A stretch of DNA of 64,000 nucleotides. Origin: a virus. Of this stretch, positions 1-64,000 are shown piece by piece. Below the pieces are notes generated by a model. That model made no database searches. It was given only the letters and a program-made list of their open reading frames with translations, and was not told the DNA's origin. How positions within the stretch are numbered: position 1 is the first letter of the stretch; the number at the start of each line of letters is the position of its first letter. Where the stretch lies: IMG/VR virus record IMGVR_UViG_3300044940_000144, positions 11,958-75,957 of that record. One strand, written 5' to 3'. Made by a program: the position numbers and the translations under genes.

Positions 1-335
1 GTGTGGGTCTTGGCCGTGACATCCAGCAGCCAATAGGCGCCTTCGGGGGAGATCTCCCTGACCGCGTCAAACGCCTGGGCCGCCGCCATCCGCCTATAGG
101 AGGCGACCAAGTGCTGCTGCTCGTATCGGTCCTCGGCGCGGGCTTGCTTGATGAGCGCGCGCCGACGGGCTTCGTTGGCGCGCTCGATGTCTTCGGGGCG
201 ATCGGACGCGGGCCGGATCTTGTCAGCAGCGGCCCTCATGCGCTTGCGGTGATTGCGCGCCATCGCACGGCGGCGCTTCGCCTCGATCTCGCGCTGCTTG
301 GCGACCTGGCTTTTTGCGGGGTCGAGACTAGCCAC
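1..335 (-). CDS. partial gene running off the left edge; possible MuF-like minor head protein
   Basis: Manual translation from GTG at 335: MASLDPAKSQ...EGAYWLLDVTAKTH, open to the window edge. Lies downstream of the portal; the W-x-L...H ending resembles the start of the MuF C-terminal motif. Confidence 0.4.
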   Translation of the reverse strand, partial: MASLDPAKSQVAKQREIEAKRRRAMARNHRKRMRAAADKIRPASDRPEDIERANEARRRALIKQARAEDRYEQQHLVASYRRMAAAQAFDAVREISPEGAYWLLDVTAKTH

Positions 336-486
336 GCACCCTGCGTGCCAGCTTTCGAAGCTTCCGGGAAGGCCTCGCGCGATCCAGCCGGAAATCGATG
401 GGTGCCAGCTTGGGCAGCTTTGCCCGGAACGACGAGATCTGGGCCGATCTTGCGCGGGGAGTCGTCTCCAGCCGTGGATTGGCCAT
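328..486 (-). CDS. small basic hypothetical protein
   Basis: ATG at 486 is preceded by GATAAT-6nt (leaderless-type -10). The stop overlaps the next start. Confidence 0.5.
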   Translation of the reverse strand: MANPRLETTPRARSAQISSFRAKLPKLAPIDFRLDRARPSRKLRKLARRVRG

Positions 487-548
487 GACCTGATTATCGC
501 TTGTGCTCACGCTGCTCGGCTAGGCCGGGCACGAGTGCTTTTGCGCTT

Positions 549-737
549 TTACCGGCGCTTTTGCCTTTTCGACTTCAGGATGGCGTCGATCATTGCCGAG
601 GCATCCTCAAAATGCTCGGGGACTTCCTCGGGTTCCAGGCCGAGCTTGACGAGCAGATTGCGCTGCTTTTTGGTCGTCTTGCTCATTTTCGGCATGCGCG
701 CCAATCGCGCTTTTTCCCAGCTGAGCCGTTGAGCCAT
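549..737 (-). CDS. small basic protein with T-x-KQ..LL.KLG...AS.MID motif
   Basis: 62 aa ORF; the motif is typical of a small phage nucleic-acid-binding module. Confidence 0.6.
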   Translation of the reverse strand: MAQRLSWEKARLARMPKMSKTTKKQRNLLVKLGLEPEEVPEHFEDASAMIDAILKSKRQKRR

Positions 738-866
738 TGGTCGCTCTCGCTTGCTTTTTCGGCTTTCCGGCCAACTTTTTGGCTTTTCCGGCCGATTTTT
801 CCTCTTTTTGGCCTTCCTTAGCCTTTTAGCTTCTCTTTTTCCCCTTTTGGCCTTCCTTAGCCCCTT

Positions 867-923
867 AGCTTCCCTTAGCCCCCCTAGCTTCCCTTAGCCC
901 CCCTAGCTTCCCTTGGCCCCCCT
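867..923. repeat. 19-nt tandem repeat x3 (AGCTTCCCTTAGCCCCCCT) in a pyrimidine-rich tract
   Basis: Units at 867, 886 and 905, with degenerate copies on both sides. Confidence 0.85.
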
Positions 924-1478
924 AGCGCCCCTTGCTTAGCTTGGCCTTGCGTTTTCGGAGCTCGGTTTGAGCCTGTCGAGAGGCGTACTGCGCCCAGTGC
1001 TGGGACGCAGTACAGGCCAAATAGCAGCGTTTTCCTTGCGTTTCCATCGCCCGGAATCGCCCGCCGTTTCGGCCGAGAGACTCGAACCCGCCCAGGTAAC
1101 GCTTTACCGGGTGGGGGGTAACTCCCCCGCTCGTCTCCCCTGCGCTCGCCTCGCGGCGACGCTCACGGCATGTGTGGCACCCGCCCGCTCTCTCCATTTT
1201 GCGGACGAGCCCACTCTGGGTTTTGTGCCAACTGGGGGTCGTCGCGATGGCCCCCACCGCCCCGGCGGTCCGTTGCGGCTTCCGGTATTGTCGCCCCGGA
1301 CGGCTATGGCACTCCCAGTATCGTTCCGCTGGGCACTACAGACGGCTGGCTGGGAGGAAAGGACGAGGCTACCGTCTAGGTCCGGCCTCCCATGAGCTTG
1401 CGCGTGACCCCCGTAATGCAGCCATACGGCCGAACCGTACCCGCCGGGCCTGTCACGACGCTCACTGTCATGCGCACC

Positions 1479-1508
1479 AGCATAGCACCAAGCCCACCGT
1501 GCTGTAAA
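1479..1508 (-). promoter_or_regulatory. sigma70/SigA-type promoter TTTACA-N18-(TG-c)TATGCT
   Basis: -35 at 1503-1508, -10 at 1479-1484 with extended TG. Confidence 0.65.
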
Positions 1509-1558
1509 GTGGCAATCGCGCGGGGAGACGGCGTGGTTCCCCCACTCCCCGCGCCCCC

Positions 1559-1771
1559 CTAGCGCTCAGAGCACAACTGGAGGCCGCTGCCGCCGCACGA
1601 GGGGCACGTGACGGGCACCAAGCCCTCGCCATTGGGCGCCTGGACAAAGATCCTCCGCTGCCCCCAGCAGATCGTGCACGGGGCGTAGATCGCCCCCGGC
1701 AAGGGGCGAAGGTGGCAGTTGCCGGTATGGGTGAACTGGGCTTGCCAGCCTTTAGACCGTACAAAGAGCAT
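1559..1771 (-). CDS. small DnaJ-type zinc-finger protein
   Basis: CTICWGQR and CPSCGGSG motifs. Confidence 0.65.
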   Translation of the reverse strand: MLFVRSKGWQAQFTHTGNCHLRPLPGAIYAPCTICWGQRRIFVQAPNGEGLVPVTCPSCGGSGLQLCSER

Positions 1772-1778
1772 CTAACCC

Positions 1779-3656
1779 CTAACGAGGGATGCCCCGGTTG
1801 TCCGGGACGCCACGGTTGGGATCAGCAGCCCGCTGACGCGCGCCGTTGGCCGTACGGGCCCGGGGGTACTCGGTCGCCGACATCAGGTCCTCAAGCTGCT
1901 TGGTGACGTTTTCGACTTCCTGGTTCGTCGGCTCCGGCGGGGCGTTTGCCGCCGCGGCAGCGGCGGCTTGCTGGGCCGCTGGCATCACATACCCTTCGGG
2001 GAATACGCGCTTGACGATCTCCTGCGCGTCGGTGCGCCCGAGCGCCAGCAGCACCTCGTTCATGCCCCATCGGGCCAGCTCGACGTTCTGAGTCGAGCTG
2101 AGCGCGGACATCAGCGCCGTCACCGCGCCGGTGATCGCCGCCAGGTCGCGATCCAGGATCGGGGGCATGATGACCTCGATCTCGACCTCGTCGGGGATGC
2201 CCGCTCGATCGAGCACGTAGCGGCACAGATCGTAAAAGCACTGCTCCCACAGCTCCTGGCGGGCCTCGACCTGCTTGCGGGTCGGCAGCTCCATCGCCAC
2301 CGAGTTCGACAGGCTGGCCGAGTTGTCGCCGCCCAGGTACGGCATCGGCCAGTTGACACCGGCCGCGATCATGCCCAAAAAGTTCTGCTTGTCGATCTGC
2401 GCCGTTCCCGCGCCGGTCTCGAAGCTCATCGGCGCGATGTCCATGGACGGGGTGTGCACCAGCGTCGCCGCCTGGGGCTGAGTCACGAGCGGATCGCGCG
2501 TGGGTGTGCGGGTCAGCGCCAGCATGTCCCCGGAGGCGAACGCCTGCACGACACGATCGACCTCGGTGGGCCCGCCCTCGACACGCACCCGCTGGGCGAT
2601 CTTGTTCATGGCCCGCGCGATGGCCAGCCGGGCCTCCATGAACTCGTGCAAGCCCTTAGCCCACTCCAAGACCCGCCGAAGCTCAGACACCCCGCGCTGC
2701 TGGCGCGAGGTGGCGTTGATCTTCAGGTGCATGACCTTCGCGTCGCCGATCTTTTCCTGTGGCGGCGGGGGGTCATTCGGGCCGGGCTCGTTGCGCCAGT
2801 GCGGGTAGTAGCGGACGATCCGATCGGTGGACGTCACCCACTGCTCTGTCTGGTAGTCCCAGTGCTGCTCCTGGTAGCAGCGCACGTACCACAGCGGCAT
2901 CTTGTCGTTGTCGCGCGAGGTGATGATCTCGGTGATCTCACTCGGGTCCAGGTCCGACAAGAGCAGGTTCGCCTCGCCCTCGGCCGGGTCATCGTTGTCG
3001 TACAGCAAAAGAAAAATCTCGCCGTCGAGCTGAAGCTCGGTCGACTTCTGCTCCTGGGCCAGATGGCTCGTGAGCGTCTGCTGGTTCTCCGGCTGCTTCC
3101 AGAAGGCCTTCAGCGCTTTTTCGGCCTTGTCGAAGACCTCGTCGTCGATCTGGTCGTCGTCTTCGGCGCGAAGCTCCCGCAGACGGACATCGGCCTCTTC
3201 GACGTCTGCCTCGTCCGGCACGAACAATGTGCCGGGTGGCACATCTTGTGTGCCGGGTGGCATGACCAAAGAGGCGTTTTCTGCCTTTACGTCCTTGTAG
3301 GGGCGCTTGACGGTCGGTGTCTGGACGCCACGGCCGAACGTGTACCAGTTCATCAGGTTCACGGCCTGACCGACGATCGGGTCCTTTTGCCAGTACGCGA
3401 ACGCCCGCCTGCTGATGCGCTTGCGGTCCTCGGGCCTTTCGTCTAGCTCGTTGGCCTTGTAGGACAGCAGCTCATAGGCCATGTCCTCCAGGCGCCGCTC
3501 CATGATCCGGCGGGCGTTGTAGTCGTCGGCCGCCGCCTCCTGGAAGCGCGACAGGTCCTGCTGGAGCTGGTCGATGCGCTCAAGCAGATGCTCGCTGCCG
3601 TCGTCCGGCGACTGGGTCTGGGAAGGCGCTCCTAGAAGGCGGTCGAGAAATCCCAT
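1779..3656 (-). CDS. portal protein
   Basis: 625 aa; DPIVGQAVN...FGRG, LDGEIFL and RGVSEL motifs typical of portals; next to terminase genes. Confidence 0.85.
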   Translation of the reverse strand: MGFLDRLLGAPSQTQSPDDGSEHLLERIDQLQQDLSRFQEAAADDYNARRIMERRLEDMAYELLSYKANELDERPEDRKRISRRAFAYWQKDPIVGQAVNLMNWYTFGRGVQTPTVKRPYKDVKAENASLVMPPGTQDVPPGTLFVPDEADVEEADVRLRELRAEDDDQIDDEVFDKAEKALKAFWKQPENQQTLTSHLAQEQKSTELQLDGEIFLLLYDNDDPAEGEANLLLSDLDPSEITEIITSRDNDKMPLWYVRCYQEQHWDYQTEQWVTSTDRIVRYYPHWRNEPGPNDPPPPQEKIGDAKVMHLKINATSRQQRGVSELRRVLEWAKGLHEFMEARLAIARAMNKIAQRVRVEGGPTEVDRVVQAFASGDMLALTRTPTRDPLVTQPQAATLVHTPSMDIAPMSFETGAGTAQIDKQNFLGMIAAGVNWPMPYLGGDNSASLSNSVAMELPTRKQVEARQELWEQCFYDLCRYVLDRAGIPDEVEIEVIMPPILDRDLAAITGAVTALMSALSSTQNVELARWGMNEVLLALGRTDAQEIVKRVFPEGYVMPAAQQAAAAAAANAPPEPTNQEVENVTKQLEDLMSATEYPRARTANGARQRAADPNRGVPDNRGIPR

Positions 3657-3660
3657 TTAT

Positions 3661-3726
3661 CGAATGACCCCCGAGAAAGCCCCTGCCTTCAGGCATGGGA
3701 AGGAATCGGGGCTACACGCGTCGCTG
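3661..3726 (+). mobile_element. orphan IS200/IS605 left-end remnant
   Basis: 3664-3726 matches the reverse complement of 12139-12201 at 62/63 nt, and is preceded by TTTAT. Confidence 0.8.
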
Positions 3727-5184
3727 TTTGCGCTTTTTTTGCTCTCGCTTTTCGCGGGCGATCTTGTCTTTGAGGATCTGGATCATCTGCGAGTCGCCGG
3801 GATCGAACCCCTCGTGGACGGCGAGCCAGTCTTCTTCACTGTCAAGAGCAAAATAGACGCGATCTGAGATGACGTCGCTCCTTGACAAGCCTGCGTCGCG
3901 CAATGCCCGGGCGGCTGCCTTTTTGTCCGGCTGAGCCGCTATCCAGGCGCCGATCAGGCCGTGCCCGTAATCTAGGCCCCCGTATTCCTTTTTCACGCGC
4001 TTTACAAGGTCCTTCGCGCTCTCATCGCCGACCTTTATGACGCTGAGCTTCGGAGGGGCGTCGTCTCGGCCGACCACCTTCACGTGCAGCAAGCGCTGCC
4101 CGTATTCATCCACGTCGTTGGATATGACCTTCAGGCGCATATTGCGGCCGATCAGAAACTCGTCGAGGAGCCCCATGCCCATGTTGTCTGGGAGCATAGT
4201 GCTGATCTCGCCAGCGTGAGTTCCCCGTGGCACGTCGATCACCATGACGGCTTCTGCATCCGAATAGAGCGCGCGATCGTCCGGGTACGTCGAGATATAC
4301 GCCGGGTCGGTGTATACGGTGCCAGGCTTGAGCTTTTCCATCCACGACGTGTCGCCCTCGACCCTGCGGGTCACCACTTGGTCGTAGGAGGTCGGTTCCT
4401 CGGCCAAAAGGGCGTCGAGGCCTTCGATGGTCTTGAAGATGCTTTTTTCTTCGTGGGGGAGAACCTCACCACGTCGCAGCGCGGTGTTGATGCGGTACGA
4501 GCCGCCGATTCCCATATAGTCGAGGGCAGCTCGCTTTTGTTCTTCGTAGCTGATCGTTTGTGGGTAATCGTCGTCAAGCAGGTCGAACAGATCGCTGACG
4601 TCTTCGATGGCTTCCCGGTCACCCAAAAGCGAGGAGAGCTGGTCCTCCACCTTGCGCTTAGCACGTTTCAGTGAGCGGGATGCGTTTTGATTGCCGATCA
4701 GGTCGGCAAAGTCGATGCGCTCATCCCACTCATTTCTGATGTTGTCCAGGTCGATCGATGCCTTTGTAAGACGCTTACGCGACGCCGACGGGATCTTATC
4801 TTTTCGGATACGTCCTTTTTCGACGTCCTCATAAGTTTGTGCAACGGCGTCGGCGTACCGGCGGGCGGCGTCGGAGTAAAGATCCTGCAGGTCCTTGTCG
4901 CTGGCGGTGAGGATTGCGTTGTGGCGCCCGCGGGGTGAGACCTCATCGAGCGTCTTGCCGCGCAGACGGGGCGGACCCTCCCGGATAAGGCCGCCCTTTC
5001 CCAGGTAGACATGCGTGCCCTTGATGGTGCGCCAGCCGATGTCGCCGGGCTCGATGTGCCAGTTGATGCCACCGGGGATGTTGGCAAGGCGGCGGCGAGC
5101 CTCTAACAGCAGCGTGACGACGGCGGCCTTGTCTTGCAGGATGCTTCTGCGATTCCTGCCTTGGGTTGTGCGCACGCCGCGCAT
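3712..5184 (-). CDS. ADP-ribosyltransferase (VIP2/Alt-like), probably virion-associated
   Basis: Y..INTALR, VVTRRV (R), DPAYIST (S), VPRG...DEFLIGR (E); N-terminal WRTIKGTHVY..G..GP motif. Confidence 0.8.
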   Translation of the reverse strand: MRGVRTTQGRNRRSILQDKAAVVTLLLEARRRLANIPGGINWHIEPGDIGWRTIKGTHVYLGKGGLIREGPPRLRGKTLDEVSPRGRHNAILTASDKDLQDLYSDAARRYADAVAQTYEDVEKGRIRKDKIPSASRKRLTKASIDLDNIRNEWDERIDFADLIGNQNASRSLKRAKRKVEDQLSSLLGDREAIEDVSDLFDLLDDDYPQTISYEEQKRAALDYMGIGGSYRINTALRRGEVLPHEEKSIFKTIEGLDALLAEEPTSYDQVVTRRVEGDTSWMEKLKPGTVYTDPAYISTYPDDRALYSDAEAVMVIDVPRGTHAGEISTMLPDNMGMGLLDEFLIGRNMRLKVISNDVDEYGQRLLHVKVVGRDDAPPKLSVIKVGDESAKDLVKRVKKEYGGLDYGHGLIGAWIAAQPDKKAAARALRDAGLSRSDVISDRVYFALDSEEDWLAVHEGFDPGDSQMIQILKDKIAREKREQKKRKQRRV

Positions 5185-5187
5185 CTT

Positions 5188-5559
5188 TTATGCGACCAAC
5201 GCGGTCGTCTCGGACACGTAGATCTCCCTGCCCGTGCCCGCGCAGCCGTCGCAGGGCCTTTCGTCCATGTAGACGAGACCTGACGGGCTTATGCGCTCGA
5301 ACTTCTCGATTCCGGTGCCCAGGCACTCGCGACAAGCCACCTTGCGGGGGTTTCCCTGAGCCGCCTGCACCGCCGGGTCGTGCTCTTTGTCGGCGATCCA
5401 CGCCGGGCAGCGGTGGTATTCGCTTGCGCACCACCCGGCGACGGTGCGGGGGTTGTCCCGGAAGGCGAACACCCGGTTTTCGATCTTGCACATGACACAT
5501 GCCCGCCCGTCACGCTCCACATAGGAGCCAGCGGGACACGCGATGGGCGGATGCGACAT
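5188..5559 (-). CDS. Cys-rich protein with DnaJ-type zinc finger
   Basis: CRECLGTG and CDGCAGTG; TAAGAT-7nt-ATG leaderless start at 5559. Confidence 0.7.
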   Translation of the reverse strand: MSHPPIACPAGSYVERDGRACVMCKIENRVFAFRDNPRTVAGWCASEYHRCPAWIADKEHDPAVQAAQGNPRKVACRECLGTGIEKFERISPSGLVYMDERPCDGCAGTGREIYVSETTALVA

Positions 5560-5608
5560 GCTTGCGATCTTAGCCGTTCCCTTGCGGTCGGAATAGTCTG
5601 CCGGGGGC

Positions 5609-6625
5609 TCATTCGATCGCCAGCCGCGCCCCGCCGGGATCGTAGGGATCGTAGTGGTGGAAATCGTCATCGCGCATGCCCGGCAGATCGAACGCCGACA
5701 CGATCTGCTCGCTCGGCCGGACATAGACGGCGTGACCGATCTCAGCCAGATAGCCGACGCACCCTGCAACCGCGTCCGCAGTGTCCTTGGAGCCACCGAC
5801 CGGGTGGTCGGGGGCCTTGCCGGGGATGTCCTGCAGGCGGTTCATCTCGTGGATCAACGGCAGGTAGTCCGGCAGCAGGATCCGCTGCTCGTTGATCGCT
5901 TCTTTGAGTTCCTGGTGCGGCCCCACTGTGCGATCGACCGAGAAGGGCTTGCCGAATCCATACAGGCGCCCTAGCTCGTCCATGCGGACCCCGGCCGTCA
6001 CCAGACCCGCCTGGGTGAGCTCCTGGATCGCCCCGGCCGACTGGAACCCGTCATAGGAAAACGACGTGATGTTGATGCCACGTATACCGCGCAGCTGGAG
6101 GATGAACTTGGAGATGGAGCTCAGCGTGATCTCGCCGTACTCGGGGGCGATGATCTGGAACACCAGCGGGACGATGTAGCGATTCACGCGCCGCGCCTCG
6201 TCGCCGTAGATGATGTCGACCTGGTCCAGGATGCGGCCCACCGCGAGACCCGACGCATCGCCCTTGCGGCCCCGGCCGAGCCCGGGGTCGACATGGACGT
6301 GCCATGCGTGGGTGCGCCAGTCCTGGCGCAGGTTGAAGCTCTCGTCGTCGATGGCGTACAGCAATGAATCGTCGACCGGATGGGCGACGGCCGCCATCCA
6401 CTCTTCGCCGTTGTTGTTGAACCGGCGCACCGCCGCGATACCGCCGCACATGTTCGGCAGCACGCATACCGCGCGCAGCTTTTCCGGCTCGGTCAGCCAC
6501 AGCGAGCGGCCACGCTGAGGGAGTGCCCCGTACTTGATGAGCGCGTCCATCGGATCGCGCACGAACTCGGCACGGTATTCGAATGGGATGGCGACGACGT
6601 CGCGGCCGTTGATCTTCTGCGACAT
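5609..6625 (-). CDS. terL: terminase large subunit, C-terminal nuclease half
   Basis: HVHVDPG, GDASG and DHPVGGSKDTADAV RNase H-type motifs. Confidence 0.85.
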   Translation of the reverse strand: MSQKINGRDVVAIPFEYRAEFVRDPMDALIKYGALPQRGRSLWLTEPEKLRAVCVLPNMCGGIAAVRRFNNNGEEWMAAVAHPVDDSLLYAIDDESFNLRQDWRTHAWHVHVDPGLGRGRKGDASGLAVGRILDQVDIIYGDEARRVNRYIVPLVFQIIAPEYGEITLSSISKFILQLRGIRGINITSFSYDGFQSAGAIQELTQAGLVTAGVRMDELGRLYGFGKPFSVDRTVGPHQELKEAINEQRILLPDYLPLIHEMNRLQDIPGKAPDHPVGGSKDTADAVAGCVGYLAEIGHAVYVRPSEQIVSAFDLPGMRDDDFHHYDPYDPGGARLAIE

Positions 6626-6658
6626 ATGCAAAGCATAGTCGCACGAGGGCCACGGGTG

Positions 6659-7678
6659 CTAGACGCCCTCGTCCTCGGCAGGCGTATACGTGATCGACTC
6701 GCCGGTGTGCGGGTCCTCCAGGTAGCCAGGCGAGATGTAGACGAGCGGCTCCGATGTCAGCACCCGCATCCGGTCCGGATCGCGGTCGAGCAAAAACACC
6801 TGGGCGCCGGGCTTGAGCTCCCCTTTCGCGTTCCAGGTGGTCGTGCGCCTGACGAGCATAGTGTGATCCCACGACTCGCCCTGACGGGCCAGCGCCTCGA
6901 CGTACGCCGTGTCCGTGCCGGGAGACGTCAGGATCATCCCCGCCCCGAGGCTCCCGAACCGGGAACGGCGCCGCTGGTTCAAGGCGTTGAACATCTCTGC
7001 GACGTAGTCGGCACGCTCGGTGACCTGGCCGAGGGCGGCCTCGTCGACGACGAACATAAACACGTTCCAGCCCAGTGCCGAGCGCCAGCTGGATGACCCG
7101 GGCGACAGCCGGATGCGGTTGGGGAACAAAAGCTCAGAGTGTTTGCGGTCGTAGAACTTGAAGCGCTCAAGAAAGTACGGCGACTCGGTGATGCGCGTGA
7201 ACGCCTCGCGGTAGACGATTTTCGACGACTGGTCGGCACCGGCCGCCGATGCAGTCATGAACACGATCTCCGAGTCGGCCGACAGCGACACCCCCGGGAA
7301 GCGGCTCATCCACTTCATCGGGGACCTCATGATCGACACCAGGTAGATGCCGTAAGCAAGGCTCAAGGACGCCAGAAACGACTTGCCCGACCCGATTCCG
7401 CCAACGTAGTTCAGGACCTGGTACTGGGAGTCGATGGCCCAGAACTCGTCGAGGATGTCCTTGATGCGCGGGCGCACGTTGATACCGGCACCGACGTAGT
7501 ACGGGTCGGTGACGAAGTAGTCCACCGGTACCGGCCACTCGACCAGGTTCTCGTCGCCCGTCAGCTCTGCCCACATCAGCGATCGGTCGCGGGGCGAAAG
7601 CTTCAGGATGCGGCACAGCTCCAGAAAGTGAGCCCATTGCTCGCGGTAGTGCTCTGGATGCAGGCCTGCGACGTTCAC
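6659..7678 (-). CDS. terL: terminase large subunit, N-terminal ATPase half
   Basis: Walker A GGIGSGKS, Walker B VVDEA, coupling motif LTSP. Confidence 0.85.
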   Translation of the reverse strand: MNVAGLHPEHYREQWAHFLELCRILKLSPRDRSLMWAELTGDENLVEWPVPVDYFVTDPYYVGAGINVRPRIKDILDEFWAIDSQYQVLNYVGGIGSGKSFLASLSLAYGIYLVSIMRSPMKWMSRFPGVSLSADSEIVFMTASAAGADQSSKIVYREAFTRITESPYFLERFKFYDRKHSELLFPNRIRLSPGSSSWRSALGWNVFMFVVDEAALGQVTERADYVAEMFNALNQRRRSRFGSLGAGMILTSPGTDTAYVEALARQGESWDHTMLVRRTTTWNAKGELKPGAQVFLLDRDPDRMRVLTSEPLVYISPGYLEDPHTGESITYTPAEDEGV

Positions 7679-7738
7679 GTCAAGAAAGCCCCCAGACGCA
7701 CGACGGGCGCCCCGAGGGACGCCCGTGTAAGTTGGCTA

Positions 7739-8107
7739 TCAGGCTGCGGCCTGGGTAGTACGAGTACGGCGAGGACGACGACGACGCCTCGCGCGACGCT
7801 GGGCACGCGTCGCCAGCTCCTGGATGAAAGACCGAAGCTCCTCGGGCATGTTCTGCATGGTCACGTTCATCCGCGCACCGCGACCCATAGCCGCGTAGCG
7901 CAGGCCCCGTGCGCGCGAGCCGATGGCCGTGGGTCGGCCGAGAAGCCGGGCAGCCTCCTCAGGGTTCACAGCCCGGGCTGCACGCAGAAGCTCGCCCCTG
8001 GTGACGTCGCGCAACCCAACGCCGATGGTGCCGCCCTGTTGCCGAATCGCCGCACGCAGGGCGCGCCGATACAGCCGCTGCACGTCAGTGAGTTTCTCCT
8101 TGGGCAT
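7739..8107 (-). CDS. highly basic Arg-rich protein
   Basis: GAGGTGA RBS before ATG 8107; C-terminus RRARRRRRPRRTR. Confidence 0.7.
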   Translation of the reverse strand: MPKEKLTDVQRLYRRALRAAIRQQGGTIGVGLRDVTRGELLRAARAVNPEEAARLLGRPTAIGSRARGLRYAAMGRGARMNVTMQNMPEELRSFIQELATRAQRRARRRRRPRRTRTTQAAA

Positions 8108-8217
8108 CCGAGAATCACCTCTTTCAAGGTCGATAGCGACGCCCGGCTGCGGCGTCATCTGAAACCCAGATTACAAGCGATCCCGAAAAGTGGACAAGCC
8201 GAAAACGTGGGGAGGAT

Positions 8218-9444
8218 TCAAATACTTTGGTCGCCCGCCAGCGCAGGAAGCAGCTTCTTGGACCACGCACGCCAGCGCTCCAGCCCCATGCAGAAGATTT
8301 CCGCACTGGACGCCTTCTGGCGCGACATCCGCTGTCCGCCGGGCAGTTCCCAGTACTTGGAACGCATGTAGGCGTCGAGATTCGACAGGTAGATGTCACC
8401 GTTGCGCCTGTAGGCGGCGATAGCAGGAAGAGCCCTTTCGACACTTGAGATGCCCGACAGCACAAACATCATCCCTTCTGGGAGACTGCGAGCGTTCTTT
8501 ACGACCCTTCCGATCTGATGCGAGCTGCGCATCGTCTGGAACGACTCGTGCAGCGCCCCAATCCCGTTGCGCACCAGGAAGTCCTGTTGGTATTTGATGA
8601 GATACCAGGGCAGCAACGAGTCGTACTCGAACGCCACCGACACTCCCCGCTCGGTCATCTCCCGGTAACAGATGAACATGCGCTTGAGCGACTGGAACGC
8701 CAGCGCTCTCGGCATGTTCCCCCAGGGAGAGAAGTTGACCATCATCACCATGTCGAATCGCTGGCGTGCGATCCAGTCGAAGAACCGCAGCCGGTCGCCC
8801 TCCCAGATGTCTTCCAGGATCTTGTCCTTGATGCGGAAGTTCAGGGCGAAGAAGTGGTCATCCTCGATGCCGAACGCCTCCCGCACGTCGCGGGGCCCCT
8901 TCGGGAACATGCCCTTGGCCGCGGCCATCCAGGAGCGGTGGCCGGTGCGCTCGGTCGCCAGGCGCACGAAGGTCTTGTTGCGCTCGACACCCGCGATGAA
9001 GCGGTCATAGGGGCGCTTGACCGGGGGTATCCACGCGATGTCGGCGTTGTCGTAGTCCAGGCCCCCGAGTTCGTCCTCGATGACCGTGTTGACGAACGGG
9101 TGCTTCTGCCCGCAGACGGCCGGGATACCCTCAATGACCGCAGTGGGGTCTTTGGTGCCCCTGGAGCGATATTCGACGTGGCAGAAGTGGCAATCGAAGC
9201 TGCATCTACGCCGGGCGCACGGGATCGACCGATCCGTCGCGCAACCTGCGCACCACGCGCGCAGCCCGTCGGGACGACGGATCCTCCCGTCGGACCGGAT
9301 CATCTCCTCGGAGCCGTAGAGCTTGCAGACGGCCGTGTTGCACGGAAGTACGCAGCGCCCCCGGGCGATCTGCTCGCGCTCTTCGGCAGTGGTGTCGCCG
9401 TAGTGGCGCTCCCATGTCGAGGGGTCCGACTGCGCTAGCGGCAC
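8218..9444 (-). CDS. DUF4417-like protein with Cys-rich N-terminus
   Basis: F..KDKILEDIW...FDMVMMVNFSPWGNMP resembles DUF4417; CxxxC/CxxC clusters at the N-terminus. Confidence 0.55.
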   Translation of the reverse strand: MPLAQSDPSTWERHYGDTTAEEREQIARGRCVLPCNTAVCKLYGSEEMIRSDGRIRRPDGLRAWCAGCATDRSIPCARRRCSFDCHFCHVEYRSRGTKDPTAVIEGIPAVCGQKHPFVNTVIEDELGGLDYDNADIAWIPPVKRPYDRFIAGVERNKTFVRLATERTGHRSWMAAAKGMFPKGPRDVREAFGIEDDHFFALNFRIKDKILEDIWEGDRLRFFDWIARQRFDMVMMVNFSPWGNMPRALAFQSLKRMFICYREMTERGVSVAFEYDSLLPWYLIKYQQDFLVRNGIGALHESFQTMRSSHQIGRVVKNARSLPEGMMFVLSGISSVERALPAIAAYRRNGDIYLSNLDAYMRSKYWELPGGQRMSRQKASSAEIFCMGLERWRAWSKKLLPALAGDQSI

Positions 9445-10439
9445 TACTTGGTTCTCCGCGGGCGGGGAAACGGCGGGAACAGGCCGTTGCCCATGATGTA
9501 CTCCGGGCTGAACGGGTGGGCGGAGTGGTATTCGCTGGGGTCGAGCACATCGGTTGCATCTGCCGCAAGCTCGGTAAAGGCGCGTAGCCGTCGCGCGCCC
9601 ATCCTGCGGTCGATCTCCCGCTCGTAAGGGAAGTACGTCTTGAACCGCTCCAGGTAGACCTTGTTTTCTCCCTCGGAGAGCTCCGCAGCGGTCTTTTTCA
9701 CCATCTCAAGCTCGTTCGGCGAGCCTTCGTGTTCGATCAGCTCATCGAAGAGGGCCGTCGAGATCGACAAAAAGACGGCGTGTATCATGGCGTGCTGCCA
9801 GTTGGACTGCATCTTTTCGAAGTCTTCCAATGAGCGCCCGGTGTGCCAGACCCATATCGCGGGGGTCGCAACCTTCATCGACCACCAGATGCCGATGCGC
9901 GAGTGGGCGCCGGGGCAGTGGCCAAGCTCGTCAGGAAACTCTGCGGCGAGATCATCGAGCTTGTCGATCCACTCAGGCGTGGCGTGCAGGCCGTTGGTCT
10001 CGATCTGGAAGATCGGCAGACTGGGGAGGTCGGCATCCAAGACCCGCTCTGCGACCGCGAGCAGGTGCTCCGGGTACAAAAACGGCTCGCCGTTGGAGAT
10101 GCGGACGATCTTGTGCCCGGTGCGACGGACGACTTGGATCAGCTTGTCGGCGGCCTCGTCGGCGTGCATCCACTTCATCGAGTCCTTGCCCGCCAGCCCG
10201 TAGGTTGACCAGCACTGGTTGCAGGCGAACCCGCAGCCGATGACGTCCGCCGACACTGAACCGCCCAGGTCGGGGTACATCTCCGAACGGCTGCGGATGC
10301 GCCGGTACGGCGCCACCAGCGGATCGCGCTTGGTCGATGCGATGACTTCTTCGGTGTCCACAAGATCCGTTGCGTCGACGTGATCGGACACCAGCTCCCG
10401 GATGTGGGCTTCGTTCGGGAGGTGACGATCGTCGGTCAC
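9444..10439 (-). CDS. radical SAM enzyme
   Basis: GCGFACNQCW (CxxxCxxC), RISNGEP, IETNG. Confidence 0.85.
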   Translation of the reverse strand: MTDDRHLPNEAHIRELVSDHVDATDLVDTEEVIASTKRDPLVAPYRRIRSRSEMYPDLGGSVSADVIGCGFACNQCWSTYGLAGKDSMKWMHADEAADKLIQVVRRTGHKIVRISNGEPFLYPEHLLAVAERVLDADLPSLPIFQIETNGLHATPEWIDKLDDLAAEFPDELGHCPGAHSRIGIWWSMKVATPAIWVWHTGRSLEDFEKMQSNWQHAMIHAVFLSISTALFDELIEHEGSPNELEMVKKTAAELSEGENKVYLERFKTYFPYEREIDRRMGARRLRAFTELAADATDVLDPSEYHSAHPFSPEYIMGNGLFPPFPRPRRTK

Positions 10440-10593
10440 TAGTGCCTCGCTAGTTTCGTCATCAAAGGTTGAGCCCAGCAGGGAGGGGGCACCACTCCCC
10501 TCCCCGCCGGGTCATCGCAAGTCACCCGCGGGGGTAAGGGGGGAACCCCCCGGGGTCTGACCTGCGCTTTCTGCCAGATGCTCGCGCATCGCA

Positions 10594-10944
10594 CTAAGCA
10601 TAGCACCTACCCATGCTCAGTTGACGCGCGCCGCCTCCGGCGATCTTGGACATTTGAATCTCGTTCAGCGACGCCACCGGGGCGCCCAGGACGACGTTGA
10701 CCAGGGGACGATACATGCGGCCGGTATCGAGATTGGCGATCACCAGTGGTAGCCAGCGGCGGTGCACCGACGCCGCCCCGTGCTCGACGAGCGTGGTCAG
10801 GCTTATATCGGAGATGACAGCGCACGCGCCGGACGGCGAGGAGAGCACCATCGCCCACATGGGCGGTGGGTCGTCGCTTGGGTTCGGCTTGACCCCGAAG
10901 TGGACGCATAGATCGCGCAGGCGATCACGTCTGCTCATCGTCAT
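10594..10944 (-). CDS. hypothetical protein
   Basis: AAAGGGGGAACC directly before ATG. Confidence 0.7.
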   Translation of the reverse strand: MTMSRRDRLRDLCVHFGVKPNPSDDPPPMWAMVLSSPSGACAVISDISLTTLVEHGAASVHRRWLPLVIANLDTGRMYRPLVNVVLGAPVASLNEIQMSKIAGGGARQLSMGRCYA

Positions 10945-12136
10945 CGGTTCCCCCTTTCCTTTTTGACATCCTCCCCACGGCTAAGGCCCGGGGATTCCCG
11001 CCTCGGCCTGCACCCTTTCCTCGAAAAGGAGAAGGATGTCTTACGGCGTCAGCAGCGGCAGGGTTGAGACCAGCCCTGGCCAGAATCGCTCTGGCAGCGT
11101 TTCTGTCGCGGTCGCTCACCAGCCCGCAGGCATGGCAGACGAACTCGCGCTTTGCCAGTTCCAACCGCTGCTTGGCTCTCGCTCCACAGTTGGAACAGGT
11201 CATAGTCGTGTAGGCGGGCGGCACCAGCACCACCTTCCGGCCCGCCCGCTCGGCGTGTTCGATGAGGATGCGTTTCGCGACCCCGATGGCGGCGTCCTGA
11301 GCCTTGCGGGCCATCCTGGTCTTGGCGAGGAACGACGGCTTGAAGTCCTCGACGGCGAGCGCCCCGTGGTCGCGCACGACGGACACAGCCCACTTGCGGG
11401 CGGTGTCCTGTCGCTGTCGGACGACTTTCTTGGCAACTTTGGCCGCGTCCTGTTTCGCCTTGCGGTAGCCGACGGACCCCGCCTTGCCCCGCTCTGGCTT
11501 ACGGCGAGCCATCCGTCGCTGGTACTTGGCGAGCGCCTTCGCCGCTTTGCGGGCGTACTGCGGATGCGGAAGGTCGTAGGCGGGGTCGGTGGTGGTGGCG
11601 ATTGTCTTGACGCCCCAGTCGATGCCGATGGCGGCATCCGAATCGGCCATCGGTTCGTCGTTCCGACGGACGACGAAACTGGCGTACCAATGGCCGAGAG
11701 AGTCACGGTACACCCGCACACTGGTCGGTTCGGACGGCAGGTCGCGGGACCACACGACAGGGATGCTCAGCCCACCGGCCAGACGCAGACGCCCATCCTT
11801 GAGCGAGAAGCCGCAGCGCGTGTAGTTGAGACTTGGCATGGTCCTGCGGGAGGACTTGAACTTGCGCCGCCCCTTGCCTTCGGCTCGCTTGGCGCGGAAG
11901 TTCCTCAACTCCTGCTGTTGCACGACGCTGCTACCGGCGCGGAGCCATTCGTGCTCGCGCCGCCATGCGGTCAGGTCACTGTCGCGGACCCATGTGCCCG
12001 TGGTCCGGAGCATGGCGACGGACTGGTTCCACAGCCAGCGGGTGCGGTGCCATTCGGAGATGAGCGCTCGCTCCGCCTTCGCACCGGGGCGCAGACGGTA
12101 CTGGTAGCGCAAGACCGTCCCCACGTATTGGATCAT
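10925..12136 (-). CDS. tnpB: RNA-guided endonuclease TnpB
   Basis: YQYRLRP N-terminus; RuvC GIDWG, AVEDF and DRDRNAA; CSNC/CHAC zinc finger. Alternative leaderless GTG start at 12124. The ORF reads through the right end. Confidence 0.92.
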   Translation of the reverse strand: MIQYVGTVLRYQYRLRPGAKAERALISEWHRTRWLWNQSVAMLRTTGTWVRDSDLTAWRREHEWLRAGSSVVQQQELRNFRAKRAEGKGRRKFKSSRRTMPSLNYTRCGFSLKDGRLRLAGGLSIPVVWSRDLPSEPTSVRVYRDSLGHWYASFVVRRNDEPMADSDAAIGIDWGVKTIATTTDPAYDLPHPQYARKAAKALAKYQRRMARRKPERGKAGSVGYRKAKQDAAKVAKKVVRQRQDTARKWAVSVVRDHGALAVEDFKPSFLAKTRMARKAQDAAIGVAKRILIEHAERAGRKVVLVPPAYTTMTCSNCGARAKQRLELAKREFVCHACGLVSDRDRNAARAILARAGLNPAAADAVRHPSPFRGKGAGRGGNPRALAVGRMSKRKGGTDDDEQT

Positions 12137-12204
12137 ACCAGCGACGCGTGTAGCCCCGATTCCTTCCCATGCCTGAAGGCAGGGGCTTCCTCGGGGGTCA
12201 TCTG
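10963..12204 (-). mobile_element. IS200/IS605-family element, tnpB only (IS1341-like)
   Basis: Left-end hairpin GAAGCCCCTGCCTTCAGGCATGGG after TTTAC; right end GAATCCCC..CCTTAGCCGTGGGGAGGATGTCAA; no tnpA. Confidence 0.85.
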
Positions 12205-12214
12205 GTAAAGCAAG

Positions 12215-12296
12215 TGGGGGCCGAGGGAGTCGAACCCTCATGCCTTGCGGCGCCGGATTTTGAGTCCGGTGCGTATGCCAGTTCCGCCAGACCCCC
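12215..12296 (-). tRNA. tRNA-Leu(CAA), CCA not encoded
   Basis: Acceptor GGGGGTC/GGCCCCC, anticodon arm CCGGA-CTCAAAA-TCCGG, long variable arm, GAGGG-TTCGACT-CCCTC. Confidence 0.95.
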
Positions 12297-12304
12297 GGTG
12301 GCCC

Positions 12305-12595
12305 TTACAGGGCCAGTTGGTCGTTCAAGTAGACGCGTAGCTCTGTTAGCCTGCCATCCGAGTAGCCGAGCGCCAGGTCGTAGATCTCGGCGCCCACACC
12401 GGCTTCGTCCACCGTGATCGCCCCGTAGACGTGGCCGTTGTCATCGGCGCGGTAGGCGACCTCGACATCGTCCCAACCCCAGGTCTTGAGATTGGCGACG
12501 ACCTCCCCGTTGGACGCGATGCCGTTGAGAAGCTCGTCGCCCCGGTTGATCCCGATGGTGCGGACCAACTCGATGAGTTTGACGATCACATTCAT
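12305..12595 (-). CDS. hypothetical protein
   Basis: AGGGGGAACC before ATG 12595. Confidence 0.7.
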   Translation of the reverse strand: MNVIVKLIELVRTIGINRGDELLNGIASNGEVVANLKTWGWDDVEVAYRADDNGHVYGAITVDEAGVGAEIYDLALGYSDGRLTELRVYLNDQLAL

Positions 12596-12658
12596 CGCGG
12601 TTCCCCCTGTGGAGGGGGCTTGAGCCTCCATGCCCAAGCCCCCTCCAGCTCAGATGTC

Positions 12659-13201
12659 CTATGCCGTGGATTCTGCCAGTGCCGTGCGCATCGCTTTGAC
12701 GAAGCGACCATCGGAGGCGACGGACCGAGACCACTCTTTCAGAGTGGCGGTGCCATCGTCCTCACGGGACATCATCGCAGTGATCCCACGCACTTCGTCG
12801 CGGCTGGCCATCGTGATGCAGACCGCCTCGTCCTTCCAGGGCGAGTCACCGATGCTGCCGTACTGCTCGACGATGACCTGCCCGATGTCCTGTTCCGGGA
12901 CACCGGGGTATGCCGCTCGCACCTGGTCGTTGATCTGGACGAACCAGGACGACACGACCATGCCAAGGGCGATGGCCTTCGTGCCGTTGGCGAACTGCGG
13001 GATCAAGACGCGGCACAGGATCTCTTTGCCTTCCTGGCTGTTCATGAACTCCTGCGGGATCGGGAAAACGATGATCTTCATGTTCGAAGACACGACGAAC
13101 AGCACCGGGGCGATGTCATCGTCCCAGTCGGTGAACTGGCCGACGTTTTCCTCGACGCCCTTTTGGATGACCTTTTCCAGGTCGTCTAGCACGCTGGCCA
13201 T
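12659..13201 (-). CDS. hypothetical protein
   Basis: 180 aa ORF coupled to the upstream gene. Confidence 0.75.
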   Translation of the reverse strand: MASVLDDLEKVIQKGVEENVGQFTDWDDDIAPVLFVVSSNMKIIVFPIPQEFMNSQEGKEILCRVLIPQFANGTKAIALGMVVSSWFVQINDQVRAAYPGVPEQDIGQVIVEQYGSIGDSPWKDEAVCITMASRDEVRGITAMMSREDDGTATLKEWSRSVASDGRFVKAMRTALAESTA

Positions 13202-13204
13202 GGC

Positions 13205-13495
13205 CTAGAGCCTCTGGAGAAGCGTCTCGCCGTACTCGTCGACCGAGGCGAGGAACCGCTTTTCGCCGCCGACGATCGCAATGACGATCCAGGCCAGCCA
13301 CCAAACTCCGAACGTGATCAGGCCGATCACAAAGTGGAGCAGGTGGTTGACCCTGTGACCCTTCACCAGCACCGCGTCGTAGTCGTTCTGCGACTCGATG
13401 CGGGCTCCTTGGACGACCTGGGTTCTGATGACCCTGGAGAGCGCTTCCTTGCGCTGCCAAGCCGTAGCCTGCGGCCTTGGCGTGTCTGTGCTCAT
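13205..13495 (-). CDS. small membrane protein
   Basis: NHLLHFVIGLITFGVWWLAWI hydrophobic segment; shared start motif. Confidence 0.8.
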   Translation of the reverse strand: MSTDTPRPQATAWQRKEALSRVIRTQVVQGARIESQNDYDAVLVKGHRVNHLLHFVIGLITFGVWWLAWIVIAIVGGEKRFLASVDEYGETLLQRL

Positions 13496-13644
13496 GGGTG
13501 GTTCCCCCTTTATCGGTGTTCTCCAATGGCCTGGCATCCCCCGGCAGAAAGCCGGGTTATCGGTTCACGGTTCAACGGCCCGGCCAACGCCAAGCCTCCC
13601 CGCGCAGTCACGGCGTGCCCCGCCGCCATGCGAGAGCATAGCTA

Positions 13645-13691
13645 GTGCAGTGTAGTCCTAGTCCTCGTTCGCCTCCTCGGGAACGACGATC
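13645..13691. repeat. 47-bp direct repeat, copy 1
   Basis: 46/47 identical to 14664-14710; contains TACACT on the minus strand. Confidence 0.9.
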
Positions 13692-13695
13692 AATC

Positions 13696-13749
13696 GCGTT
13701 TCGTCTCTGCCGTGAGACTCATCAGGCGGGCGGCATCAGCCCGCGACGC
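13696..13749 (-). ncRNA. hammerhead ribozyme type III (canonical)
   Basis: GCGUC^GCGGGC-ugaugcc-GCCCGC CUGAUGA GUCUC-acggca-GAGAC GAAA CGC; loops complementary (UGCC/GGCA); predicted cut 13745/13744. Confidence 0.93.
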
Positions 13750-13776
13750 CGGGGGCACCGAAGTGCCCCCCGCCTT

Positions 13777-14148
13777 TTACCGGATGCCACTGACCACCCA
13801 GTCAAGCATGGCTTGGACCTGATAGTCCGGGACCAGGACCGACGCGGGCGCCGCCGACGGATTGCCGGGATCGTGGATCGTGACCAGAAGGACACGGCCC
13901 GGGTTGTCGCGGATCCACGCAAAGACCTCGGGATACTCCTTCTCCATGCTTTCTGGTGGCTGCACACTATCCGGAGCCGACAAGTCGATCTGAGTGATCT
14001 GAAGGCACTCAGACCCAAGCAGGTCTGAGATGACCGCCACCCGGGAGTCGTCATTGACTCCTTTCGACTCCCACAGCGTGGTGAGAACCAGACCGTTCTG
14101 ACCAGACGATGCGCGCTTTTCGCGCCGAGGACCGATTCGGAATCCCAT
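13777..14148 (-). CDS. hypothetical protein, distant paralog of 14161-14547
   Basis: Shared P....WI/VxxNP.R..L motif. Confidence 0.7.
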   Translation of the reverse strand: MGFRIGPRREKRASSGQNGLVLTTLWESKGVNDDSRVAVISDLLGSECLQITQIDLSAPDSVQPPESMEKEYPEVFAWIRDNPGRVLLVTIHDPGNPSAAPASVLVPDYQVQAMLDWVVSGIR

Positions 14149-14160
14149 GGATCAATCCTT

Positions 14161-14547
14161 TCATCCGGCCATGATCCAGCCGATCAGGTCCCCGAGCTTT
14201 CCGGTGACGGCATCTGCGTCCAGGAACTTGGCGGTGGAGTCCTCCAGGCGCTCGCCCTTGTGGACCCACAGGGCCGCCTCAAGCAGTTGCTTGATGTCCA
14301 GGCAGCAGACAACTTGCGTCCCGTCTCCGGCCTCGACCACCAGCATCGCCGTCCGGTTGGGGTTGGCCTTCACCCAATCGATCAGATCGGGGTGGTCGCT
14401 GATGATCTCCCGCGGAACCTGCTCGTCGTCGTCGATGCGCAGGCTGAACAGCCCCCACGAGAAGTCTCCCGTGACCTCAAGGCCGTGGGCCATGCGATCG
14501 TCGTCCGAGACCTGGGCCAGCAGCAGCGGTTTCGGTTCGTAGCTCAT
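14161..14547 (-). CDS. hypothetical protein
   Basis: AAAGGGGGAACC before ATG. Confidence 0.8.
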   Translation of the reverse strand: MSYEPKPLLLAQVSDDDRMAHGLEVTGDFSWGLFSLRIDDDEQVPREIISDHPDLIDWVKANPNRTAMLVVEAGDGTQVVCCLDIKQLLEAALWVHKGERLEDSTAKFLDADAVTGKLGDLIGWIMAG

Positions 14548-14580
14548 TGGTTCCCCCTTTCATCGGTGCGTGCACGAAAT

Positions 14581-14638
14581 GGCGTTTCGGCCCTCGATTA
14601 GGCCATCATTCAGGCCGGGGAGATACCCCGACGACGCC
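14581..14638 (-). ncRNA. hammerhead ribozyme type III with core insertions
   Basis: GGCGUC^GUCGGGG-uaucu-CCCCGGC CUGAAUGA U GGCC-uaaucgag-GGCC GAAA CGCC; predicted cut 14633/14632. Confidence 0.8.
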
Positions 14639-14663
14639 CCCGGGCGCCGGAGCGCCCGGGTTC

Positions 14664-14710
14664 GTGCAGTGTAGTCCTAGTCCTCGTTCGCCTCGTCGGG
14701 AACGACGATC
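14664..14710. repeat. 47-bp direct repeat, copy 2 (3' end of the AAA gene)
   Basis: Matches 13645-13691. Confidence 0.9.
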
Positions 14711-16218
14711 GAGCCGAACACGGTGTCGAAGCGGTCGCGCACCTGCGCGCCCTGAACCTGCGACTTGACCTGCCGGGTGACCAGCTCGCGCATGGCCAGG
14801 TCGATCGTCGGCAGACGCTCGCCCTCGCCAGCGTTCAGCATCAGCTGAAGCTGGCCGCGCAGGCCGTTGGCCGCGTTGACGAAGTCCTGCGTCGTCAGCA
14901 CGTCCGGGCGCCCGCCCGTCCGGGTGACCGCGTAGCGGACGGCCCGGTCGATCGCCTCCTTGCAGAAGGCGGGCGTGTAGCCTGACATGGCCGAGTAAAT
15001 CGCCTCGAAGTCGAGCTTTGGGGCGAGCATGTCGGCCGGTATGACCGAGCGGATCAGGTCGCAGACCCCGTCCAGGTCGAGCGCGCCGAAGTGGATGGCG
15101 GCGTCCAGACGTCCCGGACGCATCATCCCCTTGTGGATGCGGTCGGCGTGGTTGGTGGTCATGACGATCATCAGCTCGGTGCCCTTCGCGGTGATCCCGT
15201 CGAAGATGTCGAGCAGGCGGGTGACGTTGTCGGACTCCCCGTTCTGGGCGATCGTATCGACGTCCTCGAAGAACACGACGGCGGGCTGGTAGAGCCGGGC
15301 CGTCGACACCACCGTGTCCAGGTCGTCCTTGCCCGGACGGCAGTAGATAAAGGTCCAGCCCTCCTCGACCGCAACTTGCGCGGTCAGGAAGGCCGCTAGC
15401 GTCTTGCCGGTGCCGAAGTCGCCCTCCAGCAGGACGGCGCGCTTCAGCGGGACCTTCAGCTCGCGCAAGATGTCCGCGTGGCGCAGCGGGGTCCACACGT
15501 TGGCGGCCAGCTGCTCACGGACGTCTTGCGAGTAGATGACCCGGTCGGGGTCGACCCCGGTGAGGTCGATGAACTCCGGCTCGGTCTGCCCGTCGATGGC
15601 CGCGCCCTTGTAGATCGAGTTGGAGGCCAGCTCCTGCTCGACCAACTTGAACAGGCCCTCGACGTGGCCGCGGAACTTGCGCGGCGCGTCGATCACCAGC
15701 CGGAACAAGGGGCCGTAGACGTAGTCGTACTTCTCGGTCGTGTGCATCACGCCCTCGAAGATCGGCACCTTGATCTTGCCCCACGGAACCTGCTCGGTGG
15801 CGTCCACGCCGACCGAGATGGTCCGCAGCTCCGGCGGGTACTGCCCGAAGAACGAGGACTGCGCCTTCTGGTGCCCGGTCGTGCCGAAGACCCGCTTGAG
15901 GGCCTTCGACAGCGCTCGCGCGCCGTCCAGCGGCCGGTATCGGAAGATCCGGCTGAACCGGGTCTCCTCCTCCTGCTGCTCGATGTGCGACTCCAGGAAG
16001 TTGATGACCCCGCGAAGGTCGCCCCGCATCGTCTCGGGGAAGATGTACTTCTGCCCCTCGAAGTGCAGGTTGTCCTCGGTCACCAGCTGTCCGCCGAGCT
16101 TAGCAAGCGTGTCCAGCAGGTCACGCTCGATGCGCTTGGTGGACGTCGGCGTCCTGACGGTTTTCTTCGAGGACGCCGAGACGTCCTCCTCCGCGGTGGT
16201 GATCGTGTCGTCAGACAT
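14677..16218 (-). CDS. AAA+ ATPase
   Basis: GDFGTGKT, FFEDVD, TTN and RPGRLD. Confidence 0.9.
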   Translation of the reverse strand: MSDDTITTAEEDVSASSKKTVRTPTSTKRIERDLLDTLAKLGGQLVTEDNLHFEGQKYIFPETMRGDLRGVINFLESHIEQQEEETRFSRIFRYRPLDGARALSKALKRVFGTTGHQKAQSSFFGQYPPELRTISVGVDATEQVPWGKIKVPIFEGVMHTTEKYDYVYGPLFRLVIDAPRKFRGHVEGLFKLVEQELASNSIYKGAAIDGQTEPEFIDLTGVDPDRVIYSQDVREQLAANVWTPLRHADILRELKVPLKRAVLLEGDFGTGKTLAAFLTAQVAVEEGWTFIYCRPGKDDLDTVVSTARLYQPAVVFFEDVDTIAQNGESDNVTRLLDIFDGITAKGTELMIVMTTNHADRIHKGMMRPGRLDAAIHFGALDLDGVCDLIRSVIPADMLAPKLDFEAIYSAMSGYTPAFCKEAIDRAVRYAVTRTGGRPDVLTTQDFVNAANGLRGQLQLMLNAGEGERLPTIDLAMRELVTRQVKSQVQGAQVRDRFDTVFGSIVVPDEANED

Positions 16219-16255
16219 AGATTGTTCCCCCCTTTAGGGTGTCGTGTTTGCCCAG

Positions 16256-16342
16256 CCTGATGGCTGGTGAGAACCCCTGCCTTTCGCAGGAGCTCTCATC
16301 AACCACCGTCAGGGCATGGGGGTGGCTCAAGACCACCCCCAT
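16256..16342 (-). promoter_or_regulatory. two intergenic stem-loops (possible RNase III-type processing site)
   Basis: Long imperfect hairpin at 16256-16313 and a GC hairpin at 16316-16342. Confidence 0.55.
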
Positions 16343-16357
16343 ACACCCGATACAGCC

Positions 16358-16822
16358 CTAGCTGCTAAGCAGCGCTAGGGCGGCATCGACCAGCGCGATA
16401 GCCTGGTTCTCGCCGGTCAGGACATCGTCGTTGTACGCTTCCACCAGACCGCGGCCATCGCCATCGGCACGGACGAAGCCGGTGTCGATGATGGCTTGGC
16501 ACAGAGCGCGCTCGGCCTCCTTCACCGGGTCTGGCGTGGAGTCGTCGTCCATGTACGTCGCATTCGACGTATCGACTCCGGTCACCAGGCCGAGCATGCC
16601 CTCAAGGCATGCTGCGCAAAAGACATCGCCCGAGTCGGGCGTGACCTCCATCGGGTTGCGGACCGCGAACTCATGGTCCTCCCCCTCGAAGGAGCGCACG
16701 ATCAGGTAATCGTTCCTGGTCCAGGCGATCTGACTGGATTCGTACAGCTCACGAATGCGCTGGAGAATCTCCGGCGCAGATGCGTGTCGCACGCACCCGA
16801 CGATGTCGGTCGTGACGGTCAT
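16358..16822 (-). CDS. hypothetical protein
   Basis: Shared start motif; 154 aa. Confidence 0.8.
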   Translation of the reverse strand: MTVTTDIVGCVRHASAPEILQRIRELYESSQIAWTRNDYLIVRSFEGEDHEFAVRNPMEVTPDSGDVFCAACLEGMLGLVTGVDTSNATYMDDDSTPDPVKEAERALCQAIIDTGFVRADGDGRGLVEAYNDDVLTGENQAIALVDAALALLSS

Positions 16823-16893
16823 ATGTGGTTCCCCCTTGTGTGGGTTTTCGATGTCCAGCCCTTCGTTATGGGCTGGGCGGCCTAAGCCACTTT

Positions 16894-16961
16894 GGGCTAC
16901 CGCTTCCCGGACGTCGGTGACGTCCGGGATTCATGCCTGCCCAGGGCAATCGTCAGGCGGC
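16894..16961 (-). ncRNA. hammerhead-like type I element with a variant core
   Basis: GCCGC CUGACGA U UGCC-cugggca-GGCA U GAAU CCCGGACGUC..GACGUCCGGG AA GCGGU AGCCC; same scaffold as the three type I copies, with compensatory changes. Confidence 0.7.
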
Positions 16962-19229
16962 TTACCGCTGATGACGACTGACCAGATGCGCGACCGTCGC
17001 GCGCATGCCGTCCTCAGCGTTCGACACCTCACCGTCGGTAGCGGCGTCAACCACAGCGGCCTTGCCCGAGAGCACTGCCTCCATGTCGGTGTCGATGGAG
17101 TCCTGGCACAGCAGCCAGTAGACGTTCACCATCTCGGCCGTTTGACCGATCCGGTGAACCCGGTCCTCGGCCTGTCGCATGTCCTTGGGCGTCCAGCCCA
17201 GTTCCAGAAACGCGACGTGCGACGCCGCGTGCAGGGTGAACCCTGCCTGCCCGGCCATGAGGCTGACGACGATCAGCCGCGTGTCCGGGTCGTTCTGGAA
17301 CCGCTGCACGGACGCATCGTTGGCGTCGTTAGCGCCTCCGATGACCCGCACCGCGCCCGGGAAGGCCTTGTAGAGCGCCTCCTGGGCCTCGCGGTGGTGG
17401 GCGAACAGCACCAGCTTTTCATCGCTGGACTCCAGGAACTCCTTCGTCCACTCGATGGCGTCGCGCACCTTGCCTTTCGCCGCCAGGCGACGAAGGGCGG
17501 TGAGCCGCGCCAGTGCTTCCGCTTGCAGCACCCTGCCGGGGTCGTAGCCGTTGGCAAGCAGCCACGCCACGAAGTCACGTTCGGCAAGCTCGTATTCGGC
17601 CCGATTCGTCAGGTCGACGTCGATGACCGAACGTAGCTTGGGCGGCAGGTCAGGCATGACCTGAGCCTTCGTGCGCCGCACGTAGCAGGATGACCGGAGC
17701 CGCTGATTGAGCTCCTCAAGGTTCGCGGCACCGCCGTATGTCGTGCCCCACTTGCTGTAGATGGGCTCGCAATAGCGGTTCTTGAACTGCCTGGGGCCAC
17801 CGAACTCGGCGATCCGCCCCATCATCTTGAGAAGCGGGACAAGCTCCACCGGCCGGTTGACGACCGGGGTGCCCGTCAAAAGCAGGACGTTTTCGACCTG
17901 CTTGGAGAGCCACAAAAGCGCACGGGTGCGCTTTGCGTTCTCATTTTTGGCGTAGTGGGCCTCGTCCACGACGAGCATCTTGGGCTGGATCTTCGCAAGC
18001 GCTTCGATCCAGCCTGCGGGCTCGCGCGTCCGGGAGCCGGGCACGGCGTGGAGGTCTCCGAGGATGTCGTAGTTGACGATGACGACGTCCGCGTCAGCCA
18101 CCAAGCCGTAGTCCGGCTTTTTGCCCGCCAGAACGGCGATGTTCAGGCCGGGCATCCACTTGTTGATCTCGCGCTCCCAGTTCCGCTTCAGAGCGGCCGG
18201 GCACACGATGACCAACGGCGCGGCATCCAGATACCACGCCACGCCGAGAGCCTGGAGGGTTTTCCCCAGGCCCATCTCATCGGCGATGAGCACGCCGCCA
18301 GAGGCAAGCCTCTTGATGGCGTACGCGACCCCTGCCCGCTGAAAGCCGAACAGGGACTCGCCCTCGGGGCCGAAGCCGTCGAGGTCAACGACCGCATCAG
18401 TGGCCATGGATTCCTCGATCGAGGTCTCCCGGTCCGCCTGCTGATCGACGAACGAAATCGCCTCATTAGAGACGTCCCATCCGTGACGCAGGGCGTATGC
18501 GACAAGCTCCGGACCGTTCAGGGTGCTGACTTCCCAGATCCGGTTCACCTTGTTCCAGCGCCGCCCCTGCAGATTCCGAAGGAACGTAAGGTTCACTTCG
18601 AAGTCGGGGTGGCCCGGGGTCAGGTACACTGCGAAGGTCTTGCCGTCGCTGTCCAGATCAACCGCCGCAGGAACGATCTCATGCGGCGGCGGGGCCGACG
18701 CAATGTACTCGTCGGCCTTGTCGGTCAGCTTGAACGAGTGCTTCTTGGCGAACTCCGCGACTGCCGAAGCAGAACTCAGCGGAACGCGGTTGAAGCGCCC
18801 GTCCCAATGGCGACCTGGCAACGTCCGGACATCGGTAACGAGATCGGCGTCGTAGCGGAATGCGATGACGAACTCATCGCCTTCCACGTCGATCAGCTTG
18901 GACGACTGCAGAGCTTTTTCCCGAAGCACCTTGCGTCCCGTTGCCTGCATGCGCTCGCGCCCGTAGTAGGTGCTCGCGACCTGGCCCGGGGGCTCGATGG
19001 CATCAAGATTGATCCCGGCGTCGGACAGCTGACGACGGTAGTGGCGAAGCATGGAATATGCCTCCCACGTCTCCTCGTCCGACCACGTGCCCGGGTCGGA
19101 CGCTGCCAGACCGTGGCCGAACGAGGCGTCGGGCTTGGAGTACCCTTGCCCGTCCTCGGATTCGGCCCAGTCGCACCGTGACGCCAGGTAACTGGCGGCC
19201 CGATGCAGAACGGTCCTTGTATCCGTCAT
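16962..19229 (-). CDS. SNF2-family (SMARCAL1/HARP-like) helicase
   Basis: ADEMGLGKT, DEAH, LTGTP, QAEDRVHRIGQ; N-terminal GRHWDG/GRRWN repeats. Confidence 0.92.
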   Translation of the reverse strand: MTDTRTVLHRAASYLASRCDWAESEDGQGYSKPDASFGHGLAASDPGTWSDEETWEAYSMLRHYRRQLSDAGINLDAIEPPGQVASTYYGRERMQATGRKVLREKALQSSKLIDVEGDEFVIAFRYDADLVTDVRTLPGRHWDGRFNRVPLSSASAVAEFAKKHSFKLTDKADEYIASAPPPHEIVPAAVDLDSDGKTFAVYLTPGHPDFEVNLTFLRNLQGRRWNKVNRIWEVSTLNGPELVAYALRHGWDVSNEAISFVDQQADRETSIEESMATDAVVDLDGFGPEGESLFGFQRAGVAYAIKRLASGGVLIADEMGLGKTLQALGVAWYLDAAPLVIVCPAALKRNWEREINKWMPGLNIAVLAGKKPDYGLVADADVVIVNYDILGDLHAVPGSRTREPAGWIEALAKIQPKMLVVDEAHYAKNENAKRTRALLWLSKQVENVLLLTGTPVVNRPVELVPLLKMMGRIAEFGGPRQFKNRYCEPIYSKWGTTYGGAANLEELNQRLRSSCYVRRTKAQVMPDLPPKLRSVIDVDLTNRAEYELAERDFVAWLLANGYDPGRVLQAEALARLTALRRLAAKGKVRDAIEWTKEFLESSDEKLVLFAHHREAQEALYKAFPGAVRVIGGANDANDASVQRFQNDPDTRLIVVSLMAGQAGFTLHAASHVAFLELGWTPKDMRQAEDRVHRIGQTAEMVNVYWLLCQDSIDTDMEAVLSGKAAVVDAATDGEVSNAEDGMRATVAHLVSRHQR

Positions 19230-19259
19230 GGTCCCCCCTTGTTGTGGTGTACGGTAGGC

Positions 19260-19323
19260 GAGCTACCGCGACCTCCCTTTGCAGGGAGGTTTCGGCCTTG
19301 CTCAAGGGCCATCGTCAGGCGGC
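19260..19323 (-). ncRNA. hammerhead ribozyme type I with pseudoknot (B1)
   Basis: GCCGC CUGACGA U GGCC-cuugagcaa-GGCC GAAA CCUCCCU-gcaa-AGGGAGG UC^GCGGU AGCUC; predicted cut 19270/19269. Confidence 0.9.
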
Positions 19324-19341
19324 ATGTAGCTTGATTCCACT

Positions 19342-19560
19342 TCAAGAATCGTCGCCTTTCCTGAGGACGAGCCGCTGCCCCCGGCCGAGGCCGAGGGAGC
19401 ATTCGAAGTAGTCGAAGCACGCTTTGCACAGATACCCCCAGGAACCGCCAGTGGCGGGAATGCGGGCATCTGCGTATGCCTCGCCGTGGGCGGCGTCGAT
19501 GTCGCAGAACGGGATCCTCTCGACGAGGATCGTGTTCGTGGACTTGCCAGGCTCCGACAT
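19342..19560 (-). CDS. small Cys-containing phage protein
   Basis: A.ADA....GSWGYLCKACF...LGLGRGQ motif; shared start motif. Confidence 0.8.
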   Translation of the reverse strand: MSEPGKSTNTILVERIPFCDIDAAHGEAYADARIPATGGSWGYLCKACFDYFECSLGLGRGQRLVLRKGDDS

Positions 19561-19584
19561 GATTCCCCCTTTGGTGCGTTCTCC

Positions 19585-19647
19585 CGCCTCCGTGCGACTC
19601 GTCAGGCCCCGTCCTGGGGCGACGCCCCCCTAGGGGGGCGTTTCGTT
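19585..19647 (-). ncRNA. hammerhead ribozyme type II (A1)
   Basis: AAC GAAA CGCCCCCC-ua-GGGGGGCG UC^GCCCC-aggac-GGGGC CUGACGA GUCGCACGGAGGCG; predicted cut 19621/19620. Confidence 0.88.
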
Positions 19648-19654
19648 CTTGTGT

Positions 19655-20056
19655 CTAGTAGTCCGCAGGCAGCATGGCCGTGTAGAAACCGGCCTCGTTC
19701 TGGACGAACCACACCCGCTCCGACCGGTCGGGCAGCCAGGACGTCAGCAGATAGCCGTCTTGCTTGTCCTCGGTCATCACCGCCTTATCGGCGGTGACTC
19801 TCAAGACGAGCGACGCAAGCGCACGGCGCACCTGCTCCGGCATGTCCACGCCGACCGTTTTGTCGATGCACTTATCGATCTTGCCCATCAGGTGGGACGT
19901 CGCCCTGGTGACGACGCTCCGCGCCACCGGCCACGGAGCGTTTCGCAGGAACACGCCCCAATCGGTGCAGTTGATGAGCACGCCCTCGTCAAGGGCTACC
20001 TCGTCCGAGTAGAACGAATAGATGACGGGTATGTCATCGAACGGGTCGTCGGACAT
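19655..20056 (-). CDS. DUF6573-like hypothetical protein
   Basis: VIYSFY...ALDEGVL N-terminus and TAMLPADY C-terminus. Confidence 0.65.
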   Translation of the reverse strand: MSDDPFDDIPVIYSFYSDEVALDEGVLINCTDWGVFLRNAPWPVARSVVTRATSHLMGKIDKCIDKTVGVDMPEQVRRALASLVLRVTADKAVMTEDKQDGYLLTSWLPDRSERVWFVQNEAGFYTAMLPADY

Positions 20057-20105
20057 TGTTTGTCCCCCCTTTTTGGTTGTGTGCGTTCCCATAATGCAGT
20101 AGCGC

Positions 20106-20168
20106 GAGCTACCGCGACCCCCCGCCAGGGGGGGTTTCGGCCTTGCTCAAGGGCCATCGTCAGGCGGC
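20106..20168 (-). ncRNA. hammerhead ribozyme type I with pseudoknot (B2)
   Basis: Same core as B1 with a different stem III; predicted cut 20116/20115. Confidence 0.9.
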
Positions 20169-20172
20169 GTCG

Positions 20173-20442
20173 CTAAGACTCGTCCGATTGCCAGTACTCC
20201 CCGGAGTTGTGCTGGAAGACCCCCTCGGAGGTGTCAGGCACATACTCGCTCGGGTCCATCACCACGCGGGCCAGGACCTTGAAATCGCCGGAGATGTACC
20301 CGCGCTCCCGGGCCTTGCGAAGGCCCTTGAGCAGGTGCTCCACGGCGGCCTTGCCGTAGCCGTTGTGGACGTCGAAACCGTCGGCGTAGTCGCCGACGCG
20401 CTCGATGGTGACCGAGTAGCTGTACACGGTGTCGTCGCTCAC
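20173..20442 (-). CDS. hypothetical protein, paralog of 20547-20804
   Basis: GTG start after AAGGGGGGACC; SDDTVY...ARERGYISGD. Confidence 0.8.
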   Translation of the reverse strand: MSDDTVYSYSVTIERVGDYADGFDVHNGYGKAAVEHLLKGLRKARERGYISGDFKVLARVVMDPSEYVPDTSEGVFQHNSGEYWQSDES

Positions 20443-20475
20443 CCTTGGTCCCCCCTTGTGTGGTTTTTCGCTTTT

Positions 20476-20539
20476 CGCCTCCGTGCGACTCGTCAGGCCC
20501 CGTCCTGGGGCGACGCCCCCCCTAGGGAGGCGTTTCGTT
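20476..20539 (-). ncRNA. hammerhead ribozyme type II (A2)
   Basis: Same architecture as A1; predicted cut 20512/20511. Confidence 0.88.
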
Positions 20540-20546
20540 TCGCGGG

Positions 20547-20804
20547 CTACATCTTCATCCACCGGTAGCTGTCCTCGAACTGGCCCATCGCGGGCTCCAG
20601 GTAGTCGTCCGGGTCGGTGTACACCGCGCGGGACCGGACCCGGATGTCGCCAACGATGTAGCCACGGTCGCGGGCCTCTTGGAACTCCCGGAGGAGCTGC
20701 TCGGCCGCGCCCTTGGCAGTGCCGTCGTGGTGCTCGCGACCGTCCTGATCATCGCCGACCCGCACGACGTGCAGCAGGTAGCGGTAGACAGTGTCGTCGC
20801 TCAC
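20547..20804 (-). CDS. hypothetical protein, paralog of 20173-20442
   Basis: SDDTVY...ARDRGYIVGD. Confidence 0.8.
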   Translation of the reverse strand: MSDDTVYRYLLHVVRVGDDQDGREHHDGTAKGAAEQLLREFQEARDRGYIVGDIRVRSRAVYTDPDDYLEPAMGQFEDSYRWMKM

Positions 20805-20840
20805 GTTGGTTCCCCCTTCGTAGTGATGATGCAGTAGCGC

Positions 20841-20903
20841 GAGCTACCGCGACCCCCCGCCAGGGGGGGTTTCGGCCTTGCTCAAGGGCCATCGTCAGGC
20901 GGC
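20841..20903 (-). ncRNA. hammerhead ribozyme type I with pseudoknot (B3)
   Basis: Essentially identical to B2; predicted cut 20851/20850. Confidence 0.9.
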
Positions 20904-20905
20904 TT

Positions 20906-21364
20906 TTAGCGTCCGGAGCGCGCTCGGCGCCGATCCTCGTACTCGTCCACGGGGTGGCGAACGATGCGGCGCTCGTCGTCCAGGTCGTAGAGGCTGACCG
21001 GCGAGCACGCCGGGTGCCAGGTCTCGCCACCGCCGTAGGCGATGGTGTGGCCACTGGCGAACTGCTTACCGCAGGAGCGGCAGTGGCCGGGGTACCTCGC
21101 CGTTATCAGCTTGACCGGGCGGACCACGTTCTGGTCGGCCTCGCCAGCGGCGCGCACGAGCTCGCGCATCGCGGCCTCCAGGGCGGCGATGTGGCGCTTG
21201 TGCGAGGCAATCTCCTCAGCCTGACGCTCAATGACGTCGGCCATGTTGAAGATCACGTCGTCGAGCGACCTTACCTTCGCATCGACGTTGGCGAGCGCGC
21301 AGTCGACGGTGTCGAGCTTCTCAGCGAGCGACGCGACCGTCGGACGCACAACAGTAGTACCCAT
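20906..21364 (-). CDS. coiled-coil plus zinc-finger protein
   Basis: Heptad-rich N-terminus; ARYPGHCRSCG...WHPAC. Confidence 0.8.
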   Translation of the reverse strand: MGTTVVRPTVASLAEKLDTVDCALANVDAKVRSLDDVIFNMADVIERQAEEIASHKRHIAALEAAMRELVRAAGEADQNVVRPVKLITARYPGHCRSCGKQFASGHTIAYGGGETWHPACSPVSLYDLDDERRIVRHPVDEYEDRRRARSGR

Positions 21365-21391
21365 GGTTCCCCCTTGTGTGTTCCCGCTTCC

Positions 21392-21455
21392 CGCCTCCGT
21401 GCGACTCGTCAGGCCCCATCCTGGGGCGACGCCCCCAATAGAGGGGCGTTTCGTT
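21392..21455 (-). ncRNA. hammerhead ribozyme type II (A3)
   Basis: Core intact, stems I and III vary; predicted cut 21428/21427. Confidence 0.88.
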
Positions 21456-21461
21456 CGCGGG

Positions 21462-21695
21462 CTAGACGATTTTGGCGTCGTCCGGCGTGCGGCGGCGAAC
21501 CCAGACGTCGAACTGCTCGACTCCTGAGCAGTTACGGGCCTTCAGGCTGAAGCCGCTAGATGTGCCATCGCCGTAGTGAATCTTCGATAGCACGCGGCCG
21601 TCGGAGCACAGGACATAGGTCGTACTGACCCCGGATCCGTACTCGACCCGCCTACGGGCGACCTCAGTCGCGCCGCGAGCACTGATCTTCGCCAT
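21462..21695 (-). CDS. hypothetical protein
   Basis: Shared start motif; 77 aa. Confidence 0.8.
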   Translation of the reverse strand: MAKISARGATEVARRRVEYGSGVSTTYVLCSDGRVLSKIHYGDGTSSGFSLKARNCSGVEQFDVWVRRRTPDDAKIV

Positions 21696-21726
21696 CGTTC
21701 CCCCCTTGTAGTGCGTTCCCCATCAT

Positions 21727-21794
21727 CGCCTTCCGTGCGACTCATCAGGCCCCAATCCATAGGGCGACGCTCCCCTGACGGGGAGCGTTTCGTT
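21727..21794 (-). ncRNA. hammerhead ribozyme type II (A4)
   Basis: CUGAUGA core; stem III CGCUCCCC-guca-GGGGAGCG (covarying); predicted cut 21766/21765. Confidence 0.88.
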
Positions 21795-21800
21795 TAGGGA

Positions 21801-22679
21801 CTACTGACGCCGGAGCGTCTTGCGCGGCCCGCGCTTGGTCTGGACGACCTCGGGCTCGGCCTCGGCCTTCGCCTCCGGCTCGGCCTTCGCCTCCGGCTCG
21901 GTCCGGGCCCCGACGGGCTTGTTCTTGCCGTTGACCCCGACGGACACCTTGAGAGTGCCGGTGGGGTTCTCCGTCGCCGGAGCCTCGCTGACGGCCTCGG
22001 CCTTGTCCGCCGCGTGCTTCTCAGCGAACCCATCGATGACCTTCTGCAGGGCGGACTTCTCCTTGTCCAGCTCGCGAAGCTGGGACTGGTAGTCGTTCGC
22101 CTGCTGCTCGGTCTTCATGTGCTCGATGAGCGTTGACATCGCCGAGAACACGAAGATCACGTCGGACGACAGGCCGGGCATGACCCGCTCGACCGCCTGC
22201 GCGACGGCGTTGCGGAAGGGGTCGGTGACCTTCCGACGGCCGACCATGACGTCGACCTCGTACATGGCGTAGGCCATCACCATCATCCCGAACGCGAAGG
22301 CGTCGCGCGCCTTCGAGACGTGGGCGATCTTCTCCGACGCCGTCATCCGCGTCGGCCGCTGGAAGGCGCTCCCGCCGACGTGCTGGGTCAGGATCTCGAC
22401 CGCCGCCTTGAACTGGGTCGTGAGAATCTCCCGGTCCAGCTTCGGCATGTCGAGGATCGACCCGTCTTTGAACGGGTTCGCGGCCTCCTCGGCGATCGTC
22501 GCCACCACGTCGAGGAACTCGGCGAACTGGGCCGAGTTTTCGGTCGTGGTGTGCTCCGCGCCGCCGAAGACGTGCTCAATCACGTCGTCCTTGGTCATCT
22601 TGCCGATCGCGTCGAGAAGGTCGCCCTCCTCGGTGGGGATCAGGTCGACCTTGCCGGGACGCTTGTAGGACGTGCTCAT
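21801..22679 (-). CDS. hypothetical protein, first gene of the early operon
   Basis: 292 aa with a coiled coil and EAKAEP repeats; shared start motif. Confidence 0.85.
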   Translation of the reverse strand: MSTSYKRPGKVDLIPTEEGDLLDAIGKMTKDDVIEHVFGGAEHTTTENSAQFAEFLDVVATIAEEAANPFKDGSILDMPKLDREILTTQFKAAVEILTQHVGGSAFQRPTRMTASEKIAHVSKARDAFAFGMMVMAYAMYEVDVMVGRRKVTDPFRNAVAQAVERVMPGLSSDVIFVFSAMSTLIEHMKTEQQANDYQSQLRELDKEKSALQKVIDGFAEKHAADKAEAVSEAPATENPTGTLKVSVGVNGKNKPVGARTEPEAKAEPEAKAEAEPEVVQTKRGPRKTLRRQ

Positions 22680-22706
22680 GGGGTTCCCCCTTTTGGGTGT
22701 GTGTTT

Positions 22707-22772
22707 TGCCTCCGTGCGACTCGTCAGGCCCCGTCATAGGGCAACACCCCCCCGGCGGGGGGGTGTTTCGTT
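22707..22772 (-). ncRNA. hammerhead ribozyme type II (A5), GUU cleavage triplet
   Basis: GAAA CACCCCCCC..GGGGGGGUG UU^GCCC..GGGC CUGACGA G; predicted cut 22743/22742. Confidence 0.85.
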
Positions 22773-23156
22773 TGTGGACCGCCCCGAAGGACGTCCACAC
22801 ACACACACACACATAAAGGGTAGGGAACCGATATTTATCGCCTCACTGCACCCAATCCCGTCCGGGGACGGGCAGCGTGGCACGGACAGGGTCCAGTATG
22901 TACGCTGGAACCGAGTGTCGCCAGGGCAGGGGGTCCACAGGACTAACGCACGCGCACGCGTGCGTGACCCTGCATGCTGAGCCCCTCGCGAACGCGCGTC
23001 GCACGCGACGCGCGCGCCAACTTCGAGCCCTCCCTGACCTGCGACCGCCGCGCATAAGCACTCCGTGCGACGCGAGTCCAACTCGCCGCCCGCGCGACCC
23101 CGACGTTCGTGCCCGCGCGACCGCCGCAGCAACCGCGCGTCCGAAATGACACTTCC

Positions 23157-23183
23157 ATGCTAGCACCCCCCATCATGCAATGT

Positions 23184-23186
<3 letters not shown>
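23157..23186 (-). promoter_or_regulatory. strong sigma70-type promoter TTGACA-N18-(TG-c)TAGCAT
   Basis: Perfect -35 at 23181-23186; -10 at 23157-23162. Confidence 0.8.
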
Positions 23187-23599
<413 letters not shown>

Positions 23600-23614
23600 T
23601 TGCCGCCTGAGTGC

Positions 23615-23722
23615 CGGCTACCCCCCCCCGGGGGGGCCGCTACCGCCCCCCGGGGGGGCCGCTACCGCCCCCCGGGGGGGCTACCGCCACGAAGCCCCCC
23701 GCCGGGGAACCGGCGGCTACCG
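23615..23722. repeat. GCTACC repeats with C6-9/G7 palindromes
   Basis: GCTACC(G)CCCCCCGGGGGGG repeated about three times, plus further GCTACC copies. Confidence 0.85.
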
Positions 23723-24289
23723 CATGGGTGCCACCGAGCCCGTCCCGGTCTCCCAGGACAGCAAAAACACCTGGCAGTCGACCACGTCCACCGTGCGCGC
23801 GGACACGATGACGCGGGAGATTTCACGGCGCTTGATCCAACGCTTGGTGACGCTCATGCGGACGATCTGGACGTCGTCCTTCCAGGCGTGCTGATTGAGC
23901 GCGTCCATGACGAGCTTGGCGGCGTTGTCCAAGTCGGGCTTGGTCGCGTACGGATGAGGGAAGCGCTTACCGGACGCCGACAGCGCCCCGGACGACAGCG
24001 TATGCGACCCCGGACGCCGCAGGCAGACAGTGATATCGACCTCGATCGGCTTGTCCTGCCCCAAAAAACACGCCCCGGCGCGTCTCCAAGCCGTCTGGAT
24101 CATCCGTTCGGCGATCTTGGTCCGGTCGCTGGTGCGCGTGTACACGCGGCCGCTGCTGCTAATGCTGAACCGCGGCCGCTCCTTGGTCGGGGCGTAGCGG
24201 TTCGAGTAAGGGTCCTTGGTACCCGCGTTCAGCCCGCCTGGGCCGTGAATGGGGATATCGAACTGGAAGTCACTGACGAGTCTGGTCAT
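23717..24289 (-). CDS. rusA: RusA-family Holliday junction resolvase
   Basis: KERPRF, KPDLDNAAKLVMDALN, W.DD.QI. Confidence 0.9.
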   Translation of the reverse strand: MTRLVSDFQFDIPIHGPGGLNAGTKDPYSNRYAPTKERPRFSISSSGRVYTRTSDRTKIAERMIQTAWRRAGACFLGQDKPIEVDITVCLRRPGSHTLSSGALSASGKRFPHPYATKPDLDNAAKLVMDALNQHAWKDDVQIVRMSVTKRWIKRREISRVIVSARTVDVVDCQVFLLSWETGTGSVAPMR

Positions 24290-24674
24290 GGCTGGGTGGC
24301 TTCCACCTGTCGTCCTTATCCGGATGATCGCGCAGGATCCCGGCGATGGCCAAGGCGTGGAAAACCAAGTGCCCGTAGTGAGCCATGCCGGACTCCGGGT
24401 CGATGTCCTCGCCACGGGCGATCGCGGTCAGATGGCGAAACGCAGAGGCGACCGACAACGACACCGGGTAGCCCTTGCGCCAGTTCTGGGGCGTGTACTT
24501 GGAAGCCCCATACCCGTACACCCGTGCGACCTCGTCCATGAGGTCCCACGGGATCAGATGGTACGCCTCAGGCTTGGCGTCCTTCATAGCGCCCGTATCG
24601 GGATCGGTGTAGCGGATCTCGGCCAGCTGCTGCTGGGCCAGATCGGCGGCGTTGGTGATCTTGCGCACCGTCAA
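24270..24674 (-). CDS. DUF5664 dATP/dGTP diphosphohydrolase-like protein
   Basis: LIP...VARVYGYGASKY..NWRKG...RHL...GEDIDPESG..H. Confidence 0.85.
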   Translation of the reverse strand: MTVRKITNAADLAQQQLAEIRYTDPDTGAMKDAKPEAYHLIPWDLMDEVARVYGYGASKYTPQNWRKGYPVSLSVASAFRHLTAIARGEDIDPESGMAHYGHLVFHALAIAGILRDHPDKDDRWKPPSHDQTRQ

Positions 24675-25042
24675 GACGCCTCTACAGGGAACTCGTCGTC
24701 ATGGCGATTCATGTCCATGCGGCCCGCAAGGCGGTTGGTCAGCTCGCGCAGCCACTCGGTCGGGATCGTCTGGCCCGACTCGATCTGATGCTGACCGGAA
24801 CGCTCGCGCTCGATACGCTGCCGGGCCGCGTCACGACACAGCGTGTAGACCGTTCCCAACGGGGGGGCCGCATAGCCGGTATGGTGCTTGATCGCCTCCG
24901 TCACCGCGGCGTCGAGATCGCGCGGGTCTTGATTGGCAAATGCCCGGTACCACTCCTCCAGGCGCTGCTCGTCCCACGGATCACGCGGCCACAGCGATGC
25001 CAGGCGCGCTGTCTGACGCAGCAGTTGTTCCCGGGTTATCAT
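24671..25042 (-). CDS. putative helicase loader/inhibitor (G39P-like)
   Basis: Follows the initiator; W...F......AAV...I......P pattern. Confidence 0.55.
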   Translation of the reverse strand: MITREQLLRQTARLASLWPRDPWDEQRLEEWYRAFANQDPRDLDAAVTEAIKHHTGYAAPPLGTVYTLCRDAARQRIERERSGQHQIESGQTIPTEWLRELTNRLAGRMDMNRHDDEFPVEAS

Positions 25043-25749
25043 GCCGGAAGGCCGTCTTCGATGGCCGTCATTGAGTTCATGGAGCTGGCTGCGCGCAGCA
25101 TGTCGCGGGCCGACAGCGACCCGCCCCGGCCGGTGCCGCCGTGGATGGCCTCCCAGCAGCGCTCGAACTGGGCGTCGTTGCCGTAGATCAGATTCAGCCC
25201 GGGACGTCCCGTCCACCAGCGGTCGCCCTCGAAGAAGCGTTCGATGATCTGCTGGTGCTCCTGCAGGCCGACGGACGAGTAGTTGCGGATGCGGCATACG
25301 AGCATCCGCAGGTGGTCGTTGTTGAGCGTGTAGCGGGTGCCCGCCACCTGGTTGAAGTGCGCCAGGATGCCCTCGGCCAGCAATCGCTCGTCATCGGAGA
25401 CGGCTTTACCGGACACTACCTTGCGCGTGACCGCGGGCGCGGCGACCGCGGGCGCGGCGGGCACCGTGTCCCACCAGGTGCCCTTGAGCACGTAGACGTC
25501 GCTGCCGCCGATCACGTCGGTCACCAGCTCGGCCATCCCGGCGCTCGTCAGCTCTGCCCAGAACTTGGGTAGCGACGTCTGGCGGACGCCGAGCATCTTG
25601 GCGACGGCCGGGTCACCCGGGTAGCGCGTCATGCCGCAGGCTATGGCGTACAGCAACCGCGCCTCACGGCTGAGAGAGGTGTTGGAAAGCACGGACGTGG
25701 GCACGACGGCGATGTCACCGTCCCAATCGCGCCTGACGTGCTGGGTCAT
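25039..25749 (-). CDS. putative replication initiator (HTH plus conserved phage C-terminal domain)
   Basis: LSREARLLY HTH; ILAHFNQVAGTRY...FE C-terminal pattern. Confidence 0.65.
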   Translation of the reverse strand: MTQHVRRDWDGDIAVVPTSVLSNTSLSREARLLYAIACGMTRYPGDPAVAKMLGVRQTSLPKFWAELTSAGMAELVTDVIGGSDVYVLKGTWWDTVPAAPAVAAPAVTRKVVSGKAVSDDERLLAEGILAHFNQVAGTRYTLNNDHLRMLVCRIRNYSSVGLQEHQQIIERFFEGDRWWTGRPGLNLIYGNDAQFERCWEAIHGGTGRGGSLSARDMLRAASSMNSMTAIEDGLPA

Positions 25750-26537
25750 TCTTCTGGTTCCCCCTTGTCGCCATCGTCGGGGACGACGATCTCATGCTGC
25801 ATGGCCCGCAACGGGTCGAACTCAGACAGCAGATGATGCAGTTTGTGCCGGTCATCAGGATCGGTGACGCTGGCTATCAGCGCTCGTGCGGCCTCGAACT
25901 TCTCGGGATCGTCCGGCTTGACCAAGGACCCGCCATCGACGTTGACGTTGACCTGCTCGATCTGCTGGCGCTGATCGATCTGCTGCTGGGTCTTGATCGG
26001 GACCAACTCATACTCGTCGTAGCCACGCAGCTTGGACTTGTATTCGAGCAACCGCATGACCGCGCTCTGCCATAGCTGGAACCAGTTGCCCGTGGACTCC
26101 TGGGTCATGCCCAGCTCCTCGTCCTGCTTTTTGCAGCGCAGGTACTCCATGCGGGCGACCTCGACCTGGGTCTCCAGCTCCTCGATCTCCCAGTGAATGC
26201 TCTGGCGAGGACGGCGCGGCGGGCGCGCGGGGTAGAACTCGTCGAACTCCGAGTCATCCAGCGGCTCGCGCCATTCCCTGTCGACCAGGTACCGGTTGCG
26301 GTAGGCGATCAGCGTCTTTCGCGGGATGTGAAAGCGCTTGTTGGAGGGGTCTTTCGCGACCGGATAGCGAAGCTGCAGCCACTTCTCGACCTGGTAGGCG
26401 CTTTTGACCATCAGCATGTCCTCGATGTGCTGACGGTCCGGATGCCTCCAGACGGCCGTGCGGCGGCGGTTGGCCAGCTCGGCCTCCTGCGCCGCCGCCT
26501 TGACGTCCGGCAGATCGCCTTTGCGCCTACGCGCCAT
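25746..26537 (-). CDS. helical DNA-binding protein, possible terminase small subunit
   Basis: HPDR..IE.ML...Y..V.KWL...I.RKTL..Y HTH plus a coiled coil; resembles Mu gp27/DUF3486-type proteins. Confidence 0.4.
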   Translation of the reverse strand: MARRRKGDLPDVKAAAQEAELANRRRTAVWRHPDRQHIEDMLMVKSAYQVEKWLQLRYPVAKDPSNKRFHIPRKTLIAYRNRYLVDREWREPLDDSEFDEFYPARPPRRPRQSIHWEIEELETQVEVARMEYLRCKKQDEELGMTQESTGNWFQLWQSAVMRLLEYKSKLRGYDEYELVPIKTQQQIDQRQQIEQVNVNVDGGSLVKPDDPEKFEAARALIASVTDPDDRHKLHHLLSEFDPLRAMQHEIVVPDDGDKGEPEE

Positions 26538-26545
26538 CGCGTCTG

Positions 26546-26815
26546 TTAGCTGTCCACCCGGAAGGTGGCCTTCAGCGGCAGGCCGTTCATAGCCACCAGC
26601 TTCATCATCGAGGCGAACTCGCTCGACGGGATCTCGAACGTGACCCGGGCCGACGGCGGGTTGTCACCGGTGATCCGCCAGGTCGATGCGCCCTGGGCCA
26701 GCGACAGGATCAGCGTGACCTCCTGGAGCCGTGAGTCCACCGGACGACCCGGCCAGTCGCGGACGTCCGTGACCTCTCCCGTTGCGGGGTCGTAGTCAAC
26801 CTCACCGATGCTCAT
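26546..26815 (-). CDS. hypothetical protein
   Basis: AAAGGA RBS; D.ATGEV motif. Confidence 0.7.
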   Translation of the reverse strand: MSIGEVDYDPATGEVTDVRDWPGRPVDSRLQEVTLILSLAQGASTWRITGDNPPSARVTFEIPSSEFASMMKLVAMNGLPLKATFRVDS

Positions 26816-26845
26816 AGCAGTCCTTTCCGGCGATTGCGGCCGTTG

Positions 26846-27649
26846 TCAAGGCCTCAGCCCTTTCGGATTGTGAATACAGTCATCGTAAAATGGGCACCAC
26901 TTGGATGAGCAATGCCACCCATCGCGGCGGCGCGGGAAGTACCCTGCACGGATCAGCCCGGCGACGTCACGAACGGTCTCAGAGGCGAACGACGAAAACG
27001 CGCTCGTGGCGCCGTGGTCGATGCGCTGGCGCTGGACCGTGACACCCTTGCGGGGTGAGTCGACCAGATAGACGTAGTTGATGGGCGCCCCGTCGCGGGC
27101 CATGTGGTAGATCTCCGACTGGATCGCCCTGAACGCCATGTCGTCGGAGGGGGCCTTCTGCTTGGTTTTCCAGTCGAAGGTCTCGCCCGCTTCGTCGATC
27201 ATGTCGATGCGTCCGACCACCCGGACGTCGCCGACCTCGATGGAGAAGGTTTTCTCGACGAACAGCGGCTTGGCACCAGGCAGCACGTCGGTCGCCCAGG
27301 TGCGCGTCAGCCGCACCGCCTTGTCCACGGCGTGATCGGAGTGCTTGGCCGACAGCTCCTCGTTGGCGCCACGCAGCGTGGTCTTGTCCCGCGCGGCGTC
27401 GAGCACGGCATCAAGCGGTGGGTCCTTTTTCTGGCTGATCTTGTGGGTCAGCGCGTATTCGGCGGCGTCATGGAATCCCAGACCGGCGACCAGGCCCGCG
27501 TCACCCCTGAATGGGACCTTGGCGATCTTCTCGTACCAGAAGCGCCGGGGGCATTTCAGATACGTCGCGATCGAGGACGGGGACAGATGACCGATAAGCC
27601 CGGGGACGACCTCCAGGCCCGACGAGACCGGCAGGTCGGGGGTGCTCAT
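26846..27649 (-). CDS. PD-(D/E)XK nuclease (RecB/Cas4-like)
   Basis: LSPSSI..Y..CPRR, GRID, DWKT, C...WCPF...C. Confidence 0.88.
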   Translation of the reverse strand: MSTPDLPVSSGLEVVPGLIGHLSPSSIATYLKCPRRFWYEKIAKVPFRGDAGLVAGLGFHDAAEYALTHKISQKKDPPLDAVLDAARDKTTLRGANEELSAKHSDHAVDKAVRLTRTWATDVLPGAKPLFVEKTFSIEVGDVRVVGRIDMIDEAGETFDWKTKQKAPSDDMAFRAIQSEIYHMARDGAPINYVYLVDSPRKGVTVQRQRIDHGATSAFSSFASETVRDVAGLIRAGYFPRRRDGWHCSSKWCPFYDDCIHNPKGLRP

Positions 27650-27912
27650 GCCACGTTCTCCGCGTACGAGCCGTCGGAGTCCGAGCGCATCATCCATACG
27701 GCTTGTCCGACGACCTCGATGTCCTCCCACAACGCGCGGTAATACGCCAGCCCCGGGGGTTCGGCGCGCGTCTCAGGGCACAGGACATATCCCGCGACGC
27801 CCCAGGTCGCGACCTTCTCGACCGTCATGAAACAGCCGGGGAAGAACGAGTCGAAGAGATCGGGACGTATCTGCACGACCGTGCCCGGGGGCATGTCGGG
27901 GGCAGGCCGCAT
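27646..27912 (-). CDS. hypothetical protein
   Basis: 88 aa, coupled to both neighbours. Confidence 0.75.
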   Translation of the reverse strand: MRPAPDMPPGTVVQIRPDLFDSFFPGCFMTVEKVATWGVAGYVLCPETRAEPPGLAYYRALWEDIEVVGQAVWMMRSDSDGSYAENVA

Positions 27913-28850
27913 CAGAACTTGATCGACTCTGCCTGGATCAGGTTCTTGCAGTTGTCGAAGATCGACATGTCGTCGGGATCCTGGGCGTTGACCAGCGATT
28001 TCATGTCGTTGACACCGACCGCCCGCAGGATCTCGTTGACCCGGGCCTTTTCGACCCCGCCTTCGGCGCCGAGCTCGACCAGCCGCTCGTAGCGCTCCTG
28101 GCCGAGCCGCACGACGTCGAACGACGCCCGCCGGGCCTCGGGGGTGGTCGCCTGCGCAGGCGCGGGGAGCTCGCCCGTGTTGGCGAAGTGCTGGATAGCC
28201 TGCAGGACGCGATCGACGTCGCCCATCGTCAGATGGGACATGCCGCCGCCGGTCTCAGACATGATGAGCTGCTCCAGGTTCTCATCCGAGAGCCCGGCCG
28301 CCCTGGCACGGGCGCCCACCAGGCCGCGCTGCTTGTCCGAGGCGGGCCGGTTCGGGTCACGGGGGCCACTGCCATAACCGCCGCCTGCCGGGCGCACCTG
28401 TTGTGTCTCGGAGCCCGCCGGGGGAGTCCATGCGATCCCCTCGGATGCGTCGGCCTCCTCGTCGCCTGTGGCGATCATGAACAGGTTTATCAAAAAGTAC
28501 TTACGGCAGGCCGTCATGGCCTTGTTCAGGCCCTTGTCGGACCAGTCGTCGGCCTCGCCGGACCACGAGACGACGCGCTCCGAGGTGCCGTCGGTGATCG
28601 TGTATTCGACCACCACCGTGTGCCGGGTGCCGCCCCGGCTCTGGTCACCCACCGGAGTCGCCGTGTGCTCTTTCAGGTTTGGGATGATGGCGATGCCATG
28701 CTTGGCCAGATGCGGCCGGATCGCATCGCTGATGTCCGCCTCGGTGGCGAAATGCCACCCCTGCGGGTGGCGGCCCGTCTTGGGGACGCGCGTCATCGCG
28801 CCAGAGATCGCCGCGAGCTTGCCCGCAAGGCTGAGATCGTCTGTAGCCAC
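27912..28850 (-). CDS. ERF-family ssDNA annealing protein
   Basis: DKGLNKAMT..RKYFL..LF.I.TG..D signature. Confidence 0.85.
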   Translation of the reverse strand: MATDDLSLAGKLAAISGAMTRVPKTGRHPQGWHFATEADISDAIRPHLAKHGIAIIPNLKEHTATPVGDQSRGGTRHTVVVEYTITDGTSERVVSWSGEADDWSDKGLNKAMTACRKYFLINLFMIATGDEEADASEGIAWTPPAGSETQQVRPAGGGYGSGPRDPNRPASDKQRGLVGARARAAGLSDENLEQLIMSETGGGMSHLTMGDVDRVLQAIQHFANTGELPAPAQATTPEARRASFDVVRLGQERYERLVELGAEGGVEKARVNEILRAVGVNDMKSLVNAQDPDDMSIFDNCKNLIQAESIKF

Positions 28851-29071
28851 AGTCGGTCGTCCTATTGTTGAGGATGCAAGTGGCCCGCGTCGTCGATGGG
28901 GGGCCGCCTGCGGGCGGGACGGCTCGGTTTCTTCCTCGTTGTTCGAGGAGGGGGACCCTCCCCCATGGGCTCGAACGACTCACCCAGGTCTGTCTGCCGA
29001 CCGGCGCGATGGTGTTTTTCCTGCACTTTGCAGCTTCCATCGCGTTACAGACAACCTACAACATGACCATG

Positions 29072-29344
29072 CTACCCGTCAACCACCCGAACCGAACCCG
29101 TCGCGACCCGGGCTGCAGGCAAGCCGTTCTGCCAGAGCAAGACCGTCCAGCGCAGGTCGTTTTCCAGGACCGGGAAATCGACCTCCAGGACCCCGTCGTG
29201 CAGCGAGAGAACCGCCTCGACCGACGGGTCGGTGCACGTGAACGAGAGCCTTTGCCCATCCTGGAGCACCAGCGGCTCTCCGTGGTGGTCATTGACCACG
29301 GCCCGGAGGCGGGATTGCCGCCCCCGGAGCGCGAGGAGCTGCAT
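29072..29344 (-). CDS. hypothetical protein
   Basis: ATG overlaps the holin stop. Confidence 0.55.
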   Translation of the reverse strand: MQLLALRGRQSRLRAVVNDHHGEPLVLQDGQRLSFTCTDPSVEAVLSLHDGVLEVDFPVLENDLRWTVLLWQNGLPAARVATGSVRVVDG

Positions 29345-29640
29345 CAGGGGGTCGGCTCGTCCGCTCCGCCCTCGGTCGGGACGGGCTCGGGGACGACGAT
29401 GCCACCGGCCATCATCGCCGCCTGCCACATCCGGCCGATGACCGTGACCGACAATAGGATCGCCGAGGCGATGACCCAGATGTCCGGGTCCACGCCGAGC
29501 GGGGCCGATGCATCGGCCAGCTCGCCAATGAGCGGGACGATGGCCGACGCCGCTCCCGAGACGAACCCCACGACGGTGCTGATACCGACGGCAACCGAAC
29601 GGTCAAGCGCCACGAGTTTCCTCCTTGCGTGTTGAGTCAT
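29344..29640 (-). CDS. holin
   Basis: Two hydrophobic segments; directly after the endolysin. Confidence 0.7.
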   Translation of the reverse strand: MTQHARRKLVALDRSVAVGISTVVGFVSGAASAIVPLIGELADASAPLGVDPDIWVIASAILLSVTVIGRMWQAAMMAGGIVVPEPVPTEGGADEPTP

Positions 29641-30407
29641 GACACCCGCACCCGTCGCTTCAGGGTACGGAAGCGGTGTCCGGGACGCTGTGCCCTGGCC
29701 TTTGCGAGATCGGCGTCCCTTCTGGCTTTGGTCGCGAACCACGGCGACAGGGCGCGCTGCCCCGTCCAGAACACCCATCGTGGCACCACAACACCGTTGA
29801 CGCGTCGCAGGATCCTACCGCGTCGCACGTGGCCGGGGTTGCCGTGGGCGGCGACCCACTTGGCAATCGCTGCCTCGCGATGCTCCGCCCGCGCCCACGG
29901 GCCGTGCATGACGGGCTTGGCGTCGAGGTCTTGCCATGAGTACTCGGTGCGGTAGACGGGCGACGAAGGGGCGGCGGTGAGCGCCGACGGCACGCAGAAA
30001 AACGCACCCGCAATAGAGCGGTCGTGCTCGCGCACCATGTCGCCGGTGTTGCCCCCGATCGTTCTCCATATGCCCGGGGCGACCCGCTTGACGGCGATCT
30101 CCACGTGCCCATGGGGGCCGGGGTTCCAGACGACGAAGCACCCCGGCACGGGCTCCGGGCGCAGTCGGCCCTTCGCCCTGGCGTTGGCATAAATCGTCCA
30201 GGTTGACGGGTGACCGAGGTCGTCGTCGTCGACTCCCGCCTCGCGGTACATCGCGTCCGCGAACATGCCGCACCACGGCTGCCCGGCCATCCCCCAGAAC
30301 CGCTGCCAACGGTCGATGTCCGGGCCTCTGTTGCTGCCAGGCGGCGTCTCCGCGGTCCCCACATACCGGCGGGCCTGGGCGATGATTCTCGCCGCCGCGT
30401 TGCTCAC
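29637..30407 (-). CDS. endolysin, CHAP amidase
   Basis: QPWCGMF, GHVEI, IGGNT. Confidence 0.88.
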   Translation of the reverse strand: MSNAAARIIAQARRYVGTAETPPGSNRGPDIDRWQRFWGMAGQPWCGMFADAMYREAGVDDDDLGHPSTWTIYANARAKGRLRPEPVPGCFVVWNPGPHGHVEIAVKRVAPGIWRTIGGNTGDMVREHDRSIAGAFFCVPSALTAAPSSPVYRTEYSWQDLDAKPVMHGPWARAEHREAAIAKWVAAHGNPGHVRRGRILRRVNGVVVPRWVFWTGQRALSPWFATKARRDADLAKARAQRPGHRFRTLKRRVRVS

Positions 30408-30429
30408 GACACCCCTCCCAATCGACGGT

Positions 30430-30807
30430 TCACGGCACGAAATCGCCGACGGGCCCCGGGTCGATGCCGGTCACGCGGATCGCCGTCTCGCGACACGACT
30501 GGATCACGAGCGCATCCGGATCCAGCTGCGGGACATAAAAGCCCCTTCCAGAGGCCCTGCGGTCCCTCGCCTGCTCGTTGGCGATAGCCCGGACGGCGCG
30601 GCGCAACTCGTTGCCGCGCTCGCACGTCAGCACGGTCTGCGCGACGGTCGCGCCGATGACGCGCTCAACGTCATCGACGTTCGCCTCGATACGGGCGAAC
30701 ATCATGCCAACCAGGGCGAGAGTCACTGCGAGCATCACCGCCATCCACGCCAGGGCCCGGCGTTTCATGCGCGCAATGACCCGCTCGTGATCTGCATGCG
30801 GGATCAT
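30430..30807 (-). CDS. membrane-anchored lysis-cassette protein
   Basis: N-terminal TM segment and two Cys; ATGA overlap. Confidence 0.65.
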   Translation of the reverse strand: MIPHADHERVIARMKRRALAWMAVMLAVTLALVGMMFARIEANVDDVERVIGATVAQTVLTCERGNELRRAVRAIANEQARDRRASGRGFYVPQLDPDALVIQSCRETAIRVTGIDPGPVGDFVP

Positions 30808-30880
30808 GCGAGGAACCTCACAACCGACGCGACGATCGTGGCCCACACAATCGCCGTCAGCAACATGACCACGACGAGCG

Positions 30881-31090
30881 TCACCGCCGGAACGCGCGGT
30901 CCGCCACCGCCGACAGTCCCATGCCCAGGAGCACCAGCGTCCCGGCGAACGCCAGGACCTCCGGCCTGCCTTCCCCCCGGGACTCCACGGTGGCGAGCAC
31001 CAGGCCCCACACGTACGCCACGATCGTGGTCAGACGTACCCACCAGCGCGGACGCCATGAGCCTCCGTTGCTGTTGCGTTCGGGGCTCAC
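30881..31090 (-). CDS. small two-TM membrane protein
   Basis: Two hydrophobic stretches; in the lysis cassette. Confidence 0.65.
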   Translation of the reverse strand: MSPERNSNGGSWRPRWWVRLTTIVAYVWGLVLATVESRGEGRPEVLAFAGTLVLLGMGLSAVADRAFRR

Positions 31091-31172
31091 GCACGCTCAC
31101 CGTCCCCTACGGCATCGCCCGGCTGGCCCAAGACGTAGCGGTGTTTCCGGCTCATCATGTGTCAACGTACAC

Positions 31173-32153
31173 TCATGTCTTGATGATAGCACCGAGCGCC
31201 ATGTAGGGCTGGACATTGTTGTGCGCGGTACCGGCCCCCTGGGCGGTGATCGTGTGAGTGTGGGCACCGCCGGAGTCGATCGACACAGAGTGTGAGTGCG
31301 ACCCGCTTGATGCGATCGAGTGGCTGTGCCCGCCGCCTGAGCTGATCGTCAACGAGTGGGTGTGGTCACCAGACGAGTTCGTCGTGACGTTGTGAGTGTG
31401 CGCACCGGCCGACTGCATCGAGTGGCTGTGCGATCCGCGCGCACCGACGCTGCCGCCGACATTGGTCCCATCGTTCCAGAAGCCCCAGTAGGGCCCGGGA
31501 GTGATGGACTGCGTCCCGTACACATAGGTGTTGAACCCGTTGGCGTCGATCGGGTGCCAGTGCGACCCGGCCGAATCGGTGTACCCGGAGTGCGAGTGCG
31601 AACCGGCCACATCCGCCGTACCCGTGTGGGTGTGCGCCCCGGACGTGTCGGTGGTGTGGGTGTGCGAACCACCCGTGCCGACGGTTCCCGTGTGAGTGTG
31701 CGACCCACTTGAGGACGTCGAGCCCGTGTGATCGTGGCTCGGCATCTCCGACAGGCTCAGCGTATGCGTCTCGGATCCACCCGAGCCGCCGAGCTGGTCG
31801 GCGGCCGCCGCCGTGATCCGGTTGGCGCTGGACCCGTTCAGGTTGTCCAGGCCGATGACGACGCGACCACGCAGGTCCGGGACGTTGAAGGTATTGACGC
31901 CATCGCCGGAACCGAAAGTGGTCCCGATGACCGAAAACAAAGCGCTGTAGGTGGTCCGCGAGACCGCCTGACCGGCGCACAAAAGCCACCCCGGAGGGGC
32001 GGTCGTGCCCGCGAACGGCGTGATGACGCCGGTCGGGACGGCGGCGATGCCACCGAGCGCCGCCTGGACGGCGGCAGTGACCTGCGCGTCGATGTCTGCC
32101 TTGGTTTTTACGTCCTTACCGGGGGTGGCCCCCGGTGACAGCAGCATGCGCAT
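31173..32153 (-). CDS. tail fibre with tail-collar domain and HxH repeats
   Basis: P.GWLLC.GQAVSRTTY..LF..IGT..G.GDG..TFNVPDLRGR; many GSHTH repeats. Confidence 0.9.
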   Translation of the reverse strand: MRMLLSPGATPGKDVKTKADIDAQVTAAVQAALGGIAAVPTGVITPFAGTTAPPGWLLCAGQAVSRTTYSALFSVIGTTFGSGDGVNTFNVPDLRGRVVIGLDNLNGSSANRITAAAADQLGGSGGSETHTLSLSEMPSHDHTGSTSSSGSHTHTGTVGTGGSHTHTTDTSGAHTHTGTADVAGSHSHSGYTDSAGSHWHPIDANGFNTYVYGTQSITPGPYWGFWNDGTNVGGSVGARGSHSHSMQSAGAHTHNVTTNSSGDHTHSLTISSGGGHSHSIASSGSHSHSVSIDSGGAHTHTITAQGAGTAHNNVQPYMALGAIIKT

Positions 32154-32506
32154 CAGACGATCCGGTGCGCGTATCCGAAGACGTTGAGCAGGCTGCCGCC
32201 GGTGCCGCAGAAGGCCTTGATGACCGCGCCGTTGTTGAGCACCAGCCCCGGGACGATCAGAAGCGGACCCGCCTTGAGATTCGGGACTTCCACTGTCATC
32301 TCGTCCGACGTCGAGGTGCCTCCGTACAACACCGTCAGCGTCGCCGCCGATGCGGACCGGCTGGCGACCCACAAATAGACCTCGTCCAGCGCGCTGGTGC
32401 CGCTGACGGCTGTATGGATCGTATTCGCCGAGCCCGACGCCGTTCCGGTGATGATGATGCCGCGCCCATTGGTGGAACCAGACAGCGCGATCTTGGTGAT
32501 TGCCAC
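32153..32506 (-). CDS. virion structural protein
   Basis: Beta-rich; in the tail-fibre block. Confidence 0.7.
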   Translation of the reverse strand: MAITKIALSGSTNGRGIIITGTASGSANTIHTAVSGTSALDEVYLWVASRSASAATLTVLYGGTSTSDEMTVEVPNLKAGPLLIVPGLVLNNGAVIKAFCGTGGSLLNVFGYAHRIV

Positions 32507-32515
32507 CAGGCCCTC

Positions 32516-33046
32516 CTATAGAAAGACGCGGGTTGCCGCCAGCATGGCGTCCGTGCTCAGGTTGGCCCCCGAGATCGAGCCCGCGACCAAGGGGTCCGAC
32601 CCCCCGGGCGCATGCTGGGATGCGTGGCTGGTCTGGCCGATCCCGGGTTCGGTCACAAGCGACGACAGCGATGACCCGTCCCAGTAGACCGTGGCCAGCT
32701 TGCGGTAGTGCGTGACAGACGGAACGCCAGGGTCCGCCACCTTGGTCAGCGAGAACGCCGGATCGACGTCAGAACTCGCGATCTGGGCGAAGATGCCGTA
32801 CGTCCCCGGGCTATCGGACCCTGAAAACGACAGGGTCTTGTTCGCCTCGGCGGTGCGCATCTGGCCGTTGATGTTGATGACGCATGCGTCCTGGCCCGCA
32901 CCGCACGCGAGCACGAAGTTCGTGGTCGTGATGGAGATGCTCTTGACCCGGATCAGGCCGATGTTCATCTCCTGCATCCGGTTGAGCCACGCGGCGACGA
33001 CGGCGGTGACGCTATCGACGAAGGTCGTATGTACCGGAATCGCCAT
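32516..33046 (-). CDS. tail fibre-associated protein
   Basis: A.WLN motif and HASQH..GG.D motif. Confidence 0.7.
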   Translation of the reverse strand: MAIPVHTTFVDSVTAVVAAWLNRMQEMNIGLIRVKSISITTTNFVLACGAGQDACVININGQMRTAEANKTLSFSGSDSPGTYGIFAQIASSDVDPAFSLTKVADPGVPSVTHYRKLATVYWDGSSLSSLVTEPGIGQTSHASQHAPGGSDPLVAGSISGANLSTDAMLAATRVFL

Positions 33047-33055
33047 TTTCAGCTC

Positions 33056-36000
33056 CTAGAGAGAGTCCCCGGCCTTGGAGACACCGGCGATGAACGCCGA
33101 CTGGTTGACCACGACCTGGATGCCCACCGGCTTGACGTCCCGGATGAGCGCCTCGGCACGCTGCCGTGCCCCAGTATTCACCGACGGAAGCCGGATATCC
33201 ACGCGGTATGCAGGATAGTTGTCCGTGACGGACAACCCGCCGACGAGGTTTTTCAGCAGCGCAAAGAACGCCTCACGCGACCCGCCCCGCTGGCGGAATC
33301 TCGCCACCAGGTGATCGCGGCGCTGATCGAGCGGGAGCGAGGGGTTGGACGCGATCCCCATCTGCCGCTCCCAGATGGGCACCGACCACGTCGCGTTGTC
33401 CACGAACGTCTGGTACGCCGCATCCTCGGATGTCGCGACCAGGTCTCCAAGCATCTTCGCGATCGCCGTGTAGATGCCCCGGATCCGCATCCCGTCGCGC
33501 AGCACCGATGGGGACGTCACGCCGATCATGTGGTCCACAAGGTTGTTCGCCTCGTACGGCCACGTGTATCGGTTGTCGAGCACGATCTTGGCTGCGCCCG
33601 TATCGGCGCGCACCACACGAACCTGGATGCGGTAGTCATGCCCGCGCGCAAAAACCGCGTCATAGACGGCAAGCGTCTGCTCGCTCGGGGTCACCCCTGA
33701 GGCCGGGTGGTAGTGGAGAACCCCCAGTTCCCACCACCATGTGCCCGGCGTGTTCTGGCAATCGGCCAGAGACGTGGCGCGCTTGATGACCTGCGAGCGG
33801 TCCCAGAGGCGGATGACCGGACGCCACGCGGGGACGGTGTAGACACCATTGCTGTACGCCCACCCCGACAATACCTCGGATGCCGACGACCACGGAGCAG
33901 GATGATCGCCGTGGACCCACAGCCAGAACTTCTTGCCCGCGACGACCGGGCCATGACCGTCCGACCAATGGCCGTTCGCAGACGCCCGCCACTGGACCGC
34001 GCTCAGATCGGTGCCGTCGCGCTCGACGTATCCCGTGACCAGGATGCGGCCATTGCCGATCGCGCCCATCCGGAACAGGTCGTCGACGCGCACCCCGGAC
34101 GGCAACCGTGACTCATCTTCGACGAGGGTGACGACGATAGTCGAGTCGCCCTCAAGGCTGACCACGACCTGCTGAGGGATGTAATCGATGAGAGCATCGA
34201 TCTGGCTTGAGCCGTTGACACCGGCGAACATCCCCAACCCGGACTCATAAAGAGCGGCGACCTGCGCAGCGGACAACGCCGTGTCGAAGACGGCCGGATC
34301 CTGGACCTGCAACGGACCCCAGTTGGTAGGAGTACTTGATCCGTTGCTGACAAACCCCCACGAGGCGTTGGTCTTGAGCGTGATTCCGGGGTACGAGTCC
34401 GACGCCGCAACCTGAGTGCCGTTGACATACAGCCGCATCCACGTGCCGTCATACGTGCCGACGACATGGCGCCAGACGGAATCGTTATGGGTAATGACGC
34501 CCCCGACGCTGCGCATCGTCGAGCTCATGTCGGTGACCCCGAAAAAGATCTGCCCCGAGCTGGTCGTGTGGATGATCCACCCTCCGGCCGACCCCCACCC
34601 GTTGTGCACCAGGTTGAACCATGACTTGTGGACGCTGGCCCGGAACCAGCACGAGACGCTCACCTGGCTCGTCGAGGCGCCGACGGGGTTCGCCGACAGC
34701 GAGGCACGTGGCTGGCTGGTCATCGTCGCCCGCATGACGCCGAAGGCGTCGCGGTCGCCGAACCCCTTGTCAGAGATCTCCTGGCGGGCGTATGCCGACA
34801 GCGATGCGACCTCAGACTCGGTCAGCACACCAGACCAGATGCCGACATGGCCCATGTCGCCGCGGAAGTACCGCGCCGATCCGGTATATGCGCGCCCGAT
34901 GCGCGTGAGCGCGTTCCACCCGGTGAAGTTCGGCGCCGCACTGAGCGTGCCCGTACAGCGCAGGATGCCGTCGACGTAGATCTTCACGTTGCCGGAGCCG
35001 GTCGTCATCGTCACGATCACGACGCTCGTTCGCCCGGCCGTGATCCCGGCGCCGGATGTCTGAAAGCTGTGGTTGCCGCTGGAGGTCCTGACAATCAGGA
35101 CCACCTCGCCGCTTGGCTGAAGCGAGACATGGAACTCGTTCTCGTCTCCGAACCCGTCCCCGGCCGCCGTCTGGCCGCACCAGATCAGGTGCTTGGCGTC
35201 GTCAAGCAGCGTCGGCCGCACGACGGCCATAAACGACATAGTCGCCGACACCAGAAGCTCGTTGCGCTCCAGGTATTGGTCGTCGGTGTCAGGGAACTTG
35301 GTCGAGATATAGCCCGGGACGACGCTCTGGTCTCCCTGGACCGATGTCACCGCCCATGTGCCGTGCTTGCCGTTGCCCGATGAGTCGGTCGCGGTAGTCG
35401 AGCCGACCGAGTTCATGCGCCAGATGGCGACCTTGTTGTTGGTGCTGGCGACTGCTGACTCAAGCGACGACGCGCTCGTGCCGACGTAGGTGATCTGATT
35501 GGCGTTTTTGACCGCCAGGTCCGGATCGGTGCCTGAGTGAACAGGATTGCGCGGGCGCCAGAACCCGACCGGCTTGTACTTGATGACCTGGTGCCAGTAA
35601 GGGTCGCGCATCGCGTAGTAGTGCGCAGCCACGCGATCCGGGGTGAGCGCGTAGTCGTAGACGGCGACCTCGGTCATGTGGCGGGTGACACCGGATTCGC
35701 TCGTGTAGCCCGCCCGGAGATTGGTCTGAGTCCCGCAGAACGGGTCGGGATCGGCATAGCTGAGCGTCCCAGAGATCGCGCCATCCCAGTAGACCCGGGC
35801 AGTGACCCCGTCGTACGTCGCCACGATGTGGTGCCAGTAGCCGTCGTTCCAGCCCACCGATGGGGTCTGGCACGTCTTATGGCCTCCGGGAACGTGGTTC
35901 CACATGAACTTGATGATCCCGGCGGGGTCGGCAAACAACGCCCAGCCACCGGCCATCTGATACCACTTTAGGCTCACCAGCTCGATGCCGTTGGACGGGT

Positions 36001-36325
36001 AGGCGCCGACATAGCGCAGCCAGCACTCGACCGACATCGCCGTCACCGGTCCGGCAAAGCTTTGGGATCGCCAGACGATCGACTCGTACTGGTCCGAGTG
36101 CGAGGCGGCGGCAAAACGAGCATCAGCCGGGTCGGGGGGCGGGGATGCGACCGTCGTCGGGGAGTGGGTCCCGTCGTGCCCATGCCCGGAGACATCGGGC
36201 TCGGTGGTGTTGCTGCCGGGATTGGTCATCCGCCACCACACAATCGGGGCGTCATCCAGAACCGCATCCTGGTAGGCGCTCGGGGTGGGCGGGGGGAACC
36301 CGGAAAGCCCAAGGAGGAACGTCAT
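33056..36325 (-). CDS. LamG/ConA-repeat protein fused to a baseplate wedge (DUF2313/XkdU-like) domain
   Basis: Three WHH.V.TYDG/YVDG-type LamG units; C-terminal ATW....WE...GI......L.QRR. Confidence 0.8.
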   Translation of the reverse strand: MTFLLGLSGFPPPTPSAYQDAVLDDAPIVWWRMTNPGSNTTEPDVSGHGHDGTHSPTTVASPPPDPADARFAAASHSDQYESIVWRSQSFAGPVTAMSVECWLRYVGAYPSNGIELVSLKWYQMAGGWALFADPAGIIKFMWNHVPGGHKTCQTPSVGWNDGYWHHIVATYDGVTARVYWDGAISGTLSYADPDPFCGTQTNLRAGYTSESGVTRHMTEVAVYDYALTPDRVAAHYYAMRDPYWHQVIKYKPVGFWRPRNPVHSGTDPDLAVKNANQITYVGTSASSLESAVASTNNKVAIWRMNSVGSTTATDSSGNGKHGTWAVTSVQGDQSVVPGYISTKFPDTDDQYLERNELLVSATMSFMAVVRPTLLDDAKHLIWCGQTAAGDGFGDENEFHVSLQPSGEVVLIVRTSSGNHSFQTSGAGITAGRTSVVIVTMTTGSGNVKIYVDGILRCTGTLSAAPNFTGWNALTRIGRAYTGSARYFRGDMGHVGIWSGVLTESEVASLSAYARQEISDKGFGDRDAFGVMRATMTSQPRASLSANPVGASTSQVSVSCWFRASVHKSWFNLVHNGWGSAGGWIIHTTSSGQIFFGVTDMSSTMRSVGGVITHNDSVWRHVVGTYDGTWMRLYVNGTQVAASDSYPGITLKTNASWGFVSNGSSTPTNWGPLQVQDPAVFDTALSAAQVAALYESGLGMFAGVNGSSQIDALIDYIPQQVVVSLEGDSTIVVTLVEDESRLPSGVRVDDLFRMGAIGNGRILVTGYVERDGTDLSAVQWRASANGHWSDGHGPVVAGKKFWLWVHGDHPAPWSSASEVLSGWAYSNGVYTVPAWRPVIRLWDRSQVIKRATSLADCQNTPGTWWWELGVLHYHPASGVTPSEQTLAVYDAVFARGHDYRIQVRVVRADTGAAKIVLDNRYTWPYEANNLVDHMIGVTSPSVLRDGMRIRGIYTAIAKMLGDLVATSEDAAYQTFVDNATWSVPIWERQMGIASNPSLPLDQRRDHLVARFRQRGGSREAFFALLKNLVGGLSVTDNYPAYRVDIRLPSVNTGARQRAEALIRDVKPVGIQVVVNQSAFIAGVSKAGDSL

Positions 36326-36963
36326 CCTCCACACCCCCGCAGGAGCAATCCTGAGCGCTTTTGCCTGCGGACCTCAAAGGTGTCAACGCGCACGACGTTT
36401 CCCTCGGTGACGATCCAGACCCGGCCACCGCCCGAGTAGGTGCTGTCACTGACGTTGGACCCGACCTGGGTCCAGGTTCTATTCGACGTGCCGTAAAACA
36501 TCTGGATGGTCGACCCGGTGCGTCGCACGCCGAAATACTCACCGGCCACGAACTCACGGTAGCCGGTCACCAGCGATGTGTAGGAGTCATCGACCACGCG
36601 ATAGGTGCGCCACGTGTCATCCGACGTCGACATGTACTGCATCCGGATCGCATACCCATCCGGCCCCGACGTTCCCATCTGCTGGCCGCAGATCCCGATG
36701 TAGACCGAATGGCCATGGTTCGACGGCAGCGTTGCTATCCTGAGGATCACGTCGATGTCGTTCGGGAACGACCGCAGCGTGTACGCGGACGAGAACGCAC
36801 TCGGGCCGGACCCGGTGACCTTGTTGGACACGACCTGGCAGATCGGATCACCGGCGGCATAGGGCGCGCCCCAGTTGGATGCGCCGACGGTGTTCAGAGC
36901 ACCGTCGGCGTAGGCGAACCCGTCGGAGAAAAGAATGTCCCCGGTGCCGAAGGCAACCGCCAC
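36322..36963 (-). CDS. lectin-like virion protein
   Basis: Beta-sandwich composition; tail block. Confidence 0.65.
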   Translation of the reverse strand: MAVAFGTGDILFSDGFAYADGALNTVGASNWGAPYAAGDPICQVVSNKVTGSGPSAFSSAYTLRSFPNDIDVILRIATLPSNHGHSVYIGICGQQMGTSGPDGYAIRMQYMSTSDDTWRTYRVVDDSYTSLVTGYREFVAGEYFGVRRTGSTIQMFYGTSNRTWTQVGSNVSDSTYSGGGRVWIVTEGNVVRVDTFEVRRQKRSGLLLRGCGG

Positions 36964-36971
36964 GACGGCCC

Positions 36972-37829
36972 CTACTTGTAAGACAGGTTGAGGATCACAT
37001 CACCGGCGGCGACGCTGGTGTTGTCACTGGTCTCGTACGATCCGACGATGGCGAACGCGATCCCCGTCGAGAAACGCAACCCCGGCTCCAGTGGCACGAC
37101 GACGCCACCCGAGGGCGGCACCGGGATGTTGTGGACAAGAAGCGAGCTGTCGCTTGCCGGAGACGGGGCTGAAGCCTTGTTGTAGAGCTTGACGTACTTC
37201 TCGGACGATGACCGGTTATAGGCGTAGATGTGCGTGACCACGCCCGCCGAGGCCTTGACAGAGGTGGCGTTGTTGGTGGCGGCCGAGACAAGCGTGTACG
37301 GGGTCACCCCCTGGGCGGGGTCGACGATCTTCGACACCCATAGGGCGCCAGACGAGTTCGTCGCAAAAGGCGAGTAGTCGGAGTCGGATCCCGCACGCTG
37401 AGTCGGAGTGTCAGTGCGCACCGCCAGCGCGAACACCCCCGTATCGCCGGAAGCATGGACCGCGTCCTCGGCCTTGCCCAGGTGCGTTGCCGATGTCCCC
37501 GGCACGATGGAGGTCCCGATCGTCGAGACCGCAAGCGTCGGCGTGGTCACGTCAACGCGCAGCGACCCGGACGAGTTGACTTGCAGGACCGAGATGTCGC
37601 CGTCGGTGCCCGCCAGTGCCGTCCCTGTATCCTTGCGGATCGCACCGATCATCAGCGCCGGGAGCGTCGTCAGCGCAGGCGCGACGGCATCATTGATGCG
37701 CACCGCCTCGACCGAGCCGTCACCAAGCGTCACGAACTGGACGTGACCTGATGCGCCCTTGTCCGCGGTGGCGATGATCGTCGCGTTGGCCGGTCCTGCC
37801 GGAGAGGTGCTGGTAAGTGTGATCGGCAT
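36972..37829 (-). CDS. virion structural protein
   Basis: KAEDAVH.SGD.G and YVKLYNKA.AP motifs. Confidence 0.7.
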   Translation of the reverse strand: MPITLTSTSPAGPANATIIATADKGASGHVQFVTLGDGSVEAVRINDAVAPALTTLPALMIGAIRKDTGTALAGTDGDISVLQVNSSGSLRVDVTTPTLAVSTIGTSIVPGTSATHLGKAEDAVHASGDTGVFALAVRTDTPTQRAGSDSDYSPFATNSSGALWVSKIVDPAQGVTPYTLVSAATNNATSVKASAGVVTHIYAYNRSSSEKYVKLYNKASAPSPASDSSLLVHNIPVPPSGGVVVPLEPGLRFSTGIAFAIVGSYETSDNTSVAAGDVILNLSYK

Positions 37830-37831
37830 GT

Positions 37832-38239
37832 TTACGCCTCAGTGTGTGAGAAAAAGCCAGCGGGGATCTTCAGGGGGACGTTGCTGTAAGTCTGGATCGG
37901 GCTCGCTAGCTGAGCCGTCGCCCGGCAGTTGCCGCCGGTCGATGCGTCCCACACCGACACGTGGGTCACAAGACCCCAGTCGCCGCCGGTCGGAGTGGAG
38001 AACGCAATGTCGATTTTGCTGGTGATGACGTTTCCCGAACGCTGCCATGTCACCGATGAGTTCGTGACCGACTTGCGCACGTATCCGTTCACCGACGCGC
38101 ACTCGTTGGCGGTTCCGTCCGGTCCCGGAGGTCCCGTGTGCAGGGCCAAATAGACGGTCCCGGGCACGCTGGGTGTTGCCAGCCCGTACTCGTAGTCGAG
38201 CATCCTCCCACCCAGGTATGCCGTCTTTGATCCCGCCAT
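37832..38239 (-). CDS. minor tail/fibre protein
   Basis: YLALHT..P...GY.R...WG.VTH...WDASTGGN. Confidence 0.8.
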   Translation of the reverse strand: MAGSKTAYLGGRMLDYEYGLATPSVPGTVYLALHTGPPGPDGTANECASVNGYVRKSVTNSSVTWQRSGNVITSKIDIAFSTPTGGDWGLVTHVSVWDASTGGNCRATAQLASPIQTYSNVPLKIPAGFFSHTEA

Positions 38240-38249
38240 CGAATCGCTC

Positions 38250-39863
38250 CTAGTTCAGCGTAAGGGTACCGAGCACGGGCCTTTGGTCGGGGCCCAGCAC
38301 GATGTTCGAGGCCGACAGGTTCATGGTCACCGACGAGTAGCTCACGACACCAGGGGTGTCGTGGATCAGGTTGGCGATGTCGGTCAGGTAGATGACCTGG
38401 CCAGGGGCCGTCGTCCTGAAGAAGTCCTGGATCGCCTGGGAGATGTACGGCTCGACGTCGGCGTTGGTGACCCCGGTCTGAAGCACCAGCGATGCCGCGA
38501 CGTTGATCGCCAGAGCCCGGGCCGAGCGCACCGTGATCTGAACGCCCAACGGGGCCAGGCCACCGCTGAACCCACCCTTGTCGCGGGCGATGCGCAGCCC
38601 GTCGAACACCATGACCGCGGTGCCGCTGGCGGACGCCTTCAGCCGGATCGTGATCCCGGCGACGGCCCCCCAGGAGAACGTGCCGGTGCCGTTGGTAATC
38701 ACGAAGTCCGAGCGCTTGACCTTCAGGTGGGCGCGGCTGGTGACGTTCGCCATGCCGTTGATGTTCGCCTCGGGGATCGTCGCCTCGGCCTTGGCGACGC
38801 TCGCGCCACCGGCGGCGTAGAACTGAATGACCAGCGCATCGACCGAGGCGAGGGTGTTGGACGCCGACTCACGACGCACGAACAACCAGATCTCATCGTC
38901 GTTGTCGTCCCACGGCGCCAGGTTCAGCGGAACATCGAGGCTCATCGATGCAATGCTCGACGTCGTCGCCGTCAGGCGACGCGACCCCTGCCCCTCCAAG
39001 GGGGTGTCCGCCACGTACTCCCCGCCGACCCAGTTCTCGATGCCCTCGAAGTGGGCCAGGCACATGACCGATGGGTCGAACTGGGACTGCAGCAGATCGA
39101 CCGTCTGCGTCTGGCACCACGGCAGGGCGGCATTGCCGACGACCACCAGACCGGTGCCGTTGCCGTCCCACAGGTCGTCTACACCGACCACGCCGACGTC
39201 GGAGTTCTGCATGGCGAGGGTCTTGTACGTGTTGGCGTTGCCGGACTCGGGAAACACGCTCGCCCGCTGGATGGCCGCACGGCGCAGCCCCTCGTCGTCC
39301 TGCTCGTCGATGCCACCGGACGCCGCCGACTCGTTGGTGACGCTCACCACACCACTGGGAGCGTCCACGATGATCGTGACCGACCCGGCGGGGACATTAC
39401 CGGCAGAACCCTCGACAGTCGCCACCGCACGCACCTGGACCATGCCAGCGGCCAGGATCGTCGCCTCGGACTGGGTCACGAAACCGACGCCCGCAGAGCC
39501 GGTGACCGGATTCCCCTCGGTGGCGAACTGGGAGCCGACCGGCACGACCGTGCCCTCGGCACCGGATATGGTCAGCGTCACCTCGGCACGGGTGGCGCCT
39601 CCGCGGGTGATACCCAGCTCGGCGGACCGCAGTTCGAGCAGGTCACCTTCCGCGTACTGAAGGAACGTCCCGAGTGCCGCCTCGCGGATATAGGCGACCA
39701 GCCGACGGCGCTCGATCACGAACGGCATCAGGATCCCGTGCAGCACCGAGCCCTCACGGGTGTTCCATGTCTCCCCACCGGCCAACGGCGGGAGGTCCGC
39801 GACCATCCGCGCGTAGACCTCTTCGTCGCTTTCCAGCGGCAGAAGGTTGTCGATATCAGCCAC
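38250..39863 (-). CDS. baseplate J-like protein with an internal insertion
   Basis: G..GNV.AG.V, VTN..A.GG.D.E.D..LR, and C-terminal PGV..Y. Confidence 0.88.
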   Translation of the reverse strand: MADIDNLLPLESDEEVYARMVADLPPLAGGETWNTREGSVLHGILMPFVIERRRLVAYIREAALGTFLQYAEGDLLELRSAELGITRGGATRAEVTLTISGAEGTVVPVGSQFATEGNPVTGSAGVGFVTQSEATILAAGMVQVRAVATVEGSAGNVPAGSVTIIVDAPSGVVSVTNESAASGGIDEQDDEGLRRAAIQRASVFPESGNANTYKTLAMQNSDVGVVGVDDLWDGNGTGLVVVGNAALPWCQTQTVDLLQSQFDPSVMCLAHFEGIENWVGGEYVADTPLEGQGSRRLTATTSSIASMSLDVPLNLAPWDDNDDEIWLFVRRESASNTLASVDALVIQFYAAGGASVAKAEATIPEANINGMANVTSRAHLKVKRSDFVITNGTGTFSWGAVAGITIRLKASASGTAVMVFDGLRIARDKGGFSGGLAPLGVQITVRSARALAINVAASLVLQTGVTNADVEPYISQAIQDFFRTTAPGQVIYLTDIANLIHDTPGVVSYSSVTMNLSASNIVLGPDQRPVLGTLTLN

Positions 39864-40341
39864 CCACGACCCCCTGCAGAGCGATCCGGGCAGAATCGTC
39901 CAGGACGGGAACTGCAAAAAAGAACACCGGATCGCCGGTGTCCTCCGGGGGCATCACCTGGACCTCGGACACCCCGACGATGCGATCATGACGCAAAAGC
40001 GTCTCCCGCAGCATCGCCTCGATCTGGGTGGCAAGGGCCGAGCTCGGGAATCCGGACCCGATCAACACGTTCATGTCGGAGCCGAAATCCGGCGAGTAGC
40101 ATAGATCCGCACCGCGAATGGTGTTCATGGCGATCGTCAGCCACGACACGAGCGCAGCCTGCTCGGTGGAGATCTCCAGATCGCCGTCCGGGCCGAGGAC
40201 CAGGTCGTTCGTCAGCGGGTCATACCCCAGGTCGTGACCGAGGGGGGTCTGCTGATCGACGACCGATGCCGCGTCCTCTGCTTTCGGATTGAGCAGAGGG
40301 ACCGTCAGGCCGAAGTCCTCGAAGCGCGGCAGCACCCCCAT
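39856..40341 (-). CDS. baseplate wedge / sheath initiator (gp25/XkdS-like)
   Basis: YS.DFGS...LIG...E.LL.HDRI..V. Confidence 0.8.
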   Translation of the reverse strand: MGVLPRFEDFGLTVPLLNPKAEDAASVVDQQTPLGHDLGYDPLTNDLVLGPDGDLEISTEQAALVSWLTIAMNTIRGADLCYSPDFGSDMNVLIGSGFPSSALATQIEAMLRETLLRHDRIVGVSEVQVMPPEDTGDPVFFFAVPVLDDSARIALQGVVGG

Positions 40342-40623
40342 CTAACCCATCTCCACGGGGGCGATGAACCACTCTCCGCTAGACACAGACACGACGATCA
40401 CCATGTCTCCGACCTCTGGCACATACTTCGGATCGCGCAGTATGTGCGGCGCCGACACGTCTATGTTAGATGCCGGGATCGTCACCGTCAGCGGCACAAG
40501 GTCGGTTACCTCGCCGCGCTCGACGTAGACGCCCTCGCGCCTTTGGATGCCACGCGCGCGAGCGTCCATCGCCGCGATCACCGCCGACGCGAATCGGTCC
40601 TCCGGCCTTCTACCCGATGCCAA
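40342..40623 (-). CDS. baseplate spike-like protein (XkdR position)
   Basis: G.V....PLTV...P.VGD.V OB-like pattern. Confidence 0.6.
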   Translation of the reverse strand: MASGRRPEDRFASAVIAAMDARARGIQRREGVYVERGEVTDLVPLTVTIPASNIDVSAPHILRDPKYVPEVGDMVIVVSVSSGEWFIAPVEMG

Positions 40624-42736
40624 GGAGACTCCTGGCCCGCGAGTACTGGGCAGCGTACTGGGATCCCGTCGGATTGGCCGACTTCTCGATGTCCTGGATC
40701 CAGCCCGGATAGCCGGACGGTCCCTTGGACGCCCAGCGCGACTTGATCTTGTTGGCCTCGCCGATGAACCACTCGATCTGAAGCTGAGGACGCCGCCGCA
40801 TCTGCTCCCAGTCATATCCGTTGCTACGGGCCCGGCTTGGGTGAATCGAGAAGAATCCCATCGCCAGGTCATCATAGGAGGGACCCCCGTCGGGGTACGG
40901 AGCGTGGTTTTTGAGCCCTGACTCGGCCAGCGCCGCCATCACCGGAAGCTCGGGCGGAAGGCCGTATTTCTGCGCAGCCGCGCCCATCCAGCGCGCGATT
41001 GCCTGAGGGCCCGCATTGTCGCCGGGGTACGACGATGAGCCGACGATGTCGGCGGTCACACCCGACCCAAAGCGACCACCAGACGAGTCGATGTTGCTGA
41101 TCTGCCCGGGGGCAAAGACCCACTCGTCCGGCGGGACACCCGCCGAACCGCCCAACGGCGCGATCCGGATGGCCCTCGTCCGGGTGGGACGCGACGATGG
41201 CGCTCGTGCCGTCGCCGATTCCGAGATCGTCAGATGGACGTGATCCGAGTGCCCGCCGATGGGGCCGATCGAGATTCCGTTCTTCCAGCCCCCGAGGGGG
41301 TCGTAGTAGACCTCGGTGAACTGGTCGAGGTGCTGAGACGCCCACCTGGCAAGCGCCATCATCGCGCTGGCCGACCCGCTCAAGTCGGCCGCCCGCCCCC
41401 ACTGCATGTGGTACGAGTTCGCCGATCCCCCGACCGCAGCGTTCTGTGACGGACTGCGGAAAGTGGACGTCACCGTCAGGCCGAAGCGCTTGGCGAGCTC
41501 ATAGGCCCACGAGTAGTCGCCCGTGTATGTCACGCCCGACGACGTCGGGCCCGAGCGCGCCACGACGGTCTCGCCTGCTGAAGACACCTGCTCGGGCTTG
41601 AGCTCGTCGCTGGACAGCTCCGCCTCGGGGAACTGGGCGACACGGTCCAGCTCGACGTGCATCGAGTGGGTTCCTGCGGAGATCGTATGCGAGACACTGG
41701 TCACGAAAAACGTGCCCCGCAGACGCGACCCGGACTCCTCGATGTAGACCGAGTCGGCGGCCCGCATGAACGGGATGCCCTCGGCCTCGACCGTGATGGT
41801 CCGCTTGAGGTCGCCCCGCTTGACAAGCTCCTGGCGGATGGCGCGCTCAAGTGCCGCCGCAGATGTCCTCGGAGCGGTCATGACGTTCTTGCGCAGCCTG
41901 CCATAGCGCCGCACGTCGCCCGACACGACCCGCACCCGCCGGACCTCACGGCCGTTGCCGGAGACCCCGACACCCAGAACGTCGGTGACCTTGCCGTCCA
42001 GCGATTCCTCCCACTGGAGCGACATCAGATTCGACCCTTCCTTGATCACCCAGGTCATATTGGTCTGGACGGCGGGGGAGATGACGATCTTGTCAAGATC
42101 GACCATCGAGCCACGCGCCGGATCGAATCTGCCCGCCCGGATGCGATAGCGCACCCCCGAGACAGCCTTGTCGGCCATCAAGGCCTTTACGATCGCCTCG
42201 TATGGCGTGCTTGAGCGCAGCATCAGGTACGGGATGCGATAGCGCGTCGGGGTGACCCTGGCGTCGATCTCCAGGTCGAACAGGATCGTCTCGGCGATCT
42301 CGGAGGCCAGCCAGCCGCGCGGGTGGGACTTGGTCTTGCGAAAAAAATAGTCCGCCTCTCCCTCGCGCTGGAGAAACGACGATACATCGAACACGGTTAC
42401 GTTGACCGTGTTCGCATACCTGTCGGTGAAGGCGCGACCCCAGACATAGAGCATCGGGCAGATGTGCCCCCAGCGCTTGGTCTCGGGATCCTGCATCGAC
42501 ACATCAAGCCATGTCCCGGGAGCCAGCACCTTGTGCGCCAGATCAGCCGAGTTGTCGAGCGTCAGCGAGCCCTCGATGGCAGCCTTGTCGGCCTGCTCGG
42601 ACCAGGAGATCGTGACGACCAGCTCGGAGATGTCGACCGCGTCGGATTCGAACGGGTAGGCGACCACCCGGACCGCGCGCAGGTCGGGGAAGTCCCCCGC
42701 CGCCGGAGTCGTCACAGCCCGTGGTCTCGTCGGCAC
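40610..42736 (-). CDS. baseplate hub (XkdQ-like) with peptidase M15-like and lysozyme-like domains
   Basis: Hub N-terminus; R...N..VGG..NS.H...AAD and H.DHVH; AAL.ESGL.N. Confidence 0.8.
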   Translation of the reverse strand: MPTRPRAVTTPAAGDFPDLRAVRVVAYPFESDAVDISELVVTISWSEQADKAAIEGSLTLDNSADLAHKVLAPGTWLDVSMQDPETKRWGHICPMLYVWGRAFTDRYANTVNVTVFDVSSFLQREGEADYFFRKTKSHPRGWLASEIAETILFDLEIDARVTPTRYRIPYLMLRSSTPYEAIVKALMADKAVSGVRYRIRAGRFDPARGSMVDLDKIVISPAVQTNMTWVIKEGSNLMSLQWEESLDGKVTDVLGVGVSGNGREVRRVRVVSGDVRRYGRLRKNVMTAPRTSAAALERAIRQELVKRGDLKRTITVEAEGIPFMRAADSVYIEESGSRLRGTFFVTSVSHTISAGTHSMHVELDRVAQFPEAELSSDELKPEQVSSAGETVVARSGPTSSGVTYTGDYSWAYELAKRFGLTVTSTFRSPSQNAAVGGSANSYHMQWGRAADLSGSASAMMALARWASQHLDQFTEVYYDPLGGWKNGISIGPIGGHSDHVHLTISESATARAPSSRPTRTRAIRIAPLGGSAGVPPDEWVFAPGQISNIDSSGGRFGSGVTADIVGSSSYPGDNAGPQAIARWMGAAAQKYGLPPELPVMAALAESGLKNHAPYPDGGPSYDDLAMGFFSIHPSRARSNGYDWEQMRRRPQLQIEWFIGEANKIKSRWASKGPSGYPGWIQDIEKSANPTGSQYAAQYSRARSLLGIG

Positions 42737-42742
42737 GTTTTC

Positions 42743-43477
42743 CTACTTGGTGAGCTTCAAGACCTTCTTGGCGTCCGGGATGGTCGCCTTCGGCGTCCAC
42801 TTGATGCCGTTCATCTTGGCGATCTCCTTGGCGCGCGACGGGGTGCCGAAAAAGCGATAGGAGACATCGAAAAGATCCTCCCCGGAGCGCGGCTTGTAGG
42901 TCTTGGGCAGCTTCTCATAGCGGACCCCGGCCTTGACCGTCAGCTTCTGCTTGCGCCACTCGGTGAACGTGATCGAGAACAGGCGGTGGTGCGGACGACC
43001 CGGCGCCTCCGACCAGGCAAAGCTTGTGATCGCCACCGGCAGGTTGACGATCAGATGGTCGATGCTCAAAAGCACCACGTCCTGGGAGACGTGCAGGTTG
43101 GTGAGCACCTTCACGTATGCGTCCGCATCCTTGAGCATGAAGCTGGCATCCGGGATGCCGACGCAAACGTGCTTGTCGTACCAGGAAGGAAAGAATCCCT
43201 GCATGCTCACCTGGGCGAGCCCACGCCCCGCCGGGTGGATGACATCCCCGAAGCCCACGATCGAGACGGTGTTCCACTTGCCCGACGGCGTGAACTCGTA
43301 CGACTCCGGCGGCACCGGGAACCAGATGCCGGTGGGCGCGATCGACGCCTTGGAGCGCGTGACGTTCGCATCGGCACGCAGATAGACCGCCCGCCCCTCC
43401 GGCGTGACGTTCTTGCTCTTGATCGACCCTCCGTACTCGGAGACCTCGAAGGTGCGCACGGAGTAGTTGGTGCTCAT
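42743..43477 (-). CDS. tail tube initiator with a LysM-like C-terminus (XkdP-like)
   Basis: FPV.PE; Y....GE.L..VS..F.G......IA..NGI. Confidence 0.8.
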   Translation of the reverse strand: MSTNYSVRTFEVSEYGGSIKSKNVTPEGRAVYLRADANVTRSKASIAPTGIWFPVPPESYEFTPSGKWNTVSIVGFGDVIHPAGRGLAQVSMQGFFPSWYDKHVCVGIPDASFMLKDADAYVKVLTNLHVSQDVVLLSIDHLIVNLPVAITSFAWSEAPGRPHHRLFSITFTEWRKQKLTVKAGVRYEKLPKTYKPRSGEDLFDVSYRFFGTPSRAKEIAKMNGIKWTPKATIPDAKKVLKLTK

Positions 43478-46296
43478 GCGTACATCCCGGTCATGTCCAC
43501 GTGCGGGGTGTTGGCGAGCCCCCTCTTGATGGCGTCCTCGATCTTGGCGACGAACGAGTCCATGTCGTCGCCCGACGAGATGGTGACATCACCGAAGTTG
43601 ATGGTAACGCTGGCACCACCGGTAGAGCTTGACGCACCGATGCGACGCAGGATTGATTCGCGCTGCTGGGCATATCCCGGCCCGAGCGGCACGATCGCCT
43701 CGGGGCCACGCTCGGCGAAAACCGCCAAGGACGGCGACGTGTAGATACCGCCGGTCGCTTTACGATCCGGTTTGGCGCTCTTGCCGAAAAACCAACCGCC
43801 TACGCTGCTCGTCGCGAAGTTGCTCAGGTTCTGGATGAGCAGCTGGACCGCGGATCTGGCCTTGCCGATGGCCCCGAGAACGTTCGCCTTCCACTCGCTC
43901 ATGTCCGGAGGACGCATTTTCCCGCTCAATATCTTGTTCAGGGCGTCAACCTTCTCCTTCGCGGTGAGGTTCGTGTTTTGGAGAACCTGGCTGATCTGCC
44001 TGGAGTACCTTCTCAGGTTGGGAGTGTTTTTGAGCGCCCTCCCAAGAGTCTCCACCAGATCCTTGGCAGGCGCCTTGGAGTCCTTGAGGACCTTCATCAT
44101 CAGCAAAAACTCGCGGCGCTGCCGGGCCGAGAGGTTCACGTTTCTCAGCAAAGCGATCCCCTGTGCCGACAGCTCAGTGCGCAGGTTGGCGATCTTCTTG
44201 TCGCCTTCTTTGCCCCCGAGCGCGTACCACGCCCCACCAAGGGCCTTTTTGCGCTCCTCAAGCTTCTGAAGCTGCTCCGCGGTGTGCATCATCGGGAGAA
44301 GGCTGACGCTATTGGCGAGCCTCGCCTCACGCACCGCCCGGCGGGAACGCGCACGTTGCCTGCTGCGGTCCTCCAGTGCATTCCGCAGATCCATTTCCGC
44401 CTGGCGCACATCAAGGCTTGCCTGTTTCCATTCGAACGTGCCCTTTTTGGCCTGGCGCAAGCGCAAGCGGGCCTGCTGCAGGTTCAGTTGTGCCTGATCC
44501 GCCGCCAGCTCGGAGCGCTCAAGTCCGCGGCGCGCCGCAGACAGATTGCGAGCCGCATCGGCGGCACGATCCATCGCTTCCTTGTTGCGCTTGAGCGCCG
44601 CAGTGTGGCGCTCTTCCTCGCTTACGCCGTTTTTCAGCCACTTGACGAGCCGGTAGATGCCGTACCCGAGCCCGACCGCCGCCGTGACGGCAAGCGCCAT
44701 CCACCCCGCGGGGTTGGTTGCCGCCGCGGCCAGAGAGGCGGTGCTGAACAGCCCCATCGACGTCGCCGCCCGTGCGAGCGCCGGGGCCAGATTGATCAGC
44801 AGCACCGCCGCCAGGGTCTTGATCCCGGCAGTGACGATGGGGAGGATCCCCATCGCCTTGAACGCAAGACCGAACCCGATGACCACCGCCGTGGCCTTGC
44901 GGATCGGGTAGGGCAGCGCGTTGAAAGCGCCCATGATCGCGTTGAGCGAGTCGATGATGAACCCCGCCACCTCGCGCCACGGGGGCAGGAACGTGATCGC
45001 CAGCTCGCCGATGTTGCGCATCGTCTCGTCCAGGCGCGGGCCGATCACCTGGTTGACGGCGACCGCGTAGTCGGCCAGGTATCCACCGGCGGTCCTCAGC
45101 GAGTCGATCACGGGCGCGATGTCCACCGACTTGCCGATGCGGATCAGCCCGTGCCAGGCATCCCGGATCAGGCCACCGATCAGCTTCAGCGTCGGGATCG
45201 TCCCGACGAACTTCTGGCGAAGCCCCTCGATGTTCTGCTCGGCCCGGTTGGCGATGCCATTGGTCCACGACTCGAAGATCTTCGCCATCCAGAGCCCGAG
45301 CGGCTGCGCAGCCAGCGTCACCGCCTGAAGCCACCGGAAAAGATTCCCGAACGAGTTGCCGATCGACTCCAGGATCGGCACCCATCCCACCATCAGGCGC
45401 CGCATCATGAGAATCTGGGTGGGGCGCTCAAAAAACTGGGCGATGGCGTTGCCCTGACGCTCGAACATGGCCGCGAACGGCTTGAAGGCCGGTGCGACTC
45501 CCCGGAGCGCAGCACGAGCCGACTTGACCATGTTCACCGAGAAGCTGCCGATGACCTCGCGCAAGGGGGCCGACGCCTTGGTCCACTCGGCAGCAAGAGC
45601 TTTTGTCTGGGCGATCAGCTGCCTTTGGATGGGAGAAAGCTTCTTCTGGGCCTCAGCCAGCTGCTCAAGCGCTTTTGCGCGCTCGGCGGCCGTGTCGGCC
45701 TCGGCCAGGGCTTTCTCGGCCTTTTTGATCTCCTGGTAGCCCTCGATGGTCTTTTTGAAGAACGGGATGGCCGTGCCGAGCATCAACCCGAACCCGCTTG
45801 CAACGGCCCCCATGATCGGCAGCAGCCCACCCATCGCCACGCCCAGCTGGGTGGCCAGCGGGATCGCCGCGCTCAGATAAGGGATCGCCAGCGAGGCCAT
45901 CCCGGTGACACCGATGGCTGCGGCCGAGATCGACGGTCGCACGACCATCGTCTTGTTCGCGCGCTCAAGCGCCCTTTGCTTGACGGCAAGGCCCGCCAGC
46001 GCCCGCTCGGCCGGGCGGGTGTTGGCATCGATGTGGATCGTCGCCCTGGACTTGTCGATCGCCTCGATTTCGGCTCTCACCCGGCGAAGATCGGCCTCGG
46101 CCTTTTTCGTCTGGGCATAGATCTTCGGGCTCGCAGTCGACCTGTCGAGCATCTGCAAGTGACGCTCAAGGTCGTTGACCTCGCGCGTGAGCTTTCTGAC
46201 GTCCCTTTCGGTCTTTCTCGTCTCCACCTGGACAGTCCGCAGCGGGCGCGAGAACTGGTCGTGGAGCTTGAGGAAGGCTTCGAGAACGTTCGCCAC
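43474..46296 (-). CDS. tape measure protein
   Basis: 940 aa helical and hydrophobic; ATGGI....ERGPEAIVPL. Confidence 0.9.
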   Translation of the reverse strand: MANVLEAFLKLHDQFSRPLRTVQVETRKTERDVRKLTREVNDLERHLQMLDRSTASPKIYAQTKKAEADLRRVRAEIEAIDKSRATIHIDANTRPAERALAGLAVKQRALERANKTMVVRPSISAAAIGVTGMASLAIPYLSAAIPLATQLGVAMGGLLPIMGAVASGFGLMLGTAIPFFKKTIEGYQEIKKAEKALAEADTAAERAKALEQLAEAQKKLSPIQRQLIAQTKALAAEWTKASAPLREVIGSFSVNMVKSARAALRGVAPAFKPFAAMFERQGNAIAQFFERPTQILMMRRLMVGWVPILESIGNSFGNLFRWLQAVTLAAQPLGLWMAKIFESWTNGIANRAEQNIEGLRQKFVGTIPTLKLIGGLIRDAWHGLIRIGKSVDIAPVIDSLRTAGGYLADYAVAVNQVIGPRLDETMRNIGELAITFLPPWREVAGFIIDSLNAIMGAFNALPYPIRKATAVVIGFGLAFKAMGILPIVTAGIKTLAAVLLINLAPALARAATSMGLFSTASLAAAATNPAGWMALAVTAAVGLGYGIYRLVKWLKNGVSEEERHTAALKRNKEAMDRAADAARNLSAARRGLERSELAADQAQLNLQQARLRLRQAKKGTFEWKQASLDVRQAEMDLRNALEDRSRQRARSRRAVREARLANSVSLLPMMHTAEQLQKLEERKKALGGAWYALGGKEGDKKIANLRTELSAQGIALLRNVNLSARQRREFLLMMKVLKDSKAPAKDLVETLGRALKNTPNLRRYSRQISQVLQNTNLTAKEKVDALNKILSGKMRPPDMSEWKANVLGAIGKARSAVQLLIQNLSNFATSSVGGWFFGKSAKPDRKATGGIYTSPSLAVFAERGPEAIVPLGPGYAQQRESILRRIGASSSTGGASVTINFGDVTISSGDDMDSFVAKIEDAIKRGLANTPHVDMTGMYA

Positions 46297-46299
46297 TGG

Positions 46300-46536
46300 C
46301 TATCCCAATACGGAGGGCTGCTGGCCCAATGATGCCTGGTATAGGCGTGCATCTTCAGCCCGCAGGTACAGGATCGCGGCGAAAATGAACGCGCGGGCAC
46401 GTGCGGGATTGGCGGGGGGCGGGATGCTGCCGTCGCTGCGCATGTAAGGCAGATTCCATAGCCGCAAGGGATCGACTCCGTATCGGATCCCCTGGGCCAG
46501 GATGGCGGCGTTGCCACCCGCCTCGATCAGTTTCCC
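46300..46536 (-). CDS. tail assembly chaperone, -1 frameshift extension
   Basis: Open -1 frame after slippery G GGA AAC (46530-46536), ending just before the tape measure gene. Confidence 0.75.
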   Translation of the reverse strand, partial: GKLIEAGGNAAILAQGIRYGVDPLRLWNLPYMRSDGSIPPPANPARARAFIFAAILYLRAEDARLYQASLGQQPSVLG

Positions 46537-46976
46537 GCGACTCTCACCGCGTCGTCGGACATGCCGGAGATCTCCATGACGATGTTGGCCAGCTTCGTGA
46601 TCTCCAGCGGACGCAGCACGGCGCGCAGCGCCATTTCCGCGTTCTGCCCGCACCCGAAGCGGGCGTGCAGCTTGTCGAGCACCGCCGGGTCGCGCAGGTT
46701 CGGATCGATCATCGCCATCGCCACGATGCGGGCCTGCTGGTCGATGGTGTTGACCGGAGCGCCCTCTGCTTTGCGCTCCTGGTCGGCCTCGTAGCGGCTC
46801 AGGATGTCGTTGATCTCCGACTCATCCAGCTCGCGGATGGTCACCGACACGCCCAAAGACTTGATGTGGACCTCACGCGTGTCCTTGGGGCGCTTCGGAT
46901 CGACCGACAAAAACGCATCGAGGGCCGTGACTTCCTTCTTGACGCGCTCGACGACATCGTCGGTCCTGGTGGTCAT
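46527..46976 (-). CDS. tail assembly chaperone (XkdN-like)
   Basis: Between tube and tape measure; P.L.D...L...L.P.EI...I..ISG..GN. Confidence 0.85.
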   Translation of the reverse strand: MTTRTDDVVERVKKEVTALDAFLSVDPKRPKDTREVHIKSLGVSVTIRELDESEINDILSRYEADQERKAEGAPVNTIDQQARIVAMAMIDPNLRDPAVLDKLHARFGCGQNAEMALRAVLRPLEITKLANIVMEISGMSDDAVRVAGN

Positions 46977-47069
46977 ACTGCCCGCCTTTCTCAGAGGGAA
47001 AGCCCGTACGGGCCGATCATCTCACGATCAGCCCGTACAAGCATAGGATGCATGTCGGCGAGCAGGAGC

Positions 47070-47567
47070 CTACTGGGTGGGCGCCACCGGATAGTTCGGC
47101 GACCCGGCGATCATCGCCAGCTTCGTGATCCCGCGGAACGTGAAGGCCCAGTCGCGGTTGACCAGGTCGGTGAGCGAGTACCCGCCCTGCATCGACCAGA
47201 ACTTCACCCCGTCGAGCTGGACCTGCTCGACCCCGTAAGAGAGCGGGTCGTCCAGGGTGACGGAGATGGTGTGGTGCGGGCGCGGGTTCTGTCCTGCGTC
47301 GCGCATCGCGCGAAGCTCGGTGGCCGACTTGGACACATAGTCGAGGAACATCGACTCGAACGACGAGTACGCCTTGACCGTGCGCAGGGTGCCAGACCCG
47401 CGCACCTGGCCCTCGACGAAGCTGATCCAGGCACCGCCCGTGATCGGGACGTCCACCTGGTCGATCTCGACCGTAAACTCGATGCCGACGGCCTCGGCGA
47501 CCACGATGGAGTTGAGGCGGATCTCCCCCCATCGGCCGTGAACTCGCTTGACCTCCGGAACTGCCAT
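47070..47567 (-). CDS. tail tube protein (XkdM-like)
   Basis: G.WGE, GSGTL, LDDP...G.E...L..V.F. Confidence 0.88.
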   Translation of the reverse strand: MAVPEVKRVHGRWGEIRLNSIVVAEAVGIEFTVEIDQVDVPITGGAWISFVEGQVRGSGTLRTVKAYSSFESMFLDYVSKSATELRAMRDAGQNPRPHHTISVTLDDPLSYGVEQVQLDGVKFWSMQGGYSLTDLVNRDWAFTFRGITKLAMIAGSPNYPVAPTQ

Positions 47568-47580
47568 GGAGATCCCCTCC

Positions 47581-49026
47581 TTACGACGAGATCGTCATGC
47601 GCCCGAGGATCTGCTCGATTCCCGGCGCGATGGTCAGCTTGTAGATCAGGTGCAGCGACTCACCCGTGTTGTTGTAGGAGTCGTCGACATGGACCGACCC
47701 CGCACCGGGGGTGAGCACGTTGCGGGCCTCCAAGTCCTTGATCTTGGCGGCGTACAGACCGAGCAGCGCGTCACGGTCGTTGGGCGTGTTGACGAACTGC
47801 CCGGAGGAGATGATGGCCGTGCCGATCTCATCCAGCTCGCGGATGGACTGCTGGACCTTGCGCATGAACAGCAGGCTCGCGAACTGGGCCGGGTTGGATT
47901 CCGTAGGCGTGGTGAGCGTCGTCTGGCCGCGCTGAAGGCGAACCGCGACGCCATCCGACCAGAACGGAACCACCTTGGCGCGCACGGCGGACTCGACGGC
48001 CGACGCACTGGGCGGGCTCGTCATCGTCGCCTCGGGGATCTGGGCGAAGGTGATCGAGCGCTGGTATCCGCAGTTGGCGATGATGCCCGCCACCCGGGCC
48101 GTCATGGCGGCCGACGAGTAGCTGGTGCCGTCGATGTTGATGTCGCCGAAGATGTTGACGACGTACGGTGAGTCCATCGCCTGTGACCGGGCGATCGCAT
48201 CCGCCACGGTCTCGGATGCGGCACCGCCGACCACCAGGTGGAACAGGCGCCCTTCGGTGTTGAGCCGGTTCGCCCAGTCCTTGTAGGTGGCCCTGATGGT
48301 GTTGTCGGTGAGCCCGACCGGGGCGATCACGCTGAACTGCCCGGTCGCCTCGAAGGCGCTCATAGCCGCGACGTGCTCAGCGCTGGTCAGCGACGAGCCG
48401 GAGTTGCCGCCCGTCAACGACTGGGTAGTGACCGTCGCAAGCGCGACGCCATCGGTGACGACCGTGGCCGTGACCAAGTTGGACGTGGCGTTGATCGCCG
48501 CCGCCATCGCGGCAATCGAGGACTTGGCCAGGCGCACGTAGGACTCGCGCAAGACCGTGCCTTCGTAGATGAGGATGTCCAGGTGGGTCGTCTGGTCCGG
48601 CGGTGCCGACGTCTTGACCGTCACCTTGAAGTTGTTGCCGCGCGTGCCCGTGTACTTGGCGGTCAGCGTCAGCGCGTTGGCGGCGCTCGTGTTGTTGAGG
48701 ATGATCGACGCCTTCGCAGACGACGAGGTCGCCGCCCGGTACACCTTGACGACGCTCGCGCCGGAACGACCGGCGATGCCTTCGCCTCTCAGGGCCTGCT
48801 TGATCGCCCAGCTGGCGTTGCCGCCCGTGTGGAAGACCGCAGTCGCCGCAGTGTCCGAGTCGATATCGACGATCTGGTTTTCCGGACCCCAGTCCGCAGT
48901 CACGACAAGACCGACGACCCCGTTGGCATCAGCGGCGACACGCGGGGTGGCGACGGTGTCGATGTTGATGAAAACGCCCGACCGAACGGGAGGATCGGCC
49001 GAGTTCCACGTGCCTCCGTAGGCCAT
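47581..49026 (-). CDS. tail sheath protein (XkdK-like)
   Basis: GGTW....RSGVFIN, ADWGP, AKY.G.RGN, S.TF. Confidence 0.92.
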   Translation of the reverse strand: MAYGGTWNSADPPVRSGVFINIDTVATPRVAADANGVVGLVVTADWGPENQIVDIDSDTAATAVFHTGGNASWAIKQALRGEGIAGRSGASVVKVYRAATSSSAKASIILNNTSAANALTLTAKYTGTRGNNFKVTVKTSAPPDQTTHLDILIYEGTVLRESYVRLAKSSIAAMAAAINATSNLVTATVVTDGVALATVTTQSLTGGNSGSSLTSAEHVAAMSAFEATGQFSVIAPVGLTDNTIRATYKDWANRLNTEGRLFHLVVGGAASETVADAIARSQAMDSPYVVNIFGDINIDGTSYSSAAMTARVAGIIANCGYQRSITFAQIPEATMTSPPSASAVESAVRAKVVPFWSDGVAVRLQRGQTTLTTPTESNPAQFASLLFMRKVQQSIRELDEIGTAIISSGQFVNTPNDRDALLGLYAAKIKDLEARNVLTPGAGSVHVDDSYNNTGESLHLIYKLTIAPGIEQILGRMTISS

Positions 49027-49049
49027 ATCGCTTTACTCCCTCGGTGGTA

Positions 49050-49277
49050 TCAGCCCGCCTGACGGGTCATGAAAGCCTGTATCGCGACCTCGATTTGATC
49101 GCGGGTGTAGAGCTCGTCGGGGTTGATGGCGTTCTTGACCACCTCGGGTGGCAGACCGAACACCGCGTACGACGACTCCGCCCAACGATGCCCTGGAAGC
49201 GCGTCGTCGGCAGGCTCCGGAGCCTCGGCGTCTGCGAGAGGCTCTTCGTCCTGCGTGTTCCTGCGCGTCGGACTCAT
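49050..49277 (-). CDS. YqzN/YkzM-like small protein
   Basis: FG..PEV...A.....YT......I..F; directly before the sheath gene. Confidence 0.65.
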   Translation of the reverse strand: MSPTRRNTQDEEPLADAEAPEPADDALPGHRWAESSYAVFGLPPEVVKNAINPDELYTRDQIEVAIQAFMTRQAG

Positions 49278-49831
49278 TCGATCTCCGTCTTTTTGGCGAT
49301 GCTGGTGACGATGCTGGGACTCGGAAGATCAACCGGAGTGCCCGTCTGGTACAGGGTAGCCTCACCGAGGCGCACGGAATAGCGCAGTGTGACGGGAACC
49401 ATCCACTTATTGTCGATATCCGGCATCAGGTCGCCCGACACGCTGCCCGGGCTGACTTCGATCCCATGGTTGGTGTTGACCAGGTTCGGGGCTTGCGAGA
49501 AGTCGTAGATCGTAATGACTCCGCCGCCGAGTGCGCCCTCGCCGCGCGACAGGACGCGCATCAGCCACGACTGCATCTGGCGCGCTTCGGCCTCGTCGGT
49601 TGCACCGTACCAGGTGCACGACAAAGCACGGGTCTTGTCGATCAGCCTCCGGCCGATGGTGTTCTCAGATGCATCGACGATCCGCAAAACGATCGAAGGG
49701 CGCAAGAACGCTCCCTCGCCGCGGTTGATCCGCACTTCTTCTGGGCAGTCGGGAAATAAGCGCAAGAATCGGCGGACAGAGCGAAGCTCATGCTCGATGT
49801 CGTGCTGAGGCCAGGGGCGCAGGATGCCCAA
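49274..49831 (-). CDS. tail terminator / completion protein
   Basis: Position between neck and sheath; F.RPS motif. Confidence 0.6.
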   Translation of the reverse strand: MGILRPWPQHDIEHELRSVRRFLRLFPDCPEEVRINRGEGAFLRPSIVLRIVDASENTIGRRLIDKTRALSCTWYGATDEAEARQMQSWLMRVLSRGEGALGGGVITIYDFSQAPNLVNTNHGIEVSPGSVSGDLMPDIDNKWMVPVTLRYSVRLGEATLYQTGTPVDLPSPSIVTSIAKKTEIE

Positions 49832-49947
49832 TCGTCGTCACCGTCTTCTCATAAGGGTGCGGTCGTAAAACACGCGCCCGTCGTCTGCGATGATCACGTC
49901 CGGACAGTCACTGACGTCGCAAGGGATCCAGTACATCATGGGGGGGG

Positions 49948-50832
49948 TCACTTCCCCTTCTCCAGGAACTGGCTGAACAGCAGGCGATTCATCACCTTCA
50001 GCGGGCCGCCGGGCTTCTTTGCGGCCACCAGGACGGGATTTTTTTTCGTGTTCCATAGCTCGATCTCCACGTCGGTCATTGATGCGATCTCTGGGAAGCT
50101 GCGTGCCACGCCGCGGTGCTTTTGGCGAATCAACTCGGCGGGGATCACGCGCCCGAAGTCTTCGCCGGGTGTCTTTGCGCGCTCGTCCGCGCGCCTGATG
50201 GCTTCGTCGACGTCGACGTCGGCATAGACGATCTTCACGCGGCGCCCCGCGGCAAGTTCGTCGTTGATCCTGCGGACGAACAATCCATCTTTGTTGTCGC
50301 CGCATTGATCGACGATCATGTGGTAGCGGCCCTCACGCCCACGGGCGCGCAAGAGCTCCAAGACGTCGCTGGACTCGTCGTGCACAAAACCGGCGGCCTT
50401 GGGATCACCCGCCTCTTGCAACTTCTGGAACTCCGGGATCTTTTGCTTGATCTTGTCGGAATCGACCCTGACTGCACCGGGCGGGGCCTCCACGACGCCA
50501 TTTCTGATTAGCGAGCTTTTCCCGGATCCCGGTCCACCTGCGGTGAACAGCGTCATGGGCTCCCGCTGGCCGGGTGTTCCTGATACAAGGAACTCCGATA
50601 CCCATTTCTTGTGCATCTCGGCACGGCTGGGTCGGTAGGCGTAGCGGCCATCCAGGTCGTCGGAGACGTCATCATAGGTATAGACGCCGTCCGGGTCACC
50701 GATGACATGCGCTATCAGGGTGCTGGTTATCTTGCGCCAGCGTCCTCCGATCGGCGTCCCTTTTGGCCAGCGGGGCTGGTCGGGATCGAACTCGATGAAC
50801 CGCCTGGCTCGTAGGTACCAGCTACCAGCCAT
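49948..50832 (-). CDS. zeta-toxin-like P-loop kinase with shared N-terminal peptide
   Basis: GGPGSGKS, VDSD.IK, VHDESS, GR.IP...I...H. Confidence 0.85.
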   Translation of the reverse strand: MAGSWYLRARRFIEFDPDQPRWPKGTPIGGRWRKITSTLIAHVIGDPDGVYTYDDVSDDLDGRYAYRPSRAEMHKKWVSEFLVSGTPGQREPMTLFTAGGPGSGKSSLIRNGVVEAPPGAVRVDSDKIKQKIPEFQKLQEAGDPKAAGFVHDESSDVLELLRARGREGRYHMIVDQCGDNKDGLFVRRINDELAAGRRVKIVYADVDVDEAIRRADERAKTPGEDFGRVIPAELIRQKHRGVARSFPEIASMTDVEIELWNTKKNPVLVAAKKPGGPLKVMNRLLFSQFLEKGK

Positions 50833-51289
50833 GCTTTCTTACCCACTTGCGGATCTCGCGTTCGCCGATCCTCGGTAGCTCACGCTGAACCTGGGCGGTG
50901 GACTTTGTGAGCATGAACGCGCCTGTGGTTCCAGGATGCATGACGCGAGCGGCGAACACCAGGTGGCCGTCAACACGGAAGCGCAGCGCCTTGGCCTTCT
51001 TGGGCGTGATTACGTGCGGTGCCGTGTCGTACTCGACGAACTTTGCGTAGGGCACGCGGGTGTAGATCACCGTGTGTTGACCGGACCGCCGGACCTTCCA
51101 GGATCTACGCAAGCGCCCGGGACGGTGGTGGGGGTCATCGGGGTCGATGTCCGAGACCGGTGTAAGCTGCTTGACCAGCACCAGCCAGCGGCTGCCCACG
51201 GCCTTGTGGATGTTGCGGTCAAGCTCGGGGGCGGCGTTGGCCAGCCGCTGCAGCTTGGACGACAGCTCGCCCCTGACAAATGACGGCAC
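50822..51289 (-). CDS. HK97 gp10-family neck protein
   Basis: TPV...GRLRRSW, YA.FVEY.T, HPGT.G.FML. Confidence 0.85.
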   Translation of the reverse strand: MPSFVRGELSSKLQRLANAAPELDRNIHKAVGSRWLVLVKQLTPVSDIDPDDPHHRPGRLRRSWKVRRSGQHTVIYTRVPYAKFVEYDTAPHVITPKKAKALRFRVDGHLVFAARVMHPGTTGAFMLTKSTAQVQRELPRIGEREIRKWVRKHGW

Positions 51290-51290
51290 G

Positions 51291-51692
51291 TCACCACTCC
51301 GTGCGTCGCACGACGGTGGCCACCAAGAGCAGATACGCGCCAACGCCATTGCGAGGCGTCATGACCGACAGGACCTCCCAGATTCCCTCGGGAGTGTAGT
51401 CCGGTCCTGGCCCCGACTCGATCTCCAGGCGATCCTGTTCGCGCAAGATCACCTTTTCGCCCGTGAGGTCGGTGAGCTTGGCTGTCAGCTGGCGCCGGTC
51501 GGTCAGCTCGTTTTTGTCCTCTTGACGCGACTCGACCGACTCGTTGGGTGGCAGGCGGCACTTGAACCACGGACCAGTGGTCTCGACGATCTGCGTCTCG
51601 CCCTCGATGCGCGGGCCGTGGTCGCGACGGATGACCCGGGCTCGGTCGATCCAGACGCTTAGATCAAGCGGTGGATCAAGTCGGCTCCACAT
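51291..51692 (-). CDS. head closure protein
   Basis: Position; beta-rich, 133 aa. Confidence 0.6.
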   Translation of the reverse strand: MWSRLDPPLDLSVWIDRARVIRRDHGPRIEGETQIVETTGPWFKCRLPPNESVESRQEDKNELTDRRQLTAKLTDLTGEKVILREQDRLEIESGPGPDYTPEGIWEVLSVMTPRNGVGAYLLLVATVVRRTEW

Positions 51693-52014
51693 CTAAGGCC
51701 TCGGCTTTGCCGTCGAGCACCTGCTGGGCGCGGGCGCGCAGGTCGTCGGGCATCGCCAGGGCGGCCCGCAACTTCATGAACTCACGCAAGGCCTCAGGGG
51801 TGCCTCCGATCGTGATGTAAAAGGAGGACCACCTGCGCGGAAGCTCCCAGGTGCGGCCCTTGATCCAGTCGGCGTTGTCGCCCTCGTCGATGTAGAGAAT
51901 CTCTTTCTGGGTCATTCTCCTGACCTTTCCAGTATGCAGGACTGCCTTCGCAAGCTCGATGGCATCGCCAATGGCGCTCGCCAAGGCCAGCGCCTGGGGG
52001 CCCGTGAACGTCAT
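51676..52014 (-). CDS. hypothetical protein after the ART pair (possible partner/immunity protein)
   Basis: NADWIK..TW.LP motif; start chosen after the upstream stop. Confidence 0.55.
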   Translation of the reverse strand: MTFTGPQALALASAIGDAIELAKAVLHTGKVRRMTQKEILYIDEGDNADWIKGRTWELPRRWSSFYITIGGTPEALREFMKLRAALAMPDDLRARAQQVLDGKAEALDVEPT

Positions 52015-52028
52015 GTCCGCGACATCAT

Positions 52029-53471
52029 TCAGTGGAGATATCCCGCGAACTTCCCAGGATCTATGAGGTTGACTTTGGCAGGACCACTGCCCAGGACGAG
52101 CACCTCGTACTGTCCGAGGTACCCCATGCCGGAGAGCGACCAAGAGAAGATCCGCTCGCGCGGCACCCGGGCAATCGCCACATATTTCTCGGCCTCGGTC
52201 GGCGTTTCCACAGCGAACTTGAATGCGGTACGTCCATCTGAAGTCCACGACGTCAGTGGGTTCAAGACGACCTGGTGCTCTCCGGCCTTGAAGACGCCGT
52301 GAGCGCCCAACCCGCGGTACATCAAAAACGAATCCCCTGGGGGAAGCTGTTCTTGAGTGCGGCGGTAGATGATCCGCAGCATGTCCTGAAGAACACGATT
52401 GCGCGGCCCGTAGATCTTTTCGTCGGAGACCCGCTCCCAGTTCGCAGACGCCGCGTTCGCCGCGACACCGGAAGCGCGCTTGGGGTCCCGCTTCGGTAGC
52501 TCAGGCAACCCGAAAGTGCGCCGCGCTCCCTCATGGACCCACCAGGCATTATGTGATCTGCCTGACGAATCCTGCTCCCAGTGGGACACCAACCAGTCGG
52601 ACAAAAGAAGCGACAGCCACTTAGGGTCTCGCAGCTTCTCATTGATTACCCGGGAAACAGCTTTACGCGCCGTCTGCTTGAAGTCCGCCAACGCTTCCCG
52701 GGCCTCACTGCTTGCAGCTTCGATCTGAGCTGGTGTTAGTTTCGATAGGTACCTCGCATTTTCTACGTACAGCGTGTGGTTTTCGTCGAGCCTTTTCCCG
52801 ATTACATATGTTGGGGAACCGGCACCTTGCATGAGGTCGGACCAACCGGGTGCTTTAGGGTCAAGGACTCTCCATGCGTCAGACAGGCGCTTCGCCTTTG
52901 CTTCGATCTCAGCCTTTTCGCCGGGCTTCAGGTCTTTGAGCAATCTCGTTGTTTTGCCGTCTCTGCCCCGGAAGATTTCTGGGTTACGTCCGAAGAACTC
53001 CCACACCGATGACGATGTGCGCAGAGTTATTCCGCCGAACTCATCGTACTTTGCATCGGTACCCCAGAACCCATCCATCTCGATCATGCCGTCGTCTACG
53101 CCCCAGGTGATCTTCACGCCCTTGTCCGGGTGAGAGGCCACCCAATCAGTCAACGCACGCATGCTTTCGGTGCCTTGCAGGTCTTTGGCGATTCCCGCGG
53201 TCGCTTGGTGCCTGGAGCGCATGATGGCATCTCTTGCCAACACCTTGGCTTGCATTTTCATAAGCGGGTGGTTTACGCCGAAGGCGCGCTCTTGCACCAG
53301 ATCAGATAGATCAGCAGGAGTGATCTCACCGAGCACACCGCCCAGCTTGCGCCAGCGGCCACCGAAGGGGGTTCCTTTGGGCCAGCGAGGCTGGTCGGGG
53401 TCGAACTCGATAAGGCGCTGCTGGCTGCGAAGATGCCAGGAGCCCGTAGGAATGGGATTACTCTTCGGCAT
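52029..53471 (-). CDS. ADP-ribosyltransferase-like effector with shared N-terminal peptide
   Basis: MYRG, LTSWT, QYEVLV (R-S-E). Confidence 0.7.
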   Translation of the reverse strand: MPKSNPIPTGSWHLRSQQRLIEFDPDQPRWPKGTPFGGRWRKLGGVLGEITPADLSDLVQERAFGVNHPLMKMQAKVLARDAIMRSRHQATAGIAKDLQGTESMRALTDWVASHPDKGVKITWGVDDGMIEMDGFWGTDAKYDEFGGITLRTSSSVWEFFGRNPEIFRGRDGKTTRLLKDLKPGEKAEIEAKAKRLSDAWRVLDPKAPGWSDLMQGAGSPTYVIGKRLDENHTLYVENARYLSKLTPAQIEAASSEAREALADFKQTARKAVSRVINEKLRDPKWLSLLLSDWLVSHWEQDSSGRSHNAWWVHEGARRTFGLPELPKRDPKRASGVAANAASANWERVSDEKIYGPRNRVLQDMLRIIYRRTQEQLPPGDSFLMYRGLGAHGVFKAGEHQVVLNPLTSWTSDGRTAFKFAVETPTEAEKYVAIARVPRERIFSWSLSGMGYLGQYEVLVLGSGPAKVNLIDPGKFAGYLH

Positions 53472-53484
53472 TTCCGAAATGAGA

Positions 53485-54939
53485 TCAGCTCGATGGGCCT
53501 GCTTTCAGCCTTGGGAGCTCCTTATTACTCGTGAGGTCGACTTTGGCAAGACCACTGCCCAGGACGACCACCTCGTCCTCGTGGAGACACCCCTGGCCGG
53601 AAAACGGCCATGAGAAGATCCGCTCACGCGGAACACGGGCAGTGGCAACGTACGAAGAGTAGCCCTTAGGGGCGGATCTACTGAGCGCGAAAAAAATCGC
53701 GCTCTCCGGTTTCCACGCCCACGACGTCAGAGGATTCAGTTCGACATGACGCTCGTTTTTCTTGGATGTCGGGGCATGCATCCCCCGGTACACCACGAAC
53801 GAATCGCCTTCAGGAAGCTGTTCCTGGGTGCGGCGGTAGATGATCCGCAGCATGTCCTGAAGAACGCGATTACGTGGCCCGTAGGTCTTTTCGTCGGATA
53901 GGCGCTCCCAAGTCTCAGGGGCGGCATTCGCAACTTCTGCGGAATAGCGTTTGGGGTGCCGCTTCCGTAGCTCAGGCAACCCGAAGGTACGCCGCACTCC
54001 CTCCTGGACCCACCAGGCATCCCACGATCTGCTTGACGATGTGCTCGCCCATTCGCCCACGACCCAGTCGGACACAAGACGTGCCAACCCCTCAGGTTCG
54101 CTGAGCTTTTTGTGAACCAACCGAACAGCCATACCAGCCGCCGTCCGCCTGAAGTCGTTCAACGCTTCTCTGGATTCTTTGATCGCATCATTAGTCGATT
54201 CACGGCGAAGGCGAGCCGAGCGGCGCACAGTTTTCACGTACGTCGATTGCGCGTTTTCGAACTCGTAGCCGAACACATTCTCAGCGAGATCGGCCTTATC
54301 GAGGATGTCGGACCAAGTAGGCGCTTCTCCACGGGGTGCAATGGCTTTCCATGCGTCAGCCAGGCGCTTCGCCTTTGCTTCGAGCACTGCCATTTCGCCG
54401 GGTTCCAGCTCTTTTAGCCACCCCGGTCTTTTGCTGTTGTCGTCCTTCGGGAACAGGTCCTCGTTGCGCGAGAGAAAATCAATCAGCAAAAAGCGCGTTT
54501 TTTCCTTATCGGAACCCCAGAACCCATTCATCTCGATCGACCCGTAGTGAAGATATTTGGGGTCAACCATGACCGGATTCGTCGATAAGCGGCCCACCCA
54601 ATCGGCCATCTCACGCAAGCTCTCGGTGTTCTGCAGCTCTTCGGCGATGCCTTCAACCGTTTTGTGCTTGACGGCTGCTCCGACGGATAGTTCCTCGTCC
54701 CCTGACATCGCTGGCTTTAGTTTGGATGCCTTTCTCGCAAGCGGAGAAGATGGGCTACCGGTCGAGCGGTCGTAGTCCTCCCGCGGCTGCGCAGGAGTGA
54801 TCTCCCCGAAGCGAAAGACGTCACCGACCACGGCGCCCACCTTGCGCCAGCGGCCGCCGAAGGGGGTCCCTTTCGGCCAGCGGGGCTGATCGGGATCGAA
54901 CTCGATAAGACGCTGCTGGCTACGCAGACGCCAGGTCAT
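53485..54939 (-). CDS. ADP-ribosyltransferase-like effector, paralog of 52029-53471
   Basis: VYRG, LTSWA, EDEVVV; long identical blocks with its neighbour. Confidence 0.7.
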   Translation of the reverse strand: MTWRLRSQQRLIEFDPDQPRWPKGTPFGGRWRKVGAVVGDVFRFGEITPAQPREDYDRSTGSPSSPLARKASKLKPAMSGDEELSVGAAVKHKTVEGIAEELQNTESLREMADWVGRLSTNPVMVDPKYLHYGSIEMNGFWGSDKEKTRFLLIDFLSRNEDLFPKDDNSKRPGWLKELEPGEMAVLEAKAKRLADAWKAIAPRGEAPTWSDILDKADLAENVFGYEFENAQSTYVKTVRRSARLRRESTNDAIKESREALNDFRRTAAGMAVRLVHKKLSEPEGLARLVSDWVVGEWASTSSSRSWDAWWVQEGVRRTFGLPELRKRHPKRYSAEVANAAPETWERLSDEKTYGPRNRVLQDMLRIIYRRTQEQLPEGDSFVVYRGMHAPTSKKNERHVELNPLTSWAWKPESAIFFALSRSAPKGYSSYVATARVPRERIFSWPFSGQGCLHEDEVVVLGSGLAKVDLTSNKELPRLKAGPSS

Positions 54940-55466
54940 TCAAGCCCCTCCTCGATACCCCACATATGCACCGGTGGCTCGGACTCGTGGGCGATGCCGA
55001 AATACACCGGGTAGGTGCCCCTGGCCTCAGCAAGGGAGGTGTCCTTGGCCTGTTCGGTCGCCAGAAGCCACAGAAGATCGTCAAGCTCGGCCCAGGGGTT
55101 GAACCGATACGGGCGCATGCCGCCCTGACGGCCCTGCGCGGACATGTCGCGGCGTGACTCGGAGTACCCGGGAACACTGAACGACGAGATCGGCGAGAAC
55201 TGCGCGATCAGGTCCGAGAAGCTCCCGTTGTTGATCTGCGCCTGCTGGATCGTGCGCAGCTTGACGGCCCGCGAGGCGATCGGGACCAGATCAGCGTCGG
55301 TCAGGGTGTCAAGATCGCGGCCGGTGACCTGCTCGACGTAGGCCCACGCAAGCCCGATCTCCTCGTTGAGGATCGCGTCCCCGGTGGCATTGGCCGGGAT
55401 GTTGAACAGTCCCGCCCAGTCGATGCGGACATCTGCGCGGTAGTCGCTGGCCGTGGGCTTTTGCAC
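54936..55466 (-). CDS. head-tail adaptor
   Basis: A..YVEQVTGR, SFSV.GYSES. Confidence 0.7.
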   Translation of the reverse strand: MQKPTASDYRADVRIDWAGLFNIPANATGDAILNEEIGLAWAYVEQVTGRDLDTLTDADLVPIASRAVKLRTIQQAQINNGSFSDLIAQFSPISSFSVPGYSESRRDMSAQGRQGGMRPYRFNPWAELDDLLWLLATEQAKDTSLAEARGTYPVYFGIAHESEPPVHMWGIEEGLE

Positions 55467-58400
55467 TCACGCCTCCACTTCCCAGTTGAGCACGACGTTC
55501 CCGCTGCCCGCAGGCGGCGCCGTGTGGTACGTGACCGTGATCTGCGTCTGGTCAGCAACAGCGTAAAAGTCCGATGAGGCGCCCGCACTACCGGCCGAGA
55601 CAGAAACGCGACGGGGAGCGACCCCGAGTGAGTGGGCGATCACGAACACGGTCTGAGTGCCTGTGCCGCTGAACTCCGCACGGCCGGACTGGCGGGCGGT
55701 AGCCGGGTAGCGTCGCGGCCATCCGCCGACCGCGCCGAGCGGTTGCAGCTGCGGCGGAGAGATCGTCACCGACACCTGCGGGCCGGTCGTGTTGACGTTC
55801 CCGGCCAGATCCTCGGTGAAGGCCTTGATGTAGTACGTCGCAGGCGCCAGCCCCGACTCGACCACGGTATTGGCGCCTAACCCGCCCGGGAAGATCTGCC
55901 CGATCACGACCCCTTGCGTGTAGCTTTGCCCCTGCGTCCAGGAAGAGGTCTTGCGCGCGATCGTCGTCTTGATCCGGTCGGTGTCCTCGATGAGGGTGAC
56001 CGTCACCGTGAGTACCTGGCCATCGACCTGCGCGTCGATGCCTGTCGGCGCATAAGGCGGGGTCACATCAGCCGGGACATCAGGGACGTTGATCGACATC
56101 ACGTTCGAGTCGCGGTTGATGTTCCCGGCCGCGTCTTCGGTGAAGATCTTGTAGTACCAGGTGCCCGCCGGGACGTTGGCCTGCTGGTGGATGGCGTTCC
56201 CGGCCGCCCCCGGCGTCAGCGTCGCGACGACCGTACCGTTGACATAGGTGTCGGTGTACAGCCATGCCGACGCCTTGCGGGCGATCGTCGTTTTTGCGCG
56301 ATCAGCATCAACAGGCAGGCGGTAGGCGACCGTCACCGTGCGCCCGACGTTGGTCAGCTCCGAGATGCTCCCCGGCATCGGCGGAGTGACATCGACATTG
56401 GAGTAGACCCACGTGTTCGGGACGTGGTTGATGAGCTCTTCGGTCACGACGCCGGGGATCGACGCCTGATCGTACGACCCATAACCGGGCCCGCCGCCGT
56501 TGAGAAAGCCCAGGTTGTGCGGCGCCGTGGTCGCGCCGACATTGACGTAGTCGTCGATCTGCGCCGTCGATGGGTTGGTGTAGTCGAAACCGACGAAACG
56601 GGGTCTGATGGCCACGCGCCCCGACTGCGTCTCGGCCCACCGATAGCCCGATGGCGCAAGCGCCGTCGGTGTTGTGACAGGCAGCTTGTCGATCTGGGCC
56701 CTGACCAGTTGTGTCCCTCCGGAGCGCGATGGCATCTCCTCCCACATGCGCCCGTTCAGGTCCGGGTGGCCACCCTTGAGCATGGAGGGACGATTGTTCT
56801 CATCGACGACCGCGATGGTCGAGATGTCCTTCGGCCAGACGATCTGACGCCGCAGGTGCCAGTCGCCGTTGGCCACCAGCAGCACGTCGGGCCCCAGGGC
56901 CGTGCGCAGTTTGCGCACCAGCTCATGGCACCCTTCCGTCCACAGATCCGCATAGGTGCTCGACCAGTTGCTCGGTGAGACCGGCAGGTCGTTGCCGGTC
57001 TGGTGCAACAGCAGGCCATTGAAGATGGTCGTGCCCGAATGCAGTGACCTGTTCGCGAAAAAGTCGGCCGCCCACGCGACGAAGTGATCGATCCAGGCCG
57101 AGCCGGGCCGCATGTTCGTCATCCAGTTGACGCCGTCGATGGTGAAGTCCTGAGGGTTCATCCCGGTCTGCCATGACCAGAACCACTCCGGGTGAAGGTT
57201 GAACACCGCCGCCTGGTTGGTGCCGCCGTAAATCCGGGCATCCTCGGAAGACCCAGCGCTCAGCGCCGCATGCATCTGGGTCGGGCAGACCCAGTAAAGC
57301 GTCTCGCAACCGGCCGCACGGGCCGCCGTCAGCCAGCCGCGGTAGCCGCTGTCATCCGGTGCGACCGGGTCGGCGATCCACAATGCCCCCGTCGTGCGAA
57401 AGCCGTCCAGTCGCCCCGCGCACGCCGGGTCGGTCGGCATCTTGCCGCCAAGCAGGATGCCCGCACGACGCGCGTTATAGGTCGGGATCACCGGCACGGT
57501 GATCGTGACCGTCGTAGAGCGCGTCTGCGTCCCTTGAGAGCCCTGATAGGTGGCGATCACCTGGGCCGAGGTCTGGGTGGTCAGGCCACTGGGGGCCGTG
57601 TACAGGCCACCCGAGGTGATCGACCCGTACCCCGGGGACGGGTTGATCGACCACGTCACCGGCAGGTTGGCTGTGAACTGGATCGTGCCACCGGACTCGA
57701 CCGATGCGGTCGGGTATGGGGAGATCGACAGCGTCGCGTCGTTGATCGTGACGGTCGTCGTCTTGGTCTGGACGCCCTGGGAGCCGCTATAGGTACCCGT
57801 GACCTGGACGTTGTTGGGACTGGGCACGGTCTGCGGGGCCGTATACAGCCCGCTTGATGTGATCGTCCCCCGGCCGGTGGACGGGTTCAGCGACCACGTC
57901 GCCGACGGGGATGCCGTGAACTGGATGGTGTTACCCGCCTGGACCGATGCGGTCGGGTACGGGGAGATGGCGAGCACCGGGTCCCCGCCACCGAAGGGCC
58001 CGGGGTCGGAGTCCCAGAGCTTGTACCCCCAGATGTTGACGCCCATGAACCCGTTGATCCCGGCGTAGCGGTAGATGCCGAGCTTCGGGTACGGGACCTG
58101 CACCGCATAGGTGGTGCGCAGGCGGACATCGAGCACCTGCACGTTGTTCCTGATGGCGATGATCCGGCCGACGGATGGGTTGGTCGACCAGACGATGCCC
58201 ATGCGCCACTCGACCTCGGTCCCGGCGTTGAGCGGCCACGTGCCGAGATAGTTCGTATCCTTCTGGCCGCCGTTGCAGTTCAGGCGCCGGAGATTCTGGT
58301 AGATCTCCCACATCAGATACGCCTGCGGGGCGCCGTCGTTGGCGCCGTGGAACTGCAGGCACACGCACCAGCGGTCATAGCTGACCCACGGGAAGTTCGC

Positions 58401-58655
58401 GTCGAACCTCTCCACCCATCGCCACCACTGCAGCGTCTCGTAGTTGCCCTTGGGGCTCGCCTGGAGTTCTGCGCGCTCAGACGGCATAGCCGCCGGGACT
58501 CCGGCATTGCCGTCGGCGTCGGACAACGTGACACGGATCCCGTATTCGTTCGGGGCCAGCGACGATGTCCCCTTGGCCAGCTCGGTGATGTTCTGGCCAT
58601 TGGCGTTGACCAGCCACGCGCTGCGGCGGCTCATGTCGGCGATCAGGTTCGCCAC
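55467..58655 (-). CDS. multidomain glycan-active virion protein (lyase-like, 2 Ig-like, GH-like barrel, 2 Fn3-like)
   Basis: ERAEL..QFH..Y.KLGIYR; two G.I...GLYTAP repeats; two repeats ending Y.K.FTED.AGN. Confidence 0.7.
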   Translation of the reverse strand: MANLIADMSRRSAWLVNANGQNITELAKGTSSLAPNEYGIRVTLSDADGNAGVPAAMPSERAELQASPKGNYETLQWWRWVERFDANFPWVSYDRWCVCLQFHGANDGAPQAYLMWEIYQNLRRLNCNGGQKDTNYLGTWPLNAGTEVEWRMGIVWSTNPSVGRIIAIRNNVQVLDVRLRTTYAVQVPYPKLGIYRYAGINGFMGVNIWGYKLWDSDPGPFGGGDPVLAISPYPTASVQAGNTIQFTASPSATWSLNPSTGRGTITSSGLYTAPQTVPSPNNVQVTGTYSGSQGVQTKTTTVTINDATLSISPYPTASVESGGTIQFTANLPVTWSINPSPGYGSITSGGLYTAPSGLTTQTSAQVIATYQGSQGTQTRSTTVTITVPVIPTYNARRAGILLGGKMPTDPACAGRLDGFRTTGALWIADPVAPDDSGYRGWLTAARAAGCETLYWVCPTQMHAALSAGSSEDARIYGGTNQAAVFNLHPEWFWSWQTGMNPQDFTIDGVNWMTNMRPGSAWIDHFVAWAADFFANRSLHSGTTIFNGLLLHQTGNDLPVSPSNWSSTYADLWTEGCHELVRKLRTALGPDVLLVANGDWHLRRQIVWPKDISTIAVVDENNRPSMLKGGHPDLNGRMWEEMPSRSGGTQLVRAQIDKLPVTTPTALAPSGYRWAETQSGRVAIRPRFVGFDYTNPSTAQIDDYVNVGATTAPHNLGFLNGGGPGYGSYDQASIPGVVTEELINHVPNTWVYSNVDVTPPMPGSISELTNVGRTVTVAYRLPVDADRAKTTIARKASAWLYTDTYVNGTVVATLTPGAAGNAIHQQANVPAGTWYYKIFTEDAAGNINRDSNVMSINVPDVPADVTPPYAPTGIDAQVDGQVLTVTVTLIEDTDRIKTTIARKTSSWTQGQSYTQGVVIGQIFPGGLGANTVVESGLAPATYYIKAFTEDLAGNVNTTGPQVSVTISPPQLQPLGAVGGWPRRYPATARQSGRAEFSGTGTQTVFVIAHSLGVAPRRVSVSAGSAGASSDFYAVADQTQITVTYHTAPPAGSGNVVLNWEVEA

Positions 58656-58742
58656 CTTAGGACTCCATCGCGAACACCTTAGGACTCCATCGCGAACACC
58701 TTAGGACTTCATCGCGAACACCTAGTCCTCCATCGCGAACAC
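58653..58742. repeat. 22-nt tandem repeat x3 duplicating the end of the upstream gene
   Basis: CACCTTAGGACTCCATCGCGAA at 58653, 58675 and 58697 (one mismatch). Confidence 0.92.
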
Positions 58743-59153
58743 GACCGCCGTGAGACCCGTCACGAGCGTGGAGGTCACCAGGTTCACGCGCACATAAAGC
58801 ACCCAGTCCTCGGGGGCCAGCCAGAAGATCTGCGAACCTCCGGGGCTCAAGACGATGTCATCAGTCGTATAGCCACCCAGACCGGGCGACCCGTAGGCCA
58901 TGGTCACCCATCCGAGATCGGGGTCCATCGAGCCCTCGATGCGCGCCGTGCCCGCCCCGCCGGGGCCGGTTGCGAACTGCACCGCCCGGCGGGGTACGCC
59001 GAGAACACTCGTCGCCCGCGTGACGCCGACGATCGTGTGGTTGGTGCACAGCACCGCGACGTTGACGTAGCGGGCAGGCGATGGGGCCGAGCTGGCCGCC
59101 CGCCCAGTGGCGGTGATCGCCGTCCTGGTCAGTACGGCCAGCGGGTCGGCCAT
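58722..59153 (-). CDS. virion-associated hypothetical protein
   Basis: IEGS.D...W...YVRV pattern. Confidence 0.65.
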   Translation of the reverse strand: MADPLAVLTRTAITATGRAASSAPSPARYVNVAVLCTNHTIVGVTRATSVLGVPRRAVQFATGPGGAGTARIEGSMDPDLGWVTMAYGSPGLGGYTTDDIVLSPGGSQIFWLAPEDWVLYVRVNLVTSTLVTGLTAVVFAMED

Positions 59154-59159
59154 GGGGCG

Positions 59160-59618
59160 CTACTCGTCCTCGGGGAGCTCGACCGCCACCTTGGTGGCGG
59201 CCGTGGTGGACACGATCAGCACCCGCTTGCTGGTGATCGGCTTGCCATCGACGTTCAAAGGGGCGCGCACCACGAAGCTCATCAGCTCGTCGTAGGGGAC
59301 ACCGGTCAGCTCGCTGGCGCGGGCGCCGTTCATCTTCTGCGTTGACTCGACGTCGATGGGGTGGACACCGGCCGTGCGATACAGCGGCAGCGGAGCCGCG
59401 GACGGCGGCACCGGGTCCACCTTCTGGCGCAGCTTGTCGAGCTCCTGCGCCTGGGCGGCGAGCATGGCCTTCAGCTCGGCGACCTCGTCGCTTGCGGCTC
59501 CAGGCTCTGCAGGGTCAGGCGCGGCCTTGGGCGGGCGGCCACGGCGCTTGGGTGCTTCGATCGGCTGGCCCTCGTCGTCGTGGGTGTCTTCGACGACCTG
59601 CGAGTCCTCGACGCTCAT
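59160..59618 (-). CDS. hypothetical protein with KRRGRPPK motif
   Basis: AAGGAG RBS; follows the capsid gene. Confidence 0.75.
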   Translation of the reverse strand: MSVEDSQVVEDTHDDEGQPIEAPKRRGRPPKAAPDPAEPGAASDEVAELKAMLAAQAQELDKLRQKVDPVPPSAAPLPLYRTAGVHPIDVESTQKMNGARASELTGVPYDELMSFVVRAPLNVDGKPITSKRVLIVSTTAATKVAVELPEDE

Positions 59619-59634
59619 GGTGCTCCTTTTGGTC

Positions 59635-59668
59635 AACGAAAACGGGGGGCCACCGTAGCGACCCCCCG
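59635..59668 (-). terminator. intrinsic terminator after the major capsid gene
   Basis: CGGGGGGTCGC-TACG-GTGGCCCCCCG followed by TTTTCGTT. Confidence 0.75.
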
Positions 59669-59703
59669 ACCCGGCCAACAGTCTGACAGCGTTCCCAGAC
59701 GGA

Positions 59704-60723
59704 TCAGGCCACGTTGGCGAACACCGCCCCGCGCCAGTCGATCATCGCCAGGCCCCACTCGTGGCGGACCTTGTAGGAGATCTCGTCGAACTCCATCGAG
59801 TACGGGTCGCTGCCGCCCAGAACCAGCCGCATGCCCGGGTCACGGAGCATGATCTGCGGGTTGCGCTGCCCGTTCAGAAAGCCGACGGCGAGCACCGGGG
59901 CCTCGTTGGGGTCGGCGAACACGTACCAGTTGTTGGCGTCCGAGAAGTACCGCTCGACCGCATAGGGGGCGTACCCCTGCACGGGGTTCAGGTTGCCCTG
60001 GCCATAGGCCGGGGTACCACCGGAACCGGGCTGATGAATCTCAGTCGAGTTCAGCACCCGGCGCGCGGTGATCTCCAGACCAGGCGGGATCACGATCTGC
60101 TGACCGGTCAGCGTGATCGGGTTGCCGTTGTCGTCAGTCTGGGAGTTGAACTTCAGCGCCGCCGTTCCCAGGCCTGCCTCAGACAGCGGGTCCGTAATCA
60201 GGTTCCCGTGGTTGTTGTGGAACGTGGCGATGCCATCGTAGGCGTTCGGGTTCGACTCCAGCTTCGCCACGATGGCCCGCGCCAGCGTACGCGCCGCCGA
60301 GCGGCCCATGCGGCCGGGGACGTCACGCAGAAGGCCCAGGTCATCGTTGATGAGGGCCTTGCGAGAGATCGAGAACGTACGACCGAAGGTCTCGACCGTC
60401 AGGCTGGCGCCGGTGCGCTCTGCGATCTTCGAGTCGTAGTAGGTCGACCCTTCCTCGAACTTGATGAGGTCCTCGCCCTCGGTGATGCCGACGAAGCTCT
60501 GGGGCTTGAAGTCCGGCACCGAGTAGATGCTGGTGTAGCGATCCCACACCGACGGCGTCTCGCGGTAGACACGCATGAGGCGCTTGCCGAGGGTGTTCGA
60601 CGCATAGGTGGCGAAATCGGTCGAGACGTTCGCCTCACGAAGCTCGGCCGCCTCGTCCGAGTCCCGCCACGCCAGGTACGCCTCAAAGAAGCGAACCTGC
60701 CGGGGCCAGATCGAAGAAGACAT
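59704..60723 (-). CDS. major capsid protein (Mu gpT-like)
   Basis: STDF, V.DFK, TFGR.FSISR.ALINDDLG, FH..HGNL, GFLNG..P, YKVR. Confidence 0.92.
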   Translation of the reverse strand: MSSSIWPRQVRFFEAYLAWRDSDEAAELREANVSTDFATYASNTLGKRLMRVYRETPSVWDRYTSIYSVPDFKPQSFVGITEGEDLIKFEEGSTYYDSKIAERTGASLTVETFGRTFSISRKALINDDLGLLRDVPGRMGRSAARTLARAIVAKLESNPNAYDGIATFHNNHGNLITDPLSEAGLGTAALKFNSQTDDNGNPITLTGQQIVIPPGLEITARRVLNSTEIHQPGSGGTPAYGQGNLNPVQGYAPYAVERYFSDANNWYVFADPNEAPVLAVGFLNGQRNPQIMLRDPGMRLVLGGSDPYSMEFDEISYKVRHEWGLAMIDWRGAVFANVA

Positions 60724-60750
60724 TTGTCGTGGTCCTCCGTTCGTGAAGGC

Positions 60751-61149
60751 TTACGCCGTACCAGTGTTGTCAGCCCACAGCCGGACCCACATCTTCCCCG
60801 ATGCGGGGTACTTGCCGTGGGTCCCGGTGTTGTTGGCGCCCGGCACCGCGGTCACCTGGCCGAGGATGCGGTGCCCGGATGAGGCGCTAGCCCCGAGGGC
60901 GTAGGCCTTGCGCGCCAGCGTGTTGTCGGACGCCTTGATCTCGACCAGGTCGCCGACGACGCAGCCGGAGATGAAGTTGATCTCGAACTCACCCTGCGTC
61001 TGAAGGTAGACGGTGCCACCCGAAGGCCCGGTCGCGTTCCCGGCGATACCGACAATGCCGTTTCTCACAATGGGAGTCCCGGCTTCGACGGCCCCGGTGA
61101 CGGTGACCGGGACGACCGAGCCGTCGGACTTGTAGTTGTTCGAAGGCAT
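60751..61149 (-). CDS. capsid decoration/cement protein (DUF2190-like)
   Basis: NY...G..V, V..G.P, G.F; between protease and capsid genes. Confidence 0.75.
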   Translation of the reverse strand: MPSNNYKSDGSVVPVTVTGAVEAGTPIVRNGIVGIAGNATGPSGGTVYLQTQGEFEINFISGCVVGDLVEIKASDNTLARKAYALGASASSGHRILGQVTAVPGANNTGTHGKYPASGKMWVRLWADNTGTA

Positions 61150-61167
61150 GTTCAGATCACCTCGCGG

Positions 61168-62448
61168 TTAGTCCTCGTTACCGAGGTCAAGCTCGGCCAT
61201 CAGCTCGCTGTGAGCGTTGGCCAGCTTGGACTCGGTCTTGCCAGCCGGGATGGACCGGCCCGCGCCCTTGATCCCGCGACCGGTCGCCTCGCGCAGCTCT
61301 GCGCGCTTGTCGGCGATCGCCGCCCTGACGGACTCCCGCAGCGTGCTCTCGGGGCCGTCGAACTGCTTGAAGGCCTCAAGCAGCTTGCGCTCGGAGATGC
61401 TCGGGAATCCGGCGGCGCGGATCATCTCACCGGCGATCTCGCGATTCGCCAGGATGCGCTCCTGCTTGATGCGCTCGGAGCGGAACTGCTCGCGCTGCTC
61501 CAGCAGGGCCTCGCGCAGGATGCTCTTGACCTGGTCGCGGCTGTAGTAGCCCTCGGTGACGGCGTGATCGTCATCATCGACGGGCTCGTCGTCATCGTCG
61601 GTCTCGTCGTCGTCGGTCTCGTCGTCGCTTTGATCGCCGGTGTACTCCTCCGGCGGCTCCGCGCTGGCGACGGGCTCGTGCTCGTCGTCTTCGTCATCGC
61701 CGCTTTCGTCGTCGATCTCGCCCTGAGCGGCGAGTTCCTCGGCGATGACCTTCTCCAGCTCCTCCAGATCGGCCTTGATCTGGGCGAGCTGCTCGGCCTC
61801 GATCCTCTCGACCAGAGCCGGGGCATTCTCACGAAGCTCGTCGAGGGTGACCTTCGACCAGTCGATAGGCATATCGCTAGCCTCCGCTGACTCGTTACGG
61901 AAGGCCGCCTCTACGAGTTCGAGGACACGTCCTCCAGCCCCCGCTTGTGCGACCCAGTCCAGGGAATGGCAGCGGGTGATGGCCTCGACCAAGCTGACCG
62001 GGGAACCGTCCTCGCCGTCGGCGAATCTGGTCTTACCGACGGCGTTGATCGACAACTCCAGCAGGTCGGGGTCGTGCTCAATCATCTCCCACAACCACGG
62101 GGCCGATACACTCACGCGGCCCTGAATCGCGCCGCGGCCGTGCTTGCCACCGTTCGGGTTCCACCACGCCTCCTTGATGCGCCCGGTCAGGTCGCGGATC
62201 GACCGCGGCAAACCCGAAAGGCGCTTTTCCATGTCAGGAGTCAGGTGATCCGCGAACATCCTGGCGCCCTCGAAGACCTTGGCCGACTTGGCCAGAACCT
62301 CCGCCGGGTACATGCGCCGGTCACGGGCGTTGCCCATACCGGCTTCGATGATGTCGACGATCACCTCGCGCGTAGCCTTGTCAGACCGGGCGACCCGGCC
62401 CGACTCGCACAACGAAACGATGGCGTCGGTGCGGCTATCGATACTCAT
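61168..62448 (-). CDS. prohead protease fused to scaffold
   Basis: R.YP.EVL, F.DH, LSI.A.G, SLD.V...GAGG; acidic and coiled-coil C-terminus. Confidence 0.82.
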   Translation of the reverse strand: MSIDSRTDAIVSLCESGRVARSDKATREVIVDIIEAGMGNARDRRMYPAEVLAKSAKVFEGARMFADHLTPDMEKRLSGLPRSIRDLTGRIKEAWWNPNGGKHGRGAIQGRVSVSAPWLWEMIEHDPDLLELSINAVGKTRFADGEDGSPVSLVEAITRCHSLDWVAQAGAGGRVLELVEAAFRNESAEASDMPIDWSKVTLDELRENAPALVERIEAEQLAQIKADLEELEKVIAEELAAQGEIDDESGDDEDDEHEPVASAEPPEEYTGDQSDDETDDDETDDDDEPVDDDDHAVTEGYYSRDQVKSILREALLEQREQFRSERIKQERILANREIAGEMIRAAGFPSISERKLLEAFKQFDGPESTLRESVRAAIADKRAELREATGRGIKGAGRSIPAGKTESKLANAHSELMAELDLGNED

Positions 62449-62783
62449 CGACAGACGTTATACAGCCTTGCTTTGCGTCAGGTAAGACGTACGCGAGGCT
62501 TTCCTTCGACGAATGGCGGCCCCGGACGCACGTCGCATGTCGGTCGCACCGACTGGAGAAGGCCCTGTTTGACGTGGTAGGGTCGCTTTCGCGTTGCAGC
62601 AATCTCTGCAACGTGTGGTCTCCAGGGGCGATGAGCGTCGCTTTTGTCCGGGATTTGCCGGACAGAGGTGGCGCTCTTCGTCGTGATGGACGCAAAAAGC
62701 GCCGGATACGCCCTTTTGCCAAACGAGGCGGGGCGCCCCATCCCTGAGGCGCCCCGACCGACCGACCGACCACGGTCATGCCT

Positions 62784-62885
62784 AGTGTAGCACGCCCGCC
62801 CGCGCTAGATACCGGCCGGGGTGTCCCCGCGGTGAGACACCCCGGCCCGCGTCGTGGCATATCCGAGTGTACCACGCCCGCCCGC
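62784..62885 (-). promoter_or_regulatory. two tandem promoter-like 20-mers GCGGGCGGGCGTG(G/C)TACACT
   Basis: Copies at 62784-62803 and 62866-62885; TG-n-TACACT extended -10. Confidence 0.65.
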
Positions 62886-62890
62886 TGACC

Positions 62891-63181
62891 TTAGGCACTG
62901 CTTTCGGCGGTATCGCGCTGCATCGCGTCCCTGATCGCGCCCAGGAACGCCGCCGCATCGGCCACCGGACGACCGGACCCGATAAACGACCGCACTACCG
63001 CCGCGTCGTACTCGGCCGACAGCGCGGACATCAGCAGCCCCTCCGACATGCTCTTGGCGTCGAACGGAGAGATCGTCCCCTCCTTGGAGCCCCATCGGAT
63101 CTTCACGAACGGGCGCCCGTCCGTGGTGACGCCCGATTCGGACGTGAAGGTGGAATCGTCGTCAGTCACGTCGCCCGTCAC
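62891..63181 (-). CDS. hypothetical protein
   Basis: GTGA overlap with the upstream stop; S.V...GRPFV.I.WG. Confidence 0.65.
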   Translation of the reverse strand: MTGDVTDDDSTFTSESGVTTDGRPFVKIRWGSKEGTISPFDAKSMSEGLLMSALSAEYDAAVVRSFIGSGRPVADAAAFLGAIRDAMQRDTAESSA

Positions 63182-64000
63182 GACAACACACTGCGGATCA
63201 CGGCCAGCTTCGCCTCCGCGTCCTGCAGCCGCCTGGTCACGTCCGCAAGCTGCGAGCGCACATCCGCGCACGGGTCCGGCGCCCCATTGGGCTGCGAGTG
63301 CGCGGCCGACGGGGCGAAGAACTTGCGGGCCTCGTCCATGGTGGGGGCCCGCATCATCCCGTCGTCCACGACGACCGCCGCGATGCGCTCGCAGGTGTAG
63401 AACCCGCCCTTCCAGTACGCGCCCCACGGACCGAAGAACGTCGTTCCGGACCACGTGCCAAGCAGCCGCCACGCGTCCGGGCGGGACCGGTCCATGGCGG
63501 CGGGGCCGATCGCACCCCACACCTCGCACGACCCGGCATCCGTGGTCCCGGGCTCGCCGCCCCACCTGATCCCCATAAGCAACGCAATCGTCGCCAGCGG
63601 GGCGTCCACCGCCAGGTTCCACGACTGATCGGGACCCGTCTGGGTGTCACGATGCGCTATCCACAGCGAGCCTGCCGCGTCGTTGTCCGGGTCCAGGACC
63701 CTGTCCATGCGCAACGCCCACGGCGGCGAGCCCGTGTCTCTCGCGTGATGCAGCTGCCGGATGATCCCCCACGACGTGGGGGGGAAGAACCGGGGGTCCA
63801 GGGTGATCGCAAGCGCATACCAGGCCTGCGTTCCGTGATCCTCGCGGGCGGCGTCCAGGGGCCGGGTGTCCAACCACTCGCACCGCTCGCCGGTTGAGTT
63901 GATGGGGTCCACGCCAGCGTGGTGGGTGATGCGGGCGGCGCGCCGCCCGGGGCGGACGACGCTGTCGATCACCTCGATCGAGTCGGGCGGCGCAACCTGC
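63178..64000 (-). CDS. partial polysaccharide-lyase-like protein
   Basis: ERCE...WY...WGII.QLH...YWKGG.Y resembles the N-domain of 55467-58655; begins beyond the window edge. Confidence 0.5.
   Translation of the reverse strand, partial: QVAPPDSIEVIDSVVRPGRRAARITHHAGVDPINSTGERCEWLDTRPLDAAREDHGTQAWYALAITLDPRFFPPTSWGIIRQLHHARDTGSPPWALRMDRVLDPDNDAAGSLWIAHRDTQTGPDQSWNLAVDAPLATIALLMGIRWGGEPGTTDAGSCEVWGAIGPAAMDRSRPDAWRLLGTWSGTTFFGPWGAYWKGGFYTCERIAAVVVDDGMMRAPTMDEARKFFAPSAAHSQPNGAPDPCADVRSQLADVTRRLQDAEAKLAVIRSVLS

Follow-up and report, generated by a model that had tools for sequence, protein, structure and literature searches.

Hammerhead motifs of three topologies at the gene junctions of an uncultivated phage operon

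A single operon of an uncultivated phage (genome 75,957 bp, direct terminal repeats, 65% G+C) carries 11 hammerhead motifs along 12 consecutive genes in 9.1 kb, nine of them canonical and two with altered cores. Sequence searches confirm the motifs as real hammerheads lying on the sense strand at gene junctions, and the operon is probably read as a long RNA that cleaves itself into mostly single-gene mRNAs, which may in this way be insulated or stabilised. Arrangements of this sort are already known, and the array is a rich instance of one and not a new kind of system. Two features are particular to the window (the whole 64,000-nt stretch of DNA that was analysed, to which the coordinates refer): its three topologies have two core modules in common, and in its type II family stem II has just 2 bp and is accompanied by an invariant tail.

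Layout of the operon

The genes, motifs and promoter described here are all on the minus strand. In the order of transcription the motifs are of type II, II, II, I, II, I, II, I, followed by a type I variant, a type III variant and a type III copy, and each of the genes g1 to g7 has a canonical hammerhead on either side. The ORF g1 (nt 21801–22679, 292 aa, GC3 0.95) returned only weak family matches. It is followed by the ORF g2 (nt 21462–21695, 77 aa), by g3 (nt 20906–21364, 152 aa), which specifies a coiled-coil and then a Cys-rich C-terminus, and by the paralogues g4 (nt 20547–20804, 85 aa) and g5 (nt 20173–20442, 89 aa), which share 51% identity (E 6e-22). The ORF g6 (nt 19655–20065, 136 aa) and the Cys-rich g7 (nt 19342–19560, 72 aa) precede g8 (nt 16962–19229), a 755 aa SNF2-family helicase (PF00176 at 8.7e-40, plus Helicase_C) with 30–35% identity to Arthrobacter phage helicases. 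The remaining genes encode a DUF6197 protein (g9, nt 16358–16822, 154 aa; PF19698 at 1e-5), an AAA+ ATPase (g10, nt 14677–16218, 513 aa; PF00004 at 7.5e-13) and two distant paralogues (g11, nt 14161–14547, 128 aa; g12, nt 13777–14148, 123 aa; E 7e-6). When the region was compared by megablast with 50,697 phage records there was no match, and a scan of named bacterial genomes gave no relative. The closest relatives at the protein level are two viral contigs (ATPase 57% identity) that have tight junctions and no hammerheads, so this set of genes can do without the ribozymes. That the host is actinobacterial is only a guess, based on the 65% G+C, the DUF6197 protein and the Arthrobacter-phage-like helicase.

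Upstream of g1 is a sigma-70-like promoter (nt 23157–23186; TTGACA, 18 nt, TAGCAT, with TG ahead of the −10), which in a consensus scan was the sole promoter-like site within nt 12000–24500. Genome-wide, a consensus scan found only two sites with a perfect −35 and at least 10/12 matches, including this one, both on the transcribed strand. No intergenic terminator-like sites were detected by consensus scan on the transcribed strand of the block; read on the other strand, two of the type II copies resemble intrinsic terminators. The first motif, A5, is preceded not by a gene but by a leader of ~407 nt (nt 22744–23150), which on reading has no credible ORF and would be released through A5 cleavage. 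The 11-nt tail motif of the A family recurs in it once, unchanged, at nt 23061–23071. The possibility that the leader is a structured RNA was rejected, as its fold z-score is just −1.64.

As read from the sequence, the distance from the preceding stop codon to the start of the motif is 1–17 nt for the eight motifs from A4 through the type I variant and 27–38 nt for the two of type III. The first-pass annotation had most motifs beginning within about 20 nt of a stop codon. It had also put the cuts 40–90 nt ahead of the next start codon; the predicted distances are 40–85 nt, the exception being the last motif (~250 nt). It described nearly one motif per junction; two junctions are bare. One is that between g11 and g12. 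The other (nt 16219–16357) has three strong hairpins (MFE −79.1 kcal/mol, z −6.61) and was rejected as a ribozyme of another class: Rfam gave no match at E up to 10, the hammerhead core is absent, and nothing was found there by the descriptor or by the R1 and R2 models described below.

Detection and families of the hammerhead motifs

Both strands of the whole genome were scanned with a strict descriptor (CUGANGA, GAAA, an A15.1-U16.1 pair, H17 not G, and three helices) that tolerated one optional inserted base after A9. The nine matches (five type II, three type I, one type III) are all on the minus strand, all junctional and all within nt 13696–22771, compared with a chance expectation of 0.06 matches (mean of 200 dinucleotide shuffles; maximum 2). 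These nine copies carry the complete core (C3-U4-G5-A6-N7-G8-A9, G12-A13-A14, A15.1-U16.1, H17 not G), from which the variants at nt 16899–16961 and 14581–14638 depart, and their predicted H17 positions are 22743, 21766, 21428, 20851, 20512, 20116, 19621, 19270 and 13745. The first-pass annotation had proposed 11 motifs of all three topologies, with cores intact save in two variants, placed in sense orientation at junctions that follow the promoter at nt 23157–23186. The descriptor recovers nine of these, the other two being the core variants, and together with the consensus scans it bears out their placement; the cleavage sites that had been listed agree with the H17 positions of the nine canonical copies and with H17 of the type III variant. 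The MFE fold is the hammerhead three-way junction, with the core unpaired, in all 11 motifs.

In the Rfam search suggested at the outset none of the motifs passes at the gathering score, and the type I copies give no match even with permissive filters. With these filters the five type II copies (26.5–33.0 bits, cut-off 37) and the type III copy (36.1 bits, cut-off 48.5) are recovered below threshold, and are the only hammerhead-clan matches in the region. The failure with type I reflects the coverage of the Rfam models, because plain type I phage copies in other contigs are missed too: even at E up to 1, Rfam 15 gave no match to the type I class with an extra U that is widespread in phages. 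Two covariance models were built from other viral contigs, with the window sequence excluded, one from 61 type I copies (R1) and one from 80 type II copies (R2). R1 recovered exactly the type I copies (55.9–57.6 bits; variant 33.5) and R2 exactly the five type II copies (22.8–33.6 bits), and across the 64 kb neither gave a further significant match.

The type II family begins with A5 (nt 22719–22771; stems I/II/III of 5/2/10 bp), which has a predicted cut after U22743 (GUU triplet) and scores 26.5 bits with Rfam Hammerhead_II and 22.8 bits with R2 (E 3e-4). The other members, all descriptor matches, are A4 (nt 21740–21793, predicted cut after C21766; Rfam 32.2 bits, R2 33.6 bits), A3 (nt 21404–21454, C21428; 33.0 and 31.4 bits), A2 (nt 20488–20538, C20512; 28.6 and 28.4 bits) and A1 (nt 19597–19646, C19621; 31.4 and 32.6 bits). 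Stem II has only 2 bp (AC with GU) throughout the family, and is accompanied by an invariant 13-nt tail (GUCGCACGGAGGC) that can fold on itself in four of the five copies and resembles the closed stem II of the type III copy of this genome. Across the family 98.8% of cells are paired, against ~50% when the partners are slid. The covarying stems reported earlier are represented by two compensatory pairs in type II stem III, but covariation within the genome is modest. No pseudoknot pairing of at least 4 bp between loop I and the tail was consistent across the type II copies. An exact-pattern search for the 3′ tail found nothing in viral contigs; further tail patterns gave 60 chance matches in viral and 120 in metagenome contigs, none of them in a tail-bearing type II hammerhead.

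The canonical type I copies are B3 (nt 20832–20905, predicted cut after C20851; descriptor match 20846–20903; R1 57.6 bits, E 2e-15), B2 (nt 20097–20170, C20116; 20111–20168; 57.0 bits) and B1 (nt 19251–19325, C19270; 19264–19324; 55.9 bits). All three have an extra U between A9 and G10.1. A viroid hammerhead studied by De la Pena and Flores in 2001 reportedly also has an extra base at this position. B3, for which Rfam gives no match, shows this U after A9 together with a predicted pseudoknot between loop II and the 3′ tail (GAGC with GCUC). The type I pseudoknot comprises 4–5 bp. In 61 relatives from other phages its paired fraction is 77.5%, and strong covariation is seen in both wider classes (types I and II) in other contigs. 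The sequences in these wider-class alignments were chosen with a pairing descriptor, which makes the percent paired partly a matter of construction. B3 and B2 are identical over ~70 nt, and the g4/g5 genes beside them have diverged to 51% identity, so the ribozymes have been conserved or homogenised far beyond the surrounding genes. The type I variant (nt 16885–16963, motif 16899–16961) is hammerhead-like (R1 33.5 bits, E 4e-8). Its core has U15.1-A16.1 in place of A-U and a GAA triplet with a predicted cut after A16904, and its stem II begins with a U-U pair (U10.1-U11.1). The pseudoknot is retained through a double change (GGGC with GCCC), and the MFE fold is the three-way junction (z −3.45).

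The type III copy (nt 13696–13749, predicted cut after C13745) matches the descriptor with stems of 6/5/4 bp and Rfam Hammerhead_3 at 36.1 bits (E 7e-5; cut-off 48.5), and its loop I (UGCC) is complementary to loop II (GGCA). The type III variant (nt 14581–14638, core CUGAAUGA, predicted cut after C14633 at H17) was read from the sequence and has one extra base by A6/N7 as well as an extra U ahead of a GGCC...GGCC stem II; it was not matched by Rfam, R1 or R2, and its MFE fold is the hammerhead three-way junction. On reading, two modules of core plus stem II recur in the array: GUCKCACGG occurs in the type II family as well as in the type III copy, and U-GGCC...GGCC in the type I family as well as in the type III variant. 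Both type III motifs belong to a cassette, with two genes, that is enclosed by a 47-nt direct repeat (nt 13645–13691 and 14664–14710; two copies, 98% identical, 1019 nt apart), of which the copy at nt 14664–14710 consists of the 3′ end of the ATPase gene and its flank.

Proposed processing and competing explanations

The one sigma-70-like promoter and the lack of sense-strand intergenic terminators make self-cleavage of a long transcript the likeliest mechanism. We infer a single transcript and cleavage in vivo, as follows. The promoter would give rise to one long minus-strand RNA, from ~23150 to at least 13700, in which each hammerhead would fold as its junction is transcribed and cut itself 3′ of position 17. 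The outcome would be mostly single-gene RNAs, hairpin-capped and with 5′-OH and 2′,3′-cyclic-phosphate ends. After a type II cut, the upstream mRNA would keep the G+C-rich stem III hairpin with a 2′,3′-cyclic phosphate at its 3′ end, and the downstream mRNA would begin with a 5′-OH, stem I, the core and the fixed tail. After a type I cut, nearly the entire ribozyme would stay on the upstream 3′ end, and the downstream message would receive a short hairpin-forming 5′ end. Since the ends would be set by topology, each gene would obtain a standard 5′ leader, lying 40–85 nt in front of a conserved ribosome-binding site, and a 3′ end capped by a hairpin, regardless of the upstream sequence. By a purely inferential reading of its purpose, the array may naturally insulate and stabilise a set of small genes organised like cassettes. 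The insertion after A6, U15.1-A16.1 and U10.1-U11.1 are natural low-activity variants (PMC3088659), and the two core variants of the array are probably slow-cutting or non-cutting. Points against the mechanism are the sub-threshold Rfam scores, the 2-bp stem II of type II and its want of a consistent loop I-tail pseudoknot, the extra core nucleotide of type I, the low-activity core changes in two copies, the two ribozyme-free junctions and the ribozyme-free relatives.

An unlikely but partly compatible explanation, which overlaps with self-cleavage, is that the ribozyme-plus-leader modules are mainly the boundaries of exchangeable gene cassettes. The repeats would then drive recombination, duplication and shuffling, the modules would travel with the genes, and RNA cleavage would be secondary or a by-product. 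This would account for the near-identical repeats at successive junctions, the paralogous g4 and g5 between repeats, the two-gene cassette with its type III motifs inside the ATPase-end repeat, the relatives without modules, and the fact that the genes flanked by prophage hammerheads are not constant (PMC3088659); the occurrence of each core-plus-stem II module in two topologies is what recombination between neighbouring ribozymes would give. Repeats used for recombination, however, do not need a catalytic core, yet this is intact in nine copies, and pairing and pseudoknot have been maintained via compensatory changes. Unrelated phages also hold hammerheads at the same place relative to start codons, which points to selection on RNA function.

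It is decidedly less probable that cleavage is conditional or graded, with ribozyme kinetics, Mg2+ or a bound factor setting the amounts or timing of products, and with speeds differing between canonical and variant copies and between pseudoknotted type I and type II copies without evident tertiary contact. The two variant cores match natural low-activity forms, the type II family has its invariant tail and minimal stem II, and slow phage variants have been proposed to be regulated (PMC3088659). Against this, no ligand-binding or switch element and no conserved alternative fold was found in the array, and the pattern is indistinguishable from simple decay of two copies. The 5′-OH and 2′,3′-cyclic-phosphate ends left by hammerhead cleavage are substrates of RtcB ligase. 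A host ligase of this type could join the single-gene RNAs into circular or spliced mRNAs, and two ribozymes flank each of g1–g8; this is very improbable, given that the predicted RNA ends derive from different ribozyme types, without complementarity to bring them together, and that circular or spliced products of prophage arrays were looked for and none found (PMC3088659). Finally, the Rfam thresholds are unmet and two type II copies look like opposite-strand intrinsic terminators, as would be expected if the motifs were merely repeated G+C-rich hairpins (terminators, attenuators or host RNase sites) with a chance fit to the hammerhead. That is scarcely credible for three unrelated families and topologies satisfying the full core and helix rules where 0.06 matches are expected, with independent models matching at E down to 2e-15 and sense-strand hairpins that have no trailing U-tract.

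Precedents and significance

The first-pass annotation knew of no described case of such density and diversity, a view that is not borne out, since clusters were published in 2011 and other IMG/VR contigs hold 7–9 hammerheads. Perreault et al. (2011, PLoS Comput Biol 7:e1002031, PMC3088659) described prophage genes individually flanked by multiple hammerheads, and tested triple arrays of Clostridium scindens, Azorhizobium caulinodans and Agrobacterium tumefaciens, which cut as predicted in vitro, one of them also in vivo in E. coli. The role offered for such clusters is the processing of polycistronic phage RNA into cistrons (PMC3088659; review PMC6765202), which the 2019 review regards as 'suggested' and needing further work (PMC6765202). 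In cells of Desulfovibrio vulgaris, three type II hammerheads located close to phage-like genes have been found active (PMC8782182). The present array resembles those of 2011 in having sense-strand types I, II and III at phage gene junctions, beside small genes of varied function, and also in the proposed role, the putative pseudoknot tertiary contacts and the natural core variants. It is longer than the triple arrays (nine canonical and two variant motifs in 9.1 kb) and holds all three topologies in one operon, with types II and I alternating; the triple arrays, in contrast, have been tested for cleavage, whereas this one is known from its sequence. Other IMG/VR contigs have eight type II hammerheads in 4.3 kb, eight in 3.5 kb and seven in 5.8 kb, and another carries nine hammerheads across its two ends.

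In phage T7, the early polycistronic mRNA is cut by host RNase III at double-stranded hairpins between cistrons, and hairpins are left at the 3′ ends. The likeness (one transcript cut between cistrons, with hairpin 3′ ends) is an analogy only, with no family relationship, and while T7 needs a host protein, here the RNA would cut itself and leave 5′-OH and cyclic-phosphate ends. RiboJ-type synthetic insulators, reportedly from Lou et al. (2012, Nat Biotechnol), likewise have a hammerhead 5′ of the ribosome-binding site that strips variable upstream RNA, giving context-independent expression; RiboJ is engineered, and the insulating role of the natural array is putative.

The A family shares with type II hammerheads (RF02276) and the IMG/VR type II arrays the succession of GAAA, stem III hairpin, H17, stem I hairpin and CUGANGA, and the location directly 5′ of the ribosome-binding site. 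It differs from these in its stem II (2 bp, AC with GU; normally 4 bp, GGAC with GUCC), in showing no consistent loop I-tail pseudoknot, in its invariant tail and in scoring below the 37-bit Rfam cut-off. The loop I-tail pseudoknot is critical for fast cleavage at physiological Mg2+ (PMC3088659). The type I copies belong with a phage class (CUGACGA-U-GGCC...GGCC-GAAAC) found in no fewer than 58 IMG/VR contigs, of which many derive from just a few metagenome datasets. In common with it they have the core, with the extra U after A9 (>90% of 61 aligned copies), a stem I of 5 bp, stem II and a pseudoknot between loop II and the 3′ tail, which pairs GAGC with GCUC in the B copies and mostly GGC with GCC elsewhere. 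PMC2632901 cites De la Pena and Flores (2001, J Biol Chem 276:34586) for an extra nucleotide in a viroid hammerhead core. The carrier with the most similar-looking type I copies, a phage of 48.5% GC, has five of them in 2.2 kb, each ahead of a small gene; kinship with this phage, the one carrier compared in full, was rejected, as the two share no proteins.

Two practical gaps are apparent: Rfam 15 misses a widespread class, the phage type I hammerheads with the extra U, and arrays as dense as seven or more per operon are common in viral metagenomes while clusters are treated only briefly in the literature found. The operon brings together in 9 kb three topologies, two alternating families, two core variants and ribozyme-free junctions as internal controls, and is thus a convenient single template for the effects of an array on mRNA ends, stability and translation. 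A speculative and rather doubtful extension is that topology has been rewired within one genome, recombination between neighbouring ribozymes producing circular permutations, and that the type II family has a new sub-architecture, with stem II formed as a self-closed hairpin on the 3′ side and the chain broken at the base of stem II (11.2/11.1) and not at its tip. In that case phages would be shuffling ribozyme-plus-leader units as portable expression cassettes that insulate themselves, and these units might also be substrates for RNA ligation.

Hammerhead motifs in the genome

The window covers bases 11958–75957 of a virus record that comprises 75,957 bp with direct terminal repeats and is rated complete. 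Its G+C content is 64.6%, and nearly all credible genes, judged by third-position G+C content, are carried on the minus strand. Both strands of the whole genome were scanned for all three hammerhead topologies with a strict descriptor that specified CUGANGA, GAAA, an A15.1-U16.1 pair, H17 other than G and three helices and tolerated one extra base following A9. Nine matches were returned and none besides, all on the minus strand: five of type II (22771–22719, 21793–21740, 21454–21404, 20538–20488 and 19646–19597; A5 to A1, numbered down the transcript), three of type I (20903–20846, 20168–20111 and 19324–19264; B3 to B1) and one of type III (13749–13696). The chance expectation is a mean of 0.06 matches (maximum 2, in 200 dinucleotide-preserving shuffles of the genome). 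The first-pass annotation had placed hammerheads at these sites and was upheld for the nine canonical copies and for their predicted cleavage positions; two variant copies, a type I (16899–16961) and a type III (14581–14638), were also found where it had put them. The hammerhead three-way junction, with the core unpaired, is the minimum-free-energy fold in all 11 motifs. No hammerheads were detected by the strict descriptor in the structural-gene half of the genome or among the replication genes downstream of 13500.

Comparison with Rfam, proposed as a check on the array, gave a divided result. At curated thresholds no hammerhead was reported, and the only matches were to tRNA and EGFOA RNA. 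With permissive filters on 13000–23500, six sub-threshold hammerheads were recovered, all on the minus strand: five to Hammerhead_II (22711–22773, 21732–21795, 21396–21456, 20480–20540 and 19589–19648; 26.5–33.0 bits against a cut-off of 37) and one to Hammerhead_3 (13693–13752; 36.1 bits against a cut-off of 48.5). The type I copies had no Rfam match at all, even with these filters. Rfam 15 likewise found none, at E up to 1, in other viral contigs carrying four to five plain type I hammerheads with an extra U after A9 (loci L055, L047 and others of L006–L063). The failure to detect type I phage hammerheads is a coverage gap of the curated models. Both RNAs that Rfam does report lie downstream of the operon on the same strand, a tRNA-Leu (CAA) gene with a long variable arm at 12214–12296 and, farther downstream, the EGFOA RNA at 1074–1225 (47.5 bits, exceeding the cut-off).

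Ribozyme families and their variants

Since Rfam missed the type I copies, their relatives were gathered by pattern. The core module (CUGACGA, extra U, GGCC...GGCC, GAAAC) occurs in at least 58 other viral contigs, many of them from few metagenome datasets. When 61 distinct copies from these contigs were aligned, three stems emerged, as did a pseudoknot between loop II and the 3' tail, with covariation well above shuffled and slid controls; the percentage paired is partly a matter of construction, because the sequences were chosen by a pairing descriptor. A covariance model of these 61 copies, containing no sequence from the window, scored B3, B2 and B1 at 57.6, 57.0 and 55.9 bits (E about 1e-15) and the type I variant at 33.5 bits (E 4e-8), with no further significant match within the 64 kb. 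In the variant, GAAU...AA stands in for GAAA...UH, which puts U-A at the 15.1-16.1 pair; at the opening of stem II, U faces U. Its pseudoknot pairs GGGC with GCCC, both sides being altered from the GAGC and GCUC of B1 to B3. The type III variant has the core CUGAAUGA, with one surplus base beside A6/N7. An insertion after A6 and a U15.1-A16.1 swap, the changes seen in these two variants, both occur in nature in ribozymes whose activity is low but can be measured, and U10.1-U11.1 has likewise been found in nature (Perreault et al. 2011, PMC3088659).

Type II relatives were gathered with a looser structural pattern, which retrieved 120 viral loci; 80 distinct copies among them went into a covariance model that finds exactly the five A copies (22.8–33.6 bits, E from 3e-7 to 3e-4). 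In these, 98.8% of cells are paired, compared with about 50% when partners are slid, and stem III contains two compensatory pairs. Tertiary (pseudoknot) contacts are critical at physiological Mg2+ (Perreault et al. 2011, PMC3088659), whereas the type II family here has a stem II of only 2 bp and, across the five A copies compared, no consistent pseudoknot between loop I and the tail. The tail itself, GUCGCACGGAGGC, is invariant, could fold on itself in four of the five copies (UCGC with GCGR) and closely resembles the closed stem II of the type III copy of the same genome. A sixth copy of the tail motif lies in the leader (23061–23071), and pattern searches of viral and metagenome contigs found no relatives of the type II family that carry it. 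On the opposite strand of the type II copies, stem III and GAAAC read as a G+C hairpin with a T-rich run behind it. A terminator scan flagged such plus-strand sites at 22743–22767 and 19621–19642, so the type II ribozymes might also stop antisense transcription.

Gene context and transcription

According to the sequence and ORF map, each of the eight motifs in the stretch from A4 down to the type I variant starts 1–17 nt past the preceding stop codon. The two type III motifs start 27–38 nt past it, behind an extra hairpin, and A5 is preceded by a leader instead of a gene. From the predicted cut to the following start codon the distance is 40–85 nt, but about 250 nt at the last motif. The reported spacing, with starts near stop codons and cuts ahead of the next gene, thus agrees with the map apart from that last cut. 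The flanked genes are mostly small with no assignable function; the block also encodes an SNF2 helicase, a DUF6197 protein and an AAA+ ATPase. Genes g4 and g5 (numbered in order along the block) are paralogues with 51% identity, and the neighbouring ribozymes B3 and B2 are identical over about 70 nt.

The sole junction in the run that has no hammerhead (16219–16357) carries three hairpins (-79 kcal/mol, z -6.6) with no matching Rfam family; it may be cut by a host RNase, may derive from a ribozyme that has decayed, or may represent an element not described before. Another ribozyme-free junction has a strong hairpin (12600–12655) just ahead of the ribosome-binding site of the gene at 12305–12594. 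The final codons of the AAA+ ATPase gene recur, with their flank, in a 47-nt direct repeat (98% identical; 13645–13691 and 14664–14710). Enclosed by it are two paralogous genes with a type III motif on either side, the variant first and then the canonical hammerhead, each of them preceded by a hairpin; the arrangement resembles a scar left when a cassette was gained.

A single promoter-like site, TTGACA-18-TAGCAT (23186–23157, minus), lies in 12000–24500, and the scan found no terminator-like sites in intergenic positions on the minus strand of this interval, making a single long transcript plausible. The whole genome contains two sites with a perfect -35 and at least 10/12 matches, both on the transcribed strand. 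The other strong sigma-70-like site, TTGACA-16-TAGGAT (genome position 1766, minus, outside the window), may head another block read by host polymerase. The leader (22744–23150, roughly 407 nt) has no credible ORF and ends with (UG)8 at about 22797–22812. This run is complementary to ACACACAC, just downstream of A5, so these flanks could extend the open stem II of A5 or hide the leader of the first gene until cleavage. Directly upstream of the promoter, a 4-nt unit that reads GCCA on the plus strand is repeated about 100 times over 394 bp (23198–23591), and three copies of a 22-nt G/C-palindromic unit come next (23617–23681). Candidate roles for these repeats are to separate the late from the early block, to bind a protein as an array, or to serve in replication.

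Megablast of the region against 50,697 phage records found no close DNA-level relative. For the SNF2 helicase, identity to its counterparts in Arthrobacter phages and other phages is 30–35%. The nearest protein-level relatives (ATPase 57% identical) have tight junctions in which hammerheads are absent, so the ribozyme modules are an addition specific to this lineage.

Precedents and proposed RNA processing

The density of the array had been thought to lack a described case, a view that does not hold: the arrangement is known from Perreault et al. (2011, PMC3088659), and other viral contigs are as dense or denser. Among the few loci compared are contigs with eight type II hammerheads in 4.3 kb, eight in 3.5 kb, nine across the two ends of one contig, and seven in 5.8 kb, each just ahead of a ribosome-binding site. 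An unrelated phage (48.5% G+C) has five type I copies in 2.2 kb, each 25–35 nt ahead of a small gene. Arrays mixing types II and III occur at L203, L238 and L105 in other viral contigs, so mixed topology is not unique to the window either. The array is therefore no new kind of system. Particular to this operon are the presence of all three topologies together, the alternation of two families, a variant in which changes on both sides preserve the pseudoknot, and the unusual build of the type II family. Each of two core-plus-stem II modules is shared between two topologies, a possible trace of permutation by recombination.

Cutting of a polycistronic RNA by these ribozymes, as first proposed, is plausible and has precedent in prophage arrays; the uniqueness claimed for it was not sustained. 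Triple prophage arrays cleaved as predicted in vitro, one of them also in E. coli cells (Perreault et al. 2011, PMC3088659), and three type II hammerheads near phage-like genes of Desulfovibrio vulgaris are active (PMC8782182). Polycistronic processing by such hammerheads was still called 'suggested' in a 2019 review (PMC6765202).

The best-supported reading is that the long minus-strand transcript would cut itself at the hammerheads into single-gene messages, topology determining what each retains. A type II cut would leave the upstream message with a G+C-rich stem III hairpin and cyclic phosphate at its 3' end, and the downstream message with a 5'-OH start, stem I, the core and the fixed tail. 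After a type I cut, the upstream message would retain almost the whole ribozyme. The messages of genes g1 to g8 would thus each end in a hairpin and begin with a leader of standard form, which runs up to a conserved, purine-rich ribosome-binding site. Such ends would fit an array that stabilises messages and insulates them from their context, and the operon's compactness makes it a moderately interesting template for tests.

What the first reader, a model, noticed from the sequence alone, without database searches (positions are those of the whole stretch)
13745..22742. Predicted products are 5'-OH / 2',3'-cyclic-phosphate single-gene RNAs: stabilised or circular mRNAs
Known: hammerhead products carry 5'-OH and 2',3'-cyclic phosphate ends. 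5'-OH ends are poor substrates for 5'-monophosphate-dependent RNase E/J, and this end pair is the RtcB substrate. Seen: each gene sits between two cut sites and keeps a hairpin at each end. Inference: the units could be long-lived, could circularise, or could be re-ligated in new orders.
Basis: inference. Interest (0 to 1): 0.8.

Follow-up and report, generated by a model that had tools for sequence, protein, structure and literature searches.

The report
Hammerhead-punctuated phage operon, linear single-gene mRNAs
A 76-kb uncultured phage has self-cleaving hammerhead ribozymes at nearly every gene junction of one operon; the cut sites and end hairpins are as described, but this layout and the circular-mRNA idea were published in 2011, and nothing here favours circles over ordinary linear mRNAs.

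Summary
On the minus strand between 22773 and 13693 there are 9 canonical hammerheads: 5 type II, 3 type I and 1 type III. There are also 2 core variants. All lie in intergenic gaps of one operon driven by a promoter at 23186-23157.

Genes 1-8 each sit alone between two cut sites. Genes 9+10 and 11+12 form two-gene units. Every predicted product starts and ends in a hairpin.

The 5'-OH and 2',3'-cyclic-phosphate ends follow from hammerhead chemistry if the ribozymes are active, which was not tested. Stabilisation by the end hairpins is plausible. However, the claim that 5'-OH protects against RNase J contradicts the glmS/RNase J1 precedent.

Circularisation has no support:
- The phage encodes no RtcB or other recognisable RNA ligase.
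- The two ends of a unit are not complementary, and each is locked in its own hairpin.
- Circles of units 1 and 2 would rebuild an active hammerhead.
- Perreault et al. 2011 described hammerheads flanking single prophage genes, proposed circular or spliced products, and did not detect them.

Comparably dense arrays occur in other genomes. This is a rich new example of a known arrangement whose function remains open. Other first-stage notes of this scan cover the same stretch.

The parts
23157..23186 (-). Likely operon promoter: TTGACA, 18-nt spacer, TAGCAT with an extended -10 TG. It gives a leader of about 410 nt.
   Evidence: the only sigma-70-like site in 12000-24500, matching 10 of 12 positions. 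Function inferred.
22711..22773 (-). Type II hammerhead II_a, N17 (a U) at 22743. It removes the leader. Unit 1 starts at 22742.
   Evidence: Stem III carries a G-C to A-U double change.
21801..22679 (-). Gene 1, 292 aa, no informative family match (unit 1, 22742-21766).
21732..21795 (-). Type II hammerhead II_b, N17 at 21766.
21462..21695 (-). Gene 2, 77 aa (unit 2, 21765-21428).
21396..21456 (-). Type II hammerhead II_c, N17 at 21428.
20906..21364 (-). Gene 3, 152 aa, only weak sub-threshold coiled-coil family hits (unit 3, 21427-20851).
20831..20903 (-). Type I hammerhead I_d, N17 at 20851, followed by a hairpin at the 5' end of the downstream product.
20547..20804 (-). Gene 4, 85 aa, paralogue of gene 5 (unit 4, 20850-20512).
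   Evidence: 51% identity.
20480..20540 (-). Type II hammerhead II_e, N17 at 20512.
20173..20442 (-). Gene 5, 89 aa, GTG start (unit 5, 20511-20116).
20096..20168 (-). Type I hammerhead I_f, N17 at 20116, 99% identical to I_d over 78 nt.
19655..20056 (-). Gene 6, 133 aa (unit 6, 20115-19621).
19589..19648 (-). Type II hammerhead II_g, N17 at 19621.
19342..19560 (-).
19251..19323 (-). Type I hammerhead I_h, N17 at 19270.
16962..19229 (-). Gene 8, 755 aa, SNF2-family helicase (unit 8, 19269-16904).
16885..16961 (-). Type I variant: U15.1-A16.1, GAA cleavage triplet, N17 at 16904, and an extra U before G12. Loop II and tail read GGGC/GCCC where the standard copies read GAGC/GCUC.
   Evidence: A natural U15.1-A16.1 hammerhead cleaves slowly (PMC3088659). 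Activity here unknown.
16358..16822 (-). Gene 9, 154 aa, DUF6197. First gene of the two-gene unit 9 (16903-14633).
16236..16360 (-). Highly structured gene 9/10 spacer with no recognisable ribozyme. It is the only junction between genes 1 and 11 without a hammerhead.
   Evidence: -76.2 kcal/mol, z = -6.66. No Rfam match. No look-alike in the fetched loci.
14677..16218 (-). Gene 10, 513 aa, AAA ATPase (phrog_10440).
14581..14662 (-). Hairpin followed by a type III variant whose core reads CUGAAUGA (extra A after A6), N17 at 14633.
   Evidence: The A6a variant has low activity in PMC3088659. Not found by Rfam.
13777..14547 (-). Genes 11 (128 aa) and 12 (123 aa), distant paralogues, forming unit 10 (14632-13745).
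13693..13771 (-). Strong hairpin (13771-13751) followed by type III hammerhead III_z, N17 at 13745.
   Evidence: (36.1 bits, E 8e-5).

Best explanation
The operon is transcribed as one long RNA from the promoter at 23186-23157. As each hammerhead folds it cuts itself, chopping the transcript into about ten linear mRNAs. Eight carry one gene and two carry two genes.

The ribozyme topologies are arranged so that every product keeps a hairpin at both ends. At type II sites, stem III ends the upstream RNA and stem I starts the downstream one. At type I sites, the whole ribozyme stays on the upstream RNA, and the downstream RNA refolds its freed stem I strand into its own 5' hairpin. At type III sites, an extra hairpin sits just before the cut.

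Each product then has a 40-85 nt 5' UTR that carries the same strong ribosome-binding motif, AAGGGGGAAC. The likely effect is insulation. Each cistron is freed from its neighbours and from the leader, and gets a defined, nuclease-resistant pair of ends. This allows gene-specific stability and translation from a single promoter. The two slow core variants may delay separation of the later genes.

Shown here: the motifs, their positions, covariation and predicted end structures. Inferred: that they cleave in vivo, and that cleavage raises stability or expression.
For: Nine consensus hammerheads lie on the coding strand, only at gene junctions, and none elsewhere in 64 kb.

The helices are kept by compensatory change. 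Across the 5 type II copies, 98.8% of cells are paired, with 2 double changes. In 61 type I relatives including the 3 copies here, 10 of 15 pairs show double changes.

End hairpins are predicted for every unit. In 234 distinct type I relatives, the first base of the 3' product is paired in 70%, against 52% in shuffles and 14% in downstream windows. The 5' hairpin is therefore a family trait.

Type II stem II is only 2 bp, so the products should separate at once.

The shared ribosome-binding motif precedes 11 of the 12 genes.

Precedents:
- Tandem prophage hammerheads cleave about 2-kb native transcripts into the expected pieces in vitro, and also in E. coli; 14 of 18 consensus hammerheads tested were active (PMC3088659).
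- RiboJ raises mRNA about 2-fold and protein 2-10-fold (PMC6206723).
- 5' hairpins stabilise bacterial mRNAs (PMC3997798).
Against: No activity or transcript data exist for this uncultured phage.

Rfam scores for the type II and III copies are below gathering score. Rfam does not find the type I copies.

No tertiary pseudoknot could be assigned to the type II copies.

A 5'-OH end is an entry point for RNase J1 in Bacillus, so cleavage could destabilise rather than stabilise.

The nearest relatives of the AAA ATPase gene have no hammerheads, so the ribozymes are not tied to these genes.

The leader stays strongly complementary to the gene 1 UTR after cleavage (-35 kcal/mol). That is not simple insulation.
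Confidence: 0.65

Rival explanations
1. Circular or re-ordered mRNAs. After self-cleavage, a host RtcB ligase joins the 5'-OH and 2',3'-cyclic-phosphate ends, within a unit or between units. This would give exonuclease-proof, translatable circles or shuffled transcripts.
For: The ends would be the right substrate (PMC8782182).

RtcB is present in two genomes that carry the same type I hammerhead family. It is also present in about 40% of 151 sampled genomes of that actinobacterial class.

Circles of units 3-10 would not rebuild a hammerhead at the junction.

Bacterial ribosomes start internally at ribosome-binding sites, so a circle could be translated (established knowledge).
Against: The phage has no RtcB, Rnl1, Rnl2-type ligase or LigT.

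Duplex energy between the two ends of the same unit (-27.3 kcal/mol) equals that between ends of different units (-26.1 +/- 6.7). No 5'/3' pairing appears in whole-unit folds.

The 5' base is paired inside a hairpin.

Circles of units 1 and 2, and any join of two ends from same-type hammerheads, would re-cleave.

Arrays made only of type I copies elsewhere would all re-cleave.

Perreault et al. looked for spliced or circular products and found none.

The host is unknown.
Confidence: 0.07
2. Cleavage as a decay or timing switch. The cuts expose 5'-OH ends to RNase J-type 5' exonuclease, or uncouple genes. They would thereby limit or time expression rather than stabilise it. The slow core variants would act as delays.
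For: The glmS precedent: a ribozyme-made 5'-OH end triggers RNase J1 decay (PMC3997798).

Two variants have cores reported to cleave slowly.

Perreault et al. suggest regulated cleavage for phage variants.
Against: Every 5' end is sequestered in a hairpin from base 1, which is the classic protective feature.

Strong 3' hairpins are kept on every product.

No ligand-binding or switch domain is evident.
Confidence: 0.12
3. Cassette borders. The ribozymes travel with small genes as modular units. They persist mainly because their repeated sequences mediate gain, loss and shuffling of genes by DNA recombination. The effect on expression would be secondary.
For: Near-identical copies occur (78 nt at 99% identity).

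A 47-nt direct repeat brackets the two-gene unit together with both type III hammerheads.

The flanked genes are small, non-conserved and include paralogue pairs.

The same type I family, 97% identical over 35 nt, occurs in an alphaproteobacterium.

Relatives of the ATPase gene lack hammerheads.
Against: Strict strand and junction placement, intact catalytic cores and compensatory changes show selection on the RNA fold rather than on DNA repeats alone.

The phage has no reverse transcriptase for an RNA-mediated route.
Confidence: 0.12
4. The motifs are inactive relics or chance look-alikes.
For: All Rfam hits are below the curated thresholds. Four of 18 consensus hammerheads were inactive in vitro in PMC3088659.
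Against: Nine perfect cores with three helices each lie at gene junctions on one strand, against about 0.25 expected by chance. Compensatory changes are present.
Confidence: 0.04

Closest known systems
Clustered hammerheads flanking genes in prophages (Perreault et al. 2011, PMC3088659; reviewed in PMC6155905 and PMC6765202)
   Same: Several hammerheads of mixed types lie on one strand, flanking single small genes or short gene blocks in phage DNA. Type II copies have a 2-bp stem II, and type I copies have a loop II-tail pseudoknot. Natural A6a and U15.1-A16.1 variants are described there. The same proposals were made: single-gene mRNAs, or spliced/circular products.
   Different: This array is larger than any found in my sample: 11 motifs in 9.1 kb, with all three topologies in one operon of a complete 76-kb myophage. 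The densest others were 7 in 3 kb and 6 in 3.3 kb. No close relative exists in the collections searched.
RiboJ and related synthetic ribozyme insulators (PMC6206723)
   Same: A hammerhead upstream of a ribosome-binding site cuts off the upstream RNA. It leaves a 5'-OH hairpin and a standard 5' UTR. Transcript and protein levels rise.
   Different: RiboJ is engineered, uses a type III sTRSV ribozyme, and is placed once per gene. Here the elements are natural, of three topologies, and they also shape the 3' end of the preceding mRNA.
Hammerhead circular RNAs (viroids, satellite RNAs, retrozymes; PMC7229834) and RtcB-made circles
   Same: The same cleavage chemistry and end groups. Host tRNA-ligase or RtcB-type enzymes close such ends.
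   Different: Those units are small and non-coding, and are flanked by the same ribozyme, so the circle rebuilds it. They replicate by rolling circle or reverse transcription. Here the units are 0.34-2.4 kb protein-coding mRNAs, mostly with unlike ribozymes at the two ends, and the phage has no reverse transcriptase. No evidence of circles exists.
glmS ribozyme-controlled mRNA decay (PMC3997798)
   Same: Self-cleavage in a 5' UTR leaves a 5'-OH on the coding fragment.
   Different: glmS cleavage is ligand-dependent and destabilises the mRNA through RNase J1. Here cleavage looks constitutive and the 5' end is hairpin-capped.

Membership tests
Hammerhead ribozyme | Conserved core: C3-U4-G5-A6-N7-G8-A9, G12-A13-A14, the A15.1-U16.1 pair, and H17 at the cut site. 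| tested here: met
   Met exactly by 9 copies. The type I copies have one extra U between A9 and stem II, as do most relatives fetched with a pattern that required that U. Not met by the two variants: U15.1-A16.1 plus an extra U at 16885-16961, and A6a at 14581-14638.
Hammerhead ribozyme | Three helices around the core, kept by compensatory change. | tested here: met
   Type II: 98.8% of cells paired, 2 pairs with double changes, slid controls 42-57%. Type I: RNAalifold recovers stems I-III in 61 sequences, with 10 of 15 pairs showing double changes. Type III: single copy, helices present.
Hammerhead ribozyme | Tertiary contact between stems I and II (loop-loop contact or pseudoknot). | tested here: inconclusive
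   Type I: loop II GAGC pairs with tail GCUC, and the variant copy has GGGC with GCCC. Type II: no convincing pseudoknot between loop I and the 3' tail. Only a possible 3-bp mini-hairpin stacked on the 2-bp stem II.
Hammerhead ribozyme | Score at or above Rfam's curated gathering threshold. | tested here: not met
   Type II: 26.5-33 bits against a threshold of 37. Type III: 36.1 against 48.5. Type I: no Hammerhead_1 hit, only 15.7 bits to RAGATH-1-hammerhead. This is a limit of the models, not a defining property of the ribozyme.
Hammerhead ribozyme | Site-specific self-cleavage giving 5'-OH and 2',3'-cyclic-phosphate ends. | not testable with these tools
   Needs in vitro transcription or end-specific RNA sequencing.
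Gene-flanking hammerhead clusters of phages and prophages | Several hammerheads on the coding strand, at junctions of single genes or short gene blocks, in phage DNA. | tested here: met
   Comparable arrays occur in Clostridia, Inquilinus and viral contigs.
RtcB-dependent circular RNA | A ligase is available. | tested here: inconclusive
   None in the phage. The host is unknown. RtcB was found in 59-60 of 151 sampled genomes of one actinobacterial class and in two hammerhead-bearing genomes.
RtcB-dependent circular RNA | The two ends are brought together by pairing. | tested here: not met
   The two ends of a unit pair no better than ends of different units. No terminal pairing appears in whole-unit folds.
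RtcB-dependent circular RNA | Back-junction molecules exist. | not testable with these tools
   No transcriptome of this phage is available. The one metagenome scan returned only chance matches.
Viroid/retrozyme-like hammerhead circles | Small non-coding units bounded by the same ribozyme, which is rebuilt on closure, with rolling-circle or reverse-transcriptase propagation. | tested here: not met
   Only units 1 and 2 would rebuild a hammerhead. The units encode proteins. The phage has no reverse transcriptase.

The most novel reading that the evidence does not exclude
In infected cells a host RtcB-type ligase closes the mixed-flank units (3-8) into translatable circular mRNAs, or joins units in new orders. 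A phage would then express early genes from exonuclease-proof circles. The alternation of type II and type I ribozymes would serve to keep the junctions from re-cleaving.
Probability: 0.06. Interest if true: 0.85.

Novelty: new member of a known kind. Interest (0 to 1): 0.4.

Why it matters
What bacterial and phage hammerheads are for has been an open question since 2011. This phage is among the cleanest natural test beds seen here: eleven ribozyme positions, three topologies, two slow-core variants and a uniform ribosome-binding site, all in one 9-kb operon.

It would allow direct tests of whether ribozyme punctuation sets mRNA stability, translation, timing or topology. It also points to natural design rules for multi-gene insulators:
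- hairpins at both ends of every product;
- a 2-bp stem II for fast product release;
- a 5' hairpin that forms after cleavage.

As a claim about circular mRNAs, it adds nothing yet beyond the published speculation.

Tried and rejected
Close relatives were sought for comparison and none was found. Megablast and blastn against phage and plasmid records gave nothing. An exact type II tail motif gave nothing in viral contigs or genome contigs. Protein-based searches found only 57% (AAA ATPase) and 33% (helicase) relatives, which lack synteny and hammerheads.

The single metagenome scan, with a 15-base type II motif, returned 120 loci. Almost all were chance matches. It therefore yielded neither relatives nor permuted junctions.

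I tested whether stem I strands of neighbouring type I ribozymes are cross-complementary, which would favour docking of a unit's own ends. Stem I is almost invariant across the whole family, so the test cannot discriminate: 95% of neighbour pairs reach 4 bp, against 86% of random pairs.

I tested whether the flanks of each type II hammerhead pair with each other. Only the first one does, between the leader and the gene 1 UTR.

The order of type II and type I copies is not significantly alternating: 2 same-type neighbours of 7, against about 3.25 expected by my own count.

The only P-loop kinase hit in the phage is a Zeta-toxin family protein, not a polynucleotide kinase.

The gene 9/10 spacer could not be parsed as a hammerhead, twister, pistol, hatchet or HDV-like ribozyme, either by eye or by Rfam at E up to 10.

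An early guess of a promoter near 22850 was dropped in favour of the much stronger site at 23186-23157.
Full report
WHAT THE WINDOW IS. The window is bases 11958-75957 of a 75,957-bp IMG/VR virus record with direct terminal repeats, rated complete. It encodes a tail sheath, baseplate, tape measure, portal and capsid protease, so it is a myovirus. GC content is about 65%. Almost every gene lies on the minus strand. The host is unknown. The best protein matches are to Gordonia and Mycobacterium phages at about 42% identity.

THE OBSERVATION. Rfam in E-value mode finds one type III and five type II hammerheads on the minus strand between 13693 and 22773. All score below gathering score: 26-36 bits, E 8e-5 to 0.07.

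Core-pattern scans find the same five type II sites, against 0.25 expected by chance. They also find three type I sites and the type III site, against 0.23 expected.

I wrote a strict finder that demands the full core, the A15.1-U16.1 pair, H17 and all three helices. It returns exactly nine hammerheads in the 64-kb window:
- all are on the minus strand;
- all lie between genes;
- none is found anywhere else.

The same finder gives 3 hits in 640 kb of unrelated metagenome DNA.

N17 lies at these positions:
- type II: 22743, 21766, 21428, 20512, 19621;
- type I: 20851, 20116, 19270;
- type III: 13745.

Covariation supports the folds. The five type II copies pair in 98.8% of cells, with two double changes in stem III, while slid controls pair in 42-57%. 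RNAalifold on 61 type I sequences, three of them from this window, recovers stems I-III. Ten of the 15 pairs show double changes.

TWO MORE JUNCTIONS HOLD CORE VARIANTS. At 16885-16961 a type I copy has U15.1-A16.1, a GAA triplet and an extra U before G12. Its loop II and 3' tail read GGGC and GCCC where the standard copies read GAGC and GCUC. That is a compensatory change in the loop II-tail pseudoknot.

At 14581-14638 a type III copy has an extra A after A6.

Both kinds of variant were described as natural hammerheads that cleave slowly (PMC3088659).

The gene 9/10 spacer (16236-16360) has no recognisable ribozyme. It is, however, exceptionally structured, with z = -6.66.

THE UNITS. A strong promoter sits at 23186-23157 on the minus strand. 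The first hammerhead would remove a leader of about 410 nt. The predicted products are ten RNAs of 338-2366 nt:
- Eight carry one gene each (genes 1-8).
- One carries genes 9 and 10 (DUF6197 and an AAA ATPase).
- One carries genes 11 and 12.

The 5' UTRs are 40-85 nt and the 3' UTRs are 32-72 nt. Eleven of the twelve genes are preceded by the same motif, AAGGGGGAAC. That motif is otherwise rare in the genome.

Every 3' end is a strong hairpin followed by one unpaired base. At the two type III sites it is a separate hairpin followed by six bases. Every 5' end can form a hairpin from its first base.

The type I case is informative because the 5' hairpin is not part of the ribozyme. The freed stem I strand pairs with a downstream complement instead. 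In 234 distinct relatives, the first base of the 3' product is paired in 70%. The figure is 52% after shuffling and 14% in windows further downstream.

HOW IT MOST LIKELY WORKS. Co-transcriptional self-cleavage turns one long RNA into discrete linear mRNAs. Each has hairpin-capped ends and a standard translation start.

The 2-bp stem II of the type II copies and the switch hairpin of the type I copies both favour fast, irreversible product release.

This matches three precedents:
- Perreault et al. 2011 showed that tandem prophage hammerheads cut about 2-kb native transcripts into the expected pieces in vitro and in E. coli.
- The engineered analogue RiboJ raises mRNA about twofold and protein two- to tenfold (PMC6206723).
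- 5' hairpins protect bacterial mRNAs (PMC3997798).

A 2',3'-cyclic phosphate cannot be extended by poly(A) polymerase or PNPase, which would further protect a structured 3' end. That rests on established enzymology and was not tested here.

Activity in vivo and the direction of the stability effect are inferred.

The end chemistry is sound if the ribozymes are active. The RNase E argument is sound. The RNase J argument is not: RNase J1 starts exonucleolytic decay on the 5'-OH glmS product. Any protection must therefore come from the hairpin rather than from the hydroxyl group.

For circles I found no support.
- The phage has no RtcB, T4 Rnl1-type or Rnl2-type ligase, or LigT.
- Its only small P-loop kinase is a Zeta-toxin homologue.
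- It has no reverse transcriptase.
- The two ends of a unit pair no better (-27.3 kcal/mol) than ends of different units (-26.1 +/- 6.7). They never pair in whole-unit folds.
- Joining the ends in silico shows that circular units 1 and 2, and any join of two same-type ends, would rebuild a canonical hammerhead and re-cleave. Units 3-10 would not.

Host RtcB is plausible but not known. It is present in the Amycolatopsis and Inquilinus genomes that carry the same type I family. It was found in 59-60 of 151 sampled genomes of that class. That tally includes the unpublished genomes G008, G016, G031, G037 and G044.

The idea itself is not new. Perreault et al. wrote that successive cleavage and ligation could yield spliced or circular products, and reported that they could not detect either. 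Later reviews still call the function open.

HOW UNUSUAL IT IS. The type I form found here is widespread. It has an extra U after A9 and a GGCC-based stem II. 

Dense arrays exist elsewhere:
- seven type I copies in 3 kb of a Clostridia MAG;
- six copies of all three types in 3.3 kb of Inquilinus limosus, whose type I core is 97% identical to ours over 35 nt;
- six copies in 2.6 kb of a viral contig.

The present array, with 11 positions in 9.1 kb, is the largest I saw. It is the same kind of thing.

VERDICT. Hairpin-capped linear single-gene mRNAs are likely, stabilisation is plausible, and circular or re-ordered mRNAs are unsupported but not excluded. This is a new, rich member of a known arrangement.

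Noticed in passing
window 16236-16360 (minus strand): The gene 9/10 spacer folds into three strong hairpins (-76 kcal/mol, z = -6.66). It is the only junction between genes 1 and 11 without a hammerhead, and it matches no Rfam family or fetched locus. New ribozyme classes were found in the past next to known ones, so it is a candidate processing element.
   Followed up: partly
window 13645-13691 and 14664-14710: A 47-nt direct repeat (98% identical), covering the last codons of the AAA ATPase gene plus its flank. It brackets genes 11-12 together with both type III hammerheads, as if a ribozyme-bounded two-gene cassette had been inserted.
   Followed up: partly
window 22790-22840 versus 22675-22715 (minus strand): The leader just upstream of the first hammerhead is strongly complementary to the gene 1 UTR, including its ribosome-binding site (-35.3 kcal/mol against -19 +/- 4 for shuffles). 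It could close the open stem II and mask the start site. The other type II sites show nothing similar.
   Followed up: partly
window 23200-23700: About 470 nt of GGCT-based short repeats lie upstream of the promoter (74% GC, strong skews). Further upstream, at about 23620-23700, are repeated G/C-run hairpins. No ORF. Purpose unknown.
   Followed up: no
type I hammerheads in L125-L361 and window 19251-19269, 20096-20115, 20831-20850: Across this type I family, the strand that forms stem I before cleavage (GCGG...) can pair with a nearby downstream CCGC after cleavage. This buries the new 5'-OH end. It acts as a built-in release switch and 5' cap.
   Followed up: partly
window 49948-50832 (minus strand): A 294-aa Zeta-toxin family kinase (E 1e-24) lies among the structural genes.
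   Followed up: no
L004 (Mycobacterium phage McProf), about position 4246, minus strand of the locus: My finder reports one type II hammerhead candidate among small membrane-protein genes. Rfam did not report it at E up to 1.
   Followed up: no
L003 (Gordonia phage Fryberger) 7844-10464: The AAA ATPase homologue sits in a three-gene block of opposite orientation, inserted between the tail assembly chaperone and tape measure genes.
   Followed up: no
window 1074-1225 and 12215-12296 (minus strand): An EGFOA RNA match above Rfam's gathering score (47.5 bits) and a tRNA gene. The tRNA lies just downstream of the operon's later genes.
   Followed up: no

Follow-up and report, generated by a model that had tools for sequence, protein, structure and literature searches.

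The intergenic element V, located on the minus strand at 16961–16893 between the genes for an SNF2-family helicase and a DUF6197 protein, is by sequence comparison a diverged paralog of three type I hammerhead ribozymes in the same genome. These are B1 (19259–19323), B2 (20105–20168) and B3 (20840–20903), all canonical and all on the minus strand. In V the pair 15.1–16.1 is flipped, U15.1–A16.1 replacing A15.1–U16.1, a rare change already published as slow but active; V is thus not a new kind of ribozyme. On balance, we lean towards the view that this diverged paralog, which carries the inserted U of its subfamily, is kept as a folded hammerhead that would cut more slowly than B1–B3 or only conditionally. 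Positions are those of the window, the whole 64,000-nucleotide stretch analysed, which is part of an IMG/VR virus record of 75,957 bp with direct terminal repeats. The same DNA is present in hot-spring/microbial-mat metagenome runs.

V has the topology of a type I three-way junction, in which stem I is the open helix and loops close stems II and III. Stem I contains 5 bp, stem II 4 bp (5 if a U·U is counted) and stem III 9 bp plus the U–A pair. The 5′ strand of stem I (GCCGC, 16957–16961) is identical to that of B1–B3 and begins one base past the helicase stop codon. It is followed by residues C3–A9 of the core (CUGACGA, 16950–16956), unchanged from the canonical sequence, and by U 16949, which is either the inserted U of the subfamily or U10.1 in a U·U register. 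Stem II (UGCC/GGCA, strands 16948–16945 and 16937–16934) and its seven-nucleotide loop CUGGGCA occupy 16934–16948; the closing pair is U–A in V and G–C in B1–B3. An extra U (16933) lies 5′ of G12 and opposite U 16949, giving a U·U at the base of stem II. G12, A13 and A14 (16930–16932) are unchanged. Both core strands, CUGACGA and GAA, agree with the hammerhead consensus, and all ten unpaired core bases are kept in the alignment to the covariance model R1 described below. U15.1 (16929), where the rest of the subfamily (apart from the flipped copies described below) has A, pairs with A16.1 (16905) across stem III (16906–16928), which consists of nine perfect base pairs and a five-nucleotide loop and is unrelated in sequence to stem III of B1–B3. 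A17 (16904) precedes the predicted scissile bond, 16904/16903, which was assigned from hammerhead numbering and falls where the original prediction had placed it. The 3′ strand of stem I (GCGGU, 16899–16903) is followed by an A and then by the tail GCCC(A) (16893–16897), which forms a pseudoknot of five Watson–Crick base pairs with (U)GGGC of loop II (16939–16943).

The A15.1–U16.1 pair, which is nearly invariant, underlies the NUH rule and is written into most hammerhead search patterns. V breaks this rule with U15.1–A16.1 and the triplet GAA. Residue 17 is A rather than the excluded G, and A17 also occurs in about 13 canonical members of the subfamily. G10.1–C11.1 is replaced either by U–A plus the extra U or by U·U; this pair is G–C in 158 of 162 parsed relatives, a count biased by the fact that most were picked by a GGCC pattern. 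The original prediction had described a U·U in place of G10.1–C11.1. The same sequence can be read in that register, but the covariance-model alignment places U–A at 10.1–11.1 and treats U 16933 as an insertion facing the U after A9.

The 13-mer GCCGCCTGACGAT, which spans stem I and CUGACGA-U, occurs exactly four times in the window, always on the minus strand (in V and at 19323, 20168 and 20903), so that the predicted sharing with B1–B3 is exact at all four sites; the chance expectation for an exact 13-mer match in 128 kb is about 0.002. B1–B3 have the layout CUGACGA-U-GGCC-loop-GGCC-GAAA-stem III-UC-GCGGU-AGCUC, and V has in common with them stem I, CUGACGA-U and the start of the tail, GCGGU-A. 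Relative to B1–B3, V has U–A instead of A–U at 15.1/16.1, A instead of C at position 17 and GGGC/GCCC instead of GAGC/GCUC in the pseudoknot. Comparison with the B1–B3 sequences thus confirms the predicted changes of GAAA to GAAU, GUC to GAA and GAGC/GCUC to GGGC/GCCC, and the two core changes do compensate each other, as U15.1 pairs with A16.1. Three changes of paired positions are compensated in V, namely 10.1/11.1 (G–C to U–A), 15.1/16.1 (A–U to U–A) and the pseudoknot (A–U to G–C), and there are no uncompensated helix changes. Loop II of V forms 5 bp with its own tail and 2 bp with the B tail; the reverse swap, B loop with V tail, also gives 2. Since every helix change is compensated, decay is unlikely. 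The random decay of the core that would have spoken against the original prediction is not seen, the helices and the pseudoknot being paired through compensated changes and the ten core bases being retained.

V and B1–B3 belong to a wider group. A pattern scan of IMG/VR with CTGANGAT-GGCC...GGCC-GAAA located at least 119 loci, and about two-thirds of the listed matches to the CTGANGAT scan parse as type I hammerheads with a stem I of 4–6 bp, a stem III and mostly GUC. The subfamily is marked by a U between A9 and G10.1 (carried by 139 of the 162 parsed relatives), a stem I of 5 bp and pseudoknot pairing of loop II with the 3′ tail. In an alignment of 64 members, 97% of the paired cells are paired and 12 of the 17 pairs show compensatory changes, compared with 32–45% paired in slid controls; part of the 97% reflects selection, because the parse demanded pairing. 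The pseudoknot has at least four Watson–Crick base pairs in 65% of the subfamily copies, as against 18% when tails are swapped, and its pairing covaries. The covariance model R1 was built from 64 canonical members, with V left out and B1 and B3 included. In a search of the window, R1 finds V over its full length (1–63) with 29.0 bits and an E-value of 2e-6, a score somewhat inflated since B1 and B3 in the training set have the stem I of V; B1–B3 score 61–62 bits and the next match 17. This match identifies V as a diverged member of the subfamily by homology. The Rfam hammerhead families (RF00163, RF02276, RF00008 and RF03152; clan CL00010) gave no match to V at E ≤ 10 in a 131-nt search, and the Rfam scan of the whole window at the same threshold matched neither V nor any of the B copies. 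B1 alone reaches at best 15.7 bits (RF03152, gathering score 56.3). As a canonical copy fails too, the Rfam miss says little about V. This large group of type I phage hammerheads with an inserted U escapes recognition by Rfam.

A few other copies depart from the consensus. At L021:866–927 (minus strand), the sequence CUGAUGA-U-CGCUG...CAGCG-U-GAAA places U opposite U flanking stem II, with site CUA and an R1 score of 41 bits; the U...U at the base of stem II resembles V, but A15.1–U16.1 is kept. At L072:13319–13381 (minus strand), A15.1 is opposite C16.1 and the triplet is GCC. At L158 6892–6963 (plus strand), GAAC stands where close relatives have GAAAC, one A being missing. The oddities of L072 and L158 may each represent an inactive copy or a sequencing error.

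A second scan of IMG/VR, for any base other than A at 15.1, gave 34 loci, only four of which fold as hammerheads. They come from three phage records (G001 twice, G002 and G003) and are found at L125:6314–6385, L125:6893–6952, L139:1727–1787 and L150:6142–6205. All four are type I with U15.1, the compensating A16.1 and C17. They have stem I and the tail in common and differ in stems II and III, with the core and the flip maintained. The flanking DNA shows no homology between the three records or with the phage of V, and G001 and G003 each also hold a canonical paralog. As these phages are unrelated to that of V, the flip in V arose separately; the change is rare (roughly three records against more than 119), yet recurrent, with at least two origins. 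The same scan gave no true hammerhead with G–C or C–G at 15.1–16.1; six matches with G–C (21–24 bits) derive from one conserved coding sequence and were rejected as ribozymes. A pattern with T at 10.1 and GAAW found, besides canonical copies, only two chance matches that do not fold, and the CTCCCCTGANGAT...GAAW scan gave no new folded copies among the matches listed. Only in V did we see the flip combined with a U·U at the foot of stem II. G001, a phage record of 66 kb, carries nine hammerheads on one strand within about 7 kb (L178 1467–8030; G001:C1:5966–12529, plus strand), comprising two flipped copies, one canonical copy with the inserted U and six copies lacking it. This array reads as a second ‘ribozyme-punctuated’ gene block.

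The first such block, in the window, comprises about eleven hammerhead motifs between phage genes, one of which is V. On the strand of V, Rfam reports five type II motifs and one type III motif from 13.7 to 22.8 kb, none of which reaches the threshold. The SNF2-family helicase gene (16962–19229, minus strand) lies directly upstream of a 139-nt spacer, with V at the 5′ start of the spacer. The DUF6197 gene (ORF 16358–16822, minus strand) follows, with its ATG at 16822 preceded by the ribosome-binding site AAGGGGG (16837–16831, minus strand). Neither a sigma-70-like promoter nor a terminator-like site was found at V, and a role for V as promoter or terminator was rejected on this basis. Other RNA elements share the strand of the hammerhead block: an EGFOA RNA motif at 1074–1225 (minus strand; 47.5 bits, above the Rfam threshold) and an 82-nt tRNA with a long variable arm and a CAA anticodon loop at 12215–12296 (minus strand). 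Inside the block, the segment 21124–21188 (minus strand) matches the c-di-GMP-II riboswitch aptamer models weakly (26–27 bits, gathering scores 40–48, E-value 0.17–1.4), probably by chance.

The flanks of V disturb its fold. Forcing the hammerhead in native context (30–45 nt upstream and 40–60 nt downstream) costs +16.6 to +16.7 kcal/mol for V, compared with +3.8 to +8.0 kcal/mol for B1–B3. This penalty arises because the last helicase codons (CAGUCGUCA...GCGG, 16965–16980, minus strand) pair with the 5′ strand of stem I and CUGACGAUUG; the putative trap between the helicase end and the 5′ half of V would be formed by CAGUCGUCA/UGACGAUUG. Addition of the upstream 20 nt to V yields a gain of −17.7 kcal/mol, which places it within the extreme 3% of random 20-mers drawn from that strand. 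The flanks of the B copies are on the weak side, 5–16% of random 20-mers being as weak or weaker. Because it reaches only the 3% tail, the hairpin is suggestive rather than decisive evidence that V would be held back, and we rejected it as a strong signal. Plain minimum free energy (MFE) folding fails to recover the hammerhead in V and in the canonical B copies alike, because it renders the pseudoknot helix as a nested one; MFE alone cannot judge activity. In the fold of 16823–16903, the predicted 3′ product of V starts with two hairpins (16903–16877 and 16876–16855, together 16855–16903, minus strand). In V as in the B copies, the predicted 3′ product opens with a hairpin of 6–9 bp formed by the 3′ strand of stem I and the pseudoknot tail (16877–16903 in V, 19252–19268 and 20831–20849 in B copies, all minus strand), and the hairpin of V is rebuilt in different sequence. 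Such hairpins could prevent re-ligation, stabilise a 5′-OH mRNA or, ahead of the cut, compete with folding of the ribozyme.

The sequences and folds show directly the anatomy of V, its paralogy, the compensated changes, the support for its bases, the recurrence of the flip and the folding penalty; cleavage by V, its rate and any effect on expression are what we infer. V would self-cleave between A17 (16904) and G (16903), slowly or only under some conditions. Attenuation could come from the flip to U–A, which would remove the contact between A15.1 and G5, from the replacement of G10.1–C11.1 by U–A plus an extra U (or by U·U), and from the end of the helicase ORF, which would sequester the 5′ half of V by forming a hairpin with it. 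Cleavage would partly separate the helicase mRNA from the DUF6197 mRNA, leaving an upstream product that ends in a 10-bp stem III and a downstream product that begins with a 5′-OH and a hairpin. The ten unpaired core bases and the pseudoknot are kept, and a purely structural role needs neither, which argues that ribozyme function is retained. Against an active V stands the combination of the flip, the lost G10.1–C11.1 and the extra U by G12, for which the other copies with U–A are inexact precedents. Each of these three changes lowers activity in published work. We regard as improbable the fuller proposal that V is an attenuated, translation-gated hammerhead and that the flip, rather than being a defect, is a ‘slow setting’ that recurs in phage hammerheads under selection. 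The last eight helicase codons would then pair with stem I and C3–A9 and keep the ribozyme inactive, ribosomes reaching the end of the helicase ORF would melt the hairpin so that the weakened U15.1–A16.1 core could fold and cut, and release of the DUF6197 mRNA would be coupled to helicase translation.

It is possible, if somewhat doubtful, that V is catalytically dead and kept for its shape, as an intergenic spacer that protects mRNA ends or insulates translation. The three departures fall on the best-conserved paired positions of the core, and Perreault et al. (PMC3088659) saw no activity in some predicted ribozymes whose core mutations are highly disruptive. The flanks strongly favour a non-hammerhead fold (penalty +16.6 kcal/mol; z-score −6.85 for the 146-nt fold with native flanks), and the long GC-rich stem III with the two downstream hairpins could stabilise uncut RNA. 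Such a spacer would leave unexplained why ten unpaired catalytic bases and a compensated pseudoknot are retained; moreover, the flip alone is compatible with cleavage (PMC3088659) and persists in four other copies. V and B1–B3 have the same stem I, which suggests recent duplication or recombination, and retention of the core may then reflect youth rather than selection. That V arose recently by recombination or duplication and is free of selection, with B-derived ends, a foreign middle and pairing that will decay, seems to us unlikely. Only the two ends match B, over 13 nt on the 5′ side and 8 nt on the 3′ side, and stem III and the flanks are unrelated to B. Moreover, no orthologous locus was found that could show persistence: a blastn search of phage records with 16350–17700 gave no match, the helicase relatives in IMG/VR and metagenome contigs are only 28–36% identical and none has a hammerhead nearby, and the collections searched contain no close relative of the phage. 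A chance mosaic would hardly be expected, however, to combine three independent compensated pair changes with a pseudoknot that matches and a stem III that pairs perfectly, and the hairpin of the 3′ product has been rebuilt in new sequence to match the altered tail.

The record is a single metagenome-assembled genome, so the variant bases could in principle be sequencing or assembly errors in a canonical copy; we consider this very improbable. The support for the variant bases that the original prediction called for comes from three runs of one sample, whose Logan contigs cover parts of 16300–17700 and show no differences across V. The X1 contig (4.6 kb, depth 33) is possibly the source of the record; the X3 (341 nt, 16865–17205) and X5 (191 nt, 16835–17025) contigs are likewise identical to V. 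The same bases in three separately assembled runs exclude assembly error as far as the data allow, and the changes are several and mutually compensating. A further X3 contig of 164 nt (record 9, 16731–16894; low depth, 2.3) ends at the edge of V and differs from the window at 20 positions. All 12 of the changes listed are plus-strand C to T, as could result from damage or deamination of the template or from hypermutation.

With V included, the flip is found in at least five copies from four unrelated phages, each copy accompanied by canonical paralogs. Its recurrence, with stems covarying around it, suggests a tolerated, probably selected, slower variant, and copies like V are missed because the NUH rule is built into search patterns. 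Existing knowledge of the hammerhead mechanism is unchanged by V. Its value is as a naturally occurring test case, with the flip and a lost G10.1–C11.1 in one element and three matched canonical controls in the same transcript, and it may be useful for asking how phages tune cleavage rates in a ribozyme-punctuated operon. The original prediction of an active, slowed or structural hammerhead variant holds as to the class of V, but it missed the precedents for the flip, in PMC3088659 and in the four phage copies.

The closest published case is a natural hammerhead with U15.1–A16.1, which self-cleaves less efficiently than typical hammerheads, probably through loss of the A15.1–G5 contact (Perreault et al. 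2011, PMC3088659); our literature search found no other paper naming U15.1/A16.1. V resembles it in carrying the inverted pair in a natural sequence but goes beyond it in the loss of G10.1–C11.1, the extra U before G12 and A17, the published sequence being compared by description only. In the same study, stem II may begin with a natural U10.1–U11.1, of all mismatches at this position the best tolerated (Perreault et al. 2011, PMC3088659); those hammerheads have U opposite U like V but retain A15.1–U16.1. The families of Rfam clan CL00010 have the three-way junction and the core consensus in common with V. The four flipped phage copies belong to the same subfamily as V (CUGACGA-U, 5-bp stem I, pseudoknot of loop II with the tail), have the same flip and lie in same-strand arrays together with canonical copies, but they keep G10.1–C11.1 and C17 (site NAC) and have CUCCC in stem I and the tail AUACCC. 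B1–B3 and the subfamily with the inserted U match V in topology, core, inserted U, length of stem I, position and spacing of the pseudoknot, and intergenic location on the sense strand; they differ in having GAAA...GUC and G10.1–C11.1, and the flanks of B1–B3 disturb the fold much less than those of V.

Follow-up and report, generated by a model that had tools for sequence, protein, structure and literature searches.

Hammerhead ribozymes recur at successive gene junctions of an uncultured hot-spring phage, in places as near-identical DNA, and the question is whether these elements act on the RNA, on the DNA or on both. In the window analysed (the whole stretch of 64,000 nucleotides, positions 11,958 to 75,957 of IMG/VR record IMGVR_UViG_3300044940_000144, to which all coordinates refer), the early genes of this complete 76-kb genome are separated by about 11 hammerhead motifs, six of which are near-identical DNA repeats. 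Phage genomes are usually devoid of repeats (De Paepe et al., 2014, PMC3945230). The initial annotation proposed that ribozyme, start motif and open reading frame (ORF) form a cassette that can be shuffled, with self-cleavage insulating each gene's 5' end. With moderate confidence, which applies to the explanation as a whole, RNA and DNA levels included, we interpret positions 19260-21455 as the middle of an early operon of about 9.5 kb that has a hammerhead at nearly every gene junction, that is processed at the RNA level and whose linkers also act as recombination substrates.

Nine type I and type II hammerheads lie within 16891-22773, all on the minus strand and downstream of one promoter, and two type III copies are found on the same strand of the same operon at about 13695-14650 (Table 1). 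No internal minus-strand terminator was found in the array. Read along the plus strand, the whole array runs I.0, I.1, II.1, I.2, II.2, I.3, II.3, II.4, II.5. The alternation of elements A and B reported initially, where B corresponds to type I (I.1-I.3) and A to type II (II.1-II.3), holds within 19260-21455, where six consecutive minus-strand gene junctions read I, II, I, II, I, II; it is absent beyond this segment and only just reaches significance (p about 0.04-0.05). Hammerhead clusters between genes of phages have been on record since 2011 (Perreault et al., 2011, PMC3088659) and, as in those clusters, several copies of the same orientation here flank single small genes of non-constant identity within one transcription unit. 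The present array differs from those clusters in the alternation of types I and II and in sharing its operon with type III copies.

Table 1. Ribozymes, genes and promoter in and around the array (window coordinates)
Feature	Position	Strand	Support	Remarks
I.0, type I variant	16891..16963	-	covariance model R1, 35.1 bits, E 4.8e-8	U15.1-A16.1 pair, altered stem II junction
SNF2-family helicase gene	16962..19229	-	PF00176, E 8.7e-40	
I.1 (initially B1), type I hammerhead	19257..19325	-	covariance model R1, 58.1 bits, E 7.7e-15	predicted cut after C at 19270
ORF g72	19342..19560	-		no family match
II.1 (initially A1), type II hammerhead	19589..19648	-	RF02276, 31.4 bits	predicted cut after C at 19621
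ORF g133	19655..20056	-		no family match
I.2, type I hammerhead with 5'-terminal hairpin of its 3' product	20094..20170	-	covariance model R1, 56.6 bits	hammerhead 20103-20170
ORF g89	20173..20442	-	protein comparison	paralog of g85
II.2 (initially A2), type II hammerhead	20480..20540	-	RF02276, 28.6 bits	
ORF g85	20547..20804	-	protein comparison	paralog of g89
I.3, type I hammerhead	20829..20905	-	covariance model R1, 57.0 bits	hammerhead 20838-20905
ORF g152	20906..21364	-		weak coiled-coil matches only
II.3 (initially A3), type II hammerhead	21396..21456	-	RF02276, 33.0 bits	
II.4, type II hammerhead	21732..21795	-	RF02276, 32.2 bits	most diverged type II copy; beyond the initially annotated range
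II.5, type II hammerhead	22711..22773	-	RF02276, 26.5 bits	first ribozyme of the operon; beyond the initially annotated range
Sigma-70-like promoter	23157..23186	-	TTGACA-18-TAGCAT	sole promoter found for the whole array
ERF-family single-strand annealing protein	28446..28823	-	PF04404, 48.9 bits (cut-off 25)	extent of domain match

The type I elements were assessed with a covariance model (R1) built from IMG/VR sequences alone and independent of the focal copies. I.1-I.3, the first of which lies upstream of the helicase gene, scored 56.6-58.1 bits (E about 1e-14), ribozyme-like beyond chance. All three carry the conserved type I core (C3 U4 G5 A6 N7 G8 A9, G12 A13 A14, A15.1-U16.1, H17) in the form of CUGACGA, GAAA, an A-U pair and C17, with one additional U between A9 and stem II that is common to 64 of 64 IMG/VR pattern instances, while I.0 deviates from the core in having U15.1-A16.1 instead of A15.1-U16.1. 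The alignment of the family has 92.2% paired cells vs. 83.1% in shuffles, none of 500 shuffles reaching the observed values, and nine pairs are changed on both sides; covariation is found in three helices and stem I is open. As in previously described phage type I hammerheads (Perreault et al., 2011, PMC3088659), loop II and the 3' tail can form a pseudoknot, which is GGC:GCC in the family (paired in 82% of cells) and, read from the sequences, GAGC:GCUC in the focal copies and GGGC:GCCC in I.0.

None of the type II copies reached the gathering score of 37 of the Rfam family Hammerhead_II (RF02276), their scores being 26.5-33.0 bits. They too are nevertheless ribozyme-like beyond chance: the catalytic core is complete and invariant at all positions in the five copies, loops cap stems I and III, stem II is open, and pairing is found in 98.8% of cells, and two pairs of stem III show compensatory changes. 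The invariant stem II of 2 bp agrees with the type II hammerheads of Perreault et al. (2011), in the majority of which loop I and the 3' tail form a pseudoknot of at least 4 bp (PMC3088659). Our copies differ in lacking a clear pseudoknot of that length: by eye, loop I and the tail offer at most a 3-bp GAY:GUC pairing, where no covariation is informative, and the tail is instead an invariant CGC-ACGGAG-GCG, which can alternatively form an invariant 3-bp mini-hairpin. Scanning viral, genome and metagenome collections for this tail motif returned chance or coding matches only.

Judging from the intact cores, each ribozyme is predicted to self-cleave during transcription, and the long transcript would thereby be converted into gene-sized mRNAs that open with a hairpin at the 5' end (predicted at -13.4 kcal/mol for the 3' product of I.2) and close with the GC-rich stem III at the 3' end. 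Processing of a long transcript into gene-length mRNAs is also the role proposed for prophage hammerheads by Perreault et al. (2011, PMC3088659), who propose no DNA recombination role. The insulator idea of the initial annotation would fit these predicted RNA ends. RiboJ is a synthetic ribozyme insulator and, as in RiboJ, a hammerhead followed by a hairpin here stands upstream of the ribosome-binding site, so that cleavage would give each gene the same defined 5' end; unlike RiboJ, these putative insulators are natural and have several topologies.

Could function at the RNA level account for the likeness between junctions as well? Self-blastn upheld the repeats that had been described: I.2 matches I.3 with 100% identity over 75 bp including flanks (20094-20168 and 20829-20903), and the first three type II copies are 92-97% identical (II.1/II.2 96.9% over 64 bp, II.1/II.3 94.1% over 68 bp, II.2/II.3 91.9% over 74 bp). 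Exact identity of I.1 to I.2 and I.3 is limited to a core of 36 bp. What recurs is the entire junction linker, i.e., stop codon, ribozyme, leader and ribosome-binding site, and it precedes unrelated ORFs. Exact matches of at least 25 bp occur in 9 of 36 linker pairs, with exact-identity tracts of 25-75 bp. Adjacent linkers share an exact match of at most 13 bp in all eight pairs, an avoidance that is marginal in this array (p 0.039 and 0.052); as a general rule the avoidance of adjacent repeats was rejected, the opposite being seen in other arrays.

One explanation confines the elements to RNA function, the likeness resulting from selection on the ribozyme, the pseudoknot and the 5' hairpin together with old local duplications, and DNA recombination having had no notable part in the evolution of this phage. 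The cores are indeed invariant, and the exact tract of I.2 and I.3 coincides with the functional RNA unit, stopping 2 nt past the predicted functional hairpin, so that strong RNA-level selection could account for part of the identity. The even depth of genes and the lack of deletion variants in contigs, described below, point the same way. However, variation is tolerated in stem III and in its loop, as seen in I.1 and in 42 IMG/VR copies: I.1 has an unchanged core and a stem III that differs from that of I.2 and I.3 through compensated changes, and identity in stem III is therefore not required. I.2 and I.3 are nevertheless identical there, as at other positions free of ribozyme constraint, while the paralogs that their 75-bp repeat flanks have diverged. 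These are g85 and g89, the only paralog pair in the array, whose divergence had been recognized from the start and amounts to 51% identity over 69 aa (E 6e-22), with no match at the DNA level. Selection on RNA structure also fits poorly with the intergenic region of II.2 (20443-20549), which resembles that of II.3 in full, in front of unrelated ORFs, the likeness covering the unstructured leader and flank. We consider RNA function alone unlikely, although it deserves to be weighed seriously. The identity of I.2 and I.3 exceeds what the ribozyme needs, which suggests that linker DNA was recently copied, or converted, from one junction to another within the array.

At the DNA level, the junction linkers constitute dispersed direct repeats. 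The phage encodes an ERF annealase, as the initial annotation had stated, and a phage Erf has been found as efficient as Redβ, which needs a minimum pairing length of 23-27 bp, vs. 31-34 bp for RecA (De Paepe et al., 2014, PMC3945230). The exact matches of nine repeat pairs are longer than a Redβ-type annealase requires. Such exact tracts and the presence of ERF recall the relaxed recombination carried out by Rad52-like annealases, and the occurrence of the same short sequence at the borders of unrelated genes recalls the boundary sequences of phage mosaicism, short conserved sequences at gene borders common to unrelated modules (De Paepe et al., 2014, PMC3945230). The present linkers differ from the latter in being predicted functional ribozymes repeated within one genome, and exchange at linkers is seen in surrogate phages only (see below). 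Together with the annealase, the linkers may serve as substrates for gene conversion; copies of the same type could lead to deletion or duplication of the intervening blocks of 735 bp (I.2/I.3), 891 bp (II.1/II.2) and 916 bp (II.2/II.3), and linkers common to co-infecting relatives could permit the exchange of gene blocks.

Deletion junctions inside ribozymes were looked for in the Logan contigs of the source run, in which no same-type ribozyme-to-ribozyme joint was present, contigs being unable to reveal rare variants; the remaining joints were short-sided and were discounted as spurious. None of the sequencing runs listed for this DNA is recorded as RNA. In a sister run of the same sample, one contig of low depth (3.1), attributed to a low-abundance relative, has a joint from 13782 to 16919 that connects I.0 with the hairpin preceding a type III hammerhead and bypasses 3.1 kb of genes. 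As expected for k=31, the contigs are interrupted at each repeat, a behavior that would also allow the 75-bp repeat or the gene order to stem from a metagenome mis-join. Such an artefact seems very improbable, as the depth is even across segments (29-39), the I.2/I.3 repeat is the sole fully ambiguous node and, by reasoning, no path other than the reported order passes through each segment once; moreover, direct terminal repeats are present and the completeness of the record is rated at 100%.

The shuffling claim also bears on gene content between ribozymes across relatives, and phage, IMG/VR and protein searches yielded no relative of this phage whose gene context could be used. Positions 16000-24000 gave no megablast match among INPHARED phages, and tblastn of the helicase against known phages gave nothing above about 35% identity. 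IMG/VR relatives of the helicase were at most 33% identical and without ribozyme arrays, its protein search returned one 70% relative on a 1.9-kb contig followed by matches of 41-43% identity, and g85/g89 and g292 had no relatives in IMG/VR. The helicase itself, initially called HARP-like, is a helicase of the SNF2 family; searches for a HARP domain in it gave no match, though PF07443 is present in some homologs.

In place of relatives, we compared IMG/VR phages carrying the same type I subfamily. These showed mosaic junctions and the presence or absence of one gene at hammerheads: upstream and downstream blocks are joined at the ribozyme core in reticulate combinations (U1-D1, U1-D2, U2-D1, U3-D2), and one locus (L009) has a 296-nt insert, missing from L051 and L018, made of a 65-codon ORF and a second identical hammerhead. 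Breakpoints lay within 15 nt of a hammerhead in 45 of 437 de-replicated cases, vs. 1.8% of positions, and were present at 46% of hammerhead junctions vs. 17-21% of other junctions (2-4 times more often; odds ratio 3-4), an enrichment based on crude ORF calls and partly redundant loci that was no longer significant under the strictest gap-matched controls (p 0.09-0.2).

The same breakpoints could be read as moron-like acquisition, each small gene having come with its own ribozyme-leader by illegitimate recombination; the position of ribozymes at module borders would then reflect joint transfer with genes and not a part in mediating exchange. Many breakpoints lie just 3' of the hammerhead and not inside it, a 555-nt insert in L065 directly follows a hammerhead without a second copy and, in our phage, the type III cassette (13645-14710) is bracketed by a 47-bp non-ribozyme repeat. 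This account is nonetheless quite improbable in our view, given that breakpoints cluster at the 5' edge of the ribozyme and at the border of core and stem III as well as at the 3' edge, that the blocks linked through one core vary on both its upstream and its downstream side in all combinations seen, and that identical flanking copies occur both in L009 and in this phage.

Promoterless small ORFs separated by structured, hairpin-forming repeats downstream of one promoter also make the array cassette-like in the manner of integron gene-cassette arrays, and site-specific or RNA-mediated mobility, through integron-like capture at hairpins or retro-insertion of ribozyme-bounded RNAs, was considered. 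The repeats differ from those of integrons in being ribozymes and not attC sites, and the complete genome contains neither a tyrosine recombinase (no PF00589 match, whereas the control matched in 14 of 14 genomes) nor a reverse transcriptase. Both forms of mobility were rejected and receive next to no credence; any recombination would be homologous, not site-specific.

The recombination reading is thus partly supported for this phage: of the proposed shuffled cassette, the linker is repeated at junctions, but the ORFs are not shared here. We see the recombination role as a side effect of functional RNA elements being repeated, one with evolutionary consequences, rather than as a demonstrated selected function. 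A bolder view, which we put forward tentatively, is that hammerhead linkers provide the homology driving cassette exchange, annealase crossovers in the core inserting, deleting or swapping single genes between co-infecting phages, with RNA insulator and DNA recombination site forming one co-selected element. With its mRNA ends reset by the ribozyme, a swapped gene would still be expressed correctly. The literature searched, the coverage of which was incomplete, contained no proposal that hammerheads act as joints of phage recombination.

Taken alone, the locus is a modest result: the layout is known, and the array adds a new, unusually rich case of it that bears internal signs of DNA having been copied from junction to junction. 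If the linkers also serve as crossovers, this would explain why genes between clustered hammerheads are "not constant" and how small accessory genes move between phages with their expression kept. The role of the many phage hammerheads has been a standing question since 2011, and the crossover idea would offer a concrete, testable mechanism for early-region mosaicism as well as a natural counterpart to engineered ribozyme insulators.

As judged from the sequence, the unit repeated in the array is the linker, i.e., the gene-junction DNA made of stop codon, ribozyme, leader and ribosome-binding site, rather than a ribozyme together with its ORF. In self-blastn the type I hammerheads I.2 and I.3 were 100% identical over 75 bp and shared a 36-bp exact core with I.1, and the type II copies II.1/II.2, II.1/II.3 and II.2/II.3 reached 96.9% identity over 64 bp, 94.1% over 68 bp and 91.9% over 74 bp, respectively, in agreement with the identity over about 75 bp and the three near-identical copies reported in the initial annotation, in which B denotes type I and A denotes type II. 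The likeness of II.2 and II.3 extends over all of the intergenic DNA, beginning at the stop codon upstream (UAGCCCGCGAAC) and reaching the ribosome-binding leader, and the ORFs downstream are unrelated; of the cassette formerly proposed (ribozyme, start motif and ORF), the linker part is shared here, but not the ORF. I.2 and I.3 lie on the two sides of the block g85-II.2-g89, whose small ORFs g85 and g89 are the only paralogs of the array, diverged as had been claimed (51% identity over 69 aa) and with no match at the DNA level. Since the genes lack such a match and the ribozymes are identical, copying or homogenisation of the I.2/I.3 pair must be much more recent than the divergence of g85 and g89. 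Selection may contribute to this identity. The exact tract stops 2 nt past an 8-bp hairpin (-13.4 kcal/mol) predicted to begin at the first nucleotide of the 3' cleavage product, so the 75-bp repeat coincides with the putative functional RNA unit. I.1 has the core and 3' strand of I.2 and I.3 with a different, fully compensated stem III, and stem III is hypervariable throughout the IMG/VR type I family, therefore its identity is not needed for function. The sequences indicate that DNA has been copied between linkers within this phage.

The genome encodes the ERF-family annealase previously annotated (domain match, 48.9 bits). In published work, one phage Erf matched the efficiency of Redβ, both with identical substrates and with substrates of 78% identity, and the shortest exact pairing segment was put at 23-27 bp (Redβ) or 31-34 bp (RecA) (PMC3945230). 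Exact matches of 25-75 bp occur in 9 of the 36 linker pairs and, given this tract length and the ERF gene, the linkers can reasonably be regarded as recombination substrates. Between neighbouring linkers (eight pairs), exact matches do not exceed 13 bp, a level matched by 3.9% (sum) or 5.2% (maximum) of permuted orders, which is at most suggestive of avoidance of like neighbours, a pattern not seen in other phage arrays. The virus record (75,957 bp, direct terminal repeats, completeness rating 100%) contains neither a tyrosine recombinase nor a reverse transcriptase, making integron-like capture and retro-mobility, respectively, unlikely.

Database searches yielded no close relative with gene context. 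Because the type I subfamily is common to many IMG/VR phages, the loci carrying it could serve as a surrogate for this phage. The covariance model identified 93 hammerheads in 61 loci, which had been fetched by the type I core pattern, in arrays of 3-5 copies with one-gene spacing. The upstream gene end U1 joins, through the conserved core, downstream block D1 (L019, L036) or D2 (L021, L039 and others), and a related form of it joins a third module (in L010 and loci like it). In L027, D1 is preceded by a different upstream sequence, and in L069 D2 is preceded by yet another. Compared to L051/L018, L009 carries an extra 296-nt insert formed by a 65-codon ORF and a second hammerhead copy, identical over 75 nt, with flanks 95-98% identical to L051; L048/L061 display the same presence/absence difference with another stem III. 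Over the whole set of loci, de-replication left 437 homology breakpoints, 45 of them ≤15 nt from a hammerhead, vs. 1.8% of positions. Junctions with a hammerhead were also enriched in breakpoints in 40 de-replicated loci, these statistics being approximate for crude gene calls and partly non-independent loci.

Gene junctions with a homology breakpoint, by presence of a hammerhead (crude ORF calls)
Comparison	Hammerhead	Other	Odds ratio	p
All junctions	21/46 (46%)	72/420 (17%)	4.1	4.6e-5
Other junctions ≤1.5 kb from hammerhead	21/46 (46%)	34/163 (21%)	3.2	0.0012
Intergenic gaps of 60-300 nt	12/25 (48%)	26/160 (16%)	4.8	8e-4
Narrower gap matching	35-40%	19%	2.3-2.8	0.09-0.2

Three places accumulate breakpoints: the ribozyme 5' edge, the core/stem III border and the stretch just 3' of the tail. 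These positions are compatible with crossovers inside conserved parts or at their borders, and also with ribozymes travelling alongside one neighbouring gene. Gene content between ribozymes, which the initial annotation had suggested comparing, differs at hammerheads in these IMG/VR phages, and the alignments document gain, loss and exchange of cassettes at hammerhead linkers solely in lineages other than that of this phage. Two arrays of five type I copies were also observed: one with one-gene spacing and no pairwise exact match >16 nt (L052:2680-6311), the other with two stem II variants in the order a-b-a-b-b (L060:2011-4223).

The phage DNA is present in metagenome runs from hot springs and microbial mats. 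Logan contigs of the probable source run break exactly at I.1, II.1, I.2, II.2, I.3 and a 47-bp repeat, as expected with k=31, and their depth across the region is uniform (29-39); no same-type ribozyme-to-ribozyme joint was found in these contigs, a data type blind to rare variants. In run X3, from the same sample, one contig (depth 3.1) connects positions 13782 and 16919 through 32 nt of other sequence; in minus-strand orientation, the hairpin and type III hammerhead at ~13765 come almost directly after an I.0-like hammerhead. This single low-depth record omits 3.1 kb of genes and suggests, as a lead, a co-occurring relative without them. Other low-depth X3 contigs (16771-16864, 20619-20715, 21274-21361) depart from the window almost exclusively through C>T or G>A changes in clusters (e.g., 13 C>T in 94 nt), resembling strand-biased deamination, hypermutation or a library artefact.

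At gathering thresholds, Rfam matched in the whole window only one tRNA and one EGFOA RNA. The five type II copies matched Hammerhead_II at 26.5-33 bits with E-value reporting, below the gathering score of 37; all have the invariant CUGANGA box, GAAA, the A15.1-U16.1 pair and H17, 98.8% of proposed pairs form, and stem III shows two compensatory double changes. Their stem II has only 2 bp, a length described as common in a 2011 survey (PMC3088659). Type I copies had no match in Rfam 15 even at E≤10, and 61 IMG/VR contigs contain the core pattern of these copies (CUGACGA-U-GGCC-N9-GGCC-GAAAC). Members of the subfamily carry an additional U behind A9 and a pseudoknot between loop II and the tail; when 42 distinct IMG/VR copies were aligned, covariation was strong in stems I, II, III and the pseudoknot, with 92.2% paired cells vs. 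83.1% in shuffles and both-side changes at nine pairs, values reached by none of 500 shuffles. With the covariance model built solely from this alignment, I.1, I.2 and I.3 had E values of about 1e-14, and variant I.0 scored 35.1 bits. We take the array motifs as genuine hammerhead family members, which probably self-cleave. On the opposite strand, type II stem III scores terminator-like at two sites, and could damp antisense transcription.

Features of the array and its surroundings (window positions)
Feature	Position	Strand	Remark
EGFOA RNA motif	1074-1225	minus	47.5 bits
tRNA gene	12215-12296	minus	53.6 bits
47-bp direct repeat, first copy	13645-13691		3' end of AAA ATPase gene
47-bp direct repeat, second copy	14664-14710		one mismatch
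Hammerhead I.1	19257-19325	minus	model score 58.1 bits
Hammerhead I.2	20103-20170	minus	model score 56.6 bits
Hammerhead I.3	20838-20905	minus	model score 57.0 bits
Predicted product hairpins, 7-8 bp	19230-19269, 20076-20115, 20811-20850	minus	start of type I 3' product
Paralogs g89/g85	20173-20442, 20547-20804	minus
Terminator-like antisense	19621-19642, 22743-22767	plus	type II stem III, then GTTTCGTT
Sigma-70-like promoter, TTGACA-18-TAGCAT	23186-23157	minus	sole promoter-like site within 13000-23700
Tandem tract and 22-nt repeats	23186-23681		directly upstream of promoter

All array features lie on the minus strand, where no convincing terminator was found inside the array. Reading downstream of the promoter, the succession is leader, II.5, g292, II.4, g77, II.3, g152, I.3, g85, II.2, g89, I.2, g133, II.1, g72, I.1, SNF2 helicase, I.0, g154 and AAA ATPase (g-numbers, ORFs), after which come two small ORFs with two type III hammerheads around them. 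Next to the promoter, GCCAGCC/GCGAGCC units make up about 400 bp of imperfect tandem repeats, and three 22-nt repeats (CCGCTACCGCCCCCCGGGGGGG) follow; the region is possibly an origin or a regulator-binding array. Between the copies of the 47-bp repeat lie a hairpin, a type III hammerhead (CUGAAUGA core), two small ORFs, a second hairpin and a second type III hammerhead, which looks like a cassette-like insertion beside ribozymes via a non-ribozyme repeat.

The hairpin predicted to open the type I 3' products includes their first nucleotide and re-uses the 3' strand of stem I, and a similar one is possible in IMG/VR relatives (GCGGG-AGCCA-CCCGC); such a hairpin may hold the RNA in its cleaved state and shield the 5'-OH end. 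A transcript-processing role was proposed for clustered phage hammerheads in 2011 (PMC3088659), and would fit the array anatomy, with hammerheads processing a long early transcript into single-gene, hairpin-capped mRNAs. Our literature search found no paper proposing a DNA recombination role for hammerhead linkers; such a role is partly supported.
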